A DNA stretch of 64,000 nt, taken from NCBI GenBank assembly GCA_965220085.1, contig CBDCOZ010000003.1:1963667-2027666 (forward strand), read 5' to 3'. This document shows positions 1 to 64,000 of this stretch, piece by piece; within the stretch, counting starts at the first letter, position 1, and each line of letters starts with the position of its first letter. This DNA is from Candidatus Oxydemutatoraceae bacterium (lineage in GTDB: Bacteria; Pseudomonadota; Gammaproteobacteria; Poriferisulfidales; Oxydemutatoraceae). A program made the position numbers and the translations under genes. The notes under the pieces are model-generated. The model worked only from the letters and a program-made list of their open reading frames with translations, was not told the origin of the DNA and searched no databases.

Positions 1-804
1 CTGCTAACCAGAGAAGAATTTGCCAAGTTTAAAGTGGTGATCGAAGAAAGATTAGCCGAGCTTGAGTTAGCGCTCAAAGAAAACAAGGCTCAGTGGAAAG
101 AAGAGTTGGACAAGTTTGAGTCGGCCATGAAAGAAGCGCTGGCCGAGTTAGCGACGAAAGAAGAATTGGCCAATCTTGAATCGGTCATGAAAGAAGAGCT
201 GACCAAGTTGAGCGAAGCGTTAGCCAATCTGGCGACGAAAGAAGAACTGGACAAGTCTGAGGCAACGATCAAAGGACACATAGAGCGGTTGGAAAAAGAA
301 TTGACCAAGTTGGGCGAAGAGTTGGACGATCTGGCGACGAAAAAAGAGTTAGGCGAGTTCAAGTCGGAAACCAAAGAAAACATAGATCGGTTGGAAAAAG
401 AATTGGCTCGGTTGAGAGAAAAGTTAACCCAGTTTGAATTGGCAATAAAAGAAGGCTTAGCCAAGTTCAAGTCAGAAACCCAAAAAGACATAGCTCAGTT
501 GCAAAAGGAATTGGCCGAGTTGAAAAAAGCGTTTGCTGAGTTCAAGTCAGAAGTTAAAAAAGATCTGGAGCGGTTGAGAAAGGACATAACCGAGTTGAGA
601 AAAGAGTTGGACGAGTTCAAGTCAGAAATGAAAAAAGTATTGGAAAATATGGCGACCAAAGAAGACCTGAAAAATCTGGCAACCAAAAAAGACTTGGAAC
701 ATATGGCGACCAAAGAAGACGTGGCTAAGGCGACAATAGGAATCATAAAGTGGCTTGTATTAACCGCACTTGCGTTAGCGGCTGTGATAGCCGCATTTAT
801 GTAA
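1..804 (+). CDS. Coiled-coil, C-terminally membrane-anchored protein (5'-partial; DUF1640/MCUR1-like architecture, tentative). Paralog of the genes at 54647..55675 and 56001..57077.
   Basis: The frame is open to the window start, so GTG at 34 is not the real start. Repeats of ATKEEL/ELxKL give a coiled-coil character. A single C-terminal hydrophobic helix WLVLTALALAAVIAAF is present. The 3' flank is shared with the 54647 gene. Confidence 0.7.
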   Translation: MLTREEFAKFKVVIEERLAELELALKENKAQWKEELDKFESAMKEALAELATKEELANLESVMKEELTKLSEALANLATKEELDKSEATIKGHIERLEKELTKLGEELDDLATKKELGEFKSETKENIDRLEKELARLREKLTQFELAIKEGLAKFKSETQKDIAQLQKELAELKKAFAEFKSEVKKDLERLRKDITELRKELDEFKSEMKKVLENMATKEDLKNLATKKDLEHMATKEDVAKATIGIIKWLVLTALALAAVIAAFM

Positions 805-842
805 CTCTTTGCTTAGGCCTGTGCCGTATCCTGTTCGCGCCG

Positions 843-876
843 ACAGAGGGAGCGCGCTTCGCAGACAGCGCTCCCC
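843..876 (+). terminator. Hairpin GAGGGAGCGC-N12-GCGCTCCC(C)CTC just downstream of the coiled-coil gene
   Basis: A 10-bp inverted repeat is seen directly. The homologous position downstream of the 54647 paralog has a compensating hairpin (GGGAGTG...CACGCTCCC). Confidence 0.35.
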
Positions 877-893
877 CTCCGGCATAGCGCAGT

Positions 894-1408
894 TGCCCCG
901 ACTCCCGCGCCGGGCGAATGATTGCCTGTTGCGCATCGTGCTTCCGGTTTGCGCTGCCCCGACTCCCGCGCCGGGCGAATGATCGCCTGTTGCGCATCGT
1001 GCTTCCGGTTTGCGTTGCCCCGACTCCCGCGCCGGGCGAATGATCGCCTGTTGCGCATCGTGCTTCCGGTTTGCGTTGCGCCGCCTCCCGCGCCGGGCGA
1101 ATGATTGCCTGTTGCGCATCGTGCTTCCGGTTTGCGCTGCCCCGACTCCCGCGCCGGGCGAATGATTGCCTGTTGCGCATCGTGCTTCCGGTTTGCGTTG
1201 CCCCGACTCCCGCGCCGGGCGAATGATCGCCTGTTGCGCATCGTGCTTCCGGTTTGCGTTGCCCCGACTCCCGCGCCGGACGAATGATCGCCTGTTGCGC
1301 ATCGTGCTTCCGGTTTGCGCTGCGCCGACTCCCGCGCCGGGCGAATGATCGCCTGTTGCGCATCGTGCTTCCGGTTTGCGCTGCCCCGACTCCCGCGCCG
1401 GGCGAATA
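894..1408. repeat. 61-bp direct tandem repeat, about 8.4 copies (unit ctgccccgactcccgcgccgggcgaatgattgcctgttgcgcatcgtgcttccggtttgcg)
   Basis: Near-perfect copies start at 894, 955, 1016, ... 1382. There are no spacers. The array sits inside the conserved 3' flank of the coiled-coil gene family, and the single-copy version lies at about 54470–54530. Confidence 0.95.
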
Positions 1409-1460
1409 TTGCGCGCGTTACATGCGTGAAAATAGCGATGAAACATCGCCGCTTTACAAC

Positions 1461-1476
1461 AGCCTCCGCGGAGGCT
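1461..1476. terminator. Perfect 16-bp palindrome AGCCTCCGCGGAGGCT between convergent genes
   Basis: Seen directly. The paralogous flank has a different but also palindromic sequence (CAACGACTTCCGTTGTTG). Confidence 0.3.
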
Positions 1477-1504
1477 TGGGCGGAGTCACGTATCAGCCCG
1501 CGGG

Positions 1505-2179
1505 TTATTTCCTTGCTATCCAGCACTGGCTTAACGCCAGATTTTTGAAAAGCCTTGCTAACAGGGGAATGTAAACGCTGACTCCTATATACACCTCGGT
1601 AGTCGCATACCTGAGCGGCGTAAATCCGTGGTAACGGAGCAAGCGCTTGAGCCCTTTGACGGTGAACCCGTTGCAGTGGGTTCTGTTATTCGTCGATTTC
1701 GGATAGCCGACCCCCAACTGGATATTGGCGGTATGAAACGTGGTCGGGTTCAGGCCGAACAGCAGAGAAAGCCGCTCGTGTAAAGCGGCCAGATTGGGAG
1801 TGCCGCAGACAAAGTGTCCGCCTTTGCGCAACACTCTGTGGATCTCATCGAGCGCGTGATCCACTTCATAAATATGTTCTAACACCTGATTACACGATAC
1901 GATGTCCAGCGATTCCGCAGCAAACGGCAGGTCGCTTTTGTTCAAGTCCAAAAATTCCAGAGAAGCCAAGCGGTGTTGCTTGGGATACTTTCCGTCCCAG
2001 CCTTCGCAATCTATGCCGTGAATCTCAGCGTCGCGGAATGTTTGCTTCAGAGCAAATATGGCTTCCTTGTCACAGCAACCTATCTCCAGAACCTTCCGCA
2101 CTTGCTCCTCTTTCAAGGAAGCTATCATGGAGAAATACAGGTTTCTGTCTTTGCGTCTATACGGCGTCATGGCCCGCAA
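1505..2179 (-). CDS. Class I SAM-dependent methyltransferase
   Basis: Motif I VLEIGCC, followed by D..E and LRKGGHFV motifs typical of the Methyltransf_11/25 fold. Confidence 0.7.
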   Translation of the reverse strand: MRAMTPYRRKDRNLYFSMIASLKEEQVRKVLEIGCCDKEAIFALKQTFRDAEIHGIDCEGWDGKYPKQHRLASLEFLDLNKSDLPFAAESLDIVSCNQVLEHIYEVDHALDEIHRVLRKGGHFVCGTPNLAALHERLSLLFGLNPTTFHTANIQLGVGYPKSTNNRTHCNGFTVKGLKRLLRYHGFTPLRYATTEVYIGVSVYIPLLARLFKNLALSQCWIARK

Positions 2180-2267
2180 CTGCCTCTGCCGGGAGGTCTG
2201 TGAGTCGCGGCGGAGCTATCACAGCCCTTCTTGTCAAGCGCCATGTTCATCGGCGGTGCGCCGGAGT

Positions 2268-3482
<1,215 letters not shown>

Positions 3483-3655
3483 CTATCCGTCAATTATTGA
3501 ATGCCCGCAGGCCAATCTGCAACAAACCCGCTTCAAATTCCGCAAATCCTTCCCGAAGAGGTGACAAGCGCTCATTGAATGCATTCCTGCGTATCCTGCC
3601 TTACTCCCCTTGTGTGTCCCGTAATACTCCCCTGCTCCGCCGCCGGGTACTCGCA

Positions 3656-5356
3656 TTATCGTAGCGGGCCTTCCAGGAAAAGGCGCAGGCGCAAGCGCAG
3701 ACCCGGGTCCGCGCCTTCCACTGCTATGCCAAAGGGCAGGCTGGCCGTATCGTCGCTTTCGGTGTTGTTGTCGGCATCCGCCACTGTCCAGATATAGGTA
3801 GCGGAAGTCGCCGCCGCTCTGGGGATGCCGCTGATGGTGCGGGTGGCGGGCTCAAGGCTTAGGCCCGCCGGCAGAGCCGGGGTCAGGGCATAGGTCAGCT
3901 CACCATTGCCGCCGCTGGCCGCAGGCAGGGTCAGGTCGGTGATGGCGGCGCCGGTCACCCAGCTCTGGTCGGCGATGGCGGCATCGGCGGCAAAGGCCGG
4001 CGCCGTATCCGTACTTACCTCTATGCCGAAGGTCAGCGTATCGGTATCGTTGATCATGGTATTGCTGTCGCCATCGGAGACCCGGTAGGCATAGGTGACA
4101 CTTGTAGCGGAGGCAGGTGTGCCGCTGATAGTACGCGTGTCGGCATCAAAGGCGAGACCCGCGGGCAACGCCGGAATCAGGGCATAGGTCAGCGCGCCAT
4201 CGCCGCCGCTGGCCGCAGGCAACACCACATCGGTGATGGCGGCGCCGATGATCCAAACCTGATCATCCGCCGAGGCATCGCCAAAGGCGGGCACACTGTT
4301 CACCAGCCTGCCGACGCTGCATCGCTCCTCGGAGGCCGGAGGGGAGAACTGATCCATAAAGGAAACGCAGACGCGTATGTGCTTGCCGGTCTGGGCCGCA
4401 AGCGGTGTGAAGTCGGAGAAAGTGATGCCTGTGGCAGTGGCGCCGGGTATATCGCTGTAATCACTGGTTAAAGGGGCGCGACCTCTGTCGGGGGAAGCGC
4501 CCTGTTGCCACTTCCAGGCCAGGGTAGCGACATCGATGCCGTTGGGTTCTGTCACACCGGTTATCGATGCCGTAAGCGGCACACCTACGTAATAGGCGGT
4601 GGCGGCGCCCGTAGCAGTCGCTACCGTGGGCACACCGCTGGCGGCCGTCTGCGTGGATGCCCCTGCCAGGTTGATGGTCATCGTGGCCTCAGTAGCAACT
4701 GGCGATGTTCCAAATGTTTCGATGCTGAAGCGGAAACTGGTAGCGGTGACAGAGATGTCATCGGTTGGCGGGGTGTATCGGAGTTTGTTTTCGGAGTTGG
4801 CAGGTGAAAAATGAGGCATGTGGAATGAGCGACCCCTCTGGTTATCACGACCGAGCTGGCCGATGAAGAGATTGAAGGTGCCATCGTCCTCATAGAAAAG
4901 GGTGCCAAGATCAGGCAAACTTTCGATGTACAGGGTGCCGCCTGTGAAACCGGGGAAGTCGGCCAACCGGAAAGTATAAGTGTCCCCGCCAAGTTCGACA
5001 TCAACACTGCTGTCTTGGGCGGTTTGCGCGTTCGCCCCGGTTGCGCCCAATGCCAGGCACAGCGCGGCCGCGCCGATGCGCCGCAAAATTGCGTAACCCG
5101 CGTCTGCGTCAAGGGGCAGGCAATGTATGGCAACCGCGACGATGCGACGCGCCGCCGCCCGCGCGGGTGCGAAGAGCGCCGCAAACCATAGCGCAAGCCG
5201 AGGCGCCGCCGGAAGACGCATCCGCGTTGCGGATGGCGAGTTGCGGTGTGCGGGTGGCAGAAAGCGAGCGGCGAGGCGATATAGCCGGGAGTCCGCAATC
5301 CCCCTATTTACACAGCGCACGGGGGAGGGGGGGGGGGGGGGGGGTAGTATTAACAT
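3656..5356 (-). CDS. Secreted Ig/cadherin-like repeat protein, paralog 'A' of the 57.4–64 kb array. Ends in RLRLRLFLEGPLR. The 5' end is uncertain or degenerate.
   Basis: The C-terminal ~150 aa and the 3' flank are near-identical to 57417..58292 and 61894..62735. Domain-like TMTINL segments are present. A poly-C tract follows the candidate starts. Confidence 0.65.
   Translation of the reverse strand: MLILPPPPPPSPVRCVNRGIADSRLYRLAARFLPPAHRNSPSATRMRLPAAPRLALWFAALFAPARAAARRIVAVAIHCLPLDADAGYAILRRIGAAALCLALGATGANAQTAQDSSVDVELGGDTYTFRLADFPGFTGGTLYIESLPDLGTLFYEDDGTFNLFIGQLGRDNQRGRSFHMPHFSPANSENKLRYTPPTDDISVTATSFRFSIETFGTSPVATEATMTINLAGASTQTAASGVPTVATATGAATAYYVGVPLTASITGVTEPNGIDVATLAWKWQQGASPDRGRAPLTSDYSDIPGATATGITFSDFTPLAAQTGKHIRVCVSFMDQFSPPASEERCSVGRLVNSVPAFGDASADDQVWIIGAAITDVVLPAASGGDGALTYALIPALPAGLAFDADTRTISGTPASATSVTYAYRVSDGDSNTMINDTDTLTFGIEVSTDTAPAFAADAAIADQSWVTGAAITDLTLPAASGGNGELTYALTPALPAGLSLEPATRTISGIPRAAATSATYIWTVADADNNTESDDTASLPFGIAVEGADPGLRLRLRLFLEGPLR
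5327..5344. repeat. Homopolymeric G18 tract (C18 on the coding strand), preceded by GGGGGA
   Basis: Counted directly. It lies just 3' of two alternative ATGs (5369 and 5356) that are in different frames. Confidence 0.95.
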
Positions 5357-5599
5357 TTTGTTGCTTCATATCTATCTATACTGATGTAACATATGTCATG
5401 TTTCTGGTAAATGCGGTTGCATGTAGTATGTGCACAAACAACTCCGTTGTTTGTAGCTTTTGCATGGAGCACAAACAATTGAGTATGGTTTGCGTTCCAT
5501 CACTGTTTGCGGATTGTTTAGCGCCGTGTGCTCTGCCACAAGGCGCAAGTCATTTACAAGAGTTAAGTTGCTCATTGTTTCCCTCCTTTGGCGTACTCT

Positions 5600-5740
5600 A
5601 CCACAGAGTACGGGTCATTTGCAAGCGCCTCCTGCCCTGCTCCCCTTGTCTGCGCCCCATATGCTCCCCTGCTCCGCCGCAGGATACTCGCGCTATCGCA
5701 ACGGGCCTTCCAGAAAAAGGCGCGGGCACAGGGCGGCGGG
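5600..5740. other. Orphan degenerate copy of the family 3'-boundary element (…TACTCGCGCTATCGCAACGGGCCTTCCAGAAAAAGGCGCGG…) with no attached gene
   Basis: Aligns to the conserved 3' tail/boundary at 3579–3700 and to the 58.6, 60.4, 61.9 and 62.9 kb junctions. Confidence 0.5.
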
Positions 5741-6015
5741 AGCAGCGCATGACAGCGCCGGTTAAGCCGTTCATGCCATCGCGCGGATATTTGCGCCGCC
5801 GCGCATAGCGTGATGAGCGGCTGGGGCGGCAGGCGTCCATGCCGGCTTCTATCCCGCGTTGCTGCCGGGAGCCCGCAATGTTTGCGGCATTATCCGGGGC
5901 GGGCGGCGCAGAAACCTGCGGCAAGCAAACTTGAAAATCGGGCATGCTGATATAATAGCGCACGAACCATGCCCAAAGTATTTGTCTCCGCCGAAACGCC
6001 GACGCCGAAACACCG

Positions 6016-8316
6016 TTGAAAAAGAAAGTCATCTCCAAAGCAACCGCCAAACGGTTACAAAAACCGCAGACACGACCGCCGGGCTCCGGGTTGCTCAAAC
6101 GCCTGCGCACCGCCATCGGCGCCATGCTGGTTGTCATCATCGCTTACCTGTTATTGGTATTGCTCGGCTACCACCCCGACGACCCGTCGTGGGCAAACAA
6201 TGTTCCTGCCGACCAAACCCGCAATCCCGGCGGCGTCATCGGCGCATGGATTGCATACACCTTGTATTTTTTCCTCGGCGGCCCGGCGCTTGTTTTGTTC
6301 CCGCTCGCCATCGGCCTGAGCGCGTGGCACTACTTTAAGCAGGAAGAGAGCGCCCCGTCCTTTCTCAACGAGCACCTGATCAACTGGCTGACATTTGTGC
6401 TGACGATCATCGCGTGTTGCGGGCTGGCATCGCTGCATTTTGTCGGCCACGAACTGCCATTGACGGCGGGCGGGCGGGTCGGCGAGGTGGCGGCGCGCAA
6501 TTTTGTCAGCGTATTCGGAATGGTCGGCTCCACGGTGCTATTGACCGGCCTTGCGGTCACCGGCTTCACCCTGATGACCGGCATTTCGTGGCTCAAAGTC
6601 ATGGATGCCATCGGCGCTTCGATATTCCGCCTGCTGGATTGGGGCAAAGAGCTGCGCGAACGCCGCGCCACGCAACTCGCCGCGGAAGACCGAGAGAAGA
6701 GAATCGTGCAAAGGAAGAAAAAGTTGTCTATTGATACGCCGCCGCGGATTGAACCGCAGGTCAAATCGGTCGGGCCGAGCAAACGCCAGCGGCGCGAGCG
6801 GCAGATCGGATTGCCCCAAGTGAAATCGTCCGATGAGTTGCCGGCGCTGAGTTTGCTGGATGCCTCGGCCGAAGAAGTCGCGGCGTATTCCGAAAAAGAG
6901 CTCAACCAAATGGCGAAGCAATTGGAGATCAAGTTGCAGGACTTCGGCATTGAAGCGGAGGTCACCGAAGCGCAGCCCGGCCCGATCATCACGCGCTTTG
7001 AATTGTTGCCGGCGCCCGGCACCAAAGCGTCCTCTATCAGCAATCTGGAGAAGGACCTGGCGCGCTCCATGTCGGTTCCGAGTCTGCGCGTCGTTGAAGT
7101 GATTCCGGGCAAATCGGTGGTCGGCATAGAAATTCCGAATCAGCGACCGTCCGTTGTGCGGCTGGGAGAAATTCTCGGTTCGCAAAAATACGACGAAGCC
7201 AAATCGCCTCTGACGCTCGCGCTCGGCAAAGGCATTACCGGCGAAGCGACGATGGTGAATCTGGAAAGCCTGCCCCATCTGCTGGCGGCGGGCACGACCG
7301 GGGCCGGCAAGTCGGTGGCGGTACATGTCATGCTGCTCAGTCTCTTGTTTAAGAATCTTCCCCGACAGGTGCGCCTGATTCTGATCGACCCCAAGATGCT
7401 GGAACTCAAAACCTACGAAAACATCCCCCACTTGCTGACGCCGGTGATTACCGATATGAACGAAGCAGCCGGCGTCCTGAACTGGGCGGTGGCCGAAATG
7501 GAACGGCGTTATCAATTGATGGCAAGCGTCGGCGCGCGCAATATCGGCGGGCTGAACCAGCGCATCGCCGAAGCGCAGAACCGCGGGCAGCCGCTGCGCG
7601 ACCCGTTGCTTGAGAATAGCGACGGCGAAGAGGGGGAAGCGAATGAGGCGCCGCTGCTGGAAGCGATGCCCTATATCGTCATCGTCATAGACGAGTTTGC
7701 GGACATGATGATGGTCGCCGGCAAAAAAGTCGAGGAACTGATTATCCGCCTGGCGCAAAAAGCCCGCGCCGCCGGCCTGCACCTGATTCTTGCGACCCAA
7801 CGGCCTTCCGTCGATATCATCACCGGTCTGGTCAAAGCAAACATTCCGGCGCGGATCGCTTTTCAGGTGTCGTCCAAAGTCGATTCGCGAACCATCCTGG
7901 ACCAAAACGGCGCCGAACAACTGCTCGGCAAAGGCGACATGTTATTCCTCGCCCCCGGCGGCGGCTTGCCGGAACGCATCCACGGCGCGTTTGTCAGCGA
8001 TCGGGAAGTCGCCAAGGTGACGGATTTTCTGCGCCGGACGGGAACGCCGCAATACGAAGACCTGCTCGCTGCGCCGACAGCCGGCGCGGGCGGCGCGGGC
8101 GGCGGACAAGGCGATGACCCGCTGTTTGACGAAGCCGTCGCCATCGTCACCGCATCCAACAAGGCCTCCATATCGCATCTGCAACGCCGCCTCAAGATCG
8201 GCTATAACCGCGCCGCCAGAATGATAGAGGACATGGAAGCCGCCGGCATTGTCAGCGCGGTGCAATCCAACGGCAGCCGCGAAGTGCTGGCGCCGCGCGA
8301 AGGTCGCGAATCATGA
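6016..8316 (+). CDS. ftsK: DNA translocase FtsK
   Basis: TTG start. Has N-terminal TM helices, a Pro/Gln-rich linker, Walker A GTTGAGKS and a C-terminal gamma winged-helix ([28 protein letters not shown]). Confidence 0.95.
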
Positions 8317-9125
8317 TGCGCCGCCTCAAGATCGGCTATAACCGCGCCGCCAGAATGATAGAGGACATGGAAGCCGCCGGCATTGTCAGCGCAGCGCAAT
8401 CCAACGGCAGCCGCGAAGCGCTGGCGCCGCGCGAAGGTCGCGAATCATGATGCGCCGCCTCAAGATCGGCTATAACCGCGCCGCCAAAATGACAGAGGAC
8501 ATGGAAGCCGCCGGCATTGTCAGCGCAGCGCAATCCAACGGCAGCCGCGAAGCGCTGGCGCCGCGCGAAGGTCGCGAATCATGATGCGCCGCCTCAAGAT
8601 CGGCTATAACCGCGCCGCCAAAATGACAGAGGACATGGAAGCCGCCGGCATTGTCAGCGCAGCGCAATCCAACGGCAGCCGCGAAGCGCTGGCGCCGCGC
8701 GAAGGTCGCGAATCATGATGCGCCGCCTCAAGATCGGCTATAACCGCGCCGCCAGAATGACAGAGGACATGGAAGCCGCCGGCATTGTCAGCGCAGCGCA
8801 ATCCAACGGCAGCCGCGAAGCGCTGGCGCCGCGCGAAGGTCGCGAATCATGATGCGCCGCCTCAAGATCGGCCATAACCGCGCCGCCAGAATGACAGAGG
8901 ACATGGAAGCCGCCGGCATTGTCAGCGCAGCGCAATCCAACGGCAGCCGCGAGGCGCTGGCGCCGCGCGAAGGTCGCGAATCATGATGCGCCGCCTCAAG
9001 ATCGGCTATAACCGCGCCGCCAGAATGACAGAGGACATGGAAGCCGCCGGCATTGTCAGCGCAGCGCAATCCAACGGCAACCGCGAAGCGCTGGCGCCGC
9101 GCGAAGGTCGCGAATCATGATGCGC
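8183..9125 (+). repeat. 134-bp tandem array of 7 copies: the ftsK 3' end plus the ATGA junction, with 6 extra copies before lolA
   Basis: ATGATGCGCCGCCTC recurs at 8313, 8447, 8581, 8715, 8849, 8983 and 9117 (period 134). The copies differ by a few point substitutions. Confidence 0.95.
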
Positions 9126-9731
9126 CGCCTCGGACTTTTGCTCTTGTGGCTGCCGTGTGTCGGCTCCGCCGGCGCACTCGACGACCTCTACCACTTTTTT
9201 CAGGCGACAACATTTGAGGCAGACTTTGCGCAGAAAGTCTATGACGATGAAGATCAATTGCTGGAGACTTCCCAAGGCTTTGTGCTGTTCCGCCGCCCGG
9301 GGCAATTCCGCTGGGAATACCGCGCGCCCGAAAGTTACATCATCACGACCGACGGCATCAATCTGCTCGTCTATGACCCGGCTTTGTCTCAGGCCTATGT
9401 TCGCCCGACGATGGAAGCGCTCGGCACCGCGCCTTTGCGCCTGCTGTTAGACCGCCGCCGGGTCTTTGATGATTTTGATTTGGAACCGGTTGCGCGCGCC
9501 GACAAACTGAAGTGGGTACGCTTGACTCCGAAAGTGGACGACACCGAATTCACGCATTTTGAAGTCGGCTTTGCCGGGCACGGGATCAGCCGCATGGCGT
9601 TGTTCGATCGCTTTGATCAACGCATAGACATACGCTTTGACAATGTGAAGATCAACCCGGCGATAGCGGCAAGCCGTTTCAAACTCCGGTTGCCGCCGGA
9701 CACCGATGTCATCGGCGACTACCTGCGCTGA
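9117..9731 (+). CDS. lolA: Outer-membrane lipoprotein carrier protein LolA
   Basis: Has a signal peptide [20 protein letters not shown] and LolA-like sequence throughout. Conserved ftsK–lolA synteny. Confidence 0.9.
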
Positions 9732-10455
9732 ACCGAACCGCTATGCGGCCGGCGAGCGGAACAGCTTGGAAACGGGATTGACGTTTTTCACTTCCATCTG
9801 ATCGACGCGCTTGCCGGCTTGCGTCAGGCCGTTAAACGACGGGCACACAAACAGGTTGCCATTCGCGGCAAGCCGTTTCAAACTCCGGTTGCCGCCGGAC
9901 ACCGATGTCATCGGCGACTACCTGCGCTGAACCGAACCGCTATGCGGCCGGCGAGCGGAACAGCTTGGAAACGGGATTGACGTTTTTCACTTCCATCTGA
10001 TCGACGCGCCTGCCGGCTTGCGCCAGGCCGTTAAACGACGGGCACACAAACAGGTTGCCATTCGCGGCAAGCCGGTTCAAACTCCGGTTGCCGCCGGACA
10101 CCGATGTCATCGGCGACTACCTGCGCTGAACCGAACCGCTATGCGGCCGGCGAGCGGAACAGCTTGGAAACGGGATTGACGTTTTTCACTTCAAACTGAT
10201 CGACGCGCCTGTCGGCTTGCGTCAGGCCGTTAAACGACGGGCACACAAACAGGTTGCCATTCGCGGCAAGCCGGTTCAAACTCCGGTTGCCGCCGGACAC
10301 CGATGTCATCGGCGACTACCTGCGCTGAACCGAACCGCTATGCGGCCGGCGAGCGGAACAGCTTGGAAACGGGATTGACGTTTTTCACTTCAAACTGATC
10401 GACGCGCCTGTCGGCTTGCGTCAGGCCGTTAAACGACGGGCACACAAACAGATTG
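9671..10455. repeat. ~180-bp tandem array of about 4.3 copies spanning the convergent 3' ends of lolA (+) and the nucleotidyltransferase gene (−)
   Basis: GCAAGCCGTTTCAAACTCCGG recurs at about 9671, 9871, 10051 and 10231. Each unit carries the lolA stop and the C-terminal codons of the minus-strand gene. Confidence 0.9.
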
Positions 10456-11054
10456 CCACTCACCGCGAGGCGCCGTTGTTCGCGGATTGAAAAGGCGGCC
10501 GCTTCCAGAAATGTCGCGACATCGCGGAAAAAATAGGTGCCGGCGGAAGCGTGTTCGGAAATCACGCGCTTTTCCGCCGTCGCGGTCACACGCCCGCGCG
10601 CGTCAATCGCAAGATAGCTGTAGCAGGCATCATCGGCGCGAAACCACGGAATCAAACCCGACGAATCGGCATCCGCCAACCAGACATCGATCTGCTCCGC
10701 GTCCGCATCGTAGATGATATCGGCGAGGTCTATGCACAGCGGCTCCTCCAAGCGCGCGCTGGCCGACACGCCGGCGACGGCGGAAAGCAGCGCCCCGCGC
10801 GTCGGGCTATTCAAATATGCCTTCTGCGCGCCGACAAAACAGCGGTCAAGAAAGCGGGCGATGGCAGCCGATTCGGGCACATCGGCGCGCAATACAAAAA
10901 TCAGGTCGGCGCTCGCCACAACGCCATCGCGCCACCATGGCCGCGATGTCAAAACCCGTTCTATCAGCGGCGTTCCGTCGACTTCCGACAAAGGCTTGAC
11001 GCAACCGTTTGCGCGAACGATATCGGCGCCGGCCAGAGGAACCACGCAGATCAT
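10338..11054 (-). CDS. Sugar-phosphate nucleotidyltransferase family protein (MobA-like NTP_transferase fold)
   Basis: MICVVPLAG…KPL…GTPLIERVL. The start was chosen at the ATGA overlap with the upstream gene's stop. Confidence 0.55.
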   Translation of the reverse strand: MICVVPLAGADIVRANGCVKPLSEVDGTPLIERVLTSRPWWRDGVVASADLIFVLRADVPESAAIARFLDRCFVGAQKAYLNSPTRGALLSAVAGVSASARLEEPLCIDLADIIYDADAEQIDVWLADADSSGLIPWFRADDACYSYLAIDARGRVTATAEKRVISEHASAGTYFFRDVATFLEAAAFSIREQRRLAVSGNLFVCPSFNGLTQADRRVDQFEVKNVNPVSKLFRSPAA

Positions 11055-12535
11055 TGCGACAGGAAATCGATGTGGCGCTTCAGGTCTTGCGGGGCGCCCA
11101 AACCGTGCATCGCGCTCGCCGGCACTTCGTACACGCCGATGTGACAACCGGCGGCAATCGCATGGTTGTAAACCGGGCAGACATAGAACTCGTTGTTGGT
11201 TCTGTCTTCTTTGACGATCATATCCATCGCCGCGGCGAAGAAGTCGCCGGCGGACATGAACAAATAAATGCCGACCGTCGCGAGATCGGAGATGGGTTGC
11301 TTTTCCCGCACTTGGGTAACCAAACCGTTGTCGCTGACACGGGCAAACGACCACTTGGGGTCGCGCGCTTCGTCGCGAAACACAAGAATGGAACCGTCCA
11401 ACTGCCGCTGTCGGCAATCGGCGACAAAAGCGTTTGCATCAAAGTCGACGATCTGGTCGCAGTTCGCCAACAACAATGGCGCGCGCCAATCTATTTTGCG
11501 ATGCGCGCACAACGCGGTGCAAGCGGCCCCCTGCGTCAGACCCGTGATCGGGACGAAGGATGCTTTCCATTTTTGCTCCAGCATATCGACCATATCGGGG
11601 TATGCTTGCAGGTGTTCGCTCTGCGCGATCAGGACGTTATGGCCGTCGGCGACCCGCAGATTATCCATCACCCGCTCGACCATCGTCATGCCTTTGACAT
11701 CTATAAAAGGCTTGGGTTCCTTGTAACCGGCATCGACAAAACGGCTGCCCGCGCCCGCCATCGGAATCAACACCGTCACCGGCAAATTGCCGACGCTCTC
11801 CTCGCGCTTCTGACGGGAAAAACGGCGGTTATACTCCTGCAACTTTTTCGGCGAATAAAAACTGTGGTAACAACTCGCCGGAATGCGATGGAAACCGACT
11901 TTCTTGCCGGCAATGATCAACTGGTTCAAAGAGGGCGCGATATAAAAAGACCCCTCGTGGGTGTCTTGCAGCATGATCATTTGCTTGCTGGCCGCGACGA
12001 AATCGCGCCCTTTGCGGAAATAATAAAACCCGGCGATGGCATCGCGGCTGATCACCCGCTTCTCCGCCGCTTCATTGACCGTCTCCGGCTCATCGCTGCG
12101 GATATAAGACCACCGCGGGTGCGTAGAGGAGAATGTAATCACCCCCGCATCCAGTCGCCGGCTTTCAAAACCGGCGATGATAGCGAGCAAATCCGCGTCG
12201 ATGATCTGGTCGCCGTTGACGATCAACAACGGCTCGTCGTTGTCTATGTGGTCGACCGCCATCATCACCGAGCACACCGCGCCCGCGGTCGGGTAACGCA
12301 ACCCGACGATGATCGGGTCCTCCGCGCACGACATTTTGATCGTCCGATCAAGGCTGAATTGTTCGCACTCCTCGTCGTTGACGATAAATATCCGGCGGCC
12401 CATAAGCGGCGCCAACCCTTTCAATACGGATTCGATCATCGGCGTATCGGTCACCTCGATCAAGGGCTTGGGAAAATGAAACTCGGCGCGAGGAAACAAC
12501 TCGCTGCCGCCGGCGATGGGGATGACGATATTCAT
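11051..12535 (-). CDS. Tandem two-domain nucleotidyltransferase (two NTP_transferase domains)
   Basis: Two copies of the I(P)IAG(G)…KPLI(E/D)V…G.PMIE motif: MNIVIPIAGG and TVLIPMAGAGSRF. Confidence 0.55.
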   Translation of the reverse strand: MNIVIPIAGGSELFPRAEFHFPKPLIEVTDTPMIESVLKGLAPLMGRRIFIVNDEECEQFSLDRTIKMSCAEDPIIVGLRYPTAGAVCSVMMAVDHIDNDEPLLIVNGDQIIDADLLAIIAGFESRRLDAGVITFSSTHPRWSYIRSDEPETVNEAAEKRVISRDAIAGFYYFRKGRDFVAASKQMIMLQDTHEGSFYIAPSLNQLIIAGKKVGFHRIPASCYHSFYSPKKLQEYNRRFSRQKREESVGNLPVTVLIPMAGAGSRFVDAGYKEPKPFIDVKGMTMVERVMDNLRVADGHNVLIAQSEHLQAYPDMVDMLEQKWKASFVPITGLTQGAACTALCAHRKIDWRAPLLLANCDQIVDFDANAFVADCRQRQLDGSILVFRDEARDPKWSFARVSDNGLVTQVREKQPISDLATVGIYLFMSAGDFFAAAMDMIVKEDRTNNEFYVCPVYNHAIAAGCHIGVYEVPASAMHGLGAPQDLKRHIDFLSQ

Positions 12536-13206
12536 CGCGCCTCCTGCGAACGGTTTTGTAGCGCGTTGATGCGGGAGCAAATATGCGGGTAAATCACATC
12601 GCGCACCCCCGCGACCTCCATCACATGGGCGCCGCTGGCGCGGGCGGCGGCGAGACCGCGCTCATTGTCCTCGATGATCAGGCACGCATCGGGCTTGAAA
12701 CCGAATCGCTTCATCGCCGTCAGATACATCTCCGGATCCGGTTTGGGCTTTTGCACATCCTCGTTGGAGAGATAAAAATCCGCATATTCCGTCAGGCCGG
12801 ACAACTCCAGCATCCGCGTCATGGAATCGCGCACCGAATTGGAACAGATCGCAATGCCATAGCCGTCCTGTTTGAGACGGGAAACGGCGTATTGAATGTG
12901 GAAGATCGGATAACATTTTGTCGCCACGATCTGTTGCGTATAACGTTGCTTCAAATCATTCAGAAACCCGTGCAAGGCGCGCGGCAAACCCCTGGTATCC
13001 GACAGCATCTCCAGTTTCTTGCGCGTCGGCAAACCGTCAAACGTCACGAGGTGGTCATCGCGGCTAATCTCCATCCCGAACAACGCCAGCGCTCGATTGA
13101 GCGCTTCGTAATGCCACTCGCGCGCATCGACCAGAACGCCGTCCATGTCAAACAGCACGGCTTTTATTTCAGACATCAAAAAACTCCTTCGCTTGTTGCG
13201 GAAAAT
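12532..13206 (-). CDS. HAD-superfamily hydrolase, subfamily IA
   Basis: Has VLFDMDGVLVD motif I and the downstream HAD motifs. The start was chosen at MSEIK. Confidence 0.75.
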   Translation of the reverse strand: MFRNKRRSFLMSEIKAVLFDMDGVLVDAREWHYEALNRALALFGMEISRDDHLVTFDGLPTRKKLEMLSDTRGLPRALHGFLNDLKQRYTQQIVATKCYPIFHIQYAVSRLKQDGYGIAICSNSVRDSMTRMLELSGLTEYADFYLSNEDVQKPKPDPEMYLTAMKRFGFKPDACLIIEDNERGLAAARASGAHVMEVAGVRDVIYPHICSRINALQNRSQEAR

Positions 13207-13807
13207 CGGTGCACAAAAGTATCGCGGCATGTATTTCTTCGCGCCATAGTTTCCAATTATCCCATACCCGCCGATGTTCGCGACCGTGCAACTCCGGCGA
13301 GACCAAAGCCACGCGCTTGCCGGCTTGCGCATGCGCGCGCAATGCGTCCGGCGTCGCCCAATCCGCGCACAAGGCATCCAGCCAAACTCCCGCCGCCGCG
13401 GCGTAAAAGGCGGGAGTCGGTTCGCAGTCGCTGTGACGGGTATAGACGGGCAGACCCGCATCCAAGTAATGACGCATATCGGGGACCGACATGTCAAAAA
13501 GGAAATAGGCGGCGGGGTCGATTCCCGCCATCGCTTGCGCCACCCGTTCGCACAAGCCGTCGGCTTTGACGTTGAGCGCCAACATTCCCGCTTGCCCGCG
13601 CTCTTTCCATAACGCCACGACATCGGCGAAGGGCAGCGCGGGGCCGACCGGCGCATCGTGGCTCACGACCAGACCGCCGCCGGCATCGCGGATATCGGTT
13701 TCAACGCCGACCCCGGCGGCAAACCCGCGCGCAAAAGCGCCGAGGGTGTTTTGCTCCGCCGCATCGTTCCACCACCCGCGGTGGCTTAGAATCTGAAAAT
13801 CTTTCAT
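13169..13807 (-). CDS. Glycerophosphodiester phosphodiesterase-like (GDPD) protein
   Basis: SHRG…E.D…H motif at the N-terminus. Confidence 0.55.
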   Translation of the reverse strand: MKDFQILSHRGWWNDAAEQNTLGAFARGFAAGVGVETDIRDAGGGLVVSHDAPVGPALPFADVVALWKERGQAGMLALNVKADGLCERVAQAMAGIDPAAYFLFDMSVPDMRHYLDAGLPVYTRHSDCEPTPAFYAAAAGVWLDALCADWATPDALRAHAQAGKRVALVSPELHGREHRRVWDNWKLWREEIHAAILLCTDFPQQAKEFFDV

Positions 13808-13827
13808 CGTCTGTCGGCTCTCTCTTT

Positions 13828-14295
13828 TTACAGTTTGTTAAGGAGTCTCTTTTTTTCCCGCTGCCAGTCGCGCTTGCGCGCATCGGCGCGCTTGTCGTAC
13901 GCGTGTTTGCCCTTGCCGATGCCAAGCTCCAACTTGGCGATATGGCGTTTCCAATAGAGCTTGATCGGCACCAGAGCATAACCTTTTCGCTCGAGCAGGC
14001 CGGTAAGCTTTGCGATCTCACGGCGGGTCAATAACAATTTGCGGGTGCGCGTCGGATCAACTTCGCGCGAAGAGGAGCACCCCGGCGGCGGGGTGATGTG
14101 GGAGCCGATCAGCCACGCTTCGTTGTCCTTGATCAGCGCATAACTCTCTTTGATATGCGCCCGATGATTGCGCAGCCCCTTGACTTCCCAGCCGCACAAA
14201 GCGAGGCCGGCTTCCAGTCGCTGCTCGATATAGTAATCGTGTGTCGCCCGCGCATTGCGGGCAATCAAACTGCCTGCGGTTTTATTATCTTTCAT
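13828..14295 (-). CDS. smpB: SsrA-binding protein
   Basis: Has ARNARATHDYYIEQ…EAGLALCGWEVK…DPTRTRKLLL and the C-terminal basic tail. Confidence 0.9.
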   Translation of the reverse strand: MKDNKTAGSLIARNARATHDYYIEQRLEAGLALCGWEVKGLRNHRAHIKESYALIKDNEAWLIGSHITPPPGCSSSREVDPTRTRKLLLTRREIAKLTGLLERKGYALVPIKLYWKRHIAKLELGIGKGKHAYDKRADARKRDWQREKKRLLNKL

Positions 14296-14369
14296 TATCC
14301 TGATATTATAGAAGCATTACAGCGCACCCAAGAACAAATACCGAATTAAAAACAAACACGGACAACATT

Positions 14370-15746
14370 ATGCTTGGAAACAATCAACAAGTGGCATATG
14401 GCAGAGGACAGTGGTCGTCGCGCCTCACTTTTATTCTGGCGGCGACCGGCTCGGCCGTCGGTCTCGGCAACATCTGGAAATTCCCGTATACGGCCGCCGA
14501 GAACGGCGGCAGTTCTTTCATACTGATTTACCTGGCTTGTATCTTTCTAATCGGGTTGCCGGTCTTGTGTTGCGAGGTGTTGCTCGGACGCCACGGCAAG
14601 CGCAACACGGTCAGCATATTCCGCCGCTTCCGCCGCGACTACGCGACGCCGCTCGGATGGAGCGTCATCGGCTGGCTCGGCATCGCCAGCGGCATCATCA
14701 TTTTGTCTTTCTACAGCGTCATCGCCGGCTGGGTCGCGGCGTATATATTTAAATCCGCCGCCGGCGCGTTTGACAACATGACCGCGGAAGCCATCGGCAA
14801 TATCTTCGGGGCGTTGCTGGAGAACCCCGAGCAACTGCTTCTATGGCATACCGCCTTCATGGTTTTGACCGCGACAACGCTGGCTCACGGCGTGCGCGAC
14901 GGCATAGAGCGGGTTGTCCGATACTTCATGCCGTTGCTGCTCGTCCTCTTAATCGGGCTGGTCACATACAACGCTTTCACCTGGGACATGCAAAGCACCC
15001 TCGCATTCATGTTCTCCTTTGAGCCCGACAAAATCACGGCGGGAGTCATTCTGCGCGCGCTCGGCATGGCGTTCTTTTCGCTGAGCCTCGGCATGGGAGC
15101 GATGATGATATACGGCTCGTACCTGCCGGGCAGCAAACCGATTCTCGGCACCGCATCGGCCATTGTCGTCGCCGATGTCACGGTGGCCTTGCTCGCGGGG
15201 TTTGCGATATTCCCGCTGCTATTTGCCTTTGATCTGAACCCGACCGAAGGCGGCGCCGGACTGATTTTCCAAACCCTGCCGCTGGCGATAGGGCAAATGC
15301 CGGGCGGGCATGTATTCGGTTTCCTGTTCTTCTTCCTGCTGTTGGTCGCGGCCTGGACTTCCGCCCTGTCCCTGCTGGAACCGTTTGTCGCCTGGTGCGT
15401 GGAACACCGCGGCTGGAACCGCTCTGCCGCCGCCATCGCGACCAGCGCGGCGGTATGGTCGCTCGGACTCCTGACCGTGCTCTCTTTTAACGAATGGGAA
15501 GAGGTCACGCTGTTTGACAAAACCATGTTTGGCCTGCTGGACTATGTGAGCAGCAACATCATGCTGCCGGTCGGCGGGTTTTTGATCGTGCTGTTCGCCG
15601 GCTGGGTATTGCCGGCTTCCGTCTTGCGCGATGAAATCGGATTGCGCAACAAGACGTGGCAGAAAATCTGGCAATTCATAGTGCGCTATCTGTGTCCGGT
15701 CGCTATCGTCATCATACTTGTCAATCTGTTGCGAACGGCGGGCTGA
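14370..15746 (+). CDS. Sodium-dependent transporter, NSS/SNF family
   Basis: Has the signature GLGNIWKFPY and 11–12 predicted TM helices. Confidence 0.85.
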   Translation: MLGNNQQVAYGRGQWSSRLTFILAATGSAVGLGNIWKFPYTAAENGGSSFILIYLACIFLIGLPVLCCEVLLGRHGKRNTVSIFRRFRRDYATPLGWSVIGWLGIASGIIILSFYSVIAGWVAAYIFKSAAGAFDNMTAEAIGNIFGALLENPEQLLLWHTAFMVLTATTLAHGVRDGIERVVRYFMPLLLVLLIGLVTYNAFTWDMQSTLAFMFSFEPDKITAGVILRALGMAFFSLSLGMGAMMIYGSYLPGSKPILGTASAIVVADVTVALLAGFAIFPLLFAFDLNPTEGGAGLIFQTLPLAIGQMPGGHVFGFLFFFLLLVAAWTSALSLLEPFVAWCVEHRGWNRSAAAIATSAAVWSLGLLTVLSFNEWEEVTLFDKTMFGLLDYVSSNIMLPVGGFLIVLFAGWVLPASVLRDEIGLRNKTWQKIWQFIVRYLCPVAIVIILVNLLRTAG

Positions 15747-15750
15747 TGCA

Positions 15751-16182
15751 ATGCCCCGGGTATTACGCCGCGCCATCGTTCCCTGCGCGCCGGAGCAAAT
15801 ATACCGGCTGGTCGGCGATGTCAATTCTTACCACGAGTTCCTGCCGTGGTGCCGCGGCGCCGTGACCGAAACGATAGACGAGCATACGGTCGTCGCCAGA
15901 CTCGACATCCGTCAAAACGACATCGCCCTCTCGTTCTCAACGACCAACCGCAACACGCCCTGCGAATCCATACGCATGGAGCTCAACGAAGGGCCGTTCA
16001 AGAAACTGCGCGGCCTGTGGACGTTTGAGCCGCTCGGCAGCGGCGGTTGCGACGTCCGTTTCACGCTCGACTTTGAGGTATCCGGCGCGCTGCATCAGTT
16101 CGCCGCCGAAAAGCTGCTGGGCAAGCTGTCTTCCGCTTTGACCGACGCCTTTGCCAAACGCGCGCGGCAGTTATACGGATGA
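15751..16182 (+). CDS. ratA: Ribosome-association toxin RatA (SRPBCC/polyketide cyclase fold)
   Basis: Sequence similarity to YfjG. Adjacent to ratB, with smpB nearby as in E. coli. Confidence 0.7.
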   Translation: MPRVLRRAIVPCAPEQIYRLVGDVNSYHEFLPWCRGAVTETIDEHTVVARLDIRQNDIALSFSTTNRNTPCESIRMELNEGPFKKLRGLWTFEPLGSGGCDVRFTLDFEVSGALHQFAAEKLLGKLSSALTDAFAKRARQLYG

Positions 16183-16457
16183 ACACCGTCGAAGTCATCT
16201 ACGCCCAAGCGGATGCGCAGAAAAAAGTCACCCTGCGGCTTGAAGACGGCGCCACCGCCGAGGATGCCATCAAACGCTCCGGGCTGCTGACGCTGTTTCC
16301 GCAGATAGACTTGCGCCGCAATCAAGTCGGCATTTACGGACGGCCGGTCGCGCTGAACAAAGTCGTCCGCGCCGGCGACCGGGTGGAAATTTACCGCAGT
16401 CTGCACAAATCGCCCGTCGAACAGCGCCGCGAACGGGCGCGGAGCAGCGGGGCGTAA
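16179..16457 (+). CDS. ratB: RnfH/RatB family ubiquitin-like protein
   Basis: About 92 aa with a VEVIYA…GDRVEIYR pattern. Overlaps the ratA stop. Confidence 0.7.
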   Translation: MNTVEVIYAQADAQKKVTLRLEDGATAEDAIKRSGLLTLFPQIDLRRNQVGIYGRPVALNKVVRAGDRVEIYRSLHKSPVEQRRERARSSGA

Positions 16458-16800
16458 GCGCCGGGCCGGCTCATAGCAACTCTCTGCCGGCATTCGCCAG
16501 CATCCGTCGCAACGCAATCAAAGGCAAACCGATCAAGGCGCTGGGGTCGGCGCTCTCAATGCAAGAACACAATGCGATGCCGAGACTCTCGGAACGAAAG
16601 CTGCCGGCGCACTCCCACGGCGCGTAAGCGCGGGGCCGGCTCATAGCAACTCTCTGCCGGCATTCGCCAGCATCCGGCGCAACTCGATCAAAGGCAAACC
16701 GATCAAAGCGCTGGGGTCGGCGCTCTCAATGCAAGAACACAATGCGATGCCGAGACTCTCGGAACGAAAGCTGCCGGCGCACTCCCACGGCGCGTCGCGA
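16447..16800. repeat. 177-bp direct duplication (2 copies) at the convergent ratB/maf junction
   Basis: 16447–16623 is nearly identical to 16624–16800. Each copy carries the maf C-terminal codons (…[12 protein letters not shown]). Confidence 0.9.
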
Positions 16801-17252
16801 TGCAGATACGCCTTCGCCTCTCCCGCGGAGAAGGAACGGAAGACGACGCGGGTCGGCACATTGACGAACTGCTCGGCGCCGTCGCGCGCGTCCAGAACGC
16901 ACAGACCGGCATGAAAGATGACTTCGCGCCCGGCGCACATCATCAGTTGTTCGCAGGCGCGCTCAAAACCTCCGGGCTTGCCGAAGATGCGATCGCCCAA
17001 AGCCGCCACCTGATCGGAGCCGATAATCAGCGCGTCGGGGAACGCGCTCATCGCCGCCCGCGCTTTTTGTCGCGACAAGCGATCGACCAGTTGCGCCGCT
17101 TTCTCGTCCGCTTGCGGGGTCTCGTCAATGTCGGGCGAGCGGGTCAGAAAATCGTCGGTCAGGCGCGACAACAGCATCCGGCGGCTGCGGGAACTGGATG
17201 CCAATACCAATGGCGGATGAGACTTTGACCGTTTCTGATTCAATTTATACAA
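16641..17252 (-). CDS. maf: Maf-like nucleoside triphosphate pyrophosphatase
   Basis: [15 protein letters not shown]-terminal motif. Divergent from the yceD-rpmF-plsX operon as in E. coli (yceF). Confidence 0.85.
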
Positions 17253-17260
17253 TAGCCGTC

Positions 17261-17767
17261 ATGATGAACGACAAACTTCCTTCGCGGGTGCGCCCGGCGC
17301 ATCTGATACAAAGCCGGACACGCATCGCCGCTTATGTATTCTGCCATGAATTGCCTAGACTTGCCGATTTATGTCTGTCCGCCGATGCCAAAATCCGGGT
17401 GGCGTTGGAATTTGCAACCGAGCCGGGGAGCAAGCGCCCGCTGGTGACCGTGGAAACCCAAGCGACTTTGGCGTTGAAATGCCAGCGTTGTCTGGCCCCG
17501 ATGGAGCACGAACTCTCGCAGCGCAGCCGCCTGATTATCGCGGAAAATGAGGCGGAGGCGGAAACCATCCCCTTTGCGCGCGATATCGTTATCTGCCGCG
17601 AGGGGCATATCGACCTCAAAAAGTTGGCAGAAGATGAGATTCTGCTGGCCCTGCCGGATATACTGGCGCACAAAAATATGGAACAATGTGACCGACAGAT
17701 GGCACAATATGCGCAGGCGGAAGCAAAACAACGCAAAAATCCGTTTTCGGCTCTAAAGAATTTATAA
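17261..17767 (+). CDS. yceD: YceD/DUF177 large-ribosomal-RNA accumulation protein
   Basis: CxxC…C pattern. Lies upstream of rpmF. The start was chosen to avoid a 5' overlap with maf. Confidence 0.75.
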   Translation: MMNDKLPSRVRPAHLIQSRTRIAAYVFCHELPRLADLCLSADAKIRVALEFATEPGSKRPLVTVETQATLALKCQRCLAPMEHELSQRSRLIIAENEAEAETIPFARDIVICREGHIDLKKLAEDEILLALPDILAHKNMEQCDRQMAQYAQAEAKQRKNPFSALKNL

Positions 17768-17790
17768 TACTTGACTAACAGGAGAAACCA

Positions 17791-17997
17791 ATGGCTGTTC
17801 AAAAGAATCGCAAAACAAGGTCCAAACGCAATATGCGCCGTTCGCACGACGCGCTCGCGCCGCCGACGCTGTCCGAAGACCCGATTACCGGGACCAAACA
17901 CAGACGGCATCACATCAGCGAAGACGGGTTTTATCGCGGACAAGAAGTCATCGCGCAACCCGTTATTGACGACGACGAAGAAAATCAAGAAGCGTAA
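17791..17997 (+). CDS. rpmF: 50S ribosomal protein L32, with an acidic C-terminal extension
   Basis: [22 protein letters not shown] signature. Confidence 0.9.
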
Positions 17998-18027
17998 GGC
18001 GGAGCCCGATATCACAAGGGTCTTTAA

Positions 18028-19047
18028 ATGGGTGCCACAGTAAGCGTTGCAATCGACGCGATGAGCGGGGACAGAGGGCTTGAGGTAACCATTCCCGCCG
18101 CGCTGGACACGCTGAAGCAGTTTGACGATGTGCGACTCATACTGGTCGGCGATGAGAACCGCATCGCCGCCGGCCTCTCGCAGATTGGCGCGGCGCGCGG
18201 CGACCGCCTGCAAACCGTCGCCAGCACGGAAGTCGTCGCGATGGACGAACACCCGGCGACCGCATTGCGCGCCAAGAAAGACTCCTCCATGCGCGTGGCG
18301 ATCGATCTGGTCAAAGAAGGCCGCGCGCAGGCGTGCATCAGCGCCGGCAATACGGGCGCGTTGCTCGCCATCTCCCGCTACTTGTTGCACACCCTCGCCG
18401 GCATAGACCGTCCCGCCATCGCCGCCACCCTGCCGAAGCGATCGGGACAGACGCACATCATGGACCTCGGCGCGAACATAGATTGCAAAGCCGAACACCT
18501 GTTTCAATTTGCCGTCATGGGGTCGGTGTTAGCCGGCGTCGTAGACAACATTGCCAATCCGCGCATCGGGCTATTGAACATAGGCAGCGAGGCAATCAAA
18601 GGCAACGACCAAATCAAAGAAGCGAGCAACCAACTGCAAGACAGCTCGTTAAACTATGTCGGCTATGTCGAAGGCAGCGATCTGCTCAACGATGTCGCCG
18701 ATGTCATCATCACCGACGGGTTTGCCGGCAATGTCGCGCTCAAGACCATGGAAGGCACGGCGAATTTTCTGGCGACCGCATTGAAGGAAAATTTCAAGCG
18801 CAACATCCTGACGCGCGCAGCGGCCATCACCGCCCTGCCGGTATTGAAAACAGTCGCCCGCATCACCGACCCGCGCCGCTACAACGGCGCGAGTTTGCTC
18901 GGTTTGCAAGGCGTGGTGATCAAGAGTCACGGCAATGCGGATAAAATGGCGTTTAAGAATGCGATTGAAATTGCGCGCATAGAAGCGATCAAACAAGTGC
19001 CGCAACAGATAGACCATCAACTGGAGTCCACATTAATCGGCAAGTAA
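18028..19047 (+). CDS. plsX: Phosphate acyltransferase PlsX
   Basis: AIDAMSGD N-terminus and GFAGNV motif. Confidence 0.9.
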
Positions 19048-19049
19048 TT

Positions 19050-19979
19050 ATGGAAATATATTCGCGCATCGCCGGCACCGGCTCCTGTCTTCCAAAACGC
19101 ATCATGACCAATGCCGAGCTCGAGCAACGGGTGCAAACAAGCGACCAATGGATACGCGAGCGCACCGGCATTGAGCAGCGCCACATCGCCGGCGACGACG
19201 AGACGACCTGCGCCCTCGCCTGCCTTGCCGCCGAACGGGCGATGGAGGCGGCGCACGCGCAAGCCGAAGACATAGACCTGATCATTCTTGCGACGACGAC
19301 TCCGGACAAAGTGTTTCCGAGCACCGCCTGCCTGTTGCAAAAGCGCATGGGGCTCGGCGAATGTCCGGCGTTTGACATACAGGCGGTCTGCACCGGATTC
19401 GTATACGCGCTGGACATCGGCAACCGCTTCATCAAAACCGGCGGCGCGCAATGCGCGCTGATCATCGGCGCCGAAGTCATGTCGCGTATTCTTGATTGGA
19501 ACGACCGCTCGACATGCGTGTTGTTTGGCGACGGCGCCGGCGCTGTCGTGCTGCAAGCAAGCGATGAGCCGGGCATCTGCTCAACCCACCTGCACGCCGA
19601 CGGGCGCTATGAGGAACTGCTTCGCGCGGATGACAAAGTGGAAATGAAAGGCAGCGAGGTGTTTAAGATCGCCGTCAGAACGCTGGGGCAGATCGTCGAT
19701 GAAACGCTGCAAGAAAACAACCTCACCGCCGGGGACATCGATTGGCTGGTGCCGCATCAGGCAAACTCCCGCATCCTGGCGGCGACCGCAAAAAAACTGG
19801 ACATGTCTCTTGACCAAGTCATCATGAGCGTCGACAAGCACGGCAACACATCGGCGGCTTCCATTCCCCTGGCTCTGGACGGGGCGGTGCGCGACGGTCG
19901 CATCCGACGCGGGCACAAGCTGTTGCTGGAAGCGTTCGGCGGCGGTTTCACGTGGGGCTCGGCGTTGTTGCGCTTCTGA
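19050..19979 (+). CDS. fabH: 3-oxoacyl-ACP synthase III
   Basis: Active-site Cys in [11 protein letters not shown]. His/Asn residues are conserved. C-terminal GGGFTWGS. Confidence 0.9.
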
Positions 19980-20037
19980 CCCGCGCCGGGCGAACGCGTC
20001 GCGACAGCCCGCGGACGTCGGGCATAATATACAGACT

Positions 20038-21876
20038 ATGCTTGCGACGACGGACACACAGCGGACATTAAAGGAACGTGTCAAAACACTGGGACACGAC
20101 CCGGGCGTGTACCGGATGCTGGATCGGCAAGGCACGATCATTTATGTCGGCAAGGCGCGCAATCTGAAAAAACGCGTCGGTTCGTACTTTAGCAAGAGCA
20201 AACTGAGTCCGAAGACGAAAGCGCTGATGGCGCAAACCCACGACATCGACTGCGTGATCACGCAGTCCGAAGTGGAAGCCTTGTTGCTTGAGAACAACCT
20301 GATAAAAAAGCACCGGCCGCGCTACAACGTATTCTTCCGCGACGACAAAAGCTACCCGTATATCCATATATCCGCCGACGAATTTCCGCGCGTGACCTTC
20401 TACCGCGGCAACCGCAAGAGCGCCGGTCGCTACTTCGGCCCCTACCCCAATGTGCTGGCGGTGCGTGAAACCTTGAACCTGTTGCAAAAATTATTCAAGT
20501 TGCGCCAGTGCAGAAATTCTTTTTTTAAAAACCGTTCGCGGCCCTGCCTTCAATATCAGATTAAACGTTGCGACGCCCCCTGTGTCGGCCTGACCGGCAC
20601 GGAGCATTACCGCGAACAGTTGTCACTTGCGGTCGAGTTGCTGTCCGGCAACAGCCGCAAGGTAATAGAAACCCTGATAAACAAAATGGAAACGGCGGCA
20701 AGCGATATGCAATACGAAGAAGCCGGCGCCCGCCGCGATCAAATCGCCCTGCTCAGAAAAGTATCCGAACAGCAATCGGTCAGCTCCGACGGCGGCGACA
20801 GCGACATTATCGCCTGCCGTTTTGAGGGGCGGTGTGCCTGCGTTCAGGTGTTCAATATCCGCGGCGGCTTAAACATCGGCAATAAAACTTTCTACCCGCA
20901 ACTGCCGGATAGCGATGTTGATGTCGGAATAATTCTGACAGCATTTACCGGACAATATTATCTGACCCACAAGCCGCCCGATGAGATTATCTTCAGCGAC
21001 AAACCGGCTGATGAGGCAACGCTGGCAGCGATGTTGAGTACAAAAGCGGGCAAAAATGTGAAGCTGACGAATACGCCGGCGGGCAAGAAGCGGCGCTGCC
21101 TGCTACTTGCAATCAAGAATACCGAAAACGCATTGAAAACACGCCTGACATCGCGCAAAGGGATACACGAACGATTGCAAAGCCTGCAAGAAGCGCTGGA
21201 TTTACCCGACCTGCCGCGACGCATTGAATGTTTTGATATCAGCCATACGATGGGCGAGAAAACAGTCGCCTCGTGTGTCGTGTTTGATCAGCAAGGTGCT
21301 AACAAACAGGAGTATCGCCGCTTTAACATCAGCGGGATCACGCCCGGCGATGATTGCGCCGCCATGCGTCAGGCGGTCACGCGCCGTTACCGGCGGCTCA
21401 AACGCGGCGAGGCAAAACTTCCCGATGTCCTGCTCATCGACGGCGGTAAAGCGCAAACCGGGGAAGCGAGGGCTGTTCTGAAAGAGTTGGAAATTGAAAA
21501 TGTTGAAGTGATCGGCGTAGCCAAGGGGGTAGAACGCAAGGCCGGTGAAGAGACACTGATTTGCGGGGATTTTGGCGAGACGATGAAACTGCCTCCCGAT
21601 TCTGCCGCCTTGCACCTGATTCAACAAATCCGCGATGAGGCACATCGCTTTGCCATCACCGGACACAAGCTGCGGCGGTCAAAGACGCGCAAAAGATCAA
21701 CGCTGGAAGATATTGCGGGCATCGGCCCGGGGCGGCGGCGCAACTTGCTTAAATACTTTGGCGGCGCGCAGGCGATTGAAGCGGCCGGCATAGACGAGAT
21801 CGGCAAAGTGCCGGGAATCAGCAAACGCATCGCCGGGCTGATTTACGAAGCGATGCACCGCAAGGAGACCGACTGA
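20038..21876 (+). CDS. uvrC: Excinuclease ABC subunit C
   Basis: GIY-YIG N-terminus (GVYRMLD…IIYVGKA), UvrBC domain, and C-terminal RNase H-like and HhH domains. Confidence 0.93.
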   Translation: MLATTDTQRTLKERVKTLGHDPGVYRMLDRQGTIIYVGKARNLKKRVGSYFSKSKLSPKTKALMAQTHDIDCVITQSEVEALLLENNLIKKHRPRYNVFFRDDKSYPYIHISADEFPRVTFYRGNRKSAGRYFGPYPNVLAVRETLNLLQKLFKLRQCRNSFFKNRSRPCLQYQIKRCDAPCVGLTGTEHYREQLSLAVELLSGNSRKVIETLINKMETAASDMQYEEAGARRDQIALLRKVSEQQSVSSDGGDSDIIACRFEGRCACVQVFNIRGGLNIGNKTFYPQLPDSDVDVGIILTAFTGQYYLTHKPPDEIIFSDKPADEATLAAMLSTKAGKNVKLTNTPAGKKRRCLLLAIKNTENALKTRLTSRKGIHERLQSLQEALDLPDLPRRIECFDISHTMGEKTVASCVVFDQQGANKQEYRRFNISGITPGDDCAAMRQAVTRRYRRLKRGEAKLPDVLLIDGGKAQTGEARAVLKELEIENVEVIGVAKGVERKAGEETLICGDFGETMKLPPDSAALHLIQQIRDEAHRFAITGHKLRRSKTRKRSTLEDIAGIGPGRRRNLLKYFGGAQAIEAAGIDEIGKVPGISKRIAGLIYEAMHRKETD

Positions 21877-22427
21877 TGCTGCCGACTGTCTTAACATTCA
21901 CACGCATCGCCGCAGTACTGCTGCTGGTAATCGTGTTTTACCTGCCCTTCTCACAGACACATTTGTGGTGTGCGATTATCTTTGCTTTCGCGATGCTTAC
22001 CGATGTGTTTGACGGCTACCTGGCGCGCAAATTCGATCAAGAGAGTTCGTTCGGCGCGTTTCTTGATCCGGTCGCCGACAAACTCATCGTCAGCGTTGCG
22101 ATCATCTTGTTGGTCAGCGCCAACCCGTCCGTCTTCGTCGTCTTGCCCTCGCTGGTGATCATCTGTCGCGAGATCACCATGCTGGCCTTGCGCGAATGGA
22201 TGGCCGGAATCGGACAACGCGAACTGGTCGCGGTCACGATGGTCGCAAAAATGAAAACAATCAGTCAGGCGATTGCGATCACGCTGATGTTCTATCGCGA
22301 GCCCATCGGCGAGTGGGACGTGTACCAAACCGGTTTGGCACTGCTGTACATCTCCGCGACCCTGACGCTGACATCCATGGCGACATACCTAAAGATTGTG
22401 TCAAAGAACGTGAAGTGGTCGGACTAG
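21876..22427 (+). CDS. pgsA: CDP-diacylglycerol–glycerol-3-phosphate 3-phosphatidyltransferase
   Basis: DVFDGYLAR…G..LDPVADK CDP-alcohol phosphatidyltransferase motif. Confidence 0.9.
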   Translation: MLPTVLTFTRIAAVLLLVIVFYLPFSQTHLWCAIIFAFAMLTDVFDGYLARKFDQESSFGAFLDPVADKLIVSVAIILLVSANPSVFVVLPSLVIICREITMLALREWMAGIGQRELVAVTMVAKMKTISQAIAITLMFYREPIGEWDVYQTGLALLYISATLTLTSMATYLKIVSKNVKWSD

Positions 22428-22446
22428 TGTTGAGCAAAAGAGAAGG

Positions 22447-22522
22447 TGGAGCGGGAAACGAGGTTCGAACTCGCGACCTCAACCTTGGCAAGGTTGCGCT
22501 CTGCCAGCTGAGCTATTCCCGC
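22447..22522 (-). tRNA. tRNA-Gly(GCC)
   Basis: A cloverleaf was folded by hand: acceptor GCGGGAA/TTCCCGC, anticodon loop TTGCCAA, encoded CCA. Confidence 0.9.
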
Positions 22523-22608
22523 GCCGTCGCCATATTCTATTGCTTCTTGCGCGTTTTTACCAGCCCATTCTCGTTTCCGCATGCCCGGCGCATATGCCGC
22601 CCCGCCTG

Positions 22609-23019
22609 ATGACCGACAAACGCGCGGATAAATATGGCTTGATTGCCGGCGCTGCCGTTTTGGGGCTGGTATCCGTCGTATACGACGCGCTTGGCAGCCA
22701 CTTGCTGGAACTATCCGCCAAGCAAGCCGGCAGCTTGGGTGTGGCCACCCACTATGGCATCGTCCATGCGGTGCTGATAATCGGACTGGCGCTGATGCGT
22801 TTTACCGATATGCCCGCTGCGGTTGTGAAAAGACTCTCCGTAGCGGGGACAATATTCTGTGTCGGTGCCATTCTATTCTCATTCAGTATCTATATCTCCG
22901 TCTCAACAGGAATACCGCAAGTGACCGCCATCACCCCGCTGGGAGGCATCGCACTGATGGGCGGGTGGCTCTCCCTGTTGTGGGTCGGCGCAGGTTTCAG
23001 AAAACGCAACGCCGGATAA
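22609..23019 (+). CDS. DUF423 family inner-membrane protein
   Basis: Four predicted TM helices and a YgdD-like sequence. Confidence 0.6.
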   Translation: MTDKRADKYGLIAGAAVLGLVSVVYDALGSHLLELSAKQAGSLGVATHYGIVHAVLIIGLALMRFTDMPAAVVKRLSVAGTIFCVGAILFSFSIYISVSTGIPQVTAITPLGGIALMGGWLSLLWVGAGFRKRNAG

Positions 23020-23144
23020 AGCCGGTGTCAGGCGGTTTATCCTGTTATGGGCCGATAGATATGCCGGCCGGTGTACTGATAAACAAGACAAGCTGCGATA
23101 AATACTGGATAATATGCGCTGCGGAAATAATATGCCGCAACATT

Positions 23145-23218
23145 GGCTAGTTGGCAGAGTGGTTATGCAGCGGCCTGCAAAGCCGTGGACGCCGGTTCGA
23201 TTCCGGCACTAGCCTCCA
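23145..23218 (+). tRNA. tRNA-Cys(GCA)
   Basis: Acceptor GGCTAGT/ACTAGCC, anticodon loop CTGCAAA, CCA encoded. Confidence 0.9.
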
Positions 23219-23219
23219 T

Positions 23220-23303
23220 GCCCGGGTGGCGGAATTGGTAGACGCAAGGGACTTAAAATCCCTCGGGCGTATGCCCGTGCCGGTTCGACTCCGGCCCCGG
23301 GCA
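23220..23303 (+). tRNA. tRNA-Leu(UAA)
   Basis: Long variable arm, anticodon loop CTTAAAA, acceptor GCCCGGG/CCCGGGC. Confidence 0.9.
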
Positions 23304-23431
23304 TTCCTTAAATGACGCACCCTCGTTAAGAAAGCAAAGCGCGAAACGCCTTGATATAAAAGTCATACGCTTGGCAATATACGCTAATAGATACATGTTA
23401 AAATAGCGCACCTTATGCCGGTTATCGACAG

Positions 23432-24400
23432 ATGGTACATCAAACAGAAATCAACAACCTGAAAGAGCAACTCACGCAACGCGTTGTCGGTCAGGAGCAG
23501 TTAGTCGAGCGGTTACTGATCGCGCTGTTAGCCGACGGGCATCTGCTCGTTGAAGGTGCGCCGGGGCTTGCGAAGACAAGAGTCATCCGGGTGCTTGGCG
23601 AGAGCATAGACGGCGATTTCTGCCGTATCCAATTTACTCCCGATCTGTTGCCGGCCGACTTGACGGGAACCGAGATATACCGCCCTCAGGATGGTAGCTT
23701 CACATTTCAACAAGGCCCTTTATTCCACAACATCATCCTTGCCGACGAGATTAATCGCGCACCGGCAAAAGTCCAATCGGCATTACTTGAAGCGATGGCG
23801 GAACGGCAGATAACGGTCGGCGGGCAAACATTCTCACTGCCGCAACTGTTTCTGGTGATGGCAACACAAAACCCGATTGAACAGGAGGGAACTTACCCTC
23901 TGCCGGAAGCGCAACTTGACCGTTTCCTGATGCACGTGACGGTGGATTACCCGTCGGTTGATCAGGAGCAGTCCATCCTCCGACTGGTGCGCGGCGAACA
24001 GCTTGAAGAAATGCAGAACACCGAGCAGACCATCAGCAAAATCTCCCAGCAAAGTATCTTTGATACACGCAAAGAGATTGTGAACCTGCATATGTCGGAC
24101 GAAATTGAACGCTACATCGTTGAGTTGGTACTGGCAACCCGCAATATGGCGGCTTACGGTGACGACATCGCCCATTGGTTGCAATACGGCGCCAGTCCGC
24201 GCGCGACCATAGCACTTGACCGCTGCGCACGCGCACACGCATGGCTCAATGAACGGGACTATGTCACGCCGCATGATGTGCAGGCAATCACGCCGGATGT
24301 AATGCGCCACCGCTTGATTCTGAATTACGAAGCGGAAGCCGAAGGCATTACAGCCGACAAAACAATATCGGAATTGATCAGCCGCATCGCGGTTCCTTAA
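23432..24400 (+). CDS. MoxR-family AAA+ ATPase
   Basis: Walker A GAPGLAKT, Walker B ILADEINRA, sensor regions. Confidence 0.9.
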   Translation: MVHQTEINNLKEQLTQRVVGQEQLVERLLIALLADGHLLVEGAPGLAKTRVIRVLGESIDGDFCRIQFTPDLLPADLTGTEIYRPQDGSFTFQQGPLFHNIILADEINRAPAKVQSALLEAMAERQITVGGQTFSLPQLFLVMATQNPIEQEGTYPLPEAQLDRFLMHVTVDYPSVDQEQSILRLVRGEQLEEMQNTEQTISKISQQSIFDTRKEIVNLHMSDEIERYIVELVLATRNMAAYGDDIAHWLQYGASPRATIALDRCARAHAWLNERDYVTPHDVQAITPDVMRHRLILNYEAEAEGITADKTISELISRIAVP

Positions 24401-24402
24401 CC

Positions 24403-25335
24403 ATGTCTGCCGATGCGGCCACAATACCGCAATCAACCGATAATGAGGCTGTCGCAGTCTCATCCACCTCGCTGATTGCATTGGCACACGCCGCGCGCGG
24501 GCTCTCGCTAAACCCCAAACAGATCCGCGCGCGCACCAGCGATACGATGCAATCCCGCTTCAAGGGTCGCGGCATGGAATATGACGAGTCGCGCCCTTAT
24601 CAACCGGGTGATGATGTGCGCCATCTGGATTGGCGCGTGACAGCGAGAAGCAATGCGACCTATACGAAAACATTTCAGGAAGAACGCGAACGACCGGTGT
24701 TCTTGTGGGTGGATAACCGCGGGCCGATGTTCTTTGCAACACGCGGCAAATTCAAATCGGTTGTTGCGGCGGAAATAGCGGCGCTGCTGGGTTGGAGCGC
24801 CACACACCGCGGCGATCGCGTCGGCGGCGCGGTATTTTTCGGTGAAGAACACCACGAGGTAAAGCCCATGCGCGGGCGACGCGGCATCCTGCGCTTGCTC
24901 CATTACCTGTCGCAACCGCCCCTTGACGGGATCAGTGACACAGCACTCGGCATACCGCTGAACAGAATGTCGCGCATCGCCCGCCCCGGCAGTCTGGTTA
25001 TCCTGATCAGCGACTTTCGCCAGTGCGATGAGCGGGCACAGACTAATCTGCGGCGCCTTGCGGCGCACAGCGAGTTGGTTATGCTTCAGGTGTATGACAC
25101 GCTCGAACAAGAACTGCCGCCGCCGGGGGATTATCGGGTCAGCGACGGGCGCAACGAGGTGCGGTTTGCTTCGCGCGATAGCGCCTTGCGCAAAACCTAT
25201 CGCGATGCGTTTGCGCAGCGCACGCAACTGACGATGAGTCTGGCAAAGAAACTGCGTTCTGCGTATCTTCGCTGTCGCACAAGCGATAATCCTCTGACCG
25301 TGTTGAAAGGAACGTTTGGAGCCCGCAGCCGATGA
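24403..25335 (+). CDS. DUF58 domain protein
   Basis: Partner of MoxR in Bat operons, with a VWA-like fold signature. Confidence 0.8.
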   Translation: MSADAATIPQSTDNEAVAVSSTSLIALAHAARGLSLNPKQIRARTSDTMQSRFKGRGMEYDESRPYQPGDDVRHLDWRVTARSNATYTKTFQEERERPVFLWVDNRGPMFFATRGKFKSVVAAEIAALLGWSATHRGDRVGGAVFFGEEHHEVKPMRGRRGILRLLHYLSQPPLDGISDTALGIPLNRMSRIARPGSLVILISDFRQCDERAQTNLRRLAAHSELVMLQVYDTLEQELPPPGDYRVSDGRNEVRFASRDSALRKTYRDAFAQRTQLTMSLAKKLRSAYLRCRTSDNPLTVLKGTFGARSR

Positions 25336-25791
25336 ACCCGGAAGCGATCGGCGAACTCCTTGCGCAACTGACGATGAGTCTGGCAAAGAAACTGCGTTCT
25401 GCTTATCTTCGGTGTCGCACAAGCGATAATCCTCTGACCGTGTTGAAAGGAACGTTTGGAGCCCGCAGCCGATGAACCCGGAAGCGATCGGCGAACTCCT
25501 TGCGCAACTGACGATGAGTCTGGCAAAGAAACTGCGTTCTGCTTATCTTCGGTGTCGCACAAGCGATAATCCTCTGACCGTGTTGAAAGGAACGTTTGGA
25601 GCCCGCAGCCGATGAACCCGGAAGCGATCGGCGAACTCCTTGCGCAACTGACGATGAGTCTGGCAAAGAAACTGCGTCCTGCTTATCTTCGGTGTCGCAC
25701 AAGCGATAATCCTCTGACCGTGTTGAAAGGAACGTTTGGAGCCCGCAGCCGATGAACCCGGAAGCGATTGGCGAACTCCTTGCGCAACTGC
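25221..25791 (+). repeat. 140-bp tandem array of 4 copies: the DUF58 3' end plus the DUF4381 5' end
   Basis: GCCCGCAGCCGATGAACCCG recurs at 25321, 25461, 25601 and 25741. Confidence 0.95.
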
Positions 25792-26267
25792 GCGATATTC
25801 GCTTGCCCGAACCTCCCGGTTGGTGGCCGCCGGCGCCCGGTTGGTGGATCCTGGCAGCGATACTGGCAGCGTCGATTGCGGGCGGTATCTGGCGGCGGCG
25901 GCAACACATCGCGCATATCAATTCGCCGCGCTATCTGGCGCTTGAGCAACTTGATATATTGCGCGCGCGCTATCGCGCGGACCATGATGCGCAGCGCTTG
26001 CTGGCAGACATCTCCGCTCTGATGCGGCGCGTCGCGCTGAGCATCGGGCCGCGACGGGAAGTCGCCTCGCTGACCGGCGAACAGTGGCTTGATTGGATTA
26101 ACAGACATACGAGCGGCGCGCCGCTTGATGAAAACATTGCGCGGACTCTGATCGATGCGCCGTATCGCCCGACGGCGCAAAGCGATGCCGAGGCGATACT
26201 GCGGGCGTGCGAAGAATGGGCCGAAGGGCTTGAGAGCAAGCGGGGGCAAAGCGATGCTGCACTTTGA
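25752..26267 (+). CDS. DUF4381 domain protein
   Basis: N-terminal LPEPPGWWPPAPGWW plus a TM helix. Confidence 0.7.
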   Translation: MNPEAIGELLAQLRDIRLPEPPGWWPPAPGWWILAAILAASIAGGIWRRRQHIAHINSPRYLALEQLDILRARYRADHDAQRLLADISALMRRVALSIGPRREVASLTGEQWLDWINRHTSGAPLDENIARTLIDAPYRPTAQSDAEAILRACEEWAEGLESKRGQSDAAL

Positions 26268-27243
26268 ATGGCTCTGGGTCTGGTTCCTGCTGCCGCTGCC
26301 GCTGTTGATACGCTGGCTGATGAAGCCGGCGCCGACGCATAGCCGCGCCGCTTTGCGTATTTCTTTCATCGACGATTTCTCATTCGGCGACACAGAACGC
26401 GGCGGCTTCGGCCCTGCGCACCGTTGGTTACTGATATCGGCGGGAGCGGCGTGGTTGCTTCTGGTCATCGCCGCCAGCCGTCCGCAGTGGGTCGATGAGA
26501 TTACCAAGATACAAGCGAGCGGTCGCGACTTGATGCTCGCAGTCGATATTTCCGGCAGCATGAAGACCGAAGATTTCGCATTGAACAATCGCCGCGCGAC
26601 GCGGCTGCAAGTCGCCCGTTCGGTGGCTGCCGATTTCATTAAGCAGCGCGAGGGAGACCGCATCGGCCTCATCGTTTTCGGCGCGGAACCGTACTTGCAG
26701 ATGCCGCTGAGTTTTGATTTGGAGACGGTGCGGGATATGCTCAACTCGACTTTTATCGGCCTCGCCGGCGAGAAGGCGACCGCGATAGGCGACTCTATCG
26801 GTCTGGCGATCAAACGCTTGCGCGCGTACGAGGAGAGCAACCGTGTGCTGATACTGCTGACCGACGGGATCAACAACGCCGGCAACATCAACCCGATGGA
26901 TGCCGCCGATGTCGCCGCGCAACAAGGCATGAAGATTTATACCATCGGCATCGGCTCGGTAGGGAGAAGCGTGTTCTCTCTGCAACCGGCGCCCGAACTG
27001 GACGAGGACACGCTGAAAAAGGTCGCACAAAAAACCGGCGGGCGGTATTTCCGCGCGACCAACACCAAAGAGCTCAGAGAAATCTACGCTATCTTGGACA
27101 AGTTGGAGGTGATAGAACGCGATCAAAAGACGGTCGCGCTCTATACCGAGTTGTACCCGTGGCCGTTGGCCCTGGCGGGTCTGATCGCGTTTCTGCTGTT
27201 GCTGGCCAATATATTGCAAAGGGGGCTGTCATGGAGTTCTTGA
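26254..27243 (+). CDS. batA: VWA-domain protein BatA
   Basis: Two N-terminal TM helices. MIDAS motif DISGSM…T…D. Confidence 0.85.
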   Translation: MLHFEWLWVWFLLPLPLLIRWLMKPAPTHSRAALRISFIDDFSFGDTERGGFGPAHRWLLISAGAAWLLLVIAASRPQWVDEITKIQASGRDLMLAVDISGSMKTEDFALNNRRATRLQVARSVAADFIKQREGDRIGLIVFGAEPYLQMPLSFDLETVRDMLNSTFIGLAGEKATAIGDSIGLAIKRLRAYEESNRVLILLTDGINNAGNINPMDAADVAAQQGMKIYTIGIGSVGRSVFSLQPAPELDEDTLKKVAQKTGGRYFRATNTKELREIYAILDKLEVIERDQKTVALYTELYPWPLALAGLIAFLLLLANILQRGLSWSS

Positions 27244-29030
27244 GCGATTTTCATTTTTTGCGGCCGTGGTGGTTTGTCGCCATCGTGCCGCTGGCTGTCG
27301 CGCTCTGGTTGCTCGCTAAGATGCAGTCGGGAGAGAAGAGTTGGGAGACGATCTGCGACCGCCACCTGCTGCCGCACATCCTGATCGGGCGCGATACGAC
27401 GAGCAGCAAAAAATTTATGCTCGCGCTTGCCGCCGCGATCGGCGCGGTATCCATTCTCGCCCTTGCCGGGCCCGCTGCGGAAAAACAACAGCAGCAGGTG
27501 TTTGAAAACGAATCCGCTCTGGTCGTCGTGTTTGACCTGTCGCGCTCGATGAATGCGGTGGACATACCGCCGAGCCGTCTGGTGCGCGCGCGGTATAAGA
27601 TCAGCGACCTGATCAATCGTTACCAAAGCGGCGGGCAGTTTGCGCTGGTGACGTATGCCGCCGATGCGTTTACTGTCATGCCGCTTACCGACGACACCGC
27701 GGCATTTGAAATGTACTTGTCGTCCCTGAATAGCGGTATGCTGCCGGAACAAGGCAGCCGCCCCGATCTGGCGCTGGAACATTCCGCCGCGCTGGTCGAG
27801 CAGGCCGGCTTGGAGCGGGGAGACATACTGCTGGTCAGCGATTATGTCGACAGCGACCGCAGTCACGCCATGGCCAAGGACCTGGCGCAGCGGGGATACC
27901 GCATTTCGGTACTCGGCGTCGGCAGCAAAGAAGGCGCGCCGATTCGGGTGAACGGCAACATCTTCACCCACAACGGCAAGACCGTCGTCGCGCATTTTGA
28001 TGCGGCGCCTTTGCGCGAACTTGCCAAGCTCGGCAACGGCATCTACAGGCAGTTAGACCCCACCGGCGAGAGCGATATCGCCGCGCTCAACGAGTTGTTT
28101 GAGTCCGCGCCGAAATTGCCGGCGGAAGACGGCTCATCGCAGGTGTTCGGCGAGGCCTGGAAAGAACAGGGGCCGTGGTTGGTGTTGCTGTTATTGCCGT
28201 TGGCGGCTCTCGGTTTCAGGCGCGGGCTCTTAGTCGCCGCGCTTGCTATCACGCTCCCTCTGCCACAACCGGCGACGGCCAACTGGTGGGATGATCTGTG
28301 GCAGCGCGGCGACCAGCAAGCGATGGAAGCATTTGAAAAGGGCGACACCGAGACCGCCGCCGAACTGTTTGATGACCCGAGGTGGCGGGCGGCGAGCAGT
28401 TTTCGCAGCGGCAATTATCGGCAGGCGCAACAGGCGCTTGAGAAACCGCAGAGCGCCGGCGACTGGTATAACCTTGGCAATGCGCAAGCGCACGGGGGTA
28501 ATTTTGAGGGGGCGATCAAATCGTACAAGCGCTCTATTGAGCTTGACCCTGCGATGGAAGATGCGCAACACAACATGGGCATCGTCAGACAGTTGTTGCA
28601 AGAGCAACAGGCGCAAGCCGGCGAAGGCGATGAGGAGGACGCCGAAGGAGAAGAAGCGGAAGGACAACAGGGCGAAGCCGAACAACAAGACGGTTCCGAG
28701 GCGGAACAGGCGGGGCAGGCGGACAGCTCCGGCGATGAAAACGATCCGGATGATGCTTCCGAGCAAGAAGCCGGCAAAGAGGAGCAAGAGCAGGCCGACT
28801 CCGGCGCGCAAGGAAACGAGGAGCAGGAACAGTCCGCCGCCGACGAGCAAGACGATGAGGAAGCGCAAACCGGCGCTAACGAGGGAGAGACGATGCCCGA
28901 GGACAAGCAGGCGATAGAACAGTGGTTGCGTCAGGTTGAGGACAATCCGTCGCGGATGTTGCAACGCAAGTTTCGTTATCAGCAGAGAAAGGAAAACAAA
29001 AATACCGAGGAGGGGGAAAACCCATGGTGA
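27231..29030 (+). CDS. batB: VWA plus TPR protein BatB, with a long acidic low-complexity tail
   Basis: DLSRSM MIDAS motif and TPR helices (DWYNLGNAQAHGGNFEGAIKSYKRSIELDP). Confidence 0.85.
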   Translation: MEFLSDFHFLRPWWFVAIVPLAVALWLLAKMQSGEKSWETICDRHLLPHILIGRDTTSSKKFMLALAAAIGAVSILALAGPAAEKQQQQVFENESALVVVFDLSRSMNAVDIPPSRLVRARYKISDLINRYQSGGQFALVTYAADAFTVMPLTDDTAAFEMYLSSLNSGMLPEQGSRPDLALEHSAALVEQAGLERGDILLVSDYVDSDRSHAMAKDLAQRGYRISVLGVGSKEGAPIRVNGNIFTHNGKTVVAHFDAAPLRELAKLGNGIYRQLDPTGESDIAALNELFESAPKLPAEDGSSQVFGEAWKEQGPWLVLLLLPLAALGFRRGLLVAALAITLPLPQPATANWWDDLWQRGDQQAMEAFEKGDTETAAELFDDPRWRAASSFRSGNYRQAQQALEKPQSAGDWYNLGNAQAHGGNFEGAIKSYKRSIELDPAMEDAQHNMGIVRQLLQEQQAQAGEGDEEDAEGEEAEGQQGEAEQQDGSEAEQAGQADSSGDENDPDDASEQEAGKEEQEQADSGAQGNEEQEQSAADEQDDEEAQTGANEGETMPEDKQAIEQWLRQVEDNPSRMLQRKFRYQQRKENKNTEEGENPW

Positions 29031-30694
29031 TGAGAGTTGCCCAAGCGGTCTTGATCGGCATATCGCTGCTCGCGGTCACGGCGATGGCGGCGGATGTGCG
29101 CACGGTCGTCAAACGCAACCAGATTGAGATCGGCGAATCGTTTCAGGTGGAATTCGTAAGCAACAAGAAAGACACGGGCGCGCCGGATTTTTCGCCGCTT
29201 AACAAAGACTTCCGGGTGTTGGGGAGGAATCAAAAATCCACGCAAAGCATCATCAACGGGGTCGTGAAAATAGAGAAGAAGTGGATCGTGGAGTTATCGC
29301 CCAAGCGCGCCGGGCGGCTGAAAATTCCGGCATTGAACTTTGGCAATGCGAAGAGCCGGGAAGCGTTTGTGCGGGTGAAAAAAGCAAAACCTGCGGCGCC
29401 CGGCAAGGCGGAGGACATCTTTATGGAGATGACAGCGCAACCCTTGTCGCCTTATGTGCAGGCGCAGGTTCTGGTCATTACGCGCCTGTATACGATCAAG
29501 AGCCTGCGCGGGTCGATCAGCGATATTGCGGCGGAAAGCGATGCCATCATAAAGAAGGTCGGCGATGCGAAGAACTACAGGAAGGCGCATCGCGGACGCA
29601 ACTACAACATACACGAAAACCGCTACTTCGTTTATCCGCAAAACAGCGGCGCTGTCAAGATCAAGCCGCCGCAACTGGACGCGCAGTACACCGAGCGGGG
29701 GCGGCGTTATACGGTGCGCAAATCGGCCGCGCCGGTGACCCTCAATGTGCGCCCGGCGCCCGCTTCTTTTACCGGCGTTGCGTGGCTGCCCGCCGAAAGG
29801 ATACGGCTGTCCGAAACGTGGTCGGAAGATTTGGCGTCCCTGCAGGCGGGCGCGCCGCTTGTGCGCACGATAGCCATCAAAGGGCGCGGCATTTCAAGCG
29901 CGCAGTTGCCGGAAATCAAACAGGATGAGGTCGATAATCTCCGGCTCTATCCCGAGCAGGCGACGCTCAAAGACAATACGGGGAATACGCTGGACTCGGA
30001 ACGCATCCAAAAGTTTGTGTTGATTCCGTCTCAGGCGGGGCAGTACAGGCTGCCGGAGATTCGCATCCCGTGGTGGAATACCAAAACCGATAAGACCGAA
30101 TATGCCACCTTGCCGGCGCGGACTCTGTCGGTTGAGGAAGCGGCGGCGGGGTTGATTATCACGCCCGAACCGGTTGTCGCATCGCAGCAAGCAGCGCCCG
30201 TCGGCGATAGCGACGACAGCAATCTGTGGGCGTGGGTCAGCGCTTTGATGTTGCTCGGGTGGAGCGCGACCGGCGCGCTGGTATGGAAACAGCGGGGCAT
30301 CGTCGCGGCTCATGCGGCTGCTGCGACCGATAACCGGCGCAAAGAGGAGAAGCAGGCGGCGAACTTGCGGCGCTGTCGCAGGCAGTTGGAAAAAGCATGC
30401 GCGAACGACGACCGCCTGGCAACCAGAAATACCATGTTGCGCTGGGCCAAACTGATGTGGCCCGACAGGGATACGAAGTCTCTCGGGCAGTTGGCGCTGT
30501 TGGCCGATGATGCCGCGCTGGTCGAAGAGATCAGGCGATTGGATGAGGCGCTTTATTCCGAGCACAGCGATTGGAGCGGCAAGGAGATGTGGACGGCGTT
30601 GCAAGCCTGCTCCGAAACCGCGAAGGAACGACCCGCCGGTCGGTTTGCCAGAAAAAAATCCGGCGGGCTGGCGGCGTTGCACAAACTGAAGTGA
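29024..30694 (+). CDS. batD: BatD family protein
   Basis: Signal peptide and C-terminal TM helix. Position in the operon. Confidence 0.75.
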   Translation: MVMRVAQAVLIGISLLAVTAMAADVRTVVKRNQIEIGESFQVEFVSNKKDTGAPDFSPLNKDFRVLGRNQKSTQSIINGVVKIEKKWIVELSPKRAGRLKIPALNFGNAKSREAFVRVKKAKPAAPGKAEDIFMEMTAQPLSPYVQAQVLVITRLYTIKSLRGSISDIAAESDAIIKKVGDAKNYRKAHRGRNYNIHENRYFVYPQNSGAVKIKPPQLDAQYTERGRRYTVRKSAAPVTLNVRPAPASFTGVAWLPAERIRLSETWSEDLASLQAGAPLVRTIAIKGRGISSAQLPEIKQDEVDNLRLYPEQATLKDNTGNTLDSERIQKFVLIPSQAGQYRLPEIRIPWWNTKTDKTEYATLPARTLSVEEAAAGLIITPEPVVASQQAAPVGDSDDSNLWAWVSALMLLGWSATGALVWKQRGIVAAHAAAATDNRRKEEKQAANLRRCRRQLEKACANDDRLATRNTMLRWAKLMWPDRDTKSLGQLALLADDAALVEEIRRLDEALYSEHSDWSGKEMWTALQACSETAKERPAGRFARKKSGGLAALHKLK

Positions 30695-31440
30695 ACCGCC
30701 TTATGCGAACCGCCGACCTGTTAATCCATGCGCACCGAGTCCTGCCGATTAATCCGGCAAACACGGTGTTGAATGCCCACAGCGTGGCGGTAAGCGCCGG
30801 CAGGATTGCCGCCGTGATGCCGAGCGCTGATGCGCGTCGCAACTGGCTGGCGGCGTTGCACAAACTGAAGCGAACCGCCTTATGCGAACCGCCGACCTGT
30901 TAATCCATGCGCACCGAGCCCTGCCGATCCGCCCGGCAAACACGGTGTTGAATGCCCACAGCGTAGCGGTGCGCGATGGCCGGATTGCCGCCGTGATGCC
31001 GAGCGCCGATGCGCGTCGCAACTGGCTGGCGGCGTTGCGCAAACTGAAGCGAACCGCCTTATGCGAACCGCCGACCTGTTAATCCATGCGCACCGAGTCC
31101 TGCCGATCCGCCCGGCAAACACGGTGTTGAATGCCCACAGCGTAGCGGTGCGCGATGGCCGGATTGCTGCTGTGATGCCGAGCGCTGACGCGCGCCGCAA
31201 CTGGCTGGCGGCGTTGCGCAAACTGAAGCGAACCGCCTTATGCAAACCGCCGACCTGTTAATCCATGCGCACCGAGTCCTGCCGATCCGCCCGGCAAACA
31301 CGGTGTTGAATGCCCACAGCGTAGCGGTGCGCGATGGCCGGATTGCCGCTGTGATGCCGCCCGCTGACGCGCGCCGCAACTGGCGGCGTTGCACAAACTG
31401 AAGCGAACCGCCTTATGCGAACCGCCGACCTGTTAATCCA
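30666..31440 (+). repeat. 179-bp tandem array of about 5 copies: the batD 3' end plus the first ~150 nt of mtaD
   Basis: ATGCGAACCGCCGACCTG recurs at 30703, 30882, 31061, 31240 and 31415. The last spacing is 175. Confidence 0.95.
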
Positions 31441-32730
31441 TGCGCACCGAGTCCTGCCGATTAATCCGGCAAACACGGTGTTGAATGCCCACAGCGTAGC
31501 GGTGCGCGATGGCCGGATTGCCGCCGTGATGCCGAGCGCCGACGCGCGTCGCAACTGGCGGGCGCAACAGTCTGTTGACTTGCCGAGCCATGTCCTGATG
31601 CCGGGGTTGGTAAACGCGCATACGCATACGCCGATGAGTTTGTTGCGCGGCTTCGCCGATGATATGCCGCTGATGTCGTGGTTGCGCGATTACATCTGGC
31701 CGGCGGAACGGCGCTGGGTCAGCCGCGAATTCGTGCGCGCCGGATCGCACCTCGCTTATGCCGAACTTTTGCGCGGCGGGGTGACGTGCTTTAACGATAT
31801 GTACTTCTTTCCGCAGGTCAGCGCGCAACTTGCCGACGAGACGGGCATCCGCGCCTGTATCGGCATGCTGGTGATGGATCTCGCAACCGCCTACGCCGAC
31901 AATCCGGAGCAGTATCTGGAGAAAGGGCTTGAATTGCGCGCACAATTTCATGATCACCCGACCGTGCATCCGGTGTTGGCGCCGCACGCGCCTTATACGG
32001 TGTCCGATGAATACCTGCGGCGCATCGCCGCGCTCGGCGACGAACTCGACTTGCAAATTTGCATGCACCTGCACGAGACTGCGCAAGAGATAGAAGACTC
32101 CCTCAAGCAATATGGCAGTCGTCCGTTGCGGCGGGTGGCCGCGCTCGGCTTATTGTCTTCGCGGTTGCTGGCGGTGCACGCGGCGCACTTGCAAGACGAT
32201 GAAATCCGCGCGCTGGCCGAAGCCGGTGCGGCGGTGATTCACTGCCCCGAATCCAACTTGAAACTGGCCAGCGGTTTTTGTCCGGCGCAAAAGTTAGCGG
32301 ACGCGGGGGGTGTGTCGCACTCGGCACCGACGGCGCGGCCAGCAACAATGATCTTGACATGATCGGAGAAATGCAAACCGCGAGTTTGCTGGCCAAGGGC
32401 GTCGGCAAAGATGCGACCGCGATGCCCGCGCATCGCGCATTGGAAATGGCGACACTGGCCGGCGCGCGCGCGCTCAAACTGGACGACCGTATCGGTTCGG
32501 TTGAAGTCGGCAAAAGCGCGGACTTGATAGCCATAGACCTGAGCGGGGCGGAAGCGAGACCGCTGTATGATATCGCATCGCATCTGGTCTACGCGACCGA
32601 CAGGCGGCAAGTCAGCGATGTCTGGGTGGCCGGGCGGCGGCTGTTGCAGAACCGCACATTGACGACGATTGACATCGACGCGCTCGGCCCGCGAGCGCTT
32701 GAAGGGGAGCGGAAAATCAGCGGCGGATGA
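31415..32730 (+). CDS. mtaD: 5-methylthioadenosine/S-adenosylhomocysteine deaminase (amidohydrolase), with an apparent −1/+2 frameshift at a G6 run (32305–32310)
   Basis: HxH metal motif (VNAHTHTPMSLLRG) in frame 1. …ALGTDGAASNNDLDM…SADLIAIDLS in a second frame starting at 32278. One extra G restores ADAGGCVALGTDG. Confidence 0.8.
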
Positions 32731-33292
32731 CTACGCGCAATCTTCTTCGCGGAACCATGCATTGACGACGATTGACATCGACGCGCTCGGCCCGCGAGCG
32801 CTTGAAGGGGAGCGGAAAATCAGCGGCGGATGACTATCTGCAGTCTTCGTCTTCGCGGAACCATGCATTGACGACAATTGACATCGACGCGCTCGGCCCG
32901 CGAGCGCTTGAAGGGGAGCGGAAAATCAGCGGCGGATGACTACGCGCAGTCTTCTTCGCGGAACCATGCATTGACGACGATTGACATCGACGCGCTCGGC
33001 CCGCGAGCGCGCGCTCAAACTGGATGACCGTATCGGTTCGGTTGAAGTCGGCAAAAGCGCGGACTTGATAGCCACAGACCTGAGCGGAGCGGAAGCGAGA
33101 CCGCTGTACGATATCGCATCGCATCTGGTCTACGCGACCGACAGGCGGCAAGTCAGCGATGTCTGGGTGGCCGGGCGGCGGCTGTTGCGGAACCGCACAT
33201 TGACGACGATTGACATGGACGCGCTCGGCCCGCGAGCGCTTGAAGGGGAGCGGAAAATCAGCGGCGGATGACTACCTGCAGTCTTCGTCTTC
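32437..33292. repeat. Nested duplications of the mtaD 3' end and the convergent PLD-gene 3' end (~92-bp units and a ~280-bp segment repeated)
   Basis: TTGACGACGATTGACATCGACGCGCTCGGCCCGCGAGCGCTTGAAGGGGAGCGGAAAATCAGCGGCGGATGACTAC occurs 4 times. 32440–32730 is about the same as 33010–33290. Confidence 0.85.
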
Positions 33293-34684
33293 GCGATCCT
33301 TTTTCTTGTCAAAATCGTTATCTATGCCGTCGCTACAAGAGTCGCGCGAGAACTCTGATTCCGGCGGCGGATTGCCGTGGAGCCATTCGCCGGGAATCGA
33401 TTCCCACAACTCGTTAAAAAAGGCGGTCAGGCAGGCGGCCTTTGCCGACGCATCCAAAAGAATAATGGTATTCTCATCGTTATACCTCTCCCCCGCGTTA
33501 GTCCAATTCATGGAACCGATGATGATGTGTTTGTTGTCGATGATCGCGGTCTTCGCGTGCATCTTCCCGCCCCACGACTCAACCTTGAGTTTGACATCGT
33601 GATTGCGCAGGTATTCGTGCTTGCTGTAAGAGTTCTTTGCGGCCGTCGCATCCAGTATCACCCGCACTCGCACGCCTCTTTCTTGCGCAAAACGCAGCTC
33701 CTTCGCAACTTCTTTGTGGGTCAGGTAGAAAATCATCACGTCGATGGATTCCTTCGCCCCGTGAATCAGCCCGAGCACACGGCTCATCGCAGGAGACTGC
33801 GGTGAGAAATACAACTGCAAATTCTGCGCGCCGACCTTGGCCGTCAAGTGTTGCGTTTTATAGCGCGCCTTGTTGCGATGATATCTGCCGCCAAACATCT
33901 GATTAAACTCGCCGGCATAGAAATCCGCGACTTCTTCCGAGTCAATCACGATGACGGTGTTCGCGTTGTAACCCCCGATTCCAGTATCGCTCACGTTCGC
34001 CGAGCCCGTCCATACCCAGCGCCCGTCGATGACAAAGAACTTGTTGTGCATCAAATTGCCTCTGAAGTTTATCTTCTTTTTGCTCGCATAACCCCTGCCG
34101 CCGAAACACTGCGTCGGGCCCAGGCTGTCGTCATCGGGCACCTTGCAATAAGGCTTGCTCCTGAGGTCTTTGTCTCTTTTCTCCCGCGCGCGTTGTTTGT
34201 ATTCGTATTTCTTGCGCGCTTCTATGTCCGCCGCGCGGTCATCCCGCACATCCCCCAAGATGTTCTGCAAATAGTCGGTATCGGAATAGTAACTGCCGCC
34301 GTCGGCGTCCCTGTCCACGACGCCTCTGACCCGCACGCCGCGCTTTTCCGCATCGATCAAGGCTTGTACGATCTCTTTCTGCCCGCGTACGCCATACAGC
34401 GCGAAGTCAATGGTGGTTTGCGCATCATCGATCAGCTTTTTCAAAGCCTCGCACATCTCCGTCGTGCAACGGGGGTTCGGGCCTGTCGCCTCCAGCGGCG
34501 ATTGCGTGATGACAGATACGCGCGATTCGGGATGCGAGCACGTTGCCGATGCGGTTTGCGCAACGGCATAGCAGAGCGTTGCCAGCGCGCATATTGTTGC
34601 CACTGCAATGAGAGCCGGTTTCGCACCGGTCAATACACCGGTTAATGTCGTTTTATTCCGCATCGTCAAATAATAAAATAGCAC
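33272..34684 (-). CDS. Secreted phospholipase D-family protein (two HKD motifs)
   Basis: HNKFFVIDGRWVWTGSANVSD and HAKTAIIDNKHIIIGSMNWT. N-terminal signal peptide. Acidic, Cys-containing C-terminal tail. Confidence 0.75.
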   Translation of the reverse strand: MLFYYLTMRNKTTLTGVLTGAKPALIAVATICALATLCYAVAQTASATCSHPESRVSVITQSPLEATGPNPRCTTEMCEALKKLIDDAQTTIDFALYGVRGQKEIVQALIDAEKRGVRVRGVVDRDADGGSYYSDTDYLQNILGDVRDDRAADIEARKKYEYKQRAREKRDKDLRSKPYCKVPDDDSLGPTQCFGGRGYASKKKINFRGNLMHNKFFVIDGRWVWTGSANVSDTGIGGYNANTVIVIDSEEVADFYAGEFNQMFGGRYHRNKARYKTQHLTAKVGAQNLQLYFSPQSPAMSRVLGLIHGAKESIDVMIFYLTHKEVAKELRFAQERGVRVRVILDATAAKNSYSKHEYLRNHDVKLKVESWGGKMHAKTAIIDNKHIIIGSMNWTNAGERYNDENTIILLDASAKAACLTAFFNELWESIPGEWLHGNPPPESEFSRDSCSDGIDNDFDKKKDREDEDCR

Positions 34685-36030
34685 ACACCGGAGATAACGA
34701 ATGCCATCATGAGGTTCAGCGCGAACCCTTCCCTTGCCATCGTTTTGATATCAAACTTCCCCGCCCCATAAACGACTGTATTCGGAGGCGTGGCAACCGG
34801 TAACATGAAAGCGCAACTCGCGCTGATTGCCGCCGGAATCATTATCAGTCTCGGATCAATGCCGGCCCCGACACTGGCTGCCGCCAGGATGGGCATCAAC
34901 AGAGTAGTCGTTGCGGTATTGCTGGTTACTTCGGTAAGGAAAGTGACACCGAGGCAGATGATTAAGATCATCGCAAACACCGGCCACTCTGCCAGTATAG
35001 ACAAATGGGTGCCCAGCACATGACTCAAACCGCTCGCCTGAAATGCCTTGGCGATACAAATCCCCCCGGCGAACAGCAAAATGATTCCCCACGGAATAGA
35101 GCTGGCAGACTCCCAATCCAACAACCGTCCCTTCTTTCCGTCCGGCACCAAACACATCAGCACAACACCCGCCAAAGCGATCGTGCTGTCGCCAATCTGT
35201 GGCGCACCGACCAAGCCGGTCCAGCCGCCGAACGGCGCTTTGCGGAAAATCCATGCGAACACGACCAGCGCAAAGATCAACAACACCCGTCGCTCGGCAA
35301 TCTCCCATGTGCCGACCACAGGCAAATTAATACGCTTCTCAATATGCAAGCCGCGGGTCAGCCAAAATGCTGCCAGCGGTATGCCGAGCAACACGACGGG
35401 CACACCCACTTTCATCCAATCCAGAAAATCCTGACTGGCGCCAAACTGCTCCTGATAAACCGCCATATAAACGACATTAGGCGGTGTCCCGATCGGTGTG
35501 CCAACACCTCCGATACTTGACGCATAGGCGATACCAAGCAGTAATACGGTAGCAAAGCGCGGGTTCTCGGTCGCCGTCACAACCGCCAATACGATCGGCA
35601 ACAGCATCAATACCGTCGCGGTATTGCTCATCCACATGCTCAAAATGGCGGCGGTCGCCATAAAGCCCAGAATGATATTGACCGGCTTGTTGGCGCCGAA
35701 CGCATTGACCATGTACAACGCCAAACGGCGATGGACGCCGCTTTTCTCCACCGAGCGCGACAACATGAACGCGCCCATCATCAGGATGATCAGATGATTG
35801 CCCACCGAACTCGCGGCAACTTTGTAATCCAACACCCCGAACGCCGGGAACAATACCAACGGCACCAACGATGTGACCGGAATCGGCAGGGCTTCCGTCA
35901 CCCACCACACGACGACCAGCGTCGTCACGCCCGCCGTTGCGGCGATAGACCATTCAAGTCCCGATACATCGCAGACCCATATTGCCAATGCTGCCAGAAC
36001 CGGGCCCAGAAAAAGATTAAATTGTTTCAT
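34666..36030 (-). CDS. DASS/SLC13-type anion (sulfate/dicarboxylate) transporter
   Basis: Polytopic membrane protein with ArsB/NhaD-superfamily repeats. Confidence 0.6.
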   Translation of the reverse strand: MKQFNLFLGPVLAALAIWVCDVSGLEWSIAATAGVTTLVVVWWVTEALPIPVTSLVPLVLFPAFGVLDYKVAASSVGNHLIILMMGAFMLSRSVEKSGVHRRLALYMVNAFGANKPVNIILGFMATAAILSMWMSNTATVLMLLPIVLAVVTATENPRFATVLLLGIAYASSIGGVGTPIGTPPNVVYMAVYQEQFGASQDFLDWMKVGVPVVLLGIPLAAFWLTRGLHIEKRINLPVVGTWEIAERRVLLIFALVVFAWIFRKAPFGGWTGLVGAPQIGDSTIALAGVVLMCLVPDGKKGRLLDWESASSIPWGIILLFAGGICIAKAFQASGLSHVLGTHLSILAEWPVFAMILIICLGVTFLTEVTSNTATTTLLMPILAAASVGAGIDPRLIMIPAAISASCAFMLPVATPPNTVVYGAGKFDIKTMAREGFALNLMMAFVISGVCYFII

Positions 36031-36091
36031 AAAATATTTGGCAAGTAATTCTTATGTTGATATTTTAAGGCGCTTTGTGCGCAGGTGTTTG

Positions 36092-37006
36092 TTACTTTGC
36101 CGCTTGATAGGCCTGCTCTATCAAGGTCAAAATATAGGGCAAATCTTCTTGCTTGGCACAAAATACTTGCACATATCCGCCTTGTTGTCCCCCGCTTATG
36201 GAAATCTCCTTTGAAATCTGTTTCGGGTCATGTAATTTTTCCGGTGGAATCCTTAGCACGATTCTTATTTTTTTCTTCCGCAGCTCTATGAATGCAAAGG
36301 TAACTTGTGTTATGTACGAGACATAGTTTTTCCGTACCCTTTCTTCTATGCCATCGTCAAAATCAAGAATCTTTTCTTGTAATGCAAAAAACAGATTTTT
36401 TACCGGCTCATCCGCGGTACTCAAATGGTCATCGAGCGTATAAACCTTTATTTCTTTGCTGACACTCTCAATGGTCGCCTTGTTTTTAGAAGTGGTTTTG
36501 ATCGATTCCTTTGCATCGGATGAAAGCAACTGGTTGTATAAAATTGTGGAATTGTCGTAAGCCCTGACTTCCCACAACTCAATCGCTAAATCCCGGAAGT
36601 TGATGGCATTTTTCTGATAGGTAGTAAACCTTTGCGCCAGAAACAAAACTTTTGACTGCGACCAATCCACATCTTTACGCCCCAACTTCTCCTTGGTCTT
36701 CTCGTTGTATTCCAGAATGAAATCGGCCTTGTTGTTAAGCATTGCGGCGAGGTAGGAAAACCCTTGGTCGATGACACTGGAACTTCTATTCCGCTTGTAC
36801 TCGATGATGACAAAAGAACGGGTCTCTTCATCAAACGCGAGCGTATCGATGCGAAAGCTTTGCACGGGGAATTCCGTGCTGATAAACCGCAAGCCAAAAA
36901 CGGTTTCCAAATTACCCTCGGTTAATCTTTGGATGTCTCTTTCAAGGTCAATACGCTTTTCCTTTATCAGGGACAGCTTCTGTTTTTGTATATTAAAAAT
37001 TGCCAT
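36092..37006 (-). CDS. PD-(D/E)xK nuclease-fold protein of unknown function (NucS/DUF-like core IDTLAFDEETRSFVIIEYKR)
   Basis: D…E.K motif in the typical NucS-like context. Low-GC gene inside the R-M island. Confidence 0.5.
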   Translation of the reverse strand: MAIFNIQKQKLSLIKEKRIDLERDIQRLTEGNLETVFGLRFISTEFPVQSFRIDTLAFDEETRSFVIIEYKRNRSSSVIDQGFSYLAAMLNNKADFILEYNEKTKEKLGRKDVDWSQSKVLFLAQRFTTYQKNAINFRDLAIELWEVRAYDNSTILYNQLLSSDAKESIKTTSKNKATIESVSKEIKVYTLDDHLSTADEPVKNLFFALQEKILDFDDGIEERVRKNYVSYITQVTFAFIELRKKKIRIVLRIPPEKLHDPKQISKEISISGGQQGGYVQVFCAKQEDLPYILTLIEQAYQAAK

Positions 37007-37166
37007 AATTATTTCGCAGTGTGTCAGCCACTATAGAACAAAGACCCAAAGGCTTCCTTGCCGTTGCCTGTGTTGACCCAAGACACCATGTGCATAGCAA
37101 GTTGCGCCTCGTACCTCTCAATTACACTTTCGGTCATGTTCTCTTAAATAAAGCTTTCAATTCTTA

Positions 37167-37934
37167 TTATCTTATTCGTTTCCTAGCGATTTTTACATAC
37201 TCTTTGTCTTGCTCAATTCCAATCCATTCGCGATTGTACTTTTTTGCTACAAAGGCCGTGGTGCCACTTCCCAAAAACGGATCAAGAACTATGTCCCCTT
37301 TTCGGGAACTTGCCAAAATAATACGCTTCAGCATTTCTTCCGGTTTTTGTGTTGGGTGTAATGCACGCCCATTACCACCATGTAAGCGCTCCTTACCCTG
37401 CACAAGCGACAACTCCCAAAGATCACGCATTTGCTTAGGACTCCCATCCTTTTTCTTATCAGGATTTATTTCTTTTATTTTTTCGTAATCAAAAGTCCAA
37501 CCACTTCCTTTTACTGCCCAAACAACAAATTCTGTTGAGTGTGTGAACACTCGTCTTGTCATGTTTGGCATCGCATTTGTTTTATACCAAGTAATGAGGT
37601 TATTCACTTTGAAATCAAGCTGTTTCAAAACAATCATTACTTCTGCAACATTGTGGTAGCTACACGCAACATAAATTGAACCTTTTTCTTTCAGAACCTT
37701 ATCACACGCACCAAGCCACTTTCTTGTAAACTGCAAATATTCTGGCGCTGTCATCTTATCCCACTGCTCATTGACCATGTACCAATCACCACCAGTCTCA
37801 TTTCCTTTCCATTTCAGTCCATTTCCAGACAAGTTGTAAGGTGGGTCTGCAAAAATTAGGTCAATGGAATTCTCATCAACTCTCTTGTTGAGCACATCAA
37901 TACAATTCCCGCTGTAAATAATATTTGTTTTCAT
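37167..37934 (-). CDS. DNA methyltransferase, beta-class (N6-adenine or N4-cytosine)
   Basis: N-terminal DPPY (IFADPPYNL), C-terminal FxGxG-like LDPFLGSGTT. Confidence 0.8.
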   Translation of the reverse strand: MKTNIIYSGNCIDVLNKRVDENSIDLIFADPPYNLSGNGLKWKGNETGGDWYMVNEQWDKMTAPEYLQFTRKWLGACDKVLKEKGSIYVACSYHNVAEVMIVLKQLDFKVNNLITWYKTNAMPNMTRRVFTHSTEFVVWAVKGSGWTFDYEKIKEINPDKKKDGSPKQMRDLWELSLVQGKERLHGGNGRALHPTQKPEEMLKRIILASSRKGDIVLDPFLGSGTTAFVAKKYNREWIGIEQDKEYVKIARKRIR

Positions 37935-37937
37935 ATT

Positions 37938-39761
37938 TTATGTTTGAGGGACAAGACTTGCTTGCCATGCAGAAATCGCACTTGGAATATTTTGTAACCA
38001 CCCATTTGAGTCATTAGATGACCTTGATAAGTCTATGATTTCATCATATAAACGTGAAATTTCTGTATGCCGCAAGAATCTTTTCTGTGATTTCATTTGC
38101 ACTAAAACTTTCAAAATAGAAATAAATTGGTCTATTGAGAGAGGAATAATTTTTTGCGATTGCCCCTCATATTCATACCTTATTGCCATCCAAAAAGTGT
38201 TTATTGTGTCTCTATGTAACTTTGGAGCAATGAACAAGCAATAAGAAGGCTTGTCACCGTATTTTTGTTCAAAGTCACGCAAGTGGCGCATTACTGGCTG
38301 CCCTTCGTTATACCACTGAGTGCGACTACTCAACATCGTGACTTCACAAATTGCATTAAAACTCTCATAGAAACATTCTATATCTGGTGTGTTTGCTGGC
38401 GCGGTAAATGTTGGCTCATTATCATCGCCAACAGGATAATTAGGCTGAATTTTCAATGCATCGTTTAGGGCATATAATCCAAGTGCCGATAGTTTCTCAA
38501 GTAAAATTGGCCTGTCTTTAAAACTAAAAATATTACCCAAATCTTTGATATAAGATTCAATTCGCTTAACCTCCTGAGATTTCTTGTGGCTTTCTTCATC
38601 CTGCAACTCTCGGCGATATTCTCTTAACTCTGAAATATAGTTTTTTAGTTCGGCATTTTGCAGCAATTGGAAATTTTTAATCACAAGGCTTTCTTTTTGC
38701 AAAGCAGATTCATACCCCTGTATTTCCTCAATCAATTTCTCAATAATCTCGACATGTTTTTCTATTGTCTCCCAAGGTAGTTTTGGCTCCGAAATATCAG
38801 AAATATAGGCGAGGCGCTCTTCCTCAGAAGCAAAAGCTTTTGATTGTGCATTATCAAAATCAAGCAAAGAATTGATTTCAACTAATCTCCTCGGTTCTAA
38901 GTCAATGTAAAATCCGCCGCCTCGGATATAAATATATCTTGTACGACGAAAATAACGAATCACATTATCGCCATAATCTTGCAAATTCTTCAACAATTTT
39001 CTTATCTCATTTTTGTTGTCAGTCTCTAAAAACTCACCAGCGAATTGCTTTTCATGGGAATCAAAAACTACGCTTCGTTCCTGTTCTGTTTTGCCTGATA
39101 ACTCATCTCGTAGCGCAATAACCTTTTCTGCGTAAGAGTCAATATCTTGATAATGCACTAAGGTTGGCACAAAAAGAGAAAACTCTTTTTTGCTAATGCC
39201 CTTTGCACTGTTCCCGCGAGCAACTTCTTTTTGATTCACTGCGTTAATCAAATGTAATGTTCCGATAAATGGCTTTATATTGTCATCTACATCAGCTAGA
39301 TTACCTTGGTTACCCTTCCCTGGAACCTGCCATTTCAAGAAACTCCTAAAAAGGAACTCTCCAAAATCCAAGTCGCCTTTCAAAAACAGCCTGCCCCATT
39401 CTGTTATTTTCACCCTCTTATCCTCAATGGCGACCAACCCAATTTTTTTGAGAGGGTTCATTGATTGCCTTCCGCGCATCGCAGGATCCTCATAGCCTTT
39501 TATATTGAAGATTTCTTCTGCTTGTTCAAAAGAGATATCTTTTGACGAATCTTCCATCAGAGCAATCTTGTCTTCGGGAAGATCCTTATAAAATTGTCTT
39601 TGCCCGTAGCCATATGCTCGATTTTGAATCAATAAGATTTGATATCTCTTTTGGCTCTCAGAATTCCATTCGGAATCTTCTAGTTGTTTCAAAACAATCA
39701 AGAACCTTCTCAACCTCTCTGGATTTCGTAGCGTTGTTGTAATTGACCAAGGCTTTTTCAT
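37938..39761 (-). CDS. Type IIS restriction endonuclease, AlwI family (tentative family assignment)
   Basis: N-terminal WSITTTLRNPERL resembles the RE_AlwI family signature as recalled from memory. Size is ~600 aa. Flanked by two MTases. Confidence 0.55.
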   Translation of the reverse strand: MKKPWSITTTLRNPERLRRFLIVLKQLEDSEWNSESQKRYQILLIQNRAYGYGQRQFYKDLPEDKIALMEDSSKDISFEQAEEIFNIKGYEDPAMRGRQSMNPLKKIGLVAIEDKRVKITEWGRLFLKGDLDFGEFLFRSFLKWQVPGKGNQGNLADVDDNIKPFIGTLHLINAVNQKEVARGNSAKGISKKEFSLFVPTLVHYQDIDSYAEKVIALRDELSGKTEQERSVVFDSHEKQFAGEFLETDNKNEIRKLLKNLQDYGDNVIRYFRRTRYIYIRGGGFYIDLEPRRLVEINSLLDFDNAQSKAFASEEERLAYISDISEPKLPWETIEKHVEIIEKLIEEIQGYESALQKESLVIKNFQLLQNAELKNYISELREYRRELQDEESHKKSQEVKRIESYIKDLGNIFSFKDRPILLEKLSALGLYALNDALKIQPNYPVGDDNEPTFTAPANTPDIECFYESFNAICEVTMLSSRTQWYNEGQPVMRHLRDFEQKYGDKPSYCLFIAPKLHRDTINTFWMAIRYEYEGQSQKIIPLSIDQFISILKVLVQMKSQKRFLRHTEISRLYDEIIDLSRSSNDSNGWLQNIPSAISAWQASLVPQT

Positions 39762-39763
39762 AA

Positions 39764-41665
39764 TTATTTTGTTACTTCACAGTAGAAAATACGTTCCGCA
39801 TTATTCCTTCCGTTACTTTTTCCTGTTGTGAAGGCTTTGTAATCTTTTTCAAAAATTTCGACATCGCCCTTATCATTCAGGATTTGCAAAATGTCGTTAT
39901 CATGTATCCGTGCATTTGAACGTCCGTCTTTTGAATCTCCAGTGTTGTTATATGATAGTAAAATGTGTTTGCAATCGGCATCTCTTATCAAACCTGCAAG
40001 TGCACTCGTTGCGCTCTTGAGGCAATAATCGCTCTTGATGTGTGAACGAGCCATCTTTTTACTAATTCCAACAACTTGCGGCCTTTCCCATTCTGCAAGA
40101 TTTTCTAAAAGATGATATGCATCCGAGTATTGGCGCGAATTGTATGGCGGGTCAATATATAAAACATCACAGGAGATTTTTCGTATAAGTGTATTTGCAT
40201 CTTCTTTATAAATCTCATTATTTATGTTGCGTGAATAATCAATATCGGGAACAAGTAACTTTATTGGTTGGAGCATATCTAGCCTTTTACGAAAAGCGTC
40301 ATAATGCCCAACAGTATTTGCCACTTTATCAACTGCGTAAATAAGAGAACAAATCAAGAGATTTCTCTCATCTTTGCCTTCTATGCTTCTGTCAATCTCT
40401 TCTCTAATCACACCTATTTTCCTTGCATTTTCTTCTGTGAAGTATGTTCCGCCAAAGTGTTTTGAAAAATAATTTTCCTTGTCGCTTGGCAAATTGTTGA
40501 GATATTTTATTTTTTCAGAAATACTTTTTTGAGGCTCTTTGCTTACTCCCAAGAATGCTTGTAGGCAAGTATAGTTTGCAAAAAGAAAATCATTGGAAAT
40601 AATCTTTATGCTTGGGTTATTGAACCTTGCCCCGACAACACCGGTTCCCGCAAAGATATCGCAAAACGAGCCTACTAATCCGCACTTCTCGGAGATTATA
40701 TCTTCAACAAACCCGAGTAATTTATATTTATTACCTAAATAACGTCTGTTTTGAAGTTGAAAATATCCGTTTTTTGAACCCCGCGGTTGGAAATAATGCT
40801 TATAGTTTTTTTGAACACTAGCCCCATAAGCAGGCCTTTCAATTTCTAACAAATCAAAAAGTGTTCCTTGCGCTCCGTCCGCAACATAATCAAAACTTTC
40901 GTTTTGGTCTTTTAGTTTTTCGTAAAAACTAAAATCTCCTTTTGATGAAACGATAATAAAATCAATAACAGGTATTCCCATTATATTTCCCGCTTGCACG
41001 ATTTTCTCTACAACCTCAATATCCTTTTTACTGGGCAACGAATCGCCAGATGGATGATTGTGTACCAAAATTACACTCGCGGCATTGAGTTCTATCGCAG
41101 AATAAAAAATTTCTCTTGGATGAAGTAATGTCTTGTCAGCAAGTCCAATACTTACAACTTCTTTTCTCAACAAGACATTTCGTGCATTTAGATACAAACA
41201 AACAAGATATTCCTTTTTCTTACTTCGCAAATCATAGGTTAGTGAAGCAATATCTTGAGAGTTTTTTATCACAACCTCGTTTGTTTGATTGTCTGCATAA
41301 AACCTTTTAACGAGAGAAATTGCTGACGCAATTTGTAAGGCTTTGGCTTCGCCAATTCCTGCAACGCTTTTCAAGTCATCTACTGTAATATTCAAAAAGT
41401 TTTTACTAAATCTCTTGATAATTTGTCGTGAGAGCTGCTGAACATTTTTCCCTTTGATTCCACTTCCAAGCAGGATTGACAAAAGATCGCTTTTTGAAAG
41501 TGCCTCTGGACCTTTCTTGAGAAATTTTTCCCTTGGTCTATCAACTTTTGGAATATCTTTAATCTTTGCCATGTTTATTTCACTAATGCACTCAAGGGAT
41601 TTTTTCATTTTGCTTGCACGACTGAGAGAACACACCCAAAGCGTAATGGAGTTGTTGTCGTTCAC
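39764..41665 (-). CDS. Fusion protein: N-terminal RadC-like (HhH + JAB/MPN HNHPSGD) domain and C-terminal Dam-like (D12 class) N6-adenine DNA methyltransferase
   Basis: DRPREKFL…LSILLGSG…VAGIGEAKA…VILVHNHPSGDSLPSKKDIEVV is RadC. NRRYLGNKYKLL…FCDIFAGTGVVG…LYIDPPYN is Dam-like. The start is probably at MAKIKD (~41569). Confidence 0.8.
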   Translation of the reverse strand: MNDNNSITLWVCSLSRASKMKKSLECISEINMAKIKDIPKVDRPREKFLKKGPEALSKSDLLSILLGSGIKGKNVQQLSRQIIKRFSKNFLNITVDDLKSVAGIGEAKALQIASAISLVKRFYADNQTNEVVIKNSQDIASLTYDLRSKKKEYLVCLYLNARNVLLRKEVVSIGLADKTLLHPREIFYSAIELNAASVILVHNHPSGDSLPSKKDIEVVEKIVQAGNIMGIPVIDFIIVSSKGDFSFYEKLKDQNESFDYVADGAQGTLFDLLEIERPAYGASVQKNYKHYFQPRGSKNGYFQLQNRRYLGNKYKLLGFVEDIISEKCGLVGSFCDIFAGTGVVGARFNNPSIKIISNDFLFANYTCLQAFLGVSKEPQKSISEKIKYLNNLPSDKENYFSKHFGGTYFTEENARKIGVIREEIDRSIEGKDERNLLICSLIYAVDKVANTVGHYDAFRKRLDMLQPIKLLVPDIDYSRNINNEIYKEDANTLIRKISCDVLYIDPPYNSRQYSDAYHLLENLAEWERPQVVGISKKMARSHIKSDYCLKSATSALAGLIRDADCKHILLSYNNTGDSKDGRSNARIHDNDILQILNDKGDVEIFEKDYKAFTTGKSNGRNNAERIFYCEVTK

Positions 41666-41845
41666 GCTTCATAAGGCGTGAGATATGCACAAGTTTCAAT
41701 CGTTTCGTTTTTTTAATCAAAACCCTATCGATTTTACTCGTGAAAAGTTTGAACTTTAATCAAAAAAACGCCGCTGAACCTTCCTATAAGAAGAATTGAG
41801 CGACGCAACGAGTGGCACCATGCCGGAGATGTTGACGTTGTAGTA

Positions 41846-41940
<95 letters not shown>

Positions 41941-41972
41941 TATCAATCAGTATTTTATTCCTTGGAATCTGT

Positions 41973-42161
41973 CTAGTCTGTGGTGACTTTTCCAAGTTGC
42001 TCTTTCTTGATCTTTTCATAAATCTCTTCACGATAGACAGAAACACCCCGCGGGGCATTTATACCCAGCCGTGCCTGACCGCTACTGATGTTCAGAACGG
42101 TTACGGTGATATCGTCACCGATCATAAAAGATTCTCCCACTCTTCTAGTTAGAATTAACAC
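41973..42161 (-). CDS. csrA: Carbon storage regulator CsrA/RsmA
   Basis: [23 protein letters not shown]…GINAPR. GTG start after GGAGGG. Confidence 0.93.
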
Positions 42162-42309
42162 AGTATCCCTCCTGTTAATTTAGCCCGCCTATTATACAAG
42201 ACCCTTGCTTTTGACATAAAAAGGTTTGTTTGTGGCGGAGTTTATCAATCAGATAGTTATTACACCCGATAAAACTGCGCAGCCCGGCTGAACTGCGCAG
42301 CTTCGGTAT

Positions 42310-43359
42310 TTAGAAAGCGTATTGCCAACCGATGGTTGTACGATAATCTACTTCCAGTTGCGGGCCATCCAGATGTTGGTAAACCGGCATGCCGAATTCC
42401 AGCGCAAGGCGATGGTCAGCCAAAGGCCCTTCGTGCCATAACCAATTCATACCGGCGAGCAAATCAACCCGTTTGCCGCCGCGCAAGTCCGTGCGTGCGG
42501 TCGGCACCAACGCCGGGTTGAGATCTTTGTCACGCCCCTTGATGTCTTGCCACTGTCGCGCGTCAAGGCGTAGCGAGGTGCTCAGGCTGGGTTGCCAGGT
42601 GTAGCTCATCCACGCTGTCGCTCCGTATTCATTGCCCAGACGATACCCTTCGGAATTGTGACCGATGCGGAATGTCCCGTGCAATTGTCCGCCCCACGAC
42701 CAGAGGTCGTGGAAATGCTTCCATACAACAGACAGCATGGGGTCATAAGTTCCCGACCCCAGCTGCATGGCATAAGGCAATTTGCTACGCCCCATAGGGG
42801 TCTGGTCTTTTTTATCGGTGCTGCCGGTAGGCAAACTTAAACCGATGTTGACTTGCAATTGACTGTGATGACCTGATGCATGCCCATCCATCAATGGCCA
42901 TAATAAGGACAGTTTCAAATCACCGAGGCCTTGCGTGCGCGTAGTGAACTCGGCCGCAGGGCAATTAGCAAGCGCTGTCGCTCCGGTGCCGCGAGCGGGC
43001 GGCGGGCAAGCGCCGTGCTCCATGGTTTTGCGCACATAAGGGAGCATCGCCATAAAAGTAAAGTTGTTTTCAAAGCCGTACATGGCACCGAACATATGCA
43101 TTTCCATGTCCATTTCGTACGGTGCGACAACAAATGGCTCTCGCCATACTTCTTCGCGGCTGCGCCGGCTGTTGCCATCGCGATTGCCATCCATATGCAT
43201 GGTTGCGTAGCGATATGAAAACATCCATTCACCTGTGTCGTGTGTATGGTCACCCATCACACCCAGCGGCGCATGGTCGTCGGGCTTTGTTATGGTGCCC
43301 GTGTGTCCTGTCGCCGCAAACAATACGGCAACGAGTAATAGTAAAAATTTATAAAACAT
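42310..43359 (-). CDS. Outer-membrane beta-barrel protein (MetA-pathway/'transporter'-family-like)
   Basis: Signal peptide, alternating amphipathic strands, and a C-terminal aromatic residue (…WQYAF). Confidence 0.5.
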   Translation of the reverse strand: MFYKFLLLLVAVLFAATGHTGTITKPDDHAPLGVMGDHTHDTGEWMFSYRYATMHMDGNRDGNSRRSREEVWREPFVVAPYEMDMEMHMFGAMYGFENNFTFMAMLPYVRKTMEHGACPPPARGTGATALANCPAAEFTTRTQGLGDLKLSLLWPLMDGHASGHHSQLQVNIGLSLPTGSTDKKDQTPMGRSKLPYAMQLGSGTYDPMLSVVWKHFHDLWSWGGQLHGTFRIGHNSEGYRLGNEYGATAWMSYTWQPSLSTSLRLDARQWQDIKGRDKDLNPALVPTARTDLRGGKRVDLLAGMNWLWHEGPLADHRLALEFGMPVYQHLDGPQLEVDYRTTIGWQYAF

Positions 43360-43463
43360 TTTAGTCTCCTGTATTCTCAATAAAATATCCTGAAGTACAT
43401 CCCGTTCATCAGGCGGGACGCGATTACCCGGATTTAAGTAATCTCCGACGCGAACGGCCGGAA

Positions 43464-43841
43464 TCAGGAGACTATGGGCGGGGCGCGCGAAGCCCAGTGG
43501 TAAGAAGCTGCAATGGTATCGGGTTGGACATGCGATAGCGCAGTCCCGGCGACAATATGCCAGTCGCTTTTGACTATCATCGGCGCATCGGATGAAGCGT
43601 TTGAATCAGCCAGCCGGCCGACTTCCATCAACGCACACAAACACGTAGCCAACTGCTCGCTTGTGTGGGACATATGCCCGGCATGGTCACTCTCGGCTTG
43701 TTGCTGCGAGTGAATCTGTGCCTCTGCGCAAACACCGCCCCCCGGTAAAGCAAAGACCAGTGGCAAAGCGGCTTGGAAAAGTAACGCACCAAGCATGGCG
43801 CGTCCGATAAAACCGTGGGTTGTCATCCTCATTACTCGCAT
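43464..43841 (-). CDS. Small secreted His-rich protein (possible DUF2946-like metal-binding protein)
   Basis: Signal peptide plus the His-rich segment …DHAGHMSHT… The start is uncertain. Confidence 0.35.
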   Translation of the reverse strand: MRVMRMTTHGFIGRAMLGALLFQAALPLVFALPGGGVCAEAQIHSQQQAESDHAGHMSHTSEQLATCLCALMEVGRLADSNASSDAPMIVKSDWHIVAGTALSHVQPDTIAASYHWASRAPPIVS

Positions 43842-43902
43842 AGACCTGTATTGCGATAATGCACTAATTTGCCCGGCATGACAAATGACAGAGGTATGGC
43901 GA

Positions 43903-45144
43903 CTATTTCCCGTCCGTCTCCGCTTGATCCAAGCCGAACGCATCGTGCAACACGCGCACTGCCGTCTCCATAGATTTTTCTTCTATGACAACAGAAATCT
44001 TTATTTCTGAAGTTGATATCATTCGGATATCTATGCCCGCATTTGCCAAGGTCTGAAACATCTTCGTAGCGATGCCGGCGTGTGAGCGCATGCCGACACC
44101 GACTACCGACACCTTAACAATGGAGTCGTCGCCGCGTACCCGCCCCGATCCAAAAGTAGCGACACTCTGCTCAAGTATCTCACGCGCACGCTTGTAATCT
44201 CTGCGGTGTACGGTGAAAGTAAAGTCAGCTTCGCCGCTTTGCGAACCGACATTCTGCACAATCATATCCACTTCTATGTTGGCATCGGACACAGGCCCCA
44301 GTATCTGCGCTGCGATACCGACTTGATCGGGCACCCCGCGCACGGTCAACTGCGCTTCATCCTGATTGAATGCAATCCCCGCTATCTTTGCGTTTTCCAT
44401 CAATTCTTCTTCGCCTTCATAAGTGATGAGTGTCCCCTTCCCCTTGTTAAAGGTGGAAAGCACCCTGAGCGGCACATTATACTTGCCGGCCAACTCAACC
44501 GAGCGGATTTGCAATACCTTGGAACCGAGGCTTGCCATCTCAAGCATCTCCTCAAAGGTAATCCGCTTGAGCCGCCGCGCTTTGGGCTCTATGCGCGGGT
44601 CGGTTGTATAAACGCCATCGACATCGGTGTATATCTGACATTCCTGCGCTTGTAATGCAGTAGCGAGTGCCACCGCACTGGTATCGGAACCGCCGCGTCC
44701 GAGCGTGGTGATATTGCCCGCGGAATCAACCCCCTGAAAACCGGCAACGACGACGACACGCCCCTTATCAAGCTGACTGTCAATCGTCTGGCGGTCAATC
44801 GACATGATGCGCGCACGATTATAAACATCATCGGTGGCGATACACGCTTGCACACCGTTCATTGATACGGCATCTATGCCCAGTTTGTTCAACGCAATCG
44901 CAAGCAGCGCGGCACTCGCCTGCTCGCCTGTTGCAAGCAATGCATCAAGCTCACGCCCGTAGTAGCCGTTGCTGATATCACCGGCAAGCTTGATAAGGCG
45001 ATCGGTCTCACCGGCCATTGCGGACACAACGGCGACAACCTTGGTGCCTTGCTTGTGATCTGCCGCAATCAGTGATGCGACATGGCGAATCATCTCCGGC
45101 GAGGCGACCGAAGTCCCACCAAATTTCTTTACTATCAGGGGCAT
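43903..45144 (-). CDS. lysC: Aspartate kinase
   Basis: KFGGTSV N-terminus and two C-terminal ACT domains. Confidence 0.93.
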   Translation of the reverse strand: MPLIVKKFGGTSVASPEMIRHVASLIAADHKQGTKVVAVVSAMAGETDRLIKLAGDISNGYYGRELDALLATGEQASAALLAIALNKLGIDAVSMNGVQACIATDDVYNRARIMSIDRQTIDSQLDKGRVVVVAGFQGVDSAGNITTLGRGGSDTSAVALATALQAQECQIYTDVDGVYTTDPRIEPKARRLKRITFEEMLEMASLGSKVLQIRSVELAGKYNVPLRVLSTFNKGKGTLITYEGEEELMENAKIAGIAFNQDEAQLTVRGVPDQVGIAAQILGPVSDANIEVDMIVQNVGSQSGEADFTFTVHRRDYKRAREILEQSVATFGSGRVRGDDSIVKVSVVGVGMRSHAGIATKMFQTLANAGIDIRMISTSEIKISVVIEEKSMETAVRVLHDAFGLDQAETDGK

Positions 45145-45148
45145 GCTG

Positions 45149-45931
45149 CTATCTCAAAATCTGCGGGAAAGTAATGCCTTCCGGCAAGGAATGACTTGCG
45201 TCATATTCTACCCCAACAAGATATAAGCCCTTGCTTGGTGCTGTAACACCGCCGGAGCGCCGGTCGCGTTGGGCCAGAACTTGTGCCGGCCAGTCACACG
45301 GCTGCTCGCCGTGCCCGACTTCGATTAACACCCCGGCAATGTTTCTGACCATGTGCTGCAAAAACGCATTTGCGCAGATATCAATATATATGAAGCAACC
45401 GTCGCGCCACACCCGCAGGCTTTCGACTGTGCGCATCGGCGAGCGCGACTGGCAACCCGCACTGCGGTAGCCGGAAAAGTCGTGCTCGCCAACGAGTGCT
45501 TGCGCGGCATCGTGCATTGCATCGGCATTGAGTGTTTGACTGATGCGCGTACAACGATTACGCAGTAAGGCGGATGGCACATCATCGTTCAGTATCACAT
45601 AGCGATAGTGGCGGCGGATTGCGCTGACACGGGCATGGAAGTCATCGCTGGCCGCCTGCACCCGGCGCAAGCATACATCGTCCGGCAAGTTTGCATTGGC
45701 ACCTCGCAACCACTCGCGAGGTGTGCGCGATGCGGCGGTATCAAAATGTATTACTTGCCGCCACGCGTGTACTCCGGTATCGGTACGTCCGGCACACGCG
45801 ACTACCACCGGATGGTCGGCCACTTTAGAAAGCGCGCCTTGCACGCAGTCCTGCACACTGCGCGCGTGCGACTGGCTTTGCCAACCAAAAAAATCTGTGC
45901 CGTCATATTCGACAGCAGCGCATATCCTCAT
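45149..45931 (-). CDS. truA: tRNA pseudouridine(38-40) synthase
   Basis: YDGTDFFGWQ…GRTDTGVHA catalytic Asp motif. Confidence 0.93.
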   Translation of the reverse strand: MRICAAVEYDGTDFFGWQSQSHARSVQDCVQGALSKVADHPVVVACAGRTDTGVHAWRQVIHFDTAASRTPREWLRGANANLPDDVCLRRVQAASDDFHARVSAIRRHYRYVILNDDVPSALLRNRCTRISQTLNADAMHDAAQALVGEHDFSGYRSAGCQSRSPMRTVESLRVWRDGCFIYIDICANAFLQHMVRNIAGVLIEVGHGEQPCDWPAQVLAQRDRRSGGVTAPSKGLYLVGVEYDASHSLPEGITFPQILR

Positions 45932-47241
45932 CCGGGATCACCTCTCACTTTGTCCTTGAGCGCATGAGCGCGCTTGACTTGTGACGGAGTGCCGCGCTTG
46001 ATTACCGCATCAATTATCTCCTGCGCCTCGATGTGATCGCCCATTTCAATATATGTGGTCGCGAGGTTAAGCTGATTGTTAATCTCACTCTCACCATCAC
46101 TGAGCTTCTCTGCGGGCGCGACATATCCGATTTCTTTTTCCAGCTCGCCTTGCCCGGGCAATGCCGTTTTGCGCTGCCGCTCCTGCTGCCGCGTCAGACG
46201 CCTATGCCTGTATTGACGCACCACCATCAGCGCAAGCAACACAAGCCAAAAGGCCGCCAAACCAAACCAGAATTGGCGCGACAACAAAGCCCGCTTGTCC
46301 CAACCCTCTCCTCTGGCATACTCCCGCGCACGGTCGAGCAACGAAGCGATGCCCTGCGGCTGTTGCTCCGTATCTTTTTGCGCAGCCTCCTCCAATAATT
46401 GATGCTTGAGCGCGGTAATCTGATTTTCCATCGCTGCCATTCTGTTTTTTATCGCGCCCATCTGATCGTCAGAACCACCATCGACATAAACATCGCTTGT
46501 AAGATCACCGGCTAAAAGCTTTTTCAACAGCGCTCGCTCACGATCCGCAAACAATACGCGGCCCATCGCACGCAAGGCACCGTGTGTCTTTGTGTCTTTC
46601 GCAAATTCAGCCTTGGCATCGGCGCTGAGCAAGGCTTGAAAACCGTTGACAAATGATTCGTCCGGCTGAGTGCCGCCTAATCTGAACACGATGTATTTTG
46701 TTTCCAACCCGGCATCGTCGGTGATGAGTCGGCGCAGGCTGCCAAGCACTTCAATGCGAGTCAGACCTGTCGCATCTGCGATGCGATTTAGAATCTGCGA
46801 CAAAACCTCGGCCGCGGTTAATACATCCGGTGGCGGCGGGGCGGGCGGTGTCAAAACAACGGCGTATCTTTTAACGAGCTCACCTTCTGCCGTAACCAGG
46901 CCGACCACCAGATTGAAACGCTCCGCATTGACCGCGCCGATGCTGCTCACCGCGATATGCGGATTAGCGGCGGTCATGACAAGCTCTGTCACGATACGCT
47001 CATGCAAGTCAGAGTATTCAATATTGACCTTCTGATACAGTGCCGCTCCATGCGGCAATAGCCTGATTGCGGAGAGATCCTCCGCAGAAGACAGCGGAAT
47101 GTGAACATCCAATGTCTGCCCGGGCAGGCTTTCAACCCGCAACTCACCCAACTCAACAGCGGCAGCAGTCTGCCATAACAACGAGAACCCGAGCGATAAA
47201 CACAGCAATATGCTCGTGTGCCTGTGTACTTTACCCATCAA
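45928..47241 (-). CDS. FimV/HubP-like membrane protein (FimV C-terminal domain)
   Basis: Signal peptide, a central TM helix and a C-terminal LNLATTYIEMGDHIEAQEIIDAVI motif. asd–fimV–truA synteny as in Pseudomonas. Confidence 0.6.
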   Translation of the reverse strand: MMGKVHRHTSILLCLSLGFSLLWQTAAAVELGELRVESLPGQTLDVHIPLSSAEDLSAIRLLPHGAALYQKVNIEYSDLHERIVTELVMTAANPHIAVSSIGAVNAERFNLVVGLVTAEGELVKRYAVVLTPPAPPPPDVLTAAEVLSQILNRIADATGLTRIEVLGSLRRLITDDAGLETKYIVFRLGGTQPDESFVNGFQALLSADAKAEFAKDTKTHGALRAMGRVLFADRERALLKKLLAGDLTSDVYVDGGSDDQMGAIKNRMAAMENQITALKHQLLEEAAQKDTEQQPQGIASLLDRAREYARGEGWDKRALLSRQFWFGLAAFWLVLLALMVVRQYRHRRLTRQQERQRKTALPGQGELEKEIGYVAPAEKLSDGESEINNQLNLATTYIEMGDHIEAQEIIDAVIKRGTPSQVKRAHALKDKVRGDPG

Positions 47242-48259
47242 TGTAATCGCGCAACATGATTTCCGCTATCTGCACACTGTTAGTTGCGGCACCTTTACGC
47301 AGGTTATCACTGACAACCCAAAGGTTGAGGCCGTTAGGATGTGAAATGTCTTTGCGGATGCGGCCGACAAAGACATCGTCGCAACCGCTCGCTTCGGTTG
47401 CCGCGGTCGGATAACCGCCGTCGGCCTGTTCGTCGATGACGACAACGCCGGCGGCGGTTGCGAGTGCTTCCCGCGCATGTTCAACATCTATCTGCTGTGC
47501 ACATTCAATATGTACCGCTTCGGAATGACCATAGACCACAGGAACCCTGACCGTTGTCGGATTGACAAGAATAGATTCGTCTTCAAATATCTTTTGCGTC
47601 TCCCACACCATCTTCATTTCTTCCTTCGTATACCCGTTGTCCATGAAGACATCTATCTGCGGCAGCGCATTAAAAGCAATCTGCTTGGGATACACCCGGC
47701 TTTCAACCGCAGCACCTCCCAATATCGCGCGCGATTGCTCAAGCATTTCTTCAATCGCAGACTGACCGGTGCCGGAAACCGCCTGATAAGTCGCGACATT
47801 AATCCGCTTGATTTTGAACAGATCGTGCAGAGGTTTTAACGCAACCGCCATCTGTATCGTCGAACAATTCGGGTTGGCGATGATGCGGCGGTTGCTCCAA
47901 CCTGCCAGAGCATGCGGGTTGACTTCCGGCACTACGAGCGGAATATCATCCTCATAACGGAAGTGCGAAGTATTATCGACCACAACGCAACCCGCCCCGG
48001 CGGCAAGCGGCGCATATTGCGCGGACACAGACCCCCCGGCTGAAAACAAACCGAGTTCCGCGTTGGAGAAGTCAAACTCAGCCAGATTTATAACCTCCAA
48101 CTCCTTGCCGTTAAAAGTTATCTTGTTCCCGGCCGAGCGCGCACTGGCCAATGGATACAAATTGGCAACGGGGAACTGCCTCTCCTCGAGTATCCGGCAG
48201 ATCGTGCGTCCAACCGCACCGGTTGCCCCGACAACTGCCACATTGATTTTACGTGCCAT
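47231..48259 (-). CDS. asd: Aspartate-semialdehyde dehydrogenase
   Basis: VAVVGATGAVG Rossmann motif and active-site Cys region. Confidence 0.93.
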   Translation of the reverse strand: MARKINVAVVGATGAVGRTICRILEERQFPVANLYPLASARSAGNKITFNGKELEVINLAEFDFSNAELGLFSAGGSVSAQYAPLAAGAGCVVVDNTSHFRYEDDIPLVVPEVNPHALAGWSNRRIIANPNCSTIQMAVALKPLHDLFKIKRINVATYQAVSGTGQSAIEEMLEQSRAILGGAAVESRVYPKQIAFNALPQIDVFMDNGYTKEEMKMVWETQKIFEDESILVNPTTVRVPVVYGHSEAVHIECAQQIDVEHAREALATAAGVVVIDEQADGGYPTAATEASGCDDVFVGRIRKDISHPNGLNLWVVSDNLRKGAATNSVQIAEIMLRDYIDG

Positions 48260-48293
48260 CGCGAAATACCTCGGAATTATTGATTACATGTTG

Positions 48294-49385
48294 CTACAGC
48301 AGGCTGATGTAATGCCTGACGACCGCATCACCAAGTTCGGATGTCGTCACAGGCGCTCCGCCCGCCGCAATATCCGCCGTACGCAATCCTTCTTCAAGCG
48401 TGCGCCCCACTGCGGTCTCTATCCTGTCCGCTTGCGTTTTCATATTCAAAGAATAACGCAAAAGCATCGCCAACGATAGAATCGTAGCCAATGGATTGGC
48501 CAAACCGCGACCGGCAATATCAGGCGCGGAACCGTGCGCCGGTTCGTACAGACCCCAACCGTCCGCGTTCAAAGACGCCGACGGCAGCATACCGATTGAA
48601 CCCGTCAGCATTGCCGCCAAGTCAGACAAAATGTCGCCGAACATATTAGAGGTGACGATCACATCAAACTGTGTCGGGTCGCGCACCAACTGCATCGCGG
48701 CGTTATCCACATAGAGATGGCTCAAGCGCACATCGGGGTAGTCCTGCGCCACACTTTCTACGACCTCGCGCCACAACTCCGACACCTCAAGCACATTCGC
48801 TTTGTCAACCGAACATACTTTGCACCCGCGCTTGGTAGCGGCGGTAAACGCCGCGCGGGCGATGCGCTCAATTTCGTCTTCACGATAGACCATCGTGTTG
48901 ATTCCTTCTCTGACCCCTCCATCGCCGGTCTGTATGCCCCGCGGAGTACCGAAATAGATACCGCCGACGAGCTCGCGCACAATCAGAATATCCAGACCTG
49001 AAATCACTTCGCGCTTGAGGCTGGAGCTGTCGATAAGCGGTTCAAACAACACGGCCGGACGTAAGTTCGCAAACAGATTCAAACTGCTGCGAATACCGAG
49101 CAAGCCGCGCTCCGGGCGTTTATCGCGCTCAAGCTGTTCATACTGCGGCCCGCCGACCGCACCCATCAACGCCGCAGAGCAAGCGCGCGCCAAAGACAAT
49201 GTCTCCTCCGGCAGTGGCGTCCCGCAAGCATCGTATGCCGCGCCGCCAATCAATCCTTGCTCAACATGAATATCCAAAGCCTCGTGTTGGCAGATAGCAT
49301 CAAGCAACTTACAAGCTTCGGCAGTGACTTCAGGCCCGATTCCATCCCCCGGCAGACACAGAATGCTGTGATTGTGGTTATCCAT
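48294..49385 (-). CDS. leuB: 3-isopropylmalate dehydrogenase
   Basis: [13 protein letters not shown] start, NLFANLRP and GSAPDIAG motifs. Confidence 0.93.
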
Positions 49386-49390
49386 AAACC

Positions 49391-50047
49391 CTATGCCGGA
49401 CTCTTATTGAACAACCACGGTGTCAGTTTGCGCTTGGCGTTCTCATATTCTTGAATCCGGTCGCTATGCTTCAAGGTCAAACCAATCTCATCCAGACCTT
49501 CCAGCAAACAGGACTTATTAAACGCATCAACCTCAAACTTCCACACCGTCTCGCCATCGCTTAATGTCTGTTCGGACAAATCAGCCGTCAGGCCATATCC
49601 TTCCGTCTTTGCCACCCGCTCAAACAATGTGTCTACCGCATCGGGAGACAATACCACCGCGAGCAAACCGTTCTTAAATGAGTTGCTGGCAAATATGTCG
49701 GCAAACATCGGCGCTATAACCACCCTGAAGCCGGCATCCATCAGCGCCCACACTGCGTGTTCGCGAGACGAGCCGCAACCAAAGTTCTCACGCGCCAGCA
49801 ATATGCTGGCATCGCGATAGCGCGGCTGATTCAATACAAACTCGGCGTTGATTTTGCGCTTTGAATGATCCTGCCCGGGCTCACCGGGCTCCAGATAACG
49901 CCAGTCATCAAACAGGTTGGGACCGAAACCGCTGCGTTTTACCGATTTCAGATATTGCTTCGGGATAATCGCATCGGTATCCGCATTGGCACGGTCTAAC
50001 GGCGCCACAATCCCCCGATGTGTTTTGAAAGCCCGCATCACTCCCAC
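49391..50047 (-). CDS. leuD: 3-isopropylmalate dehydratase small subunit
   Basis: LeuD family sequence throughout. Confidence 0.9.
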
Positions 50048-51441
50048 CCTCGCACATCAACAAAATGCCCCGCGACGGCGGCGGCGGCGGCCATCGCCGG
50101 GCTCACCAGATGGGTGCGCCCGCCTTGGCCCTGACGACCTTCAAAGTTGCGATTAGAAGTCGAGGCACAGCGCTCGCCTTTGGCTAAGCGATCGGCATTC
50201 ATTCCAAGGCACATGGAGCAACCCGGTTCGCGCCACTCAAACCCGGCATCCTTGAAAATCTTGTCAAGGCCTTCGTCTTCGGCCTGACGCTTAATCAGCC
50301 CGGAGCCCGGCACGACCATCGCCAGTTTGATACCGGGTGCGACTTTCTTGCCCTTAACGACCGTCGCTGCCGCCCGCAAATCTTCAATCCGCGAGTTCGT
50401 GCAGGAGCCGATAAACACCTTATCCAATACGATATCCTCAATCGCAGTCCCCGGCTCCAAGTCCATATAAGAAAGCGCTCGGCGCCAACTCTCCGATTGC
50501 ACCGGGTCTTTGGCCTCATCGGGCGATGGCACTCTGGCATCCACCGGCGCCACCATCTCCGGTGATGTGCCCCAACTGACCTGTGGGTAAATTGCACTTG
50601 CATCAAGCGACACTTCGCGGTCAAACACCGCGCCGTCATCGGAATGCAAGTCGCCCCACGCCTCCAATGCCTGCTGCCACATTGCGCCACTTGGCGCGTG
50701 AGGGCGGCCTTGCAAATACGCGGCGGTCGTATCATCAAACGCAACCATGCCGGCGCGCGCGCCCGCTTCTATCGTCATGTTGCAAACCGTCATCCTCTGC
50801 TCCATTGAAAAATTGCGGATGACATCACCGCCGTATTCAATCGCATAGCCGGCGCCGCCCGCCGTTCCGATTTTGCCGATGATGGCCAGAATGACATCCT
50901 TGGCGGTGACTCCGGACGGCAACTCGCCGTTCACCGTCACTCTCATATTGGCCAGTTTTTTCATCGCGAGGCATTGTGTCGCAAACACATGCTCGACATC
51001 CGATGTGCCGATGCCCAATGCAAACACCGCAAACGCGCCGTGGGTCGAAGTGTGCGAATCCCCGCAGACCAAAGTCATGCCGGGCAGTGTCGCACCTTGC
51101 TCAGGACCGATGATGTGCACGATGCCCTGACGGATATCATCCAGATAGTAATACTCCAGCGCGTTCTGCGAACAGTTGCGCGTCAAAGTCTCGACTTGGA
51201 TGCGCGATACCGGATCATCGATGCCGAGCGCGCGGTCGGTCGTCGGCACATTGTGGTCGGGCACGGCGATAATGGTGTCCTTGCGCCACAGCGTGCGGCC
51301 TGCAAGTGTCAAACCTTCAAACGCCTGCGGTGATGTAACCTCGTGAACGAGGTGACGGTCTATATAGATGAGGGTGTTGCCGTTCGCTTCTTCGTGGACG
51401 ACATGGTCCCTCCAGAGTTTGTCATAAAGCGTTAATGCCAT
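50038..51441 (-). CDS. leuC: 3-isopropylmalate dehydratase large subunit
   Basis: Aconitase-family Fe-S Cys ligands ([20 protein letters not shown]). Confidence 0.93.
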
Positions 51442-51521
51442 TGTGAAACCTTACCCTTCCTACGCTATGAATACGCTCGCCCGGGTAACCGGGCTTTGCT
51501 AACCGGTGTGCTTATAGGAGA

Positions 51522-51746
51522 TTAATGCGCATCCGGATTATAGAAAGCCGAATCAATGCGCTTCTTATGCGGCCAAAAAGTCATATCGGGGTGTTCTTCG
51601 TGAAGTTTTTCAGCGCGCGTTCGGGCCTCGCCATAGGTCATTTCTTCATCGTAATAACCGGCTTCAAATTTGTATTTGTATCGCCACCCGATAACGAAGC
51701 CGCGCTCATCATCCCGGTGGTGCAAAGTATCTTCCATCGTCGGCAC
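51522..51746 (-). CDS. Hypothetical small protein (74 aa)
   Basis: ORF only. Confidence 0.3.
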   Translation of the reverse strand: MPTMEDTLHHRDDERGFVIGWRYKYKFEAGYYDEEMTYGEARTRAEKLHEEHPDMTFWPHKKRIDSAFYNPDAH

Positions 51747-51802
51747 TATCGAAGTTCATTAATCATAACGCGTGAGGTGGCATGATAACACAACCGCGCG
51801 GA

Positions 51803-52867
51803 TTACCGCGATACAACGGCGCGCGGAGCGTACGCCATCAACAAGCGTTTGAGCACCCGGTGCGACAACTCATACGACAGAGGCGCATCGCTCCCGCCGC
51901 CGGGGTGTACCGTAACCAGCGTCTCGCCGTCGGTTTTTGCCAGCAAGCGCAACTGCAACAAGCGGCGCGCGGGGGCGGCGGGGGCGAAGGCGGGTTCGTC
52001 ATCGTACGCAATCAAATACACGCCCCGACTGCGGTCATCGCCGCGCACATCCATATTGTCGCGCCCGAGTACCGCCCCCAGACGCCGCCATACCCGGCTG
52101 TAGCGCTGCCCGATGACCAATACCGCAACGCCGCCGAGGTCCCTGATATCAAGCCGCGTTTTTATATCGCGCAACGAAGCCATCCGCGGCCCCGCCGCCT
52201 CGCGACCCGAAGCAAGGTGCGCCCTAAAGCGCATCAAGACTTGATACTCAAGGTCGGGGAACGGCGCCAGCAATTGCCACGCGTCGGCTTTGCGTCCGGC
52301 GTTTTGAGCGGCAAAAAATACATTTGTCACAGCGTCCGGCTCGCGCTCAACGCGCACATGCAAACGGGTGCGCAACGCAACAAACTCTTCTCCGGCATCC
52401 GATACGGGGAGCTTGCGGTCGCGCCAAGCGGTGACCATATACCCTTGTGTCGCATTGCTTTGCGCGATGGCAAAACCGTTCTTTTCCAGAAACTCGCCGA
52501 GCGACGGCCACAATGCGGCGGGGTCAACATCGACCGCCAGCCAACTCACATCGCCTTCGCGACGAACCTCCATGTCCAAGCGCGCGGGCAGAACATAGCT
52601 ATCAAACGCCGCGCCGACAGCGCTGACGCGACCGCTCTGCGGCACCATCAGGCTATCGGAATTATCGGGCAACGACAGATCGGGCGGCACCTCCAGCTCG
52701 CCCCCCTCGCCGCTGACAAACGCATCGCAACCGAGGGAAGCGACTTCCAAATCCTTATCCAACAGCGAGGCCCGATTCATGTTCAGACCGCACGCCGTTA
52801 ACAGCAACACACAAGAGACAGCGCAGCCAAACACAAAGGCATGTGATGCGCCCGCAAATTTGCGCAT
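51803..52867 (-). CDS. bamC: Outer-membrane protein assembly factor BamC (lipoprotein)
   Basis: Lipobox LLTAC. Positioned downstream of dapA with a TGATG overlap. Confidence 0.75.
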   Translation of the reverse strand: MRKFAGASHAFVFGCAVSCVLLLTACGLNMNRASLLDKDLEVASLGCDAFVSGEGGELEVPPDLSLPDNSDSLMVPQSGRVSAVGAAFDSYVLPARLDMEVRREGDVSWLAVDVDPAALWPSLGEFLEKNGFAIAQSNATQGYMVTAWRDRKLPVSDAGEEFVALRTRLHVRVEREPDAVTNVFFAAQNAGRKADAWQLLAPFPDLEYQVLMRFRAHLASGREAAGPRMASLRDIKTRLDIRDLGGVAVLVIGQRYSRVWRRLGAVLGRDNMDVRGDDRSRGVYLIAYDDEPAFAPAAPARRLLQLRLLAKTDGETLVTVHPGGGSDAPLSYELSHRVLKRLLMAYAPRAVVSR

Positions 52868-53742
52868 CAACTTACGCCCGCCTGTTTCATCGCATCGCGA
52901 ACCGCATCGTGATATTGCTCCGACAAGGGTGTCAGCGGCAAGCGGATGCCCGCGCCGATCAAACCCATCTCTTGCAACGCCCACTTGGCCGGAATCGGAT
53001 TGGACTCTGCAAACAACTGTTTGTGCAACCCTTGCAACTCGCCGTCCAATTCCCGAGCCCGCGCGGCATCCTTCGCCAGCGCCGCCTCACACATCCGGCT
53101 CATCTTCCGCGGCGCGACATTGGCCGTCACCGAGATCACCCCTTGCGCCCCCGCCAGCATCAACTCGGCCGCCGCCGCATCCTCGCCGCTATAGACCTCA
53201 AAACCCTCTTTGCAATGTCGCATAATTTCAATCCCTCGATCTGCCGTGCCGGTCGCCTCCTTGATACCGACAATCCCGGCGACCTCGCTTAAGCGCACAG
53301 CCGTCTCGGCGCGCATATCACAAGCGGTGCGTCCGGGCACGTTATACAGTATCTGCGGAATGGAAACCGCCTCGGCGATGTGCTTATGGTGCAGGTAGAG
53401 CCCCTCCTGCGTCGGCTTATTGTAATAGGGCGTGACCAAAAGACAGGCGTCGGCGCCGTGCTCTTTCGCGCAACGCGTCAACTCAACCGCTTCGCGCGTC
53501 GAATTCGCTCCGGTGCCGGCGATGACCGGAATACGTTTCGCCGCCCGCTCCGTCGCAAAACGAATCACCTCACAATGCTCGTCAAAATCCATCGTTGCGG
53601 ACTCGCCCGTCGTGCCCGCCGGCACCAGCGCATGCGCGCCGTTCTCAATATGGAACTCGATCAAGTCGGCAAATGTAGAGTAGTCTATTTCCCCATTCGG
53701 ATTCATCGGTGTAACCACCGCAACCATACTGCCGCGAAACAT
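52867..53742 (-). CDS. dapA: 4-hydroxy-tetrahydrodipicolinate synthase
   Basis: GSMVAVVTPM…AGTTGES, with an active-site Lys region. Confidence 0.93.
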   Translation of the reverse strand: MFRGSMVAVVTPMNPNGEIDYSTFADLIEFHIENGAHALVPAGTTGESATMDFDEHCEVIRFATERAAKRIPVIAGTGANSTREAVELTRCAKEHGADACLLVTPYYNKPTQEGLYLHHKHIAEAVSIPQILYNVPGRTACDMRAETAVRLSEVAGIVGIKEATGTADRGIEIMRHCKEGFEVYSGEDAAAAELMLAGAQGVISVTANVAPRKMSRMCEAALAKDAARARELDGELQGLHKQLFAESNPIPAKWALQEMGLIGAGIRLPLTPLSEQYHDAVRDAMKQAGVS

Positions 53743-53921
53743 TCCCGCATTCCCTCCGTTACTATAAAAAGTGTGATATCAGTGCCTATTCTACAATGTT
53801 AGCGATTCGTTTCCCACAATAAATAGCGCGCCGCTCGGGCAATCGCATAAAAACGGCAACGGACACCTTGTTATCGTGCTAGAATCATACTCCCGATAAA
53901 CTTAAACATGCAATAGAACAA

Positions 53922-54389
53922 ATGGCAAAAGCAACCCTTGACAAAAAAGTCCCCGACTTTACATTGCCCGCCACCGGCGGCAAAGACATTTCTCTGTCCG
54001 ACTTCAAAGGAGACAAACTCGTCGTCTACTTTTACCCAAAAGACAACACGCCCGGTTGTACGATGGAAAGCAAAGACTTCCGCGATTTGGCGCGCAGCTT
54101 TTCGCGCTGCGGCACAAAGATCGTCGGCGTATCGCGCGACAGCATCAAATCGCATGAAAAATTCAAAGAAGGAAAGAAGTTGCCCTTTCCGTTGCTATCG
54201 GATGCGGACGAAGCAGCCTGCGAGATATTTGATGTCATCAAACAAAAAACAATGTTCGGGCGCAAAGTGTTCGGAATTCAGCGCAGCACATTTTTGATAG
54301 ACGGCAAAGGGTATCTGAGAAAGGAATGGCGCAAAGTCAAAGTGAGCGGTCATGCCGAAGAAGTGCTGGCCGCCGCCAAGGAGCTATAA
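53922..54389 (+). CDS. bcp: Peroxiredoxin Bcp
   Basis: FYPKDNTPGCT peroxidatic Cys motif. Confidence 0.9.
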   Translation: MAKATLDKKVPDFTLPATGGKDISLSDFKGDKLVVYFYPKDNTPGCTMESKDFRDLARSFSRCGTKIVGVSRDSIKSHEKFKEGKKLPFPLLSDADEAACEIFDVIKQKTMFGRKVFGIQRSTFLIDGKGYLRKEWRKVKVSGHAEEVLAAAKEL

Positions 54390-54646
54390 ACCCGCCGGTC
54401 AACTATCCGGCGAACGCAGGGAATGACATGCCGGACTCGCCTGAGCAACAACGGAAGTCGTTGTAAAACGGCGACGTTTAATCGCTATTTTCGCGCATGT
54501 GACGCACGCAATATTCGCCCCGCGCGGGAGTCGGCAAAACTGCGCTATGCCGGCGAGAGGGAGTGTTGTCGGTGAAGCACGCTCCCCCTGCCGGCGCGAA
54601 CAAGATACGGCGCAGTCCTAAGCGAAGAGTCACATAAGCGCCGCTA

Positions 54647-55675
54647 TCAAAGTGCAACTATCAAAGCCGCTAATGCAAGTACGGCTGCTACAAGCCACTT
54701 TACCATGTCTGCGCGATGTTCAGCCAACTCAGCTCTCAACTCTTCTTTGGTCACCAGATTGTCTAAGTCTTCTTTGGTCGCCATATTGGCCAACTCAGCT
54801 CTCAACTCTTCTTTGGTCACCAGATTGTTTAAGTCTTCTTTGGTTGCCAGATTGTTTAAGTCTTCTTTGGTTGCCAGATTGTTTAAGTCTTCTTTGGTCG
54901 CTGAATTAGCCACCTTTTCTTCCAACCGCTTTAAGTCTTCTTTGGTCGCTGAATTGGTTACCGCTTCTCTCAACTGATCCAATGCTTCTTTCACCGCTGA
55001 CTCAGACTTGTTAAACTCCGCTTTCAACTTGGCCAATGCTTCTTTCGTCGCTGACTCAAACTTGTGAAACTCTTCTTTGGTCACTGTATTGGCTAACCCG
55101 GCTCTCAACTGATTCAATGCTTCTTTCGTCGCTGACTCAGACTTGTCAAACTCTTTTTGGGTCACCGAATTGGCTGCCGCTTCTCTCAACTGATTCAATG
55201 CTTCTTTCATCGCTGACTCAGACTTGTCAAACTCTTTTTGGGTCACCGAATTGGCTGCCGCTTCTCTCAACTGATTCAATGCCTCTTCGATCGCCGACTT
55301 GAACTCGGCAAACTCCGCTCTCAACTGATTCAATGCTCCTTCAATCGCTGACTTGAATTCGGCAAACTCTTCTTTCGTCACGGAATTGGCAAACTCTTCT
55401 TTCAACTTGGCCAATGCCTCTTTCATCGCTAACTCAAACTGGGTTAACTCTTCTTGGGTCGCTAACTTGGCCAATGCTTTTTTCATCGCTAACTCAAACT
55501 CGGCAAATTCGCCTTTCGTCATCAAAGCGCTCAAGTGTTTGCGCAACACTGCCAATTGCTCGTTGGCAATCGCGTGTGCTTTTTGTTCGTCAAAGCCTGC
55601 GCCAGTCAAGTTATCGACGGGCTCATAAGCAACCCCCGCCGTATCTTTTACTTTTAAGTTTTTAGGTTTTTTCAT
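54647..55675 (-). CDS. Coiled-coil, C-terminally TM-anchored protein (DUF1640-like, tentative), paralog 2
   Basis: GGGAGG RBS, start MKKPKNLKV. EF(A/K)EFKSA(I/L)EEAL and ATKEDLNNL repeats. C-terminal MVKWLVAAVLALAALIVAL. Confidence 0.7.
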   Translation of the reverse strand: MKKPKNLKVKDTAGVAYEPVDNLTGAGFDEQKAHAIANEQLAVLRKHLSALMTKGEFAEFELAMKKALAKLATQEELTQFELAMKEALAKLKEEFANSVTKEEFAEFKSAIEGALNQLRAEFAEFKSAIEEALNQLREAAANSVTQKEFDKSESAMKEALNQLREAAANSVTQKEFDKSESATKEALNQLRAGLANTVTKEEFHKFESATKEALAKLKAEFNKSESAVKEALDQLREAVTNSATKEDLKRLEEKVANSATKEDLNNLATKEDLNNLATKEDLNNLVTKEELRAELANMATKEDLDNLVTKEELRAELAEHRADMVKWLVAAVLALAALIVAL

Positions 55676-56000
55676 AATTATTGCGCCTCCCGGTCGCATC
55701 ATAACACTAATTAAAATCTATGATCAATAGCCTCGTGCCGGATAGTAACACTACTTTAGGAGCTGCAGTCAAGCGAATAGGACAGGCGGTTATAGATCAT
55801 CAGACGAACGGTCTAAAAGAAGCATTTGCGCGAGCGCCGTCATGACGCTTCCCTCGCCGAGAGAGTCGCAGAGTCCGCTATGACTCCCAACTTTTTTTGA
55901 AAGTCGCAGAGTCCGAACCACAAGCGCCGGACGATGCAGCGAGGGAGTGTTGTCGGTGAAGCACACTCCCCTGCCGGCGCGAACAAGATACGGCGCAGTC

Positions 56001-57077
56001 CTAAGCGAAGAGTGTAATCAATGTGGCTATCGCTGTAACAATCACAGCCGCTAATGCAAGTGCGGTTGCTACAAACCACTTTATCATTTCTGCGCGATGT
56101 TCAGCCAACTCAGCTCTCAACTCTTCTTTGGTCACCAGATTGTCTAAGTCTTCTTTGGTCGCCATATTGGCTACCTTTTCTTCCAACCGCTTTAAGTCTT
56201 CTTTGGTCGCCAGATTGTTTAAGTCTTCTTTGGTCGCTGAATTGGTTACCGCTTCTCTCAACTGATCCAATGCTTCTTTCACCGCTGACTCAGACTTGTT
56301 AAACTCCGCTTTCAACTTGGCCAATGCTTCTTTCGTCGCTGACTCAAACTTGTGAAACTCTTCTTTGGTCACTGTATTGGCTAACCCGGCTCTCAACTGA
56401 TTCAATGCTTCTTTCGTCGCTGACTCAGACTTGTCAAACTCTTTTTGGGTCACCGAATTGGCTGCCGCTTCTCTCAACTGATTCAATGCCTCTTCGATCG
56501 CCGACTTGAACTCGGCAAACTCCGCTCTCAACTGATTCAATGCTCCTTCAATCGCTGACTTGAACTCGGCAAACTCTTCTTTAGTGACCGAATTAGCAAA
56601 CTCCGCTTTCAACTGATTCAACGCTTCTTCGATCGCCGACTTGAACTCGGCAAACTCTTCTTTCGTCACCGAATTGGCTGCCGCTTCTTTCAACTTGGCC
56701 AATTCTTCTTCGGTCGCCGATTCAAACTTGGAAAATGCTTCTTCGAGCGCCGACTTGAATTCGGCAAACTCTTCTTTCGTCACGGAATTGGCAAACTCTT
56801 CTTTCAACTTGGCCAATGCCTCTTTCATCGCTAACTCAAACTGGGTTAACTCTTCTTGGGTCGCTAACTTGGCCAATGCTTTTTTCATCGCTAACTCAAA
56901 CTCGGCAAATTCGCCTTTCGTCATCAAAGCGCTCAAGTGTTTGTGCAACACTGCCAATTGCTCGTTGGCAATCGCGTGTGCTTTTTGTTCGTCAAAGCCT
57001 GCGGCGGTCAAGTTCTCGACGGGGTCATAAGCAACCGCCGCCGCATCTTCTACTTTTAGGGTTTTGGATTTTTTCAT
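56001..57077 (-). CDS. Coiled-coil, C-terminally TM-anchored protein (DUF1640-like, tentative), paralog 3
   Basis: Same leader, MKKSKTLKV, the same repeats and a C-terminal TM helix. About 300 nt of upstream DNA is shared with paralog 2. Confidence 0.7.
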   Translation of the reverse strand: MKKSKTLKVEDAAAVAYDPVENLTAAGFDEQKAHAIANEQLAVLHKHLSALMTKGEFAEFELAMKKALAKLATQEELTQFELAMKEALAKLKEEFANSVTKEEFAEFKSALEEAFSKFESATEEELAKLKEAAANSVTKEEFAEFKSAIEEALNQLKAEFANSVTKEEFAEFKSAIEGALNQLRAEFAEFKSAIEEALNQLREAAANSVTQKEFDKSESATKEALNQLRAGLANTVTKEEFHKFESATKEALAKLKAEFNKSESAVKEALDQLREAVTNSATKEDLNNLATKEDLKRLEEKVANMATKEDLDNLVTKEELRAELAEHRAEMIKWFVATALALAAVIVTAIATLITLFA

Positions 57078-57416
57078 AATCATTGCGCCTCCCGGTCGCA
57101 TAATAACACTAATTAAAATCTATGATCAATAGCCTCGTGCCGGATAGTAACACTACTTTAGGAGCTACAGTCAAGTGAATAGGACAGGCGGTGTAGATTA
57201 TCAGACGAACGGTCTAAAAGAAGCATTTGCGCGAGCGCCGTCATGGCGCTTCCCTCGCCGAGAGAGTCGCAGAGTCCGCTATGACTCCCAACTTTTTTTG
57301 AGAGTCGCAGAGTCCGAGTCACAAGCGCCGGATGATGCGGCGAGGAGAAAGTTCCATGCTCGCACTAACCACACTCCTCCCTCTTCGCTACGGTGAAGCA
57401 ATGGCGGTAGCCCCCG

Positions 57417-58292
57417 CTACCGCAACGGGCCTTCCAGGAAAAGGCGCAAGCGCAGGCGCACCTCAGGCACCAGATTGGCCTCTGTCACCCGATGACCCGC
57501 GCTACACAGCGACCCTTCCAGCCCTTCCTGTGCGGGCGTGTCATGCTGATCCATGAAAGAAACGCAGGCGCGCACATACCTGCCCACTTGGGCGGCACGC
57601 GGTGCGAAGAAGTCGGAAGAAGCGGCGTCCGCTATGTCGCTATAGGCGCTGTCCGCGGGGGTGTCGGCGCCGCCGGGCGGTGCGTCGGCCTGTTGCCACT
57701 GCCAACTCAGGGTGTCGACATCAATGCCGTTGCGATCCGTCACACCGGCGATGGAAGCTGTGATTCCGGCCGCGGCGGTGATTGTGGGCGCGCCGGCGGC
57801 GGCCGTCTGCGTGGATGCGCTCACCAGATTGATGGTCATGGTGACGATGTCAGATACTTGCTTATCAGGGCCGGAAGTAAGGACACCCACACCGACAGTC
57901 AGACGGTAGGTGAAACTGTCATAACTATTGGTGACAGAGATGGCAGCGGTGGACGGAGTGTATACAATATGGCCCTGATCCAGTTGAATTACAGATGATA
58001 TATTATTAGGGCGAGCAGGAAAAGCGGAGACTACCCTATTTTTTAAAGTGCCGTGTTCGGTGTCGGATTCAATGTGAAGCCCCCCTAGCAAGTCGCCATC
58101 CGCATCCTCGAAAGGAAAATCAGCGACTCTGAACGTGTAACTGCTGCCAATAACGACAGCAACGCTGGCATCCCGAACCATGATGGGAGCCGCATAAGCG
58201 CACGTTACGCCCAATGCCCAGAAGGACAGCGCAAGGCATGTGGCGGTTATCCGGCGATTGCGAGGGGTAGTATCAAAAATTTGTCGTTTCAT
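57417..58292 (-). CDS. Secreted Ig/cadherin-like protein, family member B (subfamily 1). Ends in RLRLRLFLEGPLR.
   Basis: AGGAGAAATACT-ATG, signal peptide MKRQIFDTTPRNRRITATCLALSFWALGVTCAYA, and the conserved C-terminal ~150 aa. Confidence 0.75.
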   Translation of the reverse strand: MKRQIFDTTPRNRRITATCLALSFWALGVTCAYAAPIMVRDASVAVVIGSSYTFRVADFPFEDADGDLLGGLHIESDTEHGTLKNRVVSAFPARPNNISSVIQLDQGHIVYTPSTAAISVTNSYDSFTYRLTVGVGVLTSGPDKQVSDIVTMTINLVSASTQTAAAGAPTITAAAGITASIAGVTDRNGIDVDTLSWQWQQADAPPGGADTPADSAYSDIADAASSDFFAPRAAQVGRYVRACVSFMDQHDTPAQEGLEGSLCSAGHRVTEANLVPEVRLRLRLFLEGPLR

Positions 58293-58382
58293 AGTATTTC
58301 TCCTAATGGTTTGTATTTCGTAAATGCGGTTGCGCAATGAGCGCTTCCGCCCCAAAGACATCCGCAAGCAATTCAAGAAGCC

Positions 58383-58461
58383 ACAAACAACGAATCGAAG
58401 ATACACAAACAACGAATCGAAGATACACAAACAACGAATCGAAGATACACAAACAACGAAG
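58383..58461. repeat. 22-nt tandem repeat of about 3.6 copies (ACAAACAACGAATCGAAGATAC)
   Basis: Seen directly. Lies within a ~210-bp insertion into the otherwise conserved B/C boundary. Confidence 0.95.
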
Positions 58462-58468
58462 TTGTTTG

Positions 58469-58533
58469 TGCTCTCATCACTGTGCTCTCATCACTGTGCT
58501 CTCATCACTGTGCTCTCATCACTGTGCCTCATC
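58469..58533. repeat. 14-nt tandem repeat of about 4.6 copies (TGCTCTCATCACTG)
   Basis: Seen directly. Adjacent to the 22-mer array, upstream of gene B's leader. Confidence 0.95.
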
Positions 58534-58647
58534 AAGCGTTGTTTGTGCACATAACTCACAAAGCGCAAGTCATCCACAAGTATCCTGATATCCTGTCTCA
58601 TCCTCGCGCGCCTCATAACACTCTCCTTCTCATCGCAGTTACTCGCA

Positions 58648-60312
58648 TTACCGCAGCGGGCCTTCCAGGAAAAGGCGCAAGCGCAAGCGCAACTCGCGCA
58701 CCAGATTGGCCTCTGTCACCAGAACGCCCGCGCTGCACAGCGGCCCTTCCTGTTCCGGCATGGCAAGTTCATCCATGAAAGAAACGCAGGCGCGCACATA
58801 CTTGCCCACTTGTTCGGCCTGCGGTGCGAAGAAGTCGGAAGAAGGCGCGTCCGCTATGTCGCCGTAGTTGCCCATGGGGGTGTCGGCCTGTTGCCACTGC
58901 CATTGCAAGGTGCCGACATCGATGCCGTTGACATCCGTCACCCCGTCGATGGAAGCCCTGATTCCGGCCGCAGCGGTGATGGTGGGCGTGCCGGTGGCCG
59001 CCGTCGGGATCGTCGCAACGTCAACACAGTTCGGATATTCGCCGATATGCGAGACCAAATTGCAGGCGCATTCCGTCGCGCCGTTCGGATTCGCCGCCGC
59101 CGGTGTCGCGCCCTCCCCGCAGTTGAAAACATACGGCTGCCGAACCGGGATCATGGCAAACGCCGCGGTAATCAATCCGGGCAACGCCGCAAAACGCGCC
59201 GCCTGAGTTACCCCGCTTGCGTCAAAATCAAAAGGAATCGCGTTGTCTGTGAAGAACACTTTCTCCAGCACCGAAACGACAATGGTTATATTATTAGCGT
59301 CGGAGTTGGCCTCTATGTTAGCAAGCGGGCCGGCAAGGTAGTCCGAGGCCGAGTCGCCTTCGTATCGCGCCAAAACCGCATCCCGATAAACGCCCGCCGC
59401 GGTTTTGATATGCGCGGGATTTGCGGCATCGGCGGCAATGGCGTTAAAGCCGTTAAAAAGACTTTGCACCAGCGGCGGAGGCGCTGCGTCGGGAAAGGCG
59501 TATTCCGCGCCGAACACATCGGCGCACCGCGGCGCACTCTCGCCAAAAAAGCAACCGTCATAATCCGTCCCGCCCGAAGTCAGCGGGATTTCGCATTGGG
59601 GGGCGGCGGTGGCGGTGGAAATATCCCACCCTTCGCGTATGCATGCGCGAGCCCCCTCCCGTTGGCCGCGGGTCAAAGTCGGCATGGCAACACAGTTCGG
59701 CCATACGCCGATGTACGGGTCCGAACCGCAGGAGCACTCGGTTTCGCCGTTCAGGTTATGGTCCGGCGGATAACCGCCGGGGACGTTTCCGTTTTGGTCG
59801 CAGTTTGCAATAAAAACATCGGTGCCGGCGACCTGGGGGCGGACGGTGGGATGGTCTTCCGCCTTCGGAAAAACCGGCGGGTCGCCATACATGAGTGCGC
59901 AGGAAACATTGGCGACTGTGCTTCCCCGAGCAATGTAGCAACTATCAGCGGCGGCACGGTCTAATCCTGATGTTCCCGTCCACAATACGGAGGGAATCAT
60001 ACAAGCCAGATGTCCCGAACCATACAACGCCACCGCTTCGCGTCCGTCCCATCCCGCTTCTTCGCAGTCGTCCAGAATTGAGATCAAGGCGTTGTCAAAG
60101 CATCCGGTGTTTCTCTCCTCAGCGACGTGGGGGGAAGTGACTCGGGTTTGCCCTTCGGAGCAGATAGTTTGGCAAATGCCGCGAACATTTTCCTGTCCTG
60201 CCGGACACATCGTTTGCGCTTGCGCGCTGTTTGCGACGAGCGCGAAAGTGATTGCCGCGCAAATCCCGCAAATTTTAAGGAGGGCGGCAGTATTAATAAG
60301 TTGTCGTTTCAT
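58648..60312 (-). CDS. Secreted Cys-rich / Ig-like protein, family member C. Ends in RLRLRLFLEGPLR.
   Basis: The same leader, MKRQLINT and a signal peptide. A unique Cys-rich body. The conserved C-terminal module (TPTITAAAGIRASIDGVTDVNGIDVGTLQWQWQQAD…). Confidence 0.75.
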   Translation of the reverse strand: MKRQLINTAALLKICGICAAITFALVANSAQAQTMCPAGQENVRGICQTICSEGQTRVTSPHVAEERNTGCFDNALISILDDCEEAGWDGREAVALYGSGHLACMIPSVLWTGTSGLDRAAADSCYIARGSTVANVSCALMYGDPPVFPKAEDHPTVRPQVAGTDVFIANCDQNGNVPGGYPPDHNLNGETECSCGSDPYIGVWPNCVAMPTLTRGQREGARACIREGWDISTATAAPQCEIPLTSGGTDYDGCFFGESAPRCADVFGAEYAFPDAAPPPLVQSLFNGFNAIAADAANPAHIKTAAGVYRDAVLARYEGDSASDYLAGPLANIEANSDANNITIVVSVLEKVFFTDNAIPFDFDASGVTQAARFAALPGLITAAFAMIPVRQPYVFNCGEGATPAAANPNGATECACNLVSHIGEYPNCVDVATIPTAATGTPTITAAAGIRASIDGVTDVNGIDVGTLQWQWQQADTPMGNYGDIADAPSSDFFAPQAEQVGKYVRACVSFMDELAMPEQEGPLCSAGVLVTEANLVRELRLRLRLFLEGPLR

Positions 60313-60453
60313 AGTATTTCTCCCGATGGTTTGTGATTCGCGAACGCGGTTGCGCAATGAGCGCTTCCGCCCCAAAGACATCCGCAAGTATCTCCGTATC
60401 CTGTCTCATCCTCGCGCGCCTCATAACACTCTCCTTTTCCGTAGTTACTCGCA
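60313..60453 (-). promoter_or_regulatory. Conserved ~140-bp cassette boundary (3' tail downstream region plus 5' leader with RBS), D/C junction
   Basis: Near-identical to 61750–61893 and 62736–62875. Confidence 0.6.

Positions 60454-64000: not shown

Follow-up and report, generated by a model that had tools for sequence, protein, structure and literature searches.

A RadC protein and a DNA adenine methyltransferase are joined in one intact polypeptide in the stretch of gammaproteobacterial DNA analyzed here (64,000 nucleotides, referred to as the window), and the fusion is confirmed to be genuine. Comparison with related loci shows that it belongs to a Type IIS restriction-modification (R-M) cassette, a set of three genes acquired by horizontal transfer, in which it is one of two predicted adenine methyltransferases. 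The explanation put forward below combines this cassette and its accessory RadC module with a tethering of the methyltransferase to sliding clamps and with a JAB metallohydrolase that would act on a DNA-associated substrate; taken together, these elements are given a probability of roughly 0.4.

The Fusion Gene and Its Distribution

On the minus strand, an uninterrupted open reading frame spans 39764..41665 and yields 633 aa from a GTG. The earlier note had let the gene begin at position 41665, which is 93 nt too far 5'. The ATG at 41572 is most likely the true start, and the in-frame 5' extension (41573..41665, minus strand; GTG at 41665 and a further ATG at 41608) is probably non-coding, since homologues in the 240 best database clusters listed measure ~600–606 aa with N-termini at MAKIKD and nucleotide homology with related cassettes ends within 14 nt upstream of this ATG. 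The extension itself is without conservation in related cassettes. The resulting coding sequence, gene 1 of the cassette (39764..41572, minus strand, stop included), specifies a 602-aa product that opens with MAKIKDIPKV; a 614-aa start was chosen by one gene call within the window protein's own cluster.

An artefact, in which adjacent genes would have been merged through an error in sequencing or assembly, a frameshift or a lost stop codon, found no support and is refuted, because full-length fusions are present in the 240 best clusters listed and in 66 of 80 related loci that were drawn from GTDB genomes and stem from independent assemblies. The conserved sequence of the linker between the two halves counters it further. 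The fusion loci come from a wide range of bacterial phyla and also from some bins classed as archaea. Small-genome lineages of Patescibacteria or DPANN make up many of the hosts, and Gammaproteobacteria such as the window's host are represented as well; complete genomes with the fusion include OZ253477.1, OZ253454.1 and OY781061.1. The earlier note knew of no description of this architecture and had named its being common and already annotated as an outcome that would refute the idea, which applies by half. The architecture is in fact common among uncultivated microbes (240/240 of the best clusters listed) and has precomputed Pfam architectures, yet it is apparently without a published description, as a paper describing a RadC-methyltransferase fusion was not found in the full-text literature. 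All database names are automatic, i. e. 'DNA repair protein RadC', 'adenine-specific DNA-methyltransferase' or 'hypothetical protein'.

Domains of the Fused Protein

Pfam matches and alignment agree with the earlier reading of the protein as a RadC that is complete, JAMM residues included, followed by a D12 methyltransferase, and every motif string quoted in support of that reading is found in the open reading frame. The C-terminal half (residues 271–602; 39767..40762, minus strand) is, judged from its profile matches, a D12-class (alpha-group) N6-adenine DNA methyltransferase. It matches Pfam PF02086 (2e-32; 113 bits, cutoff 22) and PADLOC MTase_II PDLC03373 (1e-112), with the latter match confined to residues 271–601. 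Motif I, FAGTGVVG (40631–40654, minus strand; FAGTG at residues 307–311), lies N-terminal to motif IV, DPPY (40142–40153, minus strand; residues 474–477), which is the D12 (alpha) order. A fold search reveals resemblance to E. coli Dam; comparison of this half with the PDB by sequence, using a single sequence as well as a profile, gave no match, and the link to Dam comes from the fold search only. The Dam family proper (TIGR00571, GATC) is hit with 24.5 bits, far below its cutoff of 114.85, and relatives of the methyltransferase half bear annotations as Type IIS methylases of the FokI or LlaI type.

The N-terminal module starts with a UPF0758_N/helix-hairpin-helix (HhH) domain (residues 4–78; 41339..41563, minus strand; Pfam PF20582 3e-22, HHH 1e-3), and residues 1–50 constitute the best-conserved part of the protein (81–82% identity to the window protein among 67 fusions). 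Next comes a RadC-type JAB domain (residues 102–219; 40916..41269, minus strand; Pfam PF04002 1e-35), which matches the RadC structure PDB 2QLC both by sequence (6e-23) and, as a model with pLDDT ~73–85, by Foldseek (TM 0.85, rmsd ~2 Å, 39% identity). Its JAMM metal site HNHPSGDSLPSKKD (41021..41062, minus strand) comprises H171, H173, S181 and D184, with E154 further upstream at 41111–41113. Loss of the JAMM residues on careful alignment had been named as an outcome that would overturn the initial reading; none of the 67 fusions, those to C5 and N6_N4 methyltransferases included, departs from E154, H171, H173 and D184, and S181 is kept in 66/67, the single exception being a change from S to T.

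Nearly all bacteria have a RadC; it is induced together with competence genes and carried by many mobile elements, and its activity has been a question ever since its first assignment to "DNA repair" was taken back. A 2026 preprint terms its mechanism 'elusive', and passages of PMC9674854 cite work that connects E. coli RadC genetically with defects of the replication fork (Saveson and Lovett 1999). The fused module has the hallmarks of RadC/UPF0758, namely HhH followed by JAB, the JAMM residues and the JAB fold, and exceeds the threshold of the NCBIfam RadC equivalog PRK00024 (210 bits versus 180). It is thus like standalone RadC/YicR (UPF0758; PF04002; PDB 2QLC) in combining HhH and JAB with the residues E, HxH, S and D. 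It differs from standalone RadC (~220–230 aa) in being part of a 602-aa protein whose nearest relatives are all methyltransferase fusions, in belonging to a separate clade with at most 46% identity, and in a ~30-aa extension that bears QxxLF.

The Restriction-Modification Cassette

Only 2 nt past the stop of the fusion gene (M1) begins the gene for a predicted Type IIS restriction endonuclease (or nicking endonuclease) of the AlwI/BstNBI family (REase; 37938..39761, minus strand; 607 aa; Pfam RE_AlwI, PF09491, 6e-79). It is followed by a second methyltransferase, M2 (37167..37934, minus strand; 255 aa), a CcrM/HinfI-like member of the N6_N4 class (Pfam PF01555 1e-62) that matches CcrM in the PDB with 1.3e-56 and has DpnA among its relatives at 8e-30. 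The three co-oriented genes, in the order RadC-M1, REase, M2, are all intact, are separated by gaps of 2 nt and 3 nt and together measure 4.4 kb; nucleotide homology to other cassettes covers exactly these three ORFs. The GC content is 35–44% over ~36000–41800 versus 52–62% in the flanks, and a tRNA-Ser(GCT) gene (41848..41940, minus strand; ARAGORN) borders this low-GC islet. As for island boundaries, neither att-like direct repeats nor an integrase were found in the window, and promoter and terminator scans gave nothing above shuffled background. The same islet harbors a DUF5655/PDC-S18 candidate defense gene (36092..37006, minus strand; Pfam DUF5655 5e-14; PADLOC PDC-S18 1e-109), which lies outside the nucleotide homology block and does not belong to the conserved cassette.

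The prediction of the earlier note that homologous fusions adjoin AlwI-like REases holds for the related loci: an AlwI-family REase lies downstream in 31 of the 33 group A loci with sufficient downstream sequence and in 23/23 loci of group B. M2 is present in 33/33 group A loci with the same order and strand, and the REase match most commonly starts 5 nt past the end of the fusion match (at most 43 nt in 28 of 31 group A loci). DpnII-type systems (DpnM and DpnA) likewise pair a D12 and an N6_N4 methyltransferase in one cassette, DpnA serving for competence-regulated methylation of single-stranded DNA; the present cassette differs from them in its REase family and in an M2 that is far closer to CcrM. 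According to a review of Type II systems, asymmetric-site REases are accompanied by two adenine methyltransferases (PMC4081073). In its REase homology, two methyltransferase genes and compact co-oriented operon, the cassette resembles the AlwI, BstNBI (BspD6I), PleI and MlyI systems, but its M1 carries an N-terminal RadC module that goes unmentioned in that review (PMC4081073). Regarding the recognition site, the nearest relatives of M2 (CcrM) and of the REase (Nt.BspD6I) act at GANTC and GAGTC, respectively. In the host flanks, GAGTC shows no depletion (89 observed versus 91 expected), and it is GGATC that is depleted instead (43 observed versus 75 expected).

The closest solved structure to the REase, homologous along its length, is the large subunit of Nt.BspD6I (4.5e-29), and its best PADLOC profile is named 'Type II nicking endonuclease' (2e-133). 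Unlike in the heterodimeric BspD6I/BstNBI type, a separate gene for the small catalytic subunit (~186 aa) was not found inside or beside the cassette; similarity to the BspD6I small subunit maps within the C-terminus of the REase. With a nicking large subunit as closest structure and no counterpart of its 186-aa partner, RadC could conceivably be a nuclease that cuts the second strand for a nicking REase or that processes incoming single-stranded DNA, the latter a suggestion of the earlier note. A nuclease role was also inferred from RadC replacing a 3'–5' exonuclease in DinG fusions (Iyer et al., PMC3239186), and passages of another provide a precedent in the ParB-nuclease-methyltransferase fusion Bce_0392 (PMC5512222). 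This nuclease or DNA-end processing role is nonetheless considered unlikely: a RadC-less cassette among the related loci (L071) has the same REase family and equally lacks a small subunit, RadC is also joined to methyltransferases that accompany non-nicking, unrelated REases, and tying a nuclease to the protective methyltransferase would put the host at hazard. Moreover, we know of no report in which nuclease activity was shown for RadC.

A Distinct and Accessory RadC Module

The best 14 representatives at 50% identity (197–422 bits) are methyltransferase fusions or fragments thereof, while standalone RadC proteins (210–280 aa) start at 192 bits or below. A neighbor-joining tree of 154 RadCs places 17/17 fusions within one 23-tip clade, whose fusion partners are D12, C5 and N6_N4 methyltransferases. 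Hence, the fused RadCs are shown by sequence comparison to form a distinct clade, the complete members of which are almost always joined to an R-M methyltransferase, whatever its chemical class. The RadC module is 57–83% identical to that of the window in group A and 60–82% in group B, where the methyltransferase reaches only 42–45%, which points to mobility of the module. That the fusion merely supplies an ordinary cellular RadC uncoupled from methylation, for example in reduced CPR genomes, is quite improbable. Although many hosts are indeed small-genome Patescibacteria or DPANN and the equivalog threshold is passed, such a housekeeping role is at odds with a clade of its own that has a private linker motif and recurs with three methyltransferase classes, with fusions in Gammaproteobacteria including the window's host, and with a module and a methyltransferase that do not go in parallel in their similarity to the window.

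Orthologous cassettes further differ in the presence of the module. L071 is an unfused cassette without RadC, in L059 RadC is deleted and the linker retained, and in L073 as well as in orthologues on Firmicute plasmids (Lactococcus, Staphylococcus) a MerR-like HTH takes the place of RadC. Because cassettes exist that lack RadC or carry an HTH instead, the module is shown, at the level of gene content, to be accessory. These cassettes, the separate clade, the near-invariant JAMM residues and the private linker motif are the new observations of this work. The HTH-bearing R-M methyltransferases offer a close parallel, in that an orthologous D12 methyltransferase next to an AlwI-family REase likewise has an accessory DNA-binding domain at its N-terminus; unlike the RadC module, their MerR-like domain is devoid of a catalytic site.

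In other R-M systems, N-terminal HTH domains autoregulate transcription. By analogy, the RadC JAB domain could be a peptidase or regulator that controls the activity or timing of REase or methyltransferase in place of a C-protein or HTH autoregulator, or, in a variant of this idea, degrades the REase or autoprocesses the linker. The shared N-terminal position of the MerR-like HTH would fit such a regulatory or antitoxin-like function, an idea of the earlier note, as would a linker that is predicted to be disordered and hence accessible, and neither a C-protein gene nor a conserved upstream region was found at the cassette. Passages of PMC5512222 describe the JAB domains characterized so far as peptidases; the same passages state that RadC reportedly lacks the ubiquitin-tail groove and predict it to act on nucleic acids (PMC5512222). 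In addition, HhH domains bind DNA non-specifically and are therefore poor operators. The same RadC clade is furthermore paired with unrelated REases (AlwI-family, NgoFVII-like and a Type IIG-like protein), which renders a shared protein substrate unlikely and REase-directed proteolytic control less likely. On balance, we would not expect the regulatory function to apply, and the reading of RadC as an accessory module that acts on DNA is preferred.

[quoted passage not shown] As far as these passages by Iyer, Aravind and co-workers go, the catalogued fusions likewise join a portable RadC to DNA-acting domains in conflict systems between host and mobile DNA, but the partner here is the protective methyltransferase of a defense system and not an anti-restriction or transfer protein. 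An assignment as a polyvalent protein of a mobile element (Iyer 2017) was considered and rejected because fused homologues were not found in the plasmid, phage and viral collections PLSDB, INPHARED and IMG/VR; the gene belongs to a chromosomal R-M cassette, and conjugation, transfer, phage or virion genes were not found near the locus in the window.

A Candidate Clamp-Binding Motif in the Linker

RadC and methyltransferase are connected by a ~40-aa linker. Inside it lies a conserved extension of the RadC module, DYVADGAQGTLFDLLEIERPAY (residues 228–249; 40826..40891, minus strand), which occurs in all fusions regardless of methyltransferase class with the common consensus YV[AS][DE]GxQx[ST]LFDLLE and which, by sequence comparison, is absent from standalone RadC. 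In the AF2 model, the segment 222–261 has low confidence (pLDDT 31–46), as expected for a disordered linker, and for this reason no claim on docking between the domains is made from AlphaFold. The linker peptide FDYVADGAQGTLFDLLEIERPAY contains QGTLF (residues 235–239; 40856..40870, minus strand), a candidate sliding-clamp-binding motif. Among the fusions, Q235 is conserved in 67/67 and L238 and F239 in 65/67 each, position 2 varies freely, and the variants include QLSLF and QLNLF. The bacterial clamp-binding consensus is QL[S/D]LF or QxxLF with critical positions 1, 4 and 5 (PMC12309361), and proteins of mobile elements use such a motif, which can cross-bind PCNA (PMC4549789). With positions 1, 4 and 5 conserved and a segment pLDDT below 50, QGTLF fits the QxxLF consensus; its Gly and Thr at positions 2 and 3 are non-optimal. 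Alternatively, the conserved linker block (Y229, [DE]G, DLLE, P247, Y249), which is longer than a bare clamp-binding motif and for which the AF2 model shows a short helix at 238–242, could be a docking helix for some other partner.

If QGTLF does bind clamps, the fusion would, to go by its sequence, resemble bacterial clamp clients such as polymerases, Hda, MutS and IS transposases, which have a similar short motif. A further analogy may be drawn with DNMT1 and its PIP box, as a Q-x-x-L-F type motif is situated in a presumably disordered segment beside a DNA enzyme in both cases; DNMT1–PCNA binding couples maintenance methylation to replication. A bacterial DNA methyltransferase with a clamp motif was not found in the searchable literature, nor was a link between RadC and the clamp described in the full-text literature.

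Clamp Tethering as a Possible Mechanism

The preferred reading of the RadC module can be outlined as follows. RadC would act on DNA and not on the partner REase. Its HhH domain and the QxxLF motif in the disordered linker may tether the methyltransferase to DNA-loaded sliding clamps, and the enzyme would thus sit on newly made DNA, be it at the fork or on incoming DNA while its complementary strand is being synthesized. This could allow methylation to stay ahead of the REase, while the JAB metallohydrolase would process some DNA-associated substrate. The two parts of this explanation differ in strength: that the gene is part of an R-M cassette and that its RadC module is accessory is very probable, while clamp tethering is a tentative proposal suggested by the linker motif, with odds clearly below even. 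Slightly more doubtful still is its widest form, in which a dedicated RadC clade with a clamp-binding linker would couple all three classes of R-M methyltransferases to the replisome, as a prokaryotic counterpart of DNMT1–PCNA that brings a JAB metallohydrolase to forks.

Several points speak against clamp tethering. Some of the fusion loci stem from archaeal bins, and archaea use PCNA and not the beta clamp. Hemimethylated sites are normally protected from restriction already, and the need for replication coupling is therefore questionable. In addition, clamp tethering gives no account of the strictly conserved JAB active site.

Significance

Should these proposals fail, the locus would be one copy more of an R-M gene that is common and has been annotated automatically. 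What sets it apart is a RadC clade whose attachment to R-M methyltransferases has been retained by selection time and again, and which combines an intact active site with a private clamp-like motif. The compact 4.4-kb cassette also offers a simple system for probing RadC function, with phenotypes that are easily read: the methylome, how well the cassette establishes itself in a naive host, the induction of SOS and the restriction of phages. If clamp coupling proved true, it would explain how R-M cassettes with a broad host range hold methylation ahead of restriction without conserved transcriptional control. Coupling to the replisome, if true, would provide the first tractable assay for the biochemical function of RadC.

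The RadC–methyltransferase fusion

The gene under study lies on the minus strand, where the open reading frame 39764..41665 is uninterrupted and comprises 633 amino acids if counted from GTG. Judged by its relatives, translation most likely begins at the ATG at 41572, because all 240 homologues listed have a length of about 600–606 amino acids and because nucleotide similarity to related cassettes stops no more than 14 nt upstream of that ATG. The coding sequence (39764–41572) then specifies 602 residues beginning with MAKIKDIPKV, and residue numbers throughout refer to this protein. Three Pfam domains are found in the one polypeptide, i. e. UPF0758_N/HhH (3e-22; HhH domain at residues 4–78), RadC JAB (1e-35; residues 102–219, with E154, H171-N-H173, S181 and D184) and MethyltransfD12 (2e-32). 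Except for not being standalone, the RadC half is in every respect of sequence and fold a RadC family member: the NCBIfam equivalog model is matched with 210 bits (cutoff 180), and the JAB domain resembles the solved RadC structure 2QLC in both sequence (6e-23) and fold (TM 0.85). A linker (residues 222–261; AlphaFold pLDDT 31–46) leads to the D12-class adenine methyltransferase domain (residues 271–602), which harbors motif I (FAGTG, 307–311) and motif IV (DPPY, 474–477). In a fold search, this half proved similar to E. coli Dam; membership in the Dam family proper was rejected (TIGR00571, 24.5 bits versus a cutoff of 114.85). The best PADLOC Type II methyltransferase profile spans residues 271–601 only, and its reference methyltransferases therefore lack the RadC part. 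The fusion reported in the earlier note is correctly observed and biologically real, with every motif string quoted there present in the reading frame, and an artefact is refuted.

Cassette and genomic setting

The fusion gene is the first of a tightly packed, co-oriented three-gene cassette. It is followed after 2 nt by a 607-residue AlwI-family endonuclease (37938–39761, minus strand; RE_AlwI, 6e-79) and, a further 3 nt past the latter, by a 255-residue N6_N4 methyltransferase (M2; 37167–37934, minus strand), whose closest relative is CcrM (1.3e-56). The endonuclease matches the nicking large subunit of BspD6I/BstNBI (4.5e-29), and among PADLOC profiles it matches "Type II nicking endonuclease" best (2e-133); no reading frame inside or beside the cassette corresponds to the small subunit of BspD6I. 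These three genes represent an intact Type IIS cassette of the AlwI/BstNBI restriction–modification (R-M) family, in which two methyltransferases are usual for an asymmetric site (PMC4081073).

The cassette stands out by a GC content of 35–44% (approximately 36000–41800) versus 52–62% around it. The low-GC islet (36000–41940, about 5.7 kb) adjoins the 3' side of a tRNA-Ser(GCT) gene (41848–41940), beyond which lie csrA and an aspartokinase gene, and neither an integrase nor att-like direct repeats were found around it. Nucleotide homology to other cassette copies, namely L001 from a gammaproteobacterial metagenome-assembled genome (MAG; 82%) and the related loci L017, L008, L010 and L015, covers exactly the three reading frames (37166 to approximately 41576–41586) with almost no flank. 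Hence, the transferred unit carries no conserved promoter or operator. Within the same islet, outside the conserved block, lies a DUF5655 gene (36092–37006, minus strand) with an HSDR_N-like N-terminus that matches the candidate single-gene defence system PDC-S18 of PADLOC (1e-109); homologues with 30% identity are located directly upstream of the RadC–methyltransferase gene in two related loci (L016 and L052). In the host flanks (1–36000 and 41801–64000), GGATC/GATCC is rarer than expected from a Markov model (43 observed versus 75), while GAGTC/GACTC occurs near expectation (89 versus 91). Depletion of GGATC rather than GAGTC does not sit well with the endonuclease and M2 having relatives of the GAGTC type.

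Distribution

The fusion is abundant. All 120 best clusters retrieved with the window protein (73–100% identity) contain PF04002, PF02086 and PF20582, as do all 120 best clusters retrieved with the second subfamily. A scan of GTDB species genomes yielded 80 loci, nearly all from MAGs, in Patescibacteria, Gammaproteobacteria, Spirochaetota, Planctomycetes, Atribacterota, Omnitrophota, Cloacimonadota and others, including a few archaeal bins; searches of PLSDB (plasmids), INPHARED (phages) and IMG/VR yielded no fused copy. Among loci with room downstream, the neighbourhood of AlwI-like endonucleases raised in the earlier note recurs in 31/33 loci of group A (39 window-like loci) and 23/23 of group B (27 loci, whose RadC plus D12 methyltransferase protein has a methyltransferase only 42–45% identical to that of the window). 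In group A, all 33 loci with enough downstream sequence retain the CcrM-like methyltransferase in unchanged gene order, and the endonuclease match most often starts 5 nt past the end of the fusion match. In group B, the order in 23/23 loci with room is fusion, second D12 methyltransferase and distant AlwI-family endonuclease. Four loci (L034, L051, L069 and L074) harbor decayed copies, in which the fusion is truncated in its methyltransferase half and the endonuclease is gone, with RadC and the CcrM-like methyltransferase retained; such a state is expected where the restriction gene is the first part of an R-M system to go.

The novelty surmised in the earlier note stands only halfway, as the fusion is common and automatically annotated, under names such as "DNA repair protein RadC", "adenine-specific DNA-methyltransferase" or "hypothetical protein". 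A full-text literature search found no description of it, and it may be tabulated in REBASE or InterPro without comment. The RadC passages of published fusion catalogues list HhH, ArdC, DnaG primase and DinG helicase as partners, as well as polyvalent proteins of conjugative elements, and these passages name no methyltransferase (PMC3239186, PMC5512222).

RadC as an accessory, portable module

Several cassettes manage without RadC, which is thus dispensable for the R-M core, i. e. accessory. A locus from Pelagibacteraceae (L071) encodes the same set of three proteins, but here the methyltransferase (337 amino acids) is unfused. In a locus from Spirochaetota (L059, 7986–9140), the RadC domains are lost and the 384-residue methyltransferase keeps the linker motif GIQGTLFDLLEF at its N-terminus; this single case hints that the motif can serve a methyltransferase without RadC. 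In Clostridium eludens (L073, 5785–7008), a MerR-like HTH occupies RadC's N-terminal place on the D12 methyltransferase, and orthologous plasmid-borne D12 methyltransferases of Lactococcus lactis and Staphylococcus aureus (L081, 3875–5071; L082, 3812–5944) likewise carry an N-terminal MerR-like HTH, in all three cases adjacent to AlwI-family endonucleases.

A search with the RadC half alone, run on 1.84 billion representatives clustered at 50% identity, had methyltransferase fusions or fragments of such as its 14 best matches (197–422 bits), and a clear ranking break separated these from ordinary RadC proteins (≤192 bits, 210–280 amino acids, ≤46% identity). By Pfam, the partners of the module are D12, C5-cytosine and N6_N4 methyltransferases. 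Examples include a RadC–N6_N4 fusion adjoining a 911-residue N6_Mtase/Eco57I-like protein and a HARE-HTH/PD-(D/E)XK protein (L075, 8001–13127), a RadC–C5 fusion followed by an NgoFVII-like endonuclease and Vsr (L077, 6642–9894), as well as 655-residue fusions beside NgoFVII-like endonucleases (L078 with an N6_N4 methyltransferase, 4014–7124; L080). That the partner endonucleases are unrelated argues against a regulatory or antitoxin-like protease, a role for which the displacement of RadC by an HTH in orthologues would speak. RadC could be a nuclease that complements a nicking endonuclease or processes incoming ssDNA, in line with the nuclease inference in the RadC passages of Iyer et al. (PMC3239186) and the "nicking" label of the endonuclease profile, yet the RadC-less cassette L071 and the non-AlwI partners of fused RadC weigh against this idea.

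The module forms a dedicated, promiscuously fused clade: in a neighbour-joining tree built from 154 RadC sequences, the 17 fusions are all placed inside one 23-tip clade. Identity to the window is comparable for RadC in both groups (B, 60–82%; A, 57–83%), whereas the methyltransferases differ sharply (42–45% in group B versus 65–87% in group A), which points to module exchange or to RadC being under much tighter constraint. Conservation across the 67 complete fusions is highest in the first 50 residues. E154, H171, H173 and D184 are invariant in 67/67 and S181 is found in 66/67, which indicates that the JAB domain is kept as an enzyme.

Linker motif and possible function

Every fusion, regardless of methyltransferase class, extends about 30 residues past the JAB domain; standalone RadC lacks this tail and stops approximately eight residues past the domain. 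Across the 67 fusions, the pattern runs from Y229 (67/67) via V, A/S, D/E, G and one variable residue to Q235 (67/67), a variable position 236, T/S at 237 (58/67), L238 and F239 (65/67 each), followed by D, L, L, E, two variable positions, P247, one variable residue and Y249. The QxxLF-containing linker is conserved and predicted to be disordered. Unstructured segments are the typical seat of clamp-binding motifs, and the pentapeptide, with variants such as QLSLF and QLNLF, agrees with the consensus for binding to the bacterial sliding clamp, which reads QL[S/D]LF or, in looser form, QxxLF and has its critical positions at 1, 4 and 5 (PMC12309361). On this basis, the linker may bind the clamp, although its conserved flanks are longer than a bare clamp motif needs. 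Such motifs are used by mobile-element transposases and are able to cross-bind archaeal PCNA (PMC4549789). The private clade and motif also speak against RadC being a hitch-hiking housekeeping copy.

Tentatively, the HhH domain and the linker could hold the methyltransferase on newly synthesised DNA that is loaded with clamps, a reading to which we assign a probability of roughly 0.3. The benefit of such tethering would depend neither on methyltransferase chemistry nor on endonuclease type, as the fusion pattern demands. Tethering would also suit a cassette that moves across phyla without regulatory DNA of its own. For E. coli RadC, a genetic link with defects at replication forks was once reported (Saveson and Lovett 1999, as cited in PMC9674854).

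Taken together, what is new at the family level is a RadC clade that has specialised in R-M methyltransferases, spanning all three classes, along with the invariant active site and the candidate clamp-binding linker of its fused members. The fusion makes it possible to approach the function of RadC, a problem of long standing, at low experimental cost.

Follow-up and report, generated by a model that had tools for sequence, protein, structure and literature searches.

Tail-bearing genes of the window

Six open reading frames on the minus strand of the window, by which we mean the whole stretch of 64,000 nucleotides analysed here, end in LRLRLFLEGPLR followed directly by a stop codon, with the stops at positions 3656, 57417, 58648, 60454, 61894 and 62876. 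Five of these genes make up a head-to-tail array, and the sixth, ORF 3656-5356, lies between trxB and ftsK, distant from the array. The features are as follows:

57417..64000, minus strand: head-to-tail array of five family genes, each with a conserved leader, a variable body and the tail; intergenic units conserved
57417..57458, minus strand: tail RLRLRLFLEGPLR and TAG stop of gene 57417-58292 (291 aa, P0002), the copy flagged in an earlier, sequence-only reading of this DNA
58648..58689, minus strand: tail RLRLRLFLEGPLR and TAA stop of gene 58648-60312 (554 aa, P0024)
60454..60495, minus strand: tail FLRLRLFLEGPLR and TAA stop of gene 60454-61749 (431 aa, P0017)
61894..61935, minus strand: tail RLRLRLFLEGPLR and TAA stop of gene 61894-62619 (241 aa, P0001)
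62876..62917, minus strand: tail NLRLRLFLEGPLR and TAA stop of a frame that is open from 62876 to beyond the window end at 64000
3656..3697, minus strand: tail RLRLRLFLEGPLR and TAA stop of ORF 3656-5356, which has two He_PIG domains
5693..5722, minus strand: relic tail (P)RLFLEGPLR and TAG stop with a homologous 3' flank, without a gene body and outside any long ORF
5327..5344, minus strand: poly-C run of 18 nt (plus strand: poly-G) within the 5' end of ORF 3656-5356

The six ORFs, to which the relic is to be added, bear out the suggestion of the sequence-only reading that six family members share a C-terminal tail. That reading took the tail to be strictly conserved, which holds for an invariant core of 12 residues, LRLRLFLEGPLR; the full terminal sequence RLRLRLFLEGPLR is present in only four of the six intact copies, the other two having FLRLRLFLEGPLR and NLRLRLFLEGPLR, and a '(V/L)xEx' prefix attributed to all members proved not to be general. 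The C-terminus of minus-strand ORF 57417-58430 reads ...VTEANLVPEVRLRLRLFLEGPLR-stop. In shuffled versions of the window the DNA motif of the tail has 0 matches.

The array genes open with AGGAGA, 6 nt and an ATG, from which a leader beginning MKRQIF is read, and continue into a variable body of autotransporter-type passenger repeats. The body of P0024 is Cys-rich in its N-terminal part and contains a single Ig-like repeat. For P0001 the MKRQIF leader and signal peptide are found upstream in a different frame, at about 62620-62800, and this copy is therefore frameshifted or mis-assembled. The relic at 5693-5722 is probably all that is left of an upstream paralogue, now lost; P0010-P0012 are also tails without gene bodies, and P0036 is chimeric. 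The poly-C run at 5327..5344, the only homopolymer of at least 9 nt in the window, is a possible phase-variation tract. A PPPPP(P) stretch is found in the leaders of P0018, P0023, P0034, P0061 and P0070.

Sequence and distribution of the tail

The tail is about 13 residues long. Its pattern, h-[RK]-h-[RK]-h-[RK]-h-F-L-E-G-P-L-[RQ]-COOH, suggests an amphipathic beta-strand and then an EGP turn. An 8-residue regular expression for the motif has 84 C-terminal occurrences, against 0.003 expected, in the 392,001 residues of the collected proteins and ORFs. A profile of the tail gave 64 matches at E<=1e-3 among 1.84 billion representative proteins, and in 61 of these the match extends to the final residue of the protein or the one before it, the proteins ranging from 35 to 6018 aa. 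This exhaustive search was used in place of a word-index protein search with the same profile, which found no more than 4 short proteins and overlooked known members. A strict DNA pattern for RLRLFLEGPLR, which is too narrow for K/V/I variants, was run against 185,579 species genomes and against the JGI metagenomes; all its matches were out of frame and due to chance (L001 inside a porin gene, L002-L004 in AT-rich DNA). No Pfam or NCBIfam model covers the tail (NCBIfam: none at E<=1), and literature searches for the motifs found no papers.

When other organisms were searched for the C-terminal motif, as the sequence-only reading had recommended, the tail was found to end proteins on at least six other gammaproteobacterial contigs, of 42-48% GC, and so it is not absent elsewhere; among all the other contigs that were read, seven have proteins with this end. 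One of the gammaproteobacterial contigs bears the label Ca. Oxydemutatoraceae, a family whose name comes from a genus of sponge symbionts, and the source gammaproteobacterium may itself be host-associated. The alternating part varies in the other lineages (IRVRVKV, IFIRTRV) and the invariant part is FLEGPL[RQ]; the last residue of the 72 tails collected is R, Q or E, save for an L in one 81-aa call on a 697-nt contig. On the source contig of 2,046,636 bp at least 23 tail proteins were verified, including all ten of those sampled, and probably about 58 of the 72 collected proteins belong to it; from this figure we roughly estimate that tail adhesins take up some 4% of the 2-Mb replicon.

Conservation at the level of the peptide

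The sequence-only reading described the tail codons as identical even at synonymous positions, and gave as its alternative that the tail is the read-through of a recombination site or attenuator. Both statements fail on comparison of the copies. Among the six intact copies of the window, all 12 core codons, and the stop as well, occur in at least two synonymous forms, and the pairwise codon differences over the 12-codon core number 83 synonymous and 0 non-synonymous. The FLEGPL[RQ] end recurs in the other-lineage loci (GC 42-48%) with different codons and unrelated 3' flanks. Purely synonymous variation in the window, together with other codons and unrelated flanks elsewhere, shows that the tail is a selected peptide and not a DNA or RNA element.

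The case for a conserved nucleic-acid element that is translated by chance, be it an attenuator, a terminator, a recombination site or a DGR IMH-like site, lies in the 3' flank. Some 45-80 nt past the stop are also similar among the window copies, the distant copies at 3656 and 5693 included, and the tail codons CUUUUCCU would be able to pair with the downstream GGAGAAGGAGAG. Within the source genome the flank of about 80 nt has been duplicated together with the tail; in other lineages, however, the peptide is kept while the flanks are unrelated. Folding of the gene boundary with RNAalifold, a check proposed at the outset, did not reveal a conserved structure (-11.9 kcal/mol; covariation term +1.07), the tail stops are not adjoined by any terminator-like site, and there is no Rfam match at the tail or boundary site. 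An element of this kind now seems scarcely credible to us: the synonymous-only variation and the codons and flanks of the other lineages have already effectively refuted it. On these grounds we rejected both a diversity-generating-retroelement target, or other DNA-level 3' element, and an RNA element or terminator at the gene boundary. Read-through or frameshifting past the stop was also rejected: in the array copies, stops interrupt the tail frame (R*CE*), and the frame that opens next encodes the conserved leader of the downstream gene.

Tail proteins and the replaced autotransporter barrel

The domains that precede the tail are He_PIG, Big_9, Cadherin_3/4/5, Cadherin-like, PPC and fn3. A clear hydrophobic N-terminal segment is present in 36 of the 72 tail proteins, many more being 5'-truncated gene calls, and Sec-type leaders are also found on the giant tail proteins P0042, P0063 and P0075; these leader sequences point to export by the Sec route. 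Secretion as type I (RTX-type) adhesins was rejected on account of the Sec-type leaders, found even on the giants, and of the absence of RTX Pfam matches. With AGGAGA and ATG in place and hydrophobic N-terminal segments encoded, the tail genes look expressed, and their frames are open for up to 6,018 codons. As had been stated from the sequence, no hydrophobic helix follows the tail: the stop comes directly after it, the C-termini of the 72 tail proteins are all without such a helix, and the maximum 15-residue Kyte-Doolittle mean in their last 45 residues is 1.78.

The tail stands where a related protein has its membrane anchor. P0023 is 93.5% identical over residues 19-624 to P0196, an autotransporter from another assembly; the identity stops at the start of the tail, in place of which P0196 continues with further passenger repeats and an outer-membrane beta-barrel. 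All six window proteins match P0196 and the 1542-aa autotransporter of L023 in their passenger parts only (BLASTP E 1e-16 to 1e-67), and the PF03797 barrel has no match in these six or in 49 other tail proteins. Barrel-less passengers reach some 3,000-6,000 aa. An AlphaFold2 model of P0003, built with 10 paralogues, was uninformative, having a mean pLDDT of 59.5 and an unstructured tail at about 51-53.

These results support a view of the tail as a selected, modular, strictly C-terminal peptide carried by many otherwise different Sec-type adhesin-like proteins. To that extent the earlier idea of a C-terminal peptide tag is supported; that a peptidase or transporter reads the tail as a secretion or sorting signal would be a further step, and the window has no gene of this kind.

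A candidate acceptor

No partner gene for the tail was found among the genes of the window, and no peptidase, transporter or sortase-like gene lies nearby; the other genes are of the housekeeping kind (trxB, ftsK, lolA, smpB, plsX, fabH, uvrC, leuCDB, asd, fimV, truA, lysC, bamC, dapA and bcp), together with a Bat/MoxR operon and a restriction-modification cluster. The search for a co-occurring partner, also suggested by the sequence-only reading, was more productive elsewhere, where it led to a single candidate reader of the tail, a secreted protein that combines a domain lacking a tail-like strand with a dockerin module. In two mutually syntenic genomes (L006 and L009), the gene for a giant tail-bearing adhesin is preceded, at a distance of 22-29 nt, by one for a secreted protein (271 or 296 aa) with a DWVLIELR/HINHL domain; this protein carries VSDWVLIELR, VVVRHINHLDVIS and a Dockerin_1 match (E 6.5e-6). 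The candidate acceptor domain, with the motifs ...QPY..., VVDWVLVELR, YxVVIYHRNHL and YDFT, is beta-rich and is followed by a dockerin-like calcium-binding module; a search of the PDB for acceptor homologues matched this module only, to dockerins at E 0.005-0.05.

A scan with DWVLVELR only, in which the tail motif was not used, found two unsplit homologues, L014 and L016 (BLASTP E 1e-12), which are 73% identical to each other and both lie in a phage tail-fibre neighbourhood. These proteins start with VEVNVKIFLEGPF or VEVNIKFFLQGPF, and their mature part starts with YVEVNVKIFLEGPFD or YVEVNIKFFLQGPFD, which fits the full 13-residue tail pattern, with a chance expectation of 7.5e-7. The stretch of similarity is short, however, and with the tail HMM the score of the unsplit protein is no higher than 6.6 bits (E 1.4 in a set of 3,157 sequences). 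The unsplit homologues begin VKIFLEGPF, and exactly this segment is missing from the L006 and L009 proteins; in no frame of L006 or L009 is there a FLEGP-type motif other than the tail. The candidate acceptor domain thus exists in a strand-less and an unsplit form, and the strand-less form adjoins a tail-bearing gene in two genomes.

Searches for further acceptor homologues gave only L014 and L016 in IMG/VR, none in plasmids and phages, and none within the 64-kb window of the source, the genome with the most tails. Upstream of the tail gene the first 140 nt in L010 and the first 560 nt in L007 are non-coding and hold no acceptor. A scan with KVFLEGPY returned chance matches only.

Function of the tail

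Our preferred reading, to which we give a probability of roughly one half, is docking: the tail would insert its strand in trans into the acceptor that lacks one, or at the very least the acceptor would bind or process it. The tail, a translated and selected C-terminal tag, caps adhesin-like proteins with Sec-type leaders and stands where a near-identical gene in another assembly has more passenger repeats and a beta-barrel. It would be the counterpart of the first strand of a secreted, beta-rich domain followed by a dockerin-like module, and tail-bearing lineages would encode the acceptor without this first strand, directly upstream of a tail-bearing adhesin gene. Were the tail to fill the acceptor, a single dockerin-bearing adaptor on the cell envelope could hold many different adhesins. 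A candidate docking pair is the tail peptide AGLRVRVKVFLEGPLR with the L006 acceptor, residues about 30-271. The physical interaction between tail and acceptor, the ligand of the dockerin and the crossing of the outer membrane are parts of this scheme that we infer. More tentatively, the arrangement may be a natural 'tag and catcher', in which a 13-residue first strand is carried by the cargo and the rest of the domain, with its dockerin-like module, has become a separate secreted acceptor; the tag would have replaced the barrel repeatedly, and one anchoring socket would serve over 50 adhesin paralogues, which may be phase-variable.

A short, strictly terminal tail, conserved at the protein level on many paralogues with unrelated bodies, is also the classic signature of a sorting signal, and the module that it replaces here, the autotransporter barrel, serves for export and anchoring. 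On this account the tail could be recognised for sorting or processing by a dedicated machine of another kind encoded elsewhere in the genome, for instance a C-terminal peptidase, a transpeptidase or an outer-membrane translocon. Its likeness to the acceptor strand, statistically weak by HMM, would in that case be an accident, or the sign of a recognition site common to both and not of a structural strand, and the HxNH motif of the candidate partner would also suit an enzyme that acts on the tail. We nevertheless think this somewhat unlikely: no candidate peptidase or transporter lies beside the tail genes in the window or at L005-L012, no NCBIfam or Pfam sorting-signal model matches, and neither the transmembrane helix nor the folded domain on which known tag systems rely is present here. 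Readings of the tail as a PEXEL/RxLR-like, CendR-like or PDZ-ligand motif were rejected, the required residue positions being a misfit and the last residue varying between R, Q and E.

It is distinctly unlikely, in our estimation, that the tail is a beta-signal-like or barrel-completing strand which engages BamA/BamD or another barrel, as in a split autotransporter. The alternation of polar and hydrophobic residues in R-L-R-L-R-L-F-L is that of barrel strands, there is a likeness to the last strand of related autotransporter barrels (...LRLQARLRW), and the tail occupies the former position of the barrel; yet the invariant FLEGPL[RQ] is missing from barrels, it is the alternating part that is variable in other lineages (IRVRVKV, IFIRTRV), and the chain ends in R, Q or E and not in the aromatic residue that defines a beta-signal. 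The tail genes might, again, be decaying or silent autotransporter fragments, either pseudogenes or donors for recombination and antigenic variation, with the 3' end kept as a recombination joint. The body-less relic tails (5693-5722, P0010-P0012), the chimeric P0036, the frameshifted leader of the 61894 gene, the co-duplicated 3' flank, the resemblance of P0023 to a truncated P0196 and the presence of a poly-C tract would all fit such a history. Neutral or DNA-level conservation could not, however, produce 83 synonymous and 0 non-synonymous differences; the same peptide is found with different codons and flanks in other lineages, and the frames, open to 6,018 codons, are furnished with ribosome-binding sites, ATG starts and signal peptides. 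We consider silent fragments a very unlikely explanation.

Should the tail be a docking or a sorting tag, it would represent a class of proteobacterial C-terminal signal without a transmembrane helix or a folded domain. Autotransporter passengers could, if this is true, be displayed without a barrel of their own, and the tail would offer a handle on very large, fast-changing adhesin repertoires in bacteria related to sponge symbionts. A true tag-and-catcher arrangement would be a way of displaying proteins on the surface of Gram-negative bacteria that has not been described before, and, if the split-strand mechanism holds, the 13-residue peptide and its acceptor would be a natural pair analogous to SpyTag/SpyCatcher, of interest for secretion and for protein engineering.

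Comparison with known systems

With the LPXTG/sortase, PEP-CTERM/exosortase, GlyGly-CTERM/rhombosortase and T9SS systems the tail shares a short, lineage-restricted C-terminal region that is common to many unrelated secreted proteins of one genome. The sequence-only reading was right to set it apart from them. Unlike the LPXTG, PEP-CTERM and GlyGly-CTERM signals, it is not a motif with a transmembrane helix and a basic cluster, the stop following directly, and neither Pfam nor NCBIfam has a match on it; no cognate sortase, exosortase or rhombosortase gene lies within the 64-kb window. The T9SS C-terminal domain is a folded beta-sandwich of about 70-100 residues, found in Bacteroidota with Por genes, whereas the conserved region of the tail, at 12-16 residues, is too short for such a domain and its host is gammaproteobacterial.

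The type Va autotransporters (P0196 and the 1542-aa protein of L023) have passengers homologous to those of the tail proteins, with adhesin repeats behind the same kind of Sec leader, but the tail proteins are without the alpha-helical linker and the 12-stranded PF03797 barrel and end in R or Q, not in an aromatic residue. The same distinction applies to the beta-signal recognised by BAM, which is likewise a terminal amphipathic strand with alternating hydrophobic residues: it ends in F, W or Y, and the tail in ...EGPL[RQ]. The Dockerin_1 module of the candidate acceptor recalls the cohesin-dockerin pairs of the cellulosome, where many cargoes are held on a scaffold via a small module; here, by contrast, the cargo carries the tail, the dockerin sits on the adaptor, and no cohesin was identified.

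Closest to the proposed docking are split-domain pairs, represented by donor-strand complementation in chaperone-usher and type V pili and by the engineered SpyTag/SpyCatcher. There is no chaperone or usher in the present case and no sign of an isopeptide bond, the likeness is one of sequence between the tail and the first strand of the unsplit homologues, and the candidate acceptor is not a pilin or CnaB2 but an uncharacterised DWVLVELR/HRNHL domain fused to a dockerin-like module. The tail resembles a donor strand or SpyTag in being a short terminal peptide with alternating hydrophobic residues that would give the strand missing from the beta-rich domain of another polypeptide; like SpyTag it is about 13 residues long, and one type of acceptor could serve many tagged proteins.

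Results

A shared C-terminal tail in a tandem gene array

In a six-frame scan of the window, the same Arg/Leu-rich tail closes six minus-strand ORFs, and a seventh copy lacks a gene body:

3656-5356 (-): tail gene between trxB and ftsK
5693-5722: relic copy, PRLFLEGPLR-stop, also between trxB and ftsK
57417-58430 (-): array gene ending ...VTEANLVPEVRLRLRLFLEGPLR, then TAG
58648-60312 (-): array gene
stop at 60454 (-): array gene
stop at 61894 (-): array gene
stop at 62876 (-): array gene

Five of the six genes form a head-to-tail array that runs from 57417 to beyond 64000, the array genes showing AGGAGA, a 6-nt spacer and then ATG (MKRQIF...). The tail reads RLRLRLFLEGPLR in four of the six intact copies and FLRLRLFLEGPLR and NLRLRLFLEGPLR in the remaining two, leaving an invariant core of LRLRLFLEGPLR, and the motif found no matches in shuffled windows. 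The shared tail, first noted in a sequence-only reading of this DNA, is real and statistically overwhelming; that reading was also right that no hydrophobic helix follows it, since none of 72 collected tail proteins has a hydrophobic stretch near its C-terminus.

Conservation of the peptide

The same reading held the codons to be identical, synonymous positions included. In fact the six intact window copies (alignment A1) use two or more synonymous forms of every core codon, 12 in all, and of the stop, with 83 synonymous and no non-synonymous pairwise codon differences in the core. At L005, a locus from another assembly, the tail is encoded by CGT GTC CGA ATT AAG GTC TTC CTA GAG GGA CCG CTA CGC TAA, and other loci likewise carry the same peptide in quite different codons, with AT-rich 3' flanks unrelated to those of the window. 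RNAalifold, applied to the tail plus 60 nt, returned a consensus fold of -11.9 kcal/mol (covariation term +1.07) that lacks covariation support; no terminator-like sites were found abutting the tail stops in the window, where Rfam matched four tRNAs only. Some 45-80 nt 3' of the stop are also alike among source-genome copies and not in other lineages, as expected if flanks were co-duplicated among paralogues. Taken together, the purely synonymous variation, the foreign codons and flanks and the lack of RNA structure, terminator or Rfam match place the conservation at the protein level. This refutes the proposed DNA-level element, a nucleic-acid explanation now being extremely improbable, and supports the alternative of a peptide tag, kept across lineages.

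Downstream of each array stop, at a distance of some 20-45 nt (e.g. 58605-58630), lies a strong Shine-Dalgarno-like GGAGAAGGAGAG, followed by the ATG of a small ORF, MRRARMRQD...; in the RNAalifold consensus GGAGAAGGAGAG is complementary to the tail codons CUUUUCCU, again without covariation support.

Distribution

A full-length search with one family member returned nine proteins, all nine tailed and all on one 2,046,636-bp contig, the source contig. When a profile built from the C-terminal 32 residues (A3) was searched against 1.84 billion representative proteins (E<=1e-3), 61 of its 64 matches ended at the final one or two residues of proteins ranging from 35 to 6018 aa, and all ten matches sampled lay on the same 2.05-Mb contig. 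Tail proteins verified on this contig number 23, and about 58 of the 72 collected appear to derive from it. For the source LeuC, identity to other sequences in the collection does not exceed 90%, and those of its relatives that carry names are uncultured Gammaproteobacteria and Chromatiales; this identifies the source (sample run ERR14375724) as an undescribed gammaproteobacterium. Tails are also borne by other assemblies, where they read ...GIRVRIKVFLEGPLR, ...GLRVRVKVFLEGPLR, ...IRLRIKVFLEGPLQ, ...IFIRTRVFLEGPLRE and ...LRLRLRVFLEGPLQ:

L005: GCA_014323925.1, Chromatiales MAG
L006: ENA contig, 2.96 Mb
L009: ENA contig, 2.37 Mb
L010, L011 and L012: other assemblies
L007: GCA_053469805.1, labelled Ca. 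Oxydemutatoraceae

The sponge Stylissa harbours a gammaproteobacterial symbiont, Oxydemutator thiolithooxidans (PMC11685487).

Outside the window, the source genome also encodes P0010-P0012, short ORFs with little beyond the tail, and P0036, a chimeric gene call joining a SLOG/LOG-like N-terminus, a passenger fragment and a tail; all are remnants of tail cassettes dispersed in that genome.

Passengers with a tail in place of a barrel

The regions N-terminal of the tail contain the Pfam domains He_PIG, Big_9, Cadherin_3/4/5, Cadherin-like (PF12733), PPC and fn3. An obvious hydrophobic N-terminal segment, with AQAQAQ- or ANAQ-type sites after it, is present in half of the 72 proteins; the others include many 5'-truncated gene calls or fragments. 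The giant members (3334-6415 aa) likewise begin with Sec-type leaders, which argue against type I secretion.

The tail protein P0023 of the source genome (642 aa) falls in one 90% cluster with P0196 (1269 aa; L023 10001-13810, an ENA contig of another assembly, GC 63%). Across residues 19-624 they share 93.5% identity, a match that ends exactly where P0023 runs into DNLNLRLRLRLFLEGPLR-stop, while P0196 goes on to additional passenger repeats and a PF03797 autotransporter barrel whose end reads ...RLQARLRW. For all six window proteins, matches are confined to the passenger parts of P0196 and of an adjacent 1542-aa autotransporter (E 1e-16 to 1e-67). The family is therefore one of autotransporter-type passengers with a tail instead of a barrel, and the 93% identity marks the exchange as recent, implying that 3' modules, barrel for tail, were swapped by recombination.

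The ORF 3656-5356 contains, inside its 5' end, an 18-nt G run (5327-5344; coding-strand poly-C), the sole homopolymer in the 64-kb window that reaches 9 nt, which encodes MLILPPPPPPS, and PPPPP(P) recurs in the leaders of the tail proteins P0018, P0023, P0034, P0061 and P0070; this suggests possible phase variation via slipped-strand mispairing. The gene ending at 61894 has a MKRQIFDTAPRNRRITAG... leader (~62620-62800) out of frame with its body (MAEDSSVDV... at 62619), either a frameshift (pseudogene or 'off' phase) or an assembly error. The distinct Cys-rich N-terminal ~440 residues of 58648-60312 (…ANCDQNGNVPGGYPPDHNLNGETECSCG…), without Pfam match, are shared with P0066 and P0071, both of which end in the tail.

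A candidate acceptor

In L006 and L009, a gene for a secreted protein (271 or 296 aa) ends 22-29 nt before that of the giant tail-bearing cadherin. These two proteins are 53% identical and share the blocks TDPYCS, VSDWVLIELRAV, GKDLYVVVRHINHLDVIS and YDFT and a Dockerin_1 module (Pfam E 6.5e-6; PDB dockerins E 0.005-0.05). Domains with DWVLVELR and HRNHL are expected to open with a '...KVFLEGPY' strand. As a test of this expectation, IMG/VR was scanned for DWVLVELR only, leaving out the tail motif, and of the five stretches returned two (L014 and L016) encode homologues of the L006 protein (BLASTP E 1e-12, 30% identity, residues 63-271 against 69-238). Their mature parts open with YVEVNVKIFLEGPFD or YVEVNIKFFLQGPFD, a stretch that corresponds to the full length of the tail at each position (h-x-h-x-h-[KR]-h-F-L-[EQ]-G-P-h) and is precisely the segment missing from the L006 and L009 proteins (alignment A8). 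By chance, the 8-residue core would be expected 7.5e-7 times in the two 45-residue segments. No FLEGP-type motif besides the adhesin's own tail occurs in any frame of L006 or L009.

The similarity is short (6.6 bits for the tail HMM against the unsplit protein), the only two unsplit examples found are closely related to each other and lie in a podophage tail-fibre module, and the adjacency of acceptor and adhesin genes comes from two syntenic genomes. In L010 and L007 the tail gene is immediately preceded by non-coding DNA, the 64-kb window contains no acceptor homologue, and the structure model of a tail protein was poor.

The unsplit FLEGPF...DWVLVELR...HRNHL...dockerin-like protein (L018 3001-3729) lies in this podophage-like module beside Gp80 fibre and Gp77 adaptor homologues, a setting which hints at a role for the acceptor domain family in cell-surface binding.

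Other features of the window

Long-period tandem repeats are unusually many (772-1503, 8051-9288, 9666-10562, 25083-25922, 30666-31677 and 32457-33342), with units of 61 nt x9, 134 nt x8, 199 nt x4, 140 nt x5, 179 nt x5 and others of ~100-540 nt; by coordinates they are mostly intergenic, as in the ftsK/lolA gap, and mechanical ORFs overlap them. Other features are:

34-804 (+), 54647-55702 (-) and 56001-57101 (-): three coiled-coil paralogues with 27/81-nt repeats (KEEFAEFKSAIEEALNQLK...)
36092-41665 (-): restriction-modification cluster of a DUF5655 protein, an N6_N4 DNA methylase, an AlwI-type endonuclease and a RadC (JAB domain)–Dam-type (D12) methyltransferase fusion

The tail-gene array directly adjoins two of the paralogues. 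Both complete paralogues end in a hydrophobic segment, and the only Pfam matches for the three are weak ones, CCDC90-like and Baculo_PEP_C.

Discussion

We propose a specific, testable docking mechanism, to which we give roughly even odds (about 0.5) as regards its central claim, that the acceptor reads the tail. Both proteins would be exported via Sec, judging from their leaders, and the strand-less acceptor would then bind the tail (strand plus EGP turn). Most economically, the tail would replace the missing first strand by donor-strand or split-domain complementation, which takes up the larger share of that probability; alternatively, the acceptor, in which an HxNH motif is noted, might recognise and process the tail. 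More speculatively, the dockerin-like module could fix the complex to some partner on the envelope. More than 50 cargo proteins of the source genome would share one or a few acceptors.

It is possible, if on the unlikely side, that the tail is a tag for some other, unseen export or processing machine. A role as a beta-signal-like or barrel-completing strand is doubtful: the alternating R/L part does resemble the last barrel strand, LRLQARLRW, but neither the invariant FLEGPL[RQ] nor the non-aromatic end agrees with such a role. Relic tails, the frameshifted leader and the poly-C tract would suit decaying fragments or silent cassettes, an improbable reading given the purely synonymous variation, the conservation of the tail across lineages and the very long open frames.

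The tail proteins were compared with known systems on the features that define each (LPXTG, PEP-CTERM and GlyGly-CTERM signals, the T9SS C-terminal domain, the outer-membrane-protein beta-signal, type I secretion substrates and complete autotransporters), and in every case these features were lacking. Neither Pfam nor NCBIfam has a model that covers the tail, and a literature search found no paper containing the motifs. In function, the nearest parallels are pilus donor-strand complementation and the engineered SpyTag/SpyCatcher pair, with the logic of cohesin and dockerin as a further one.
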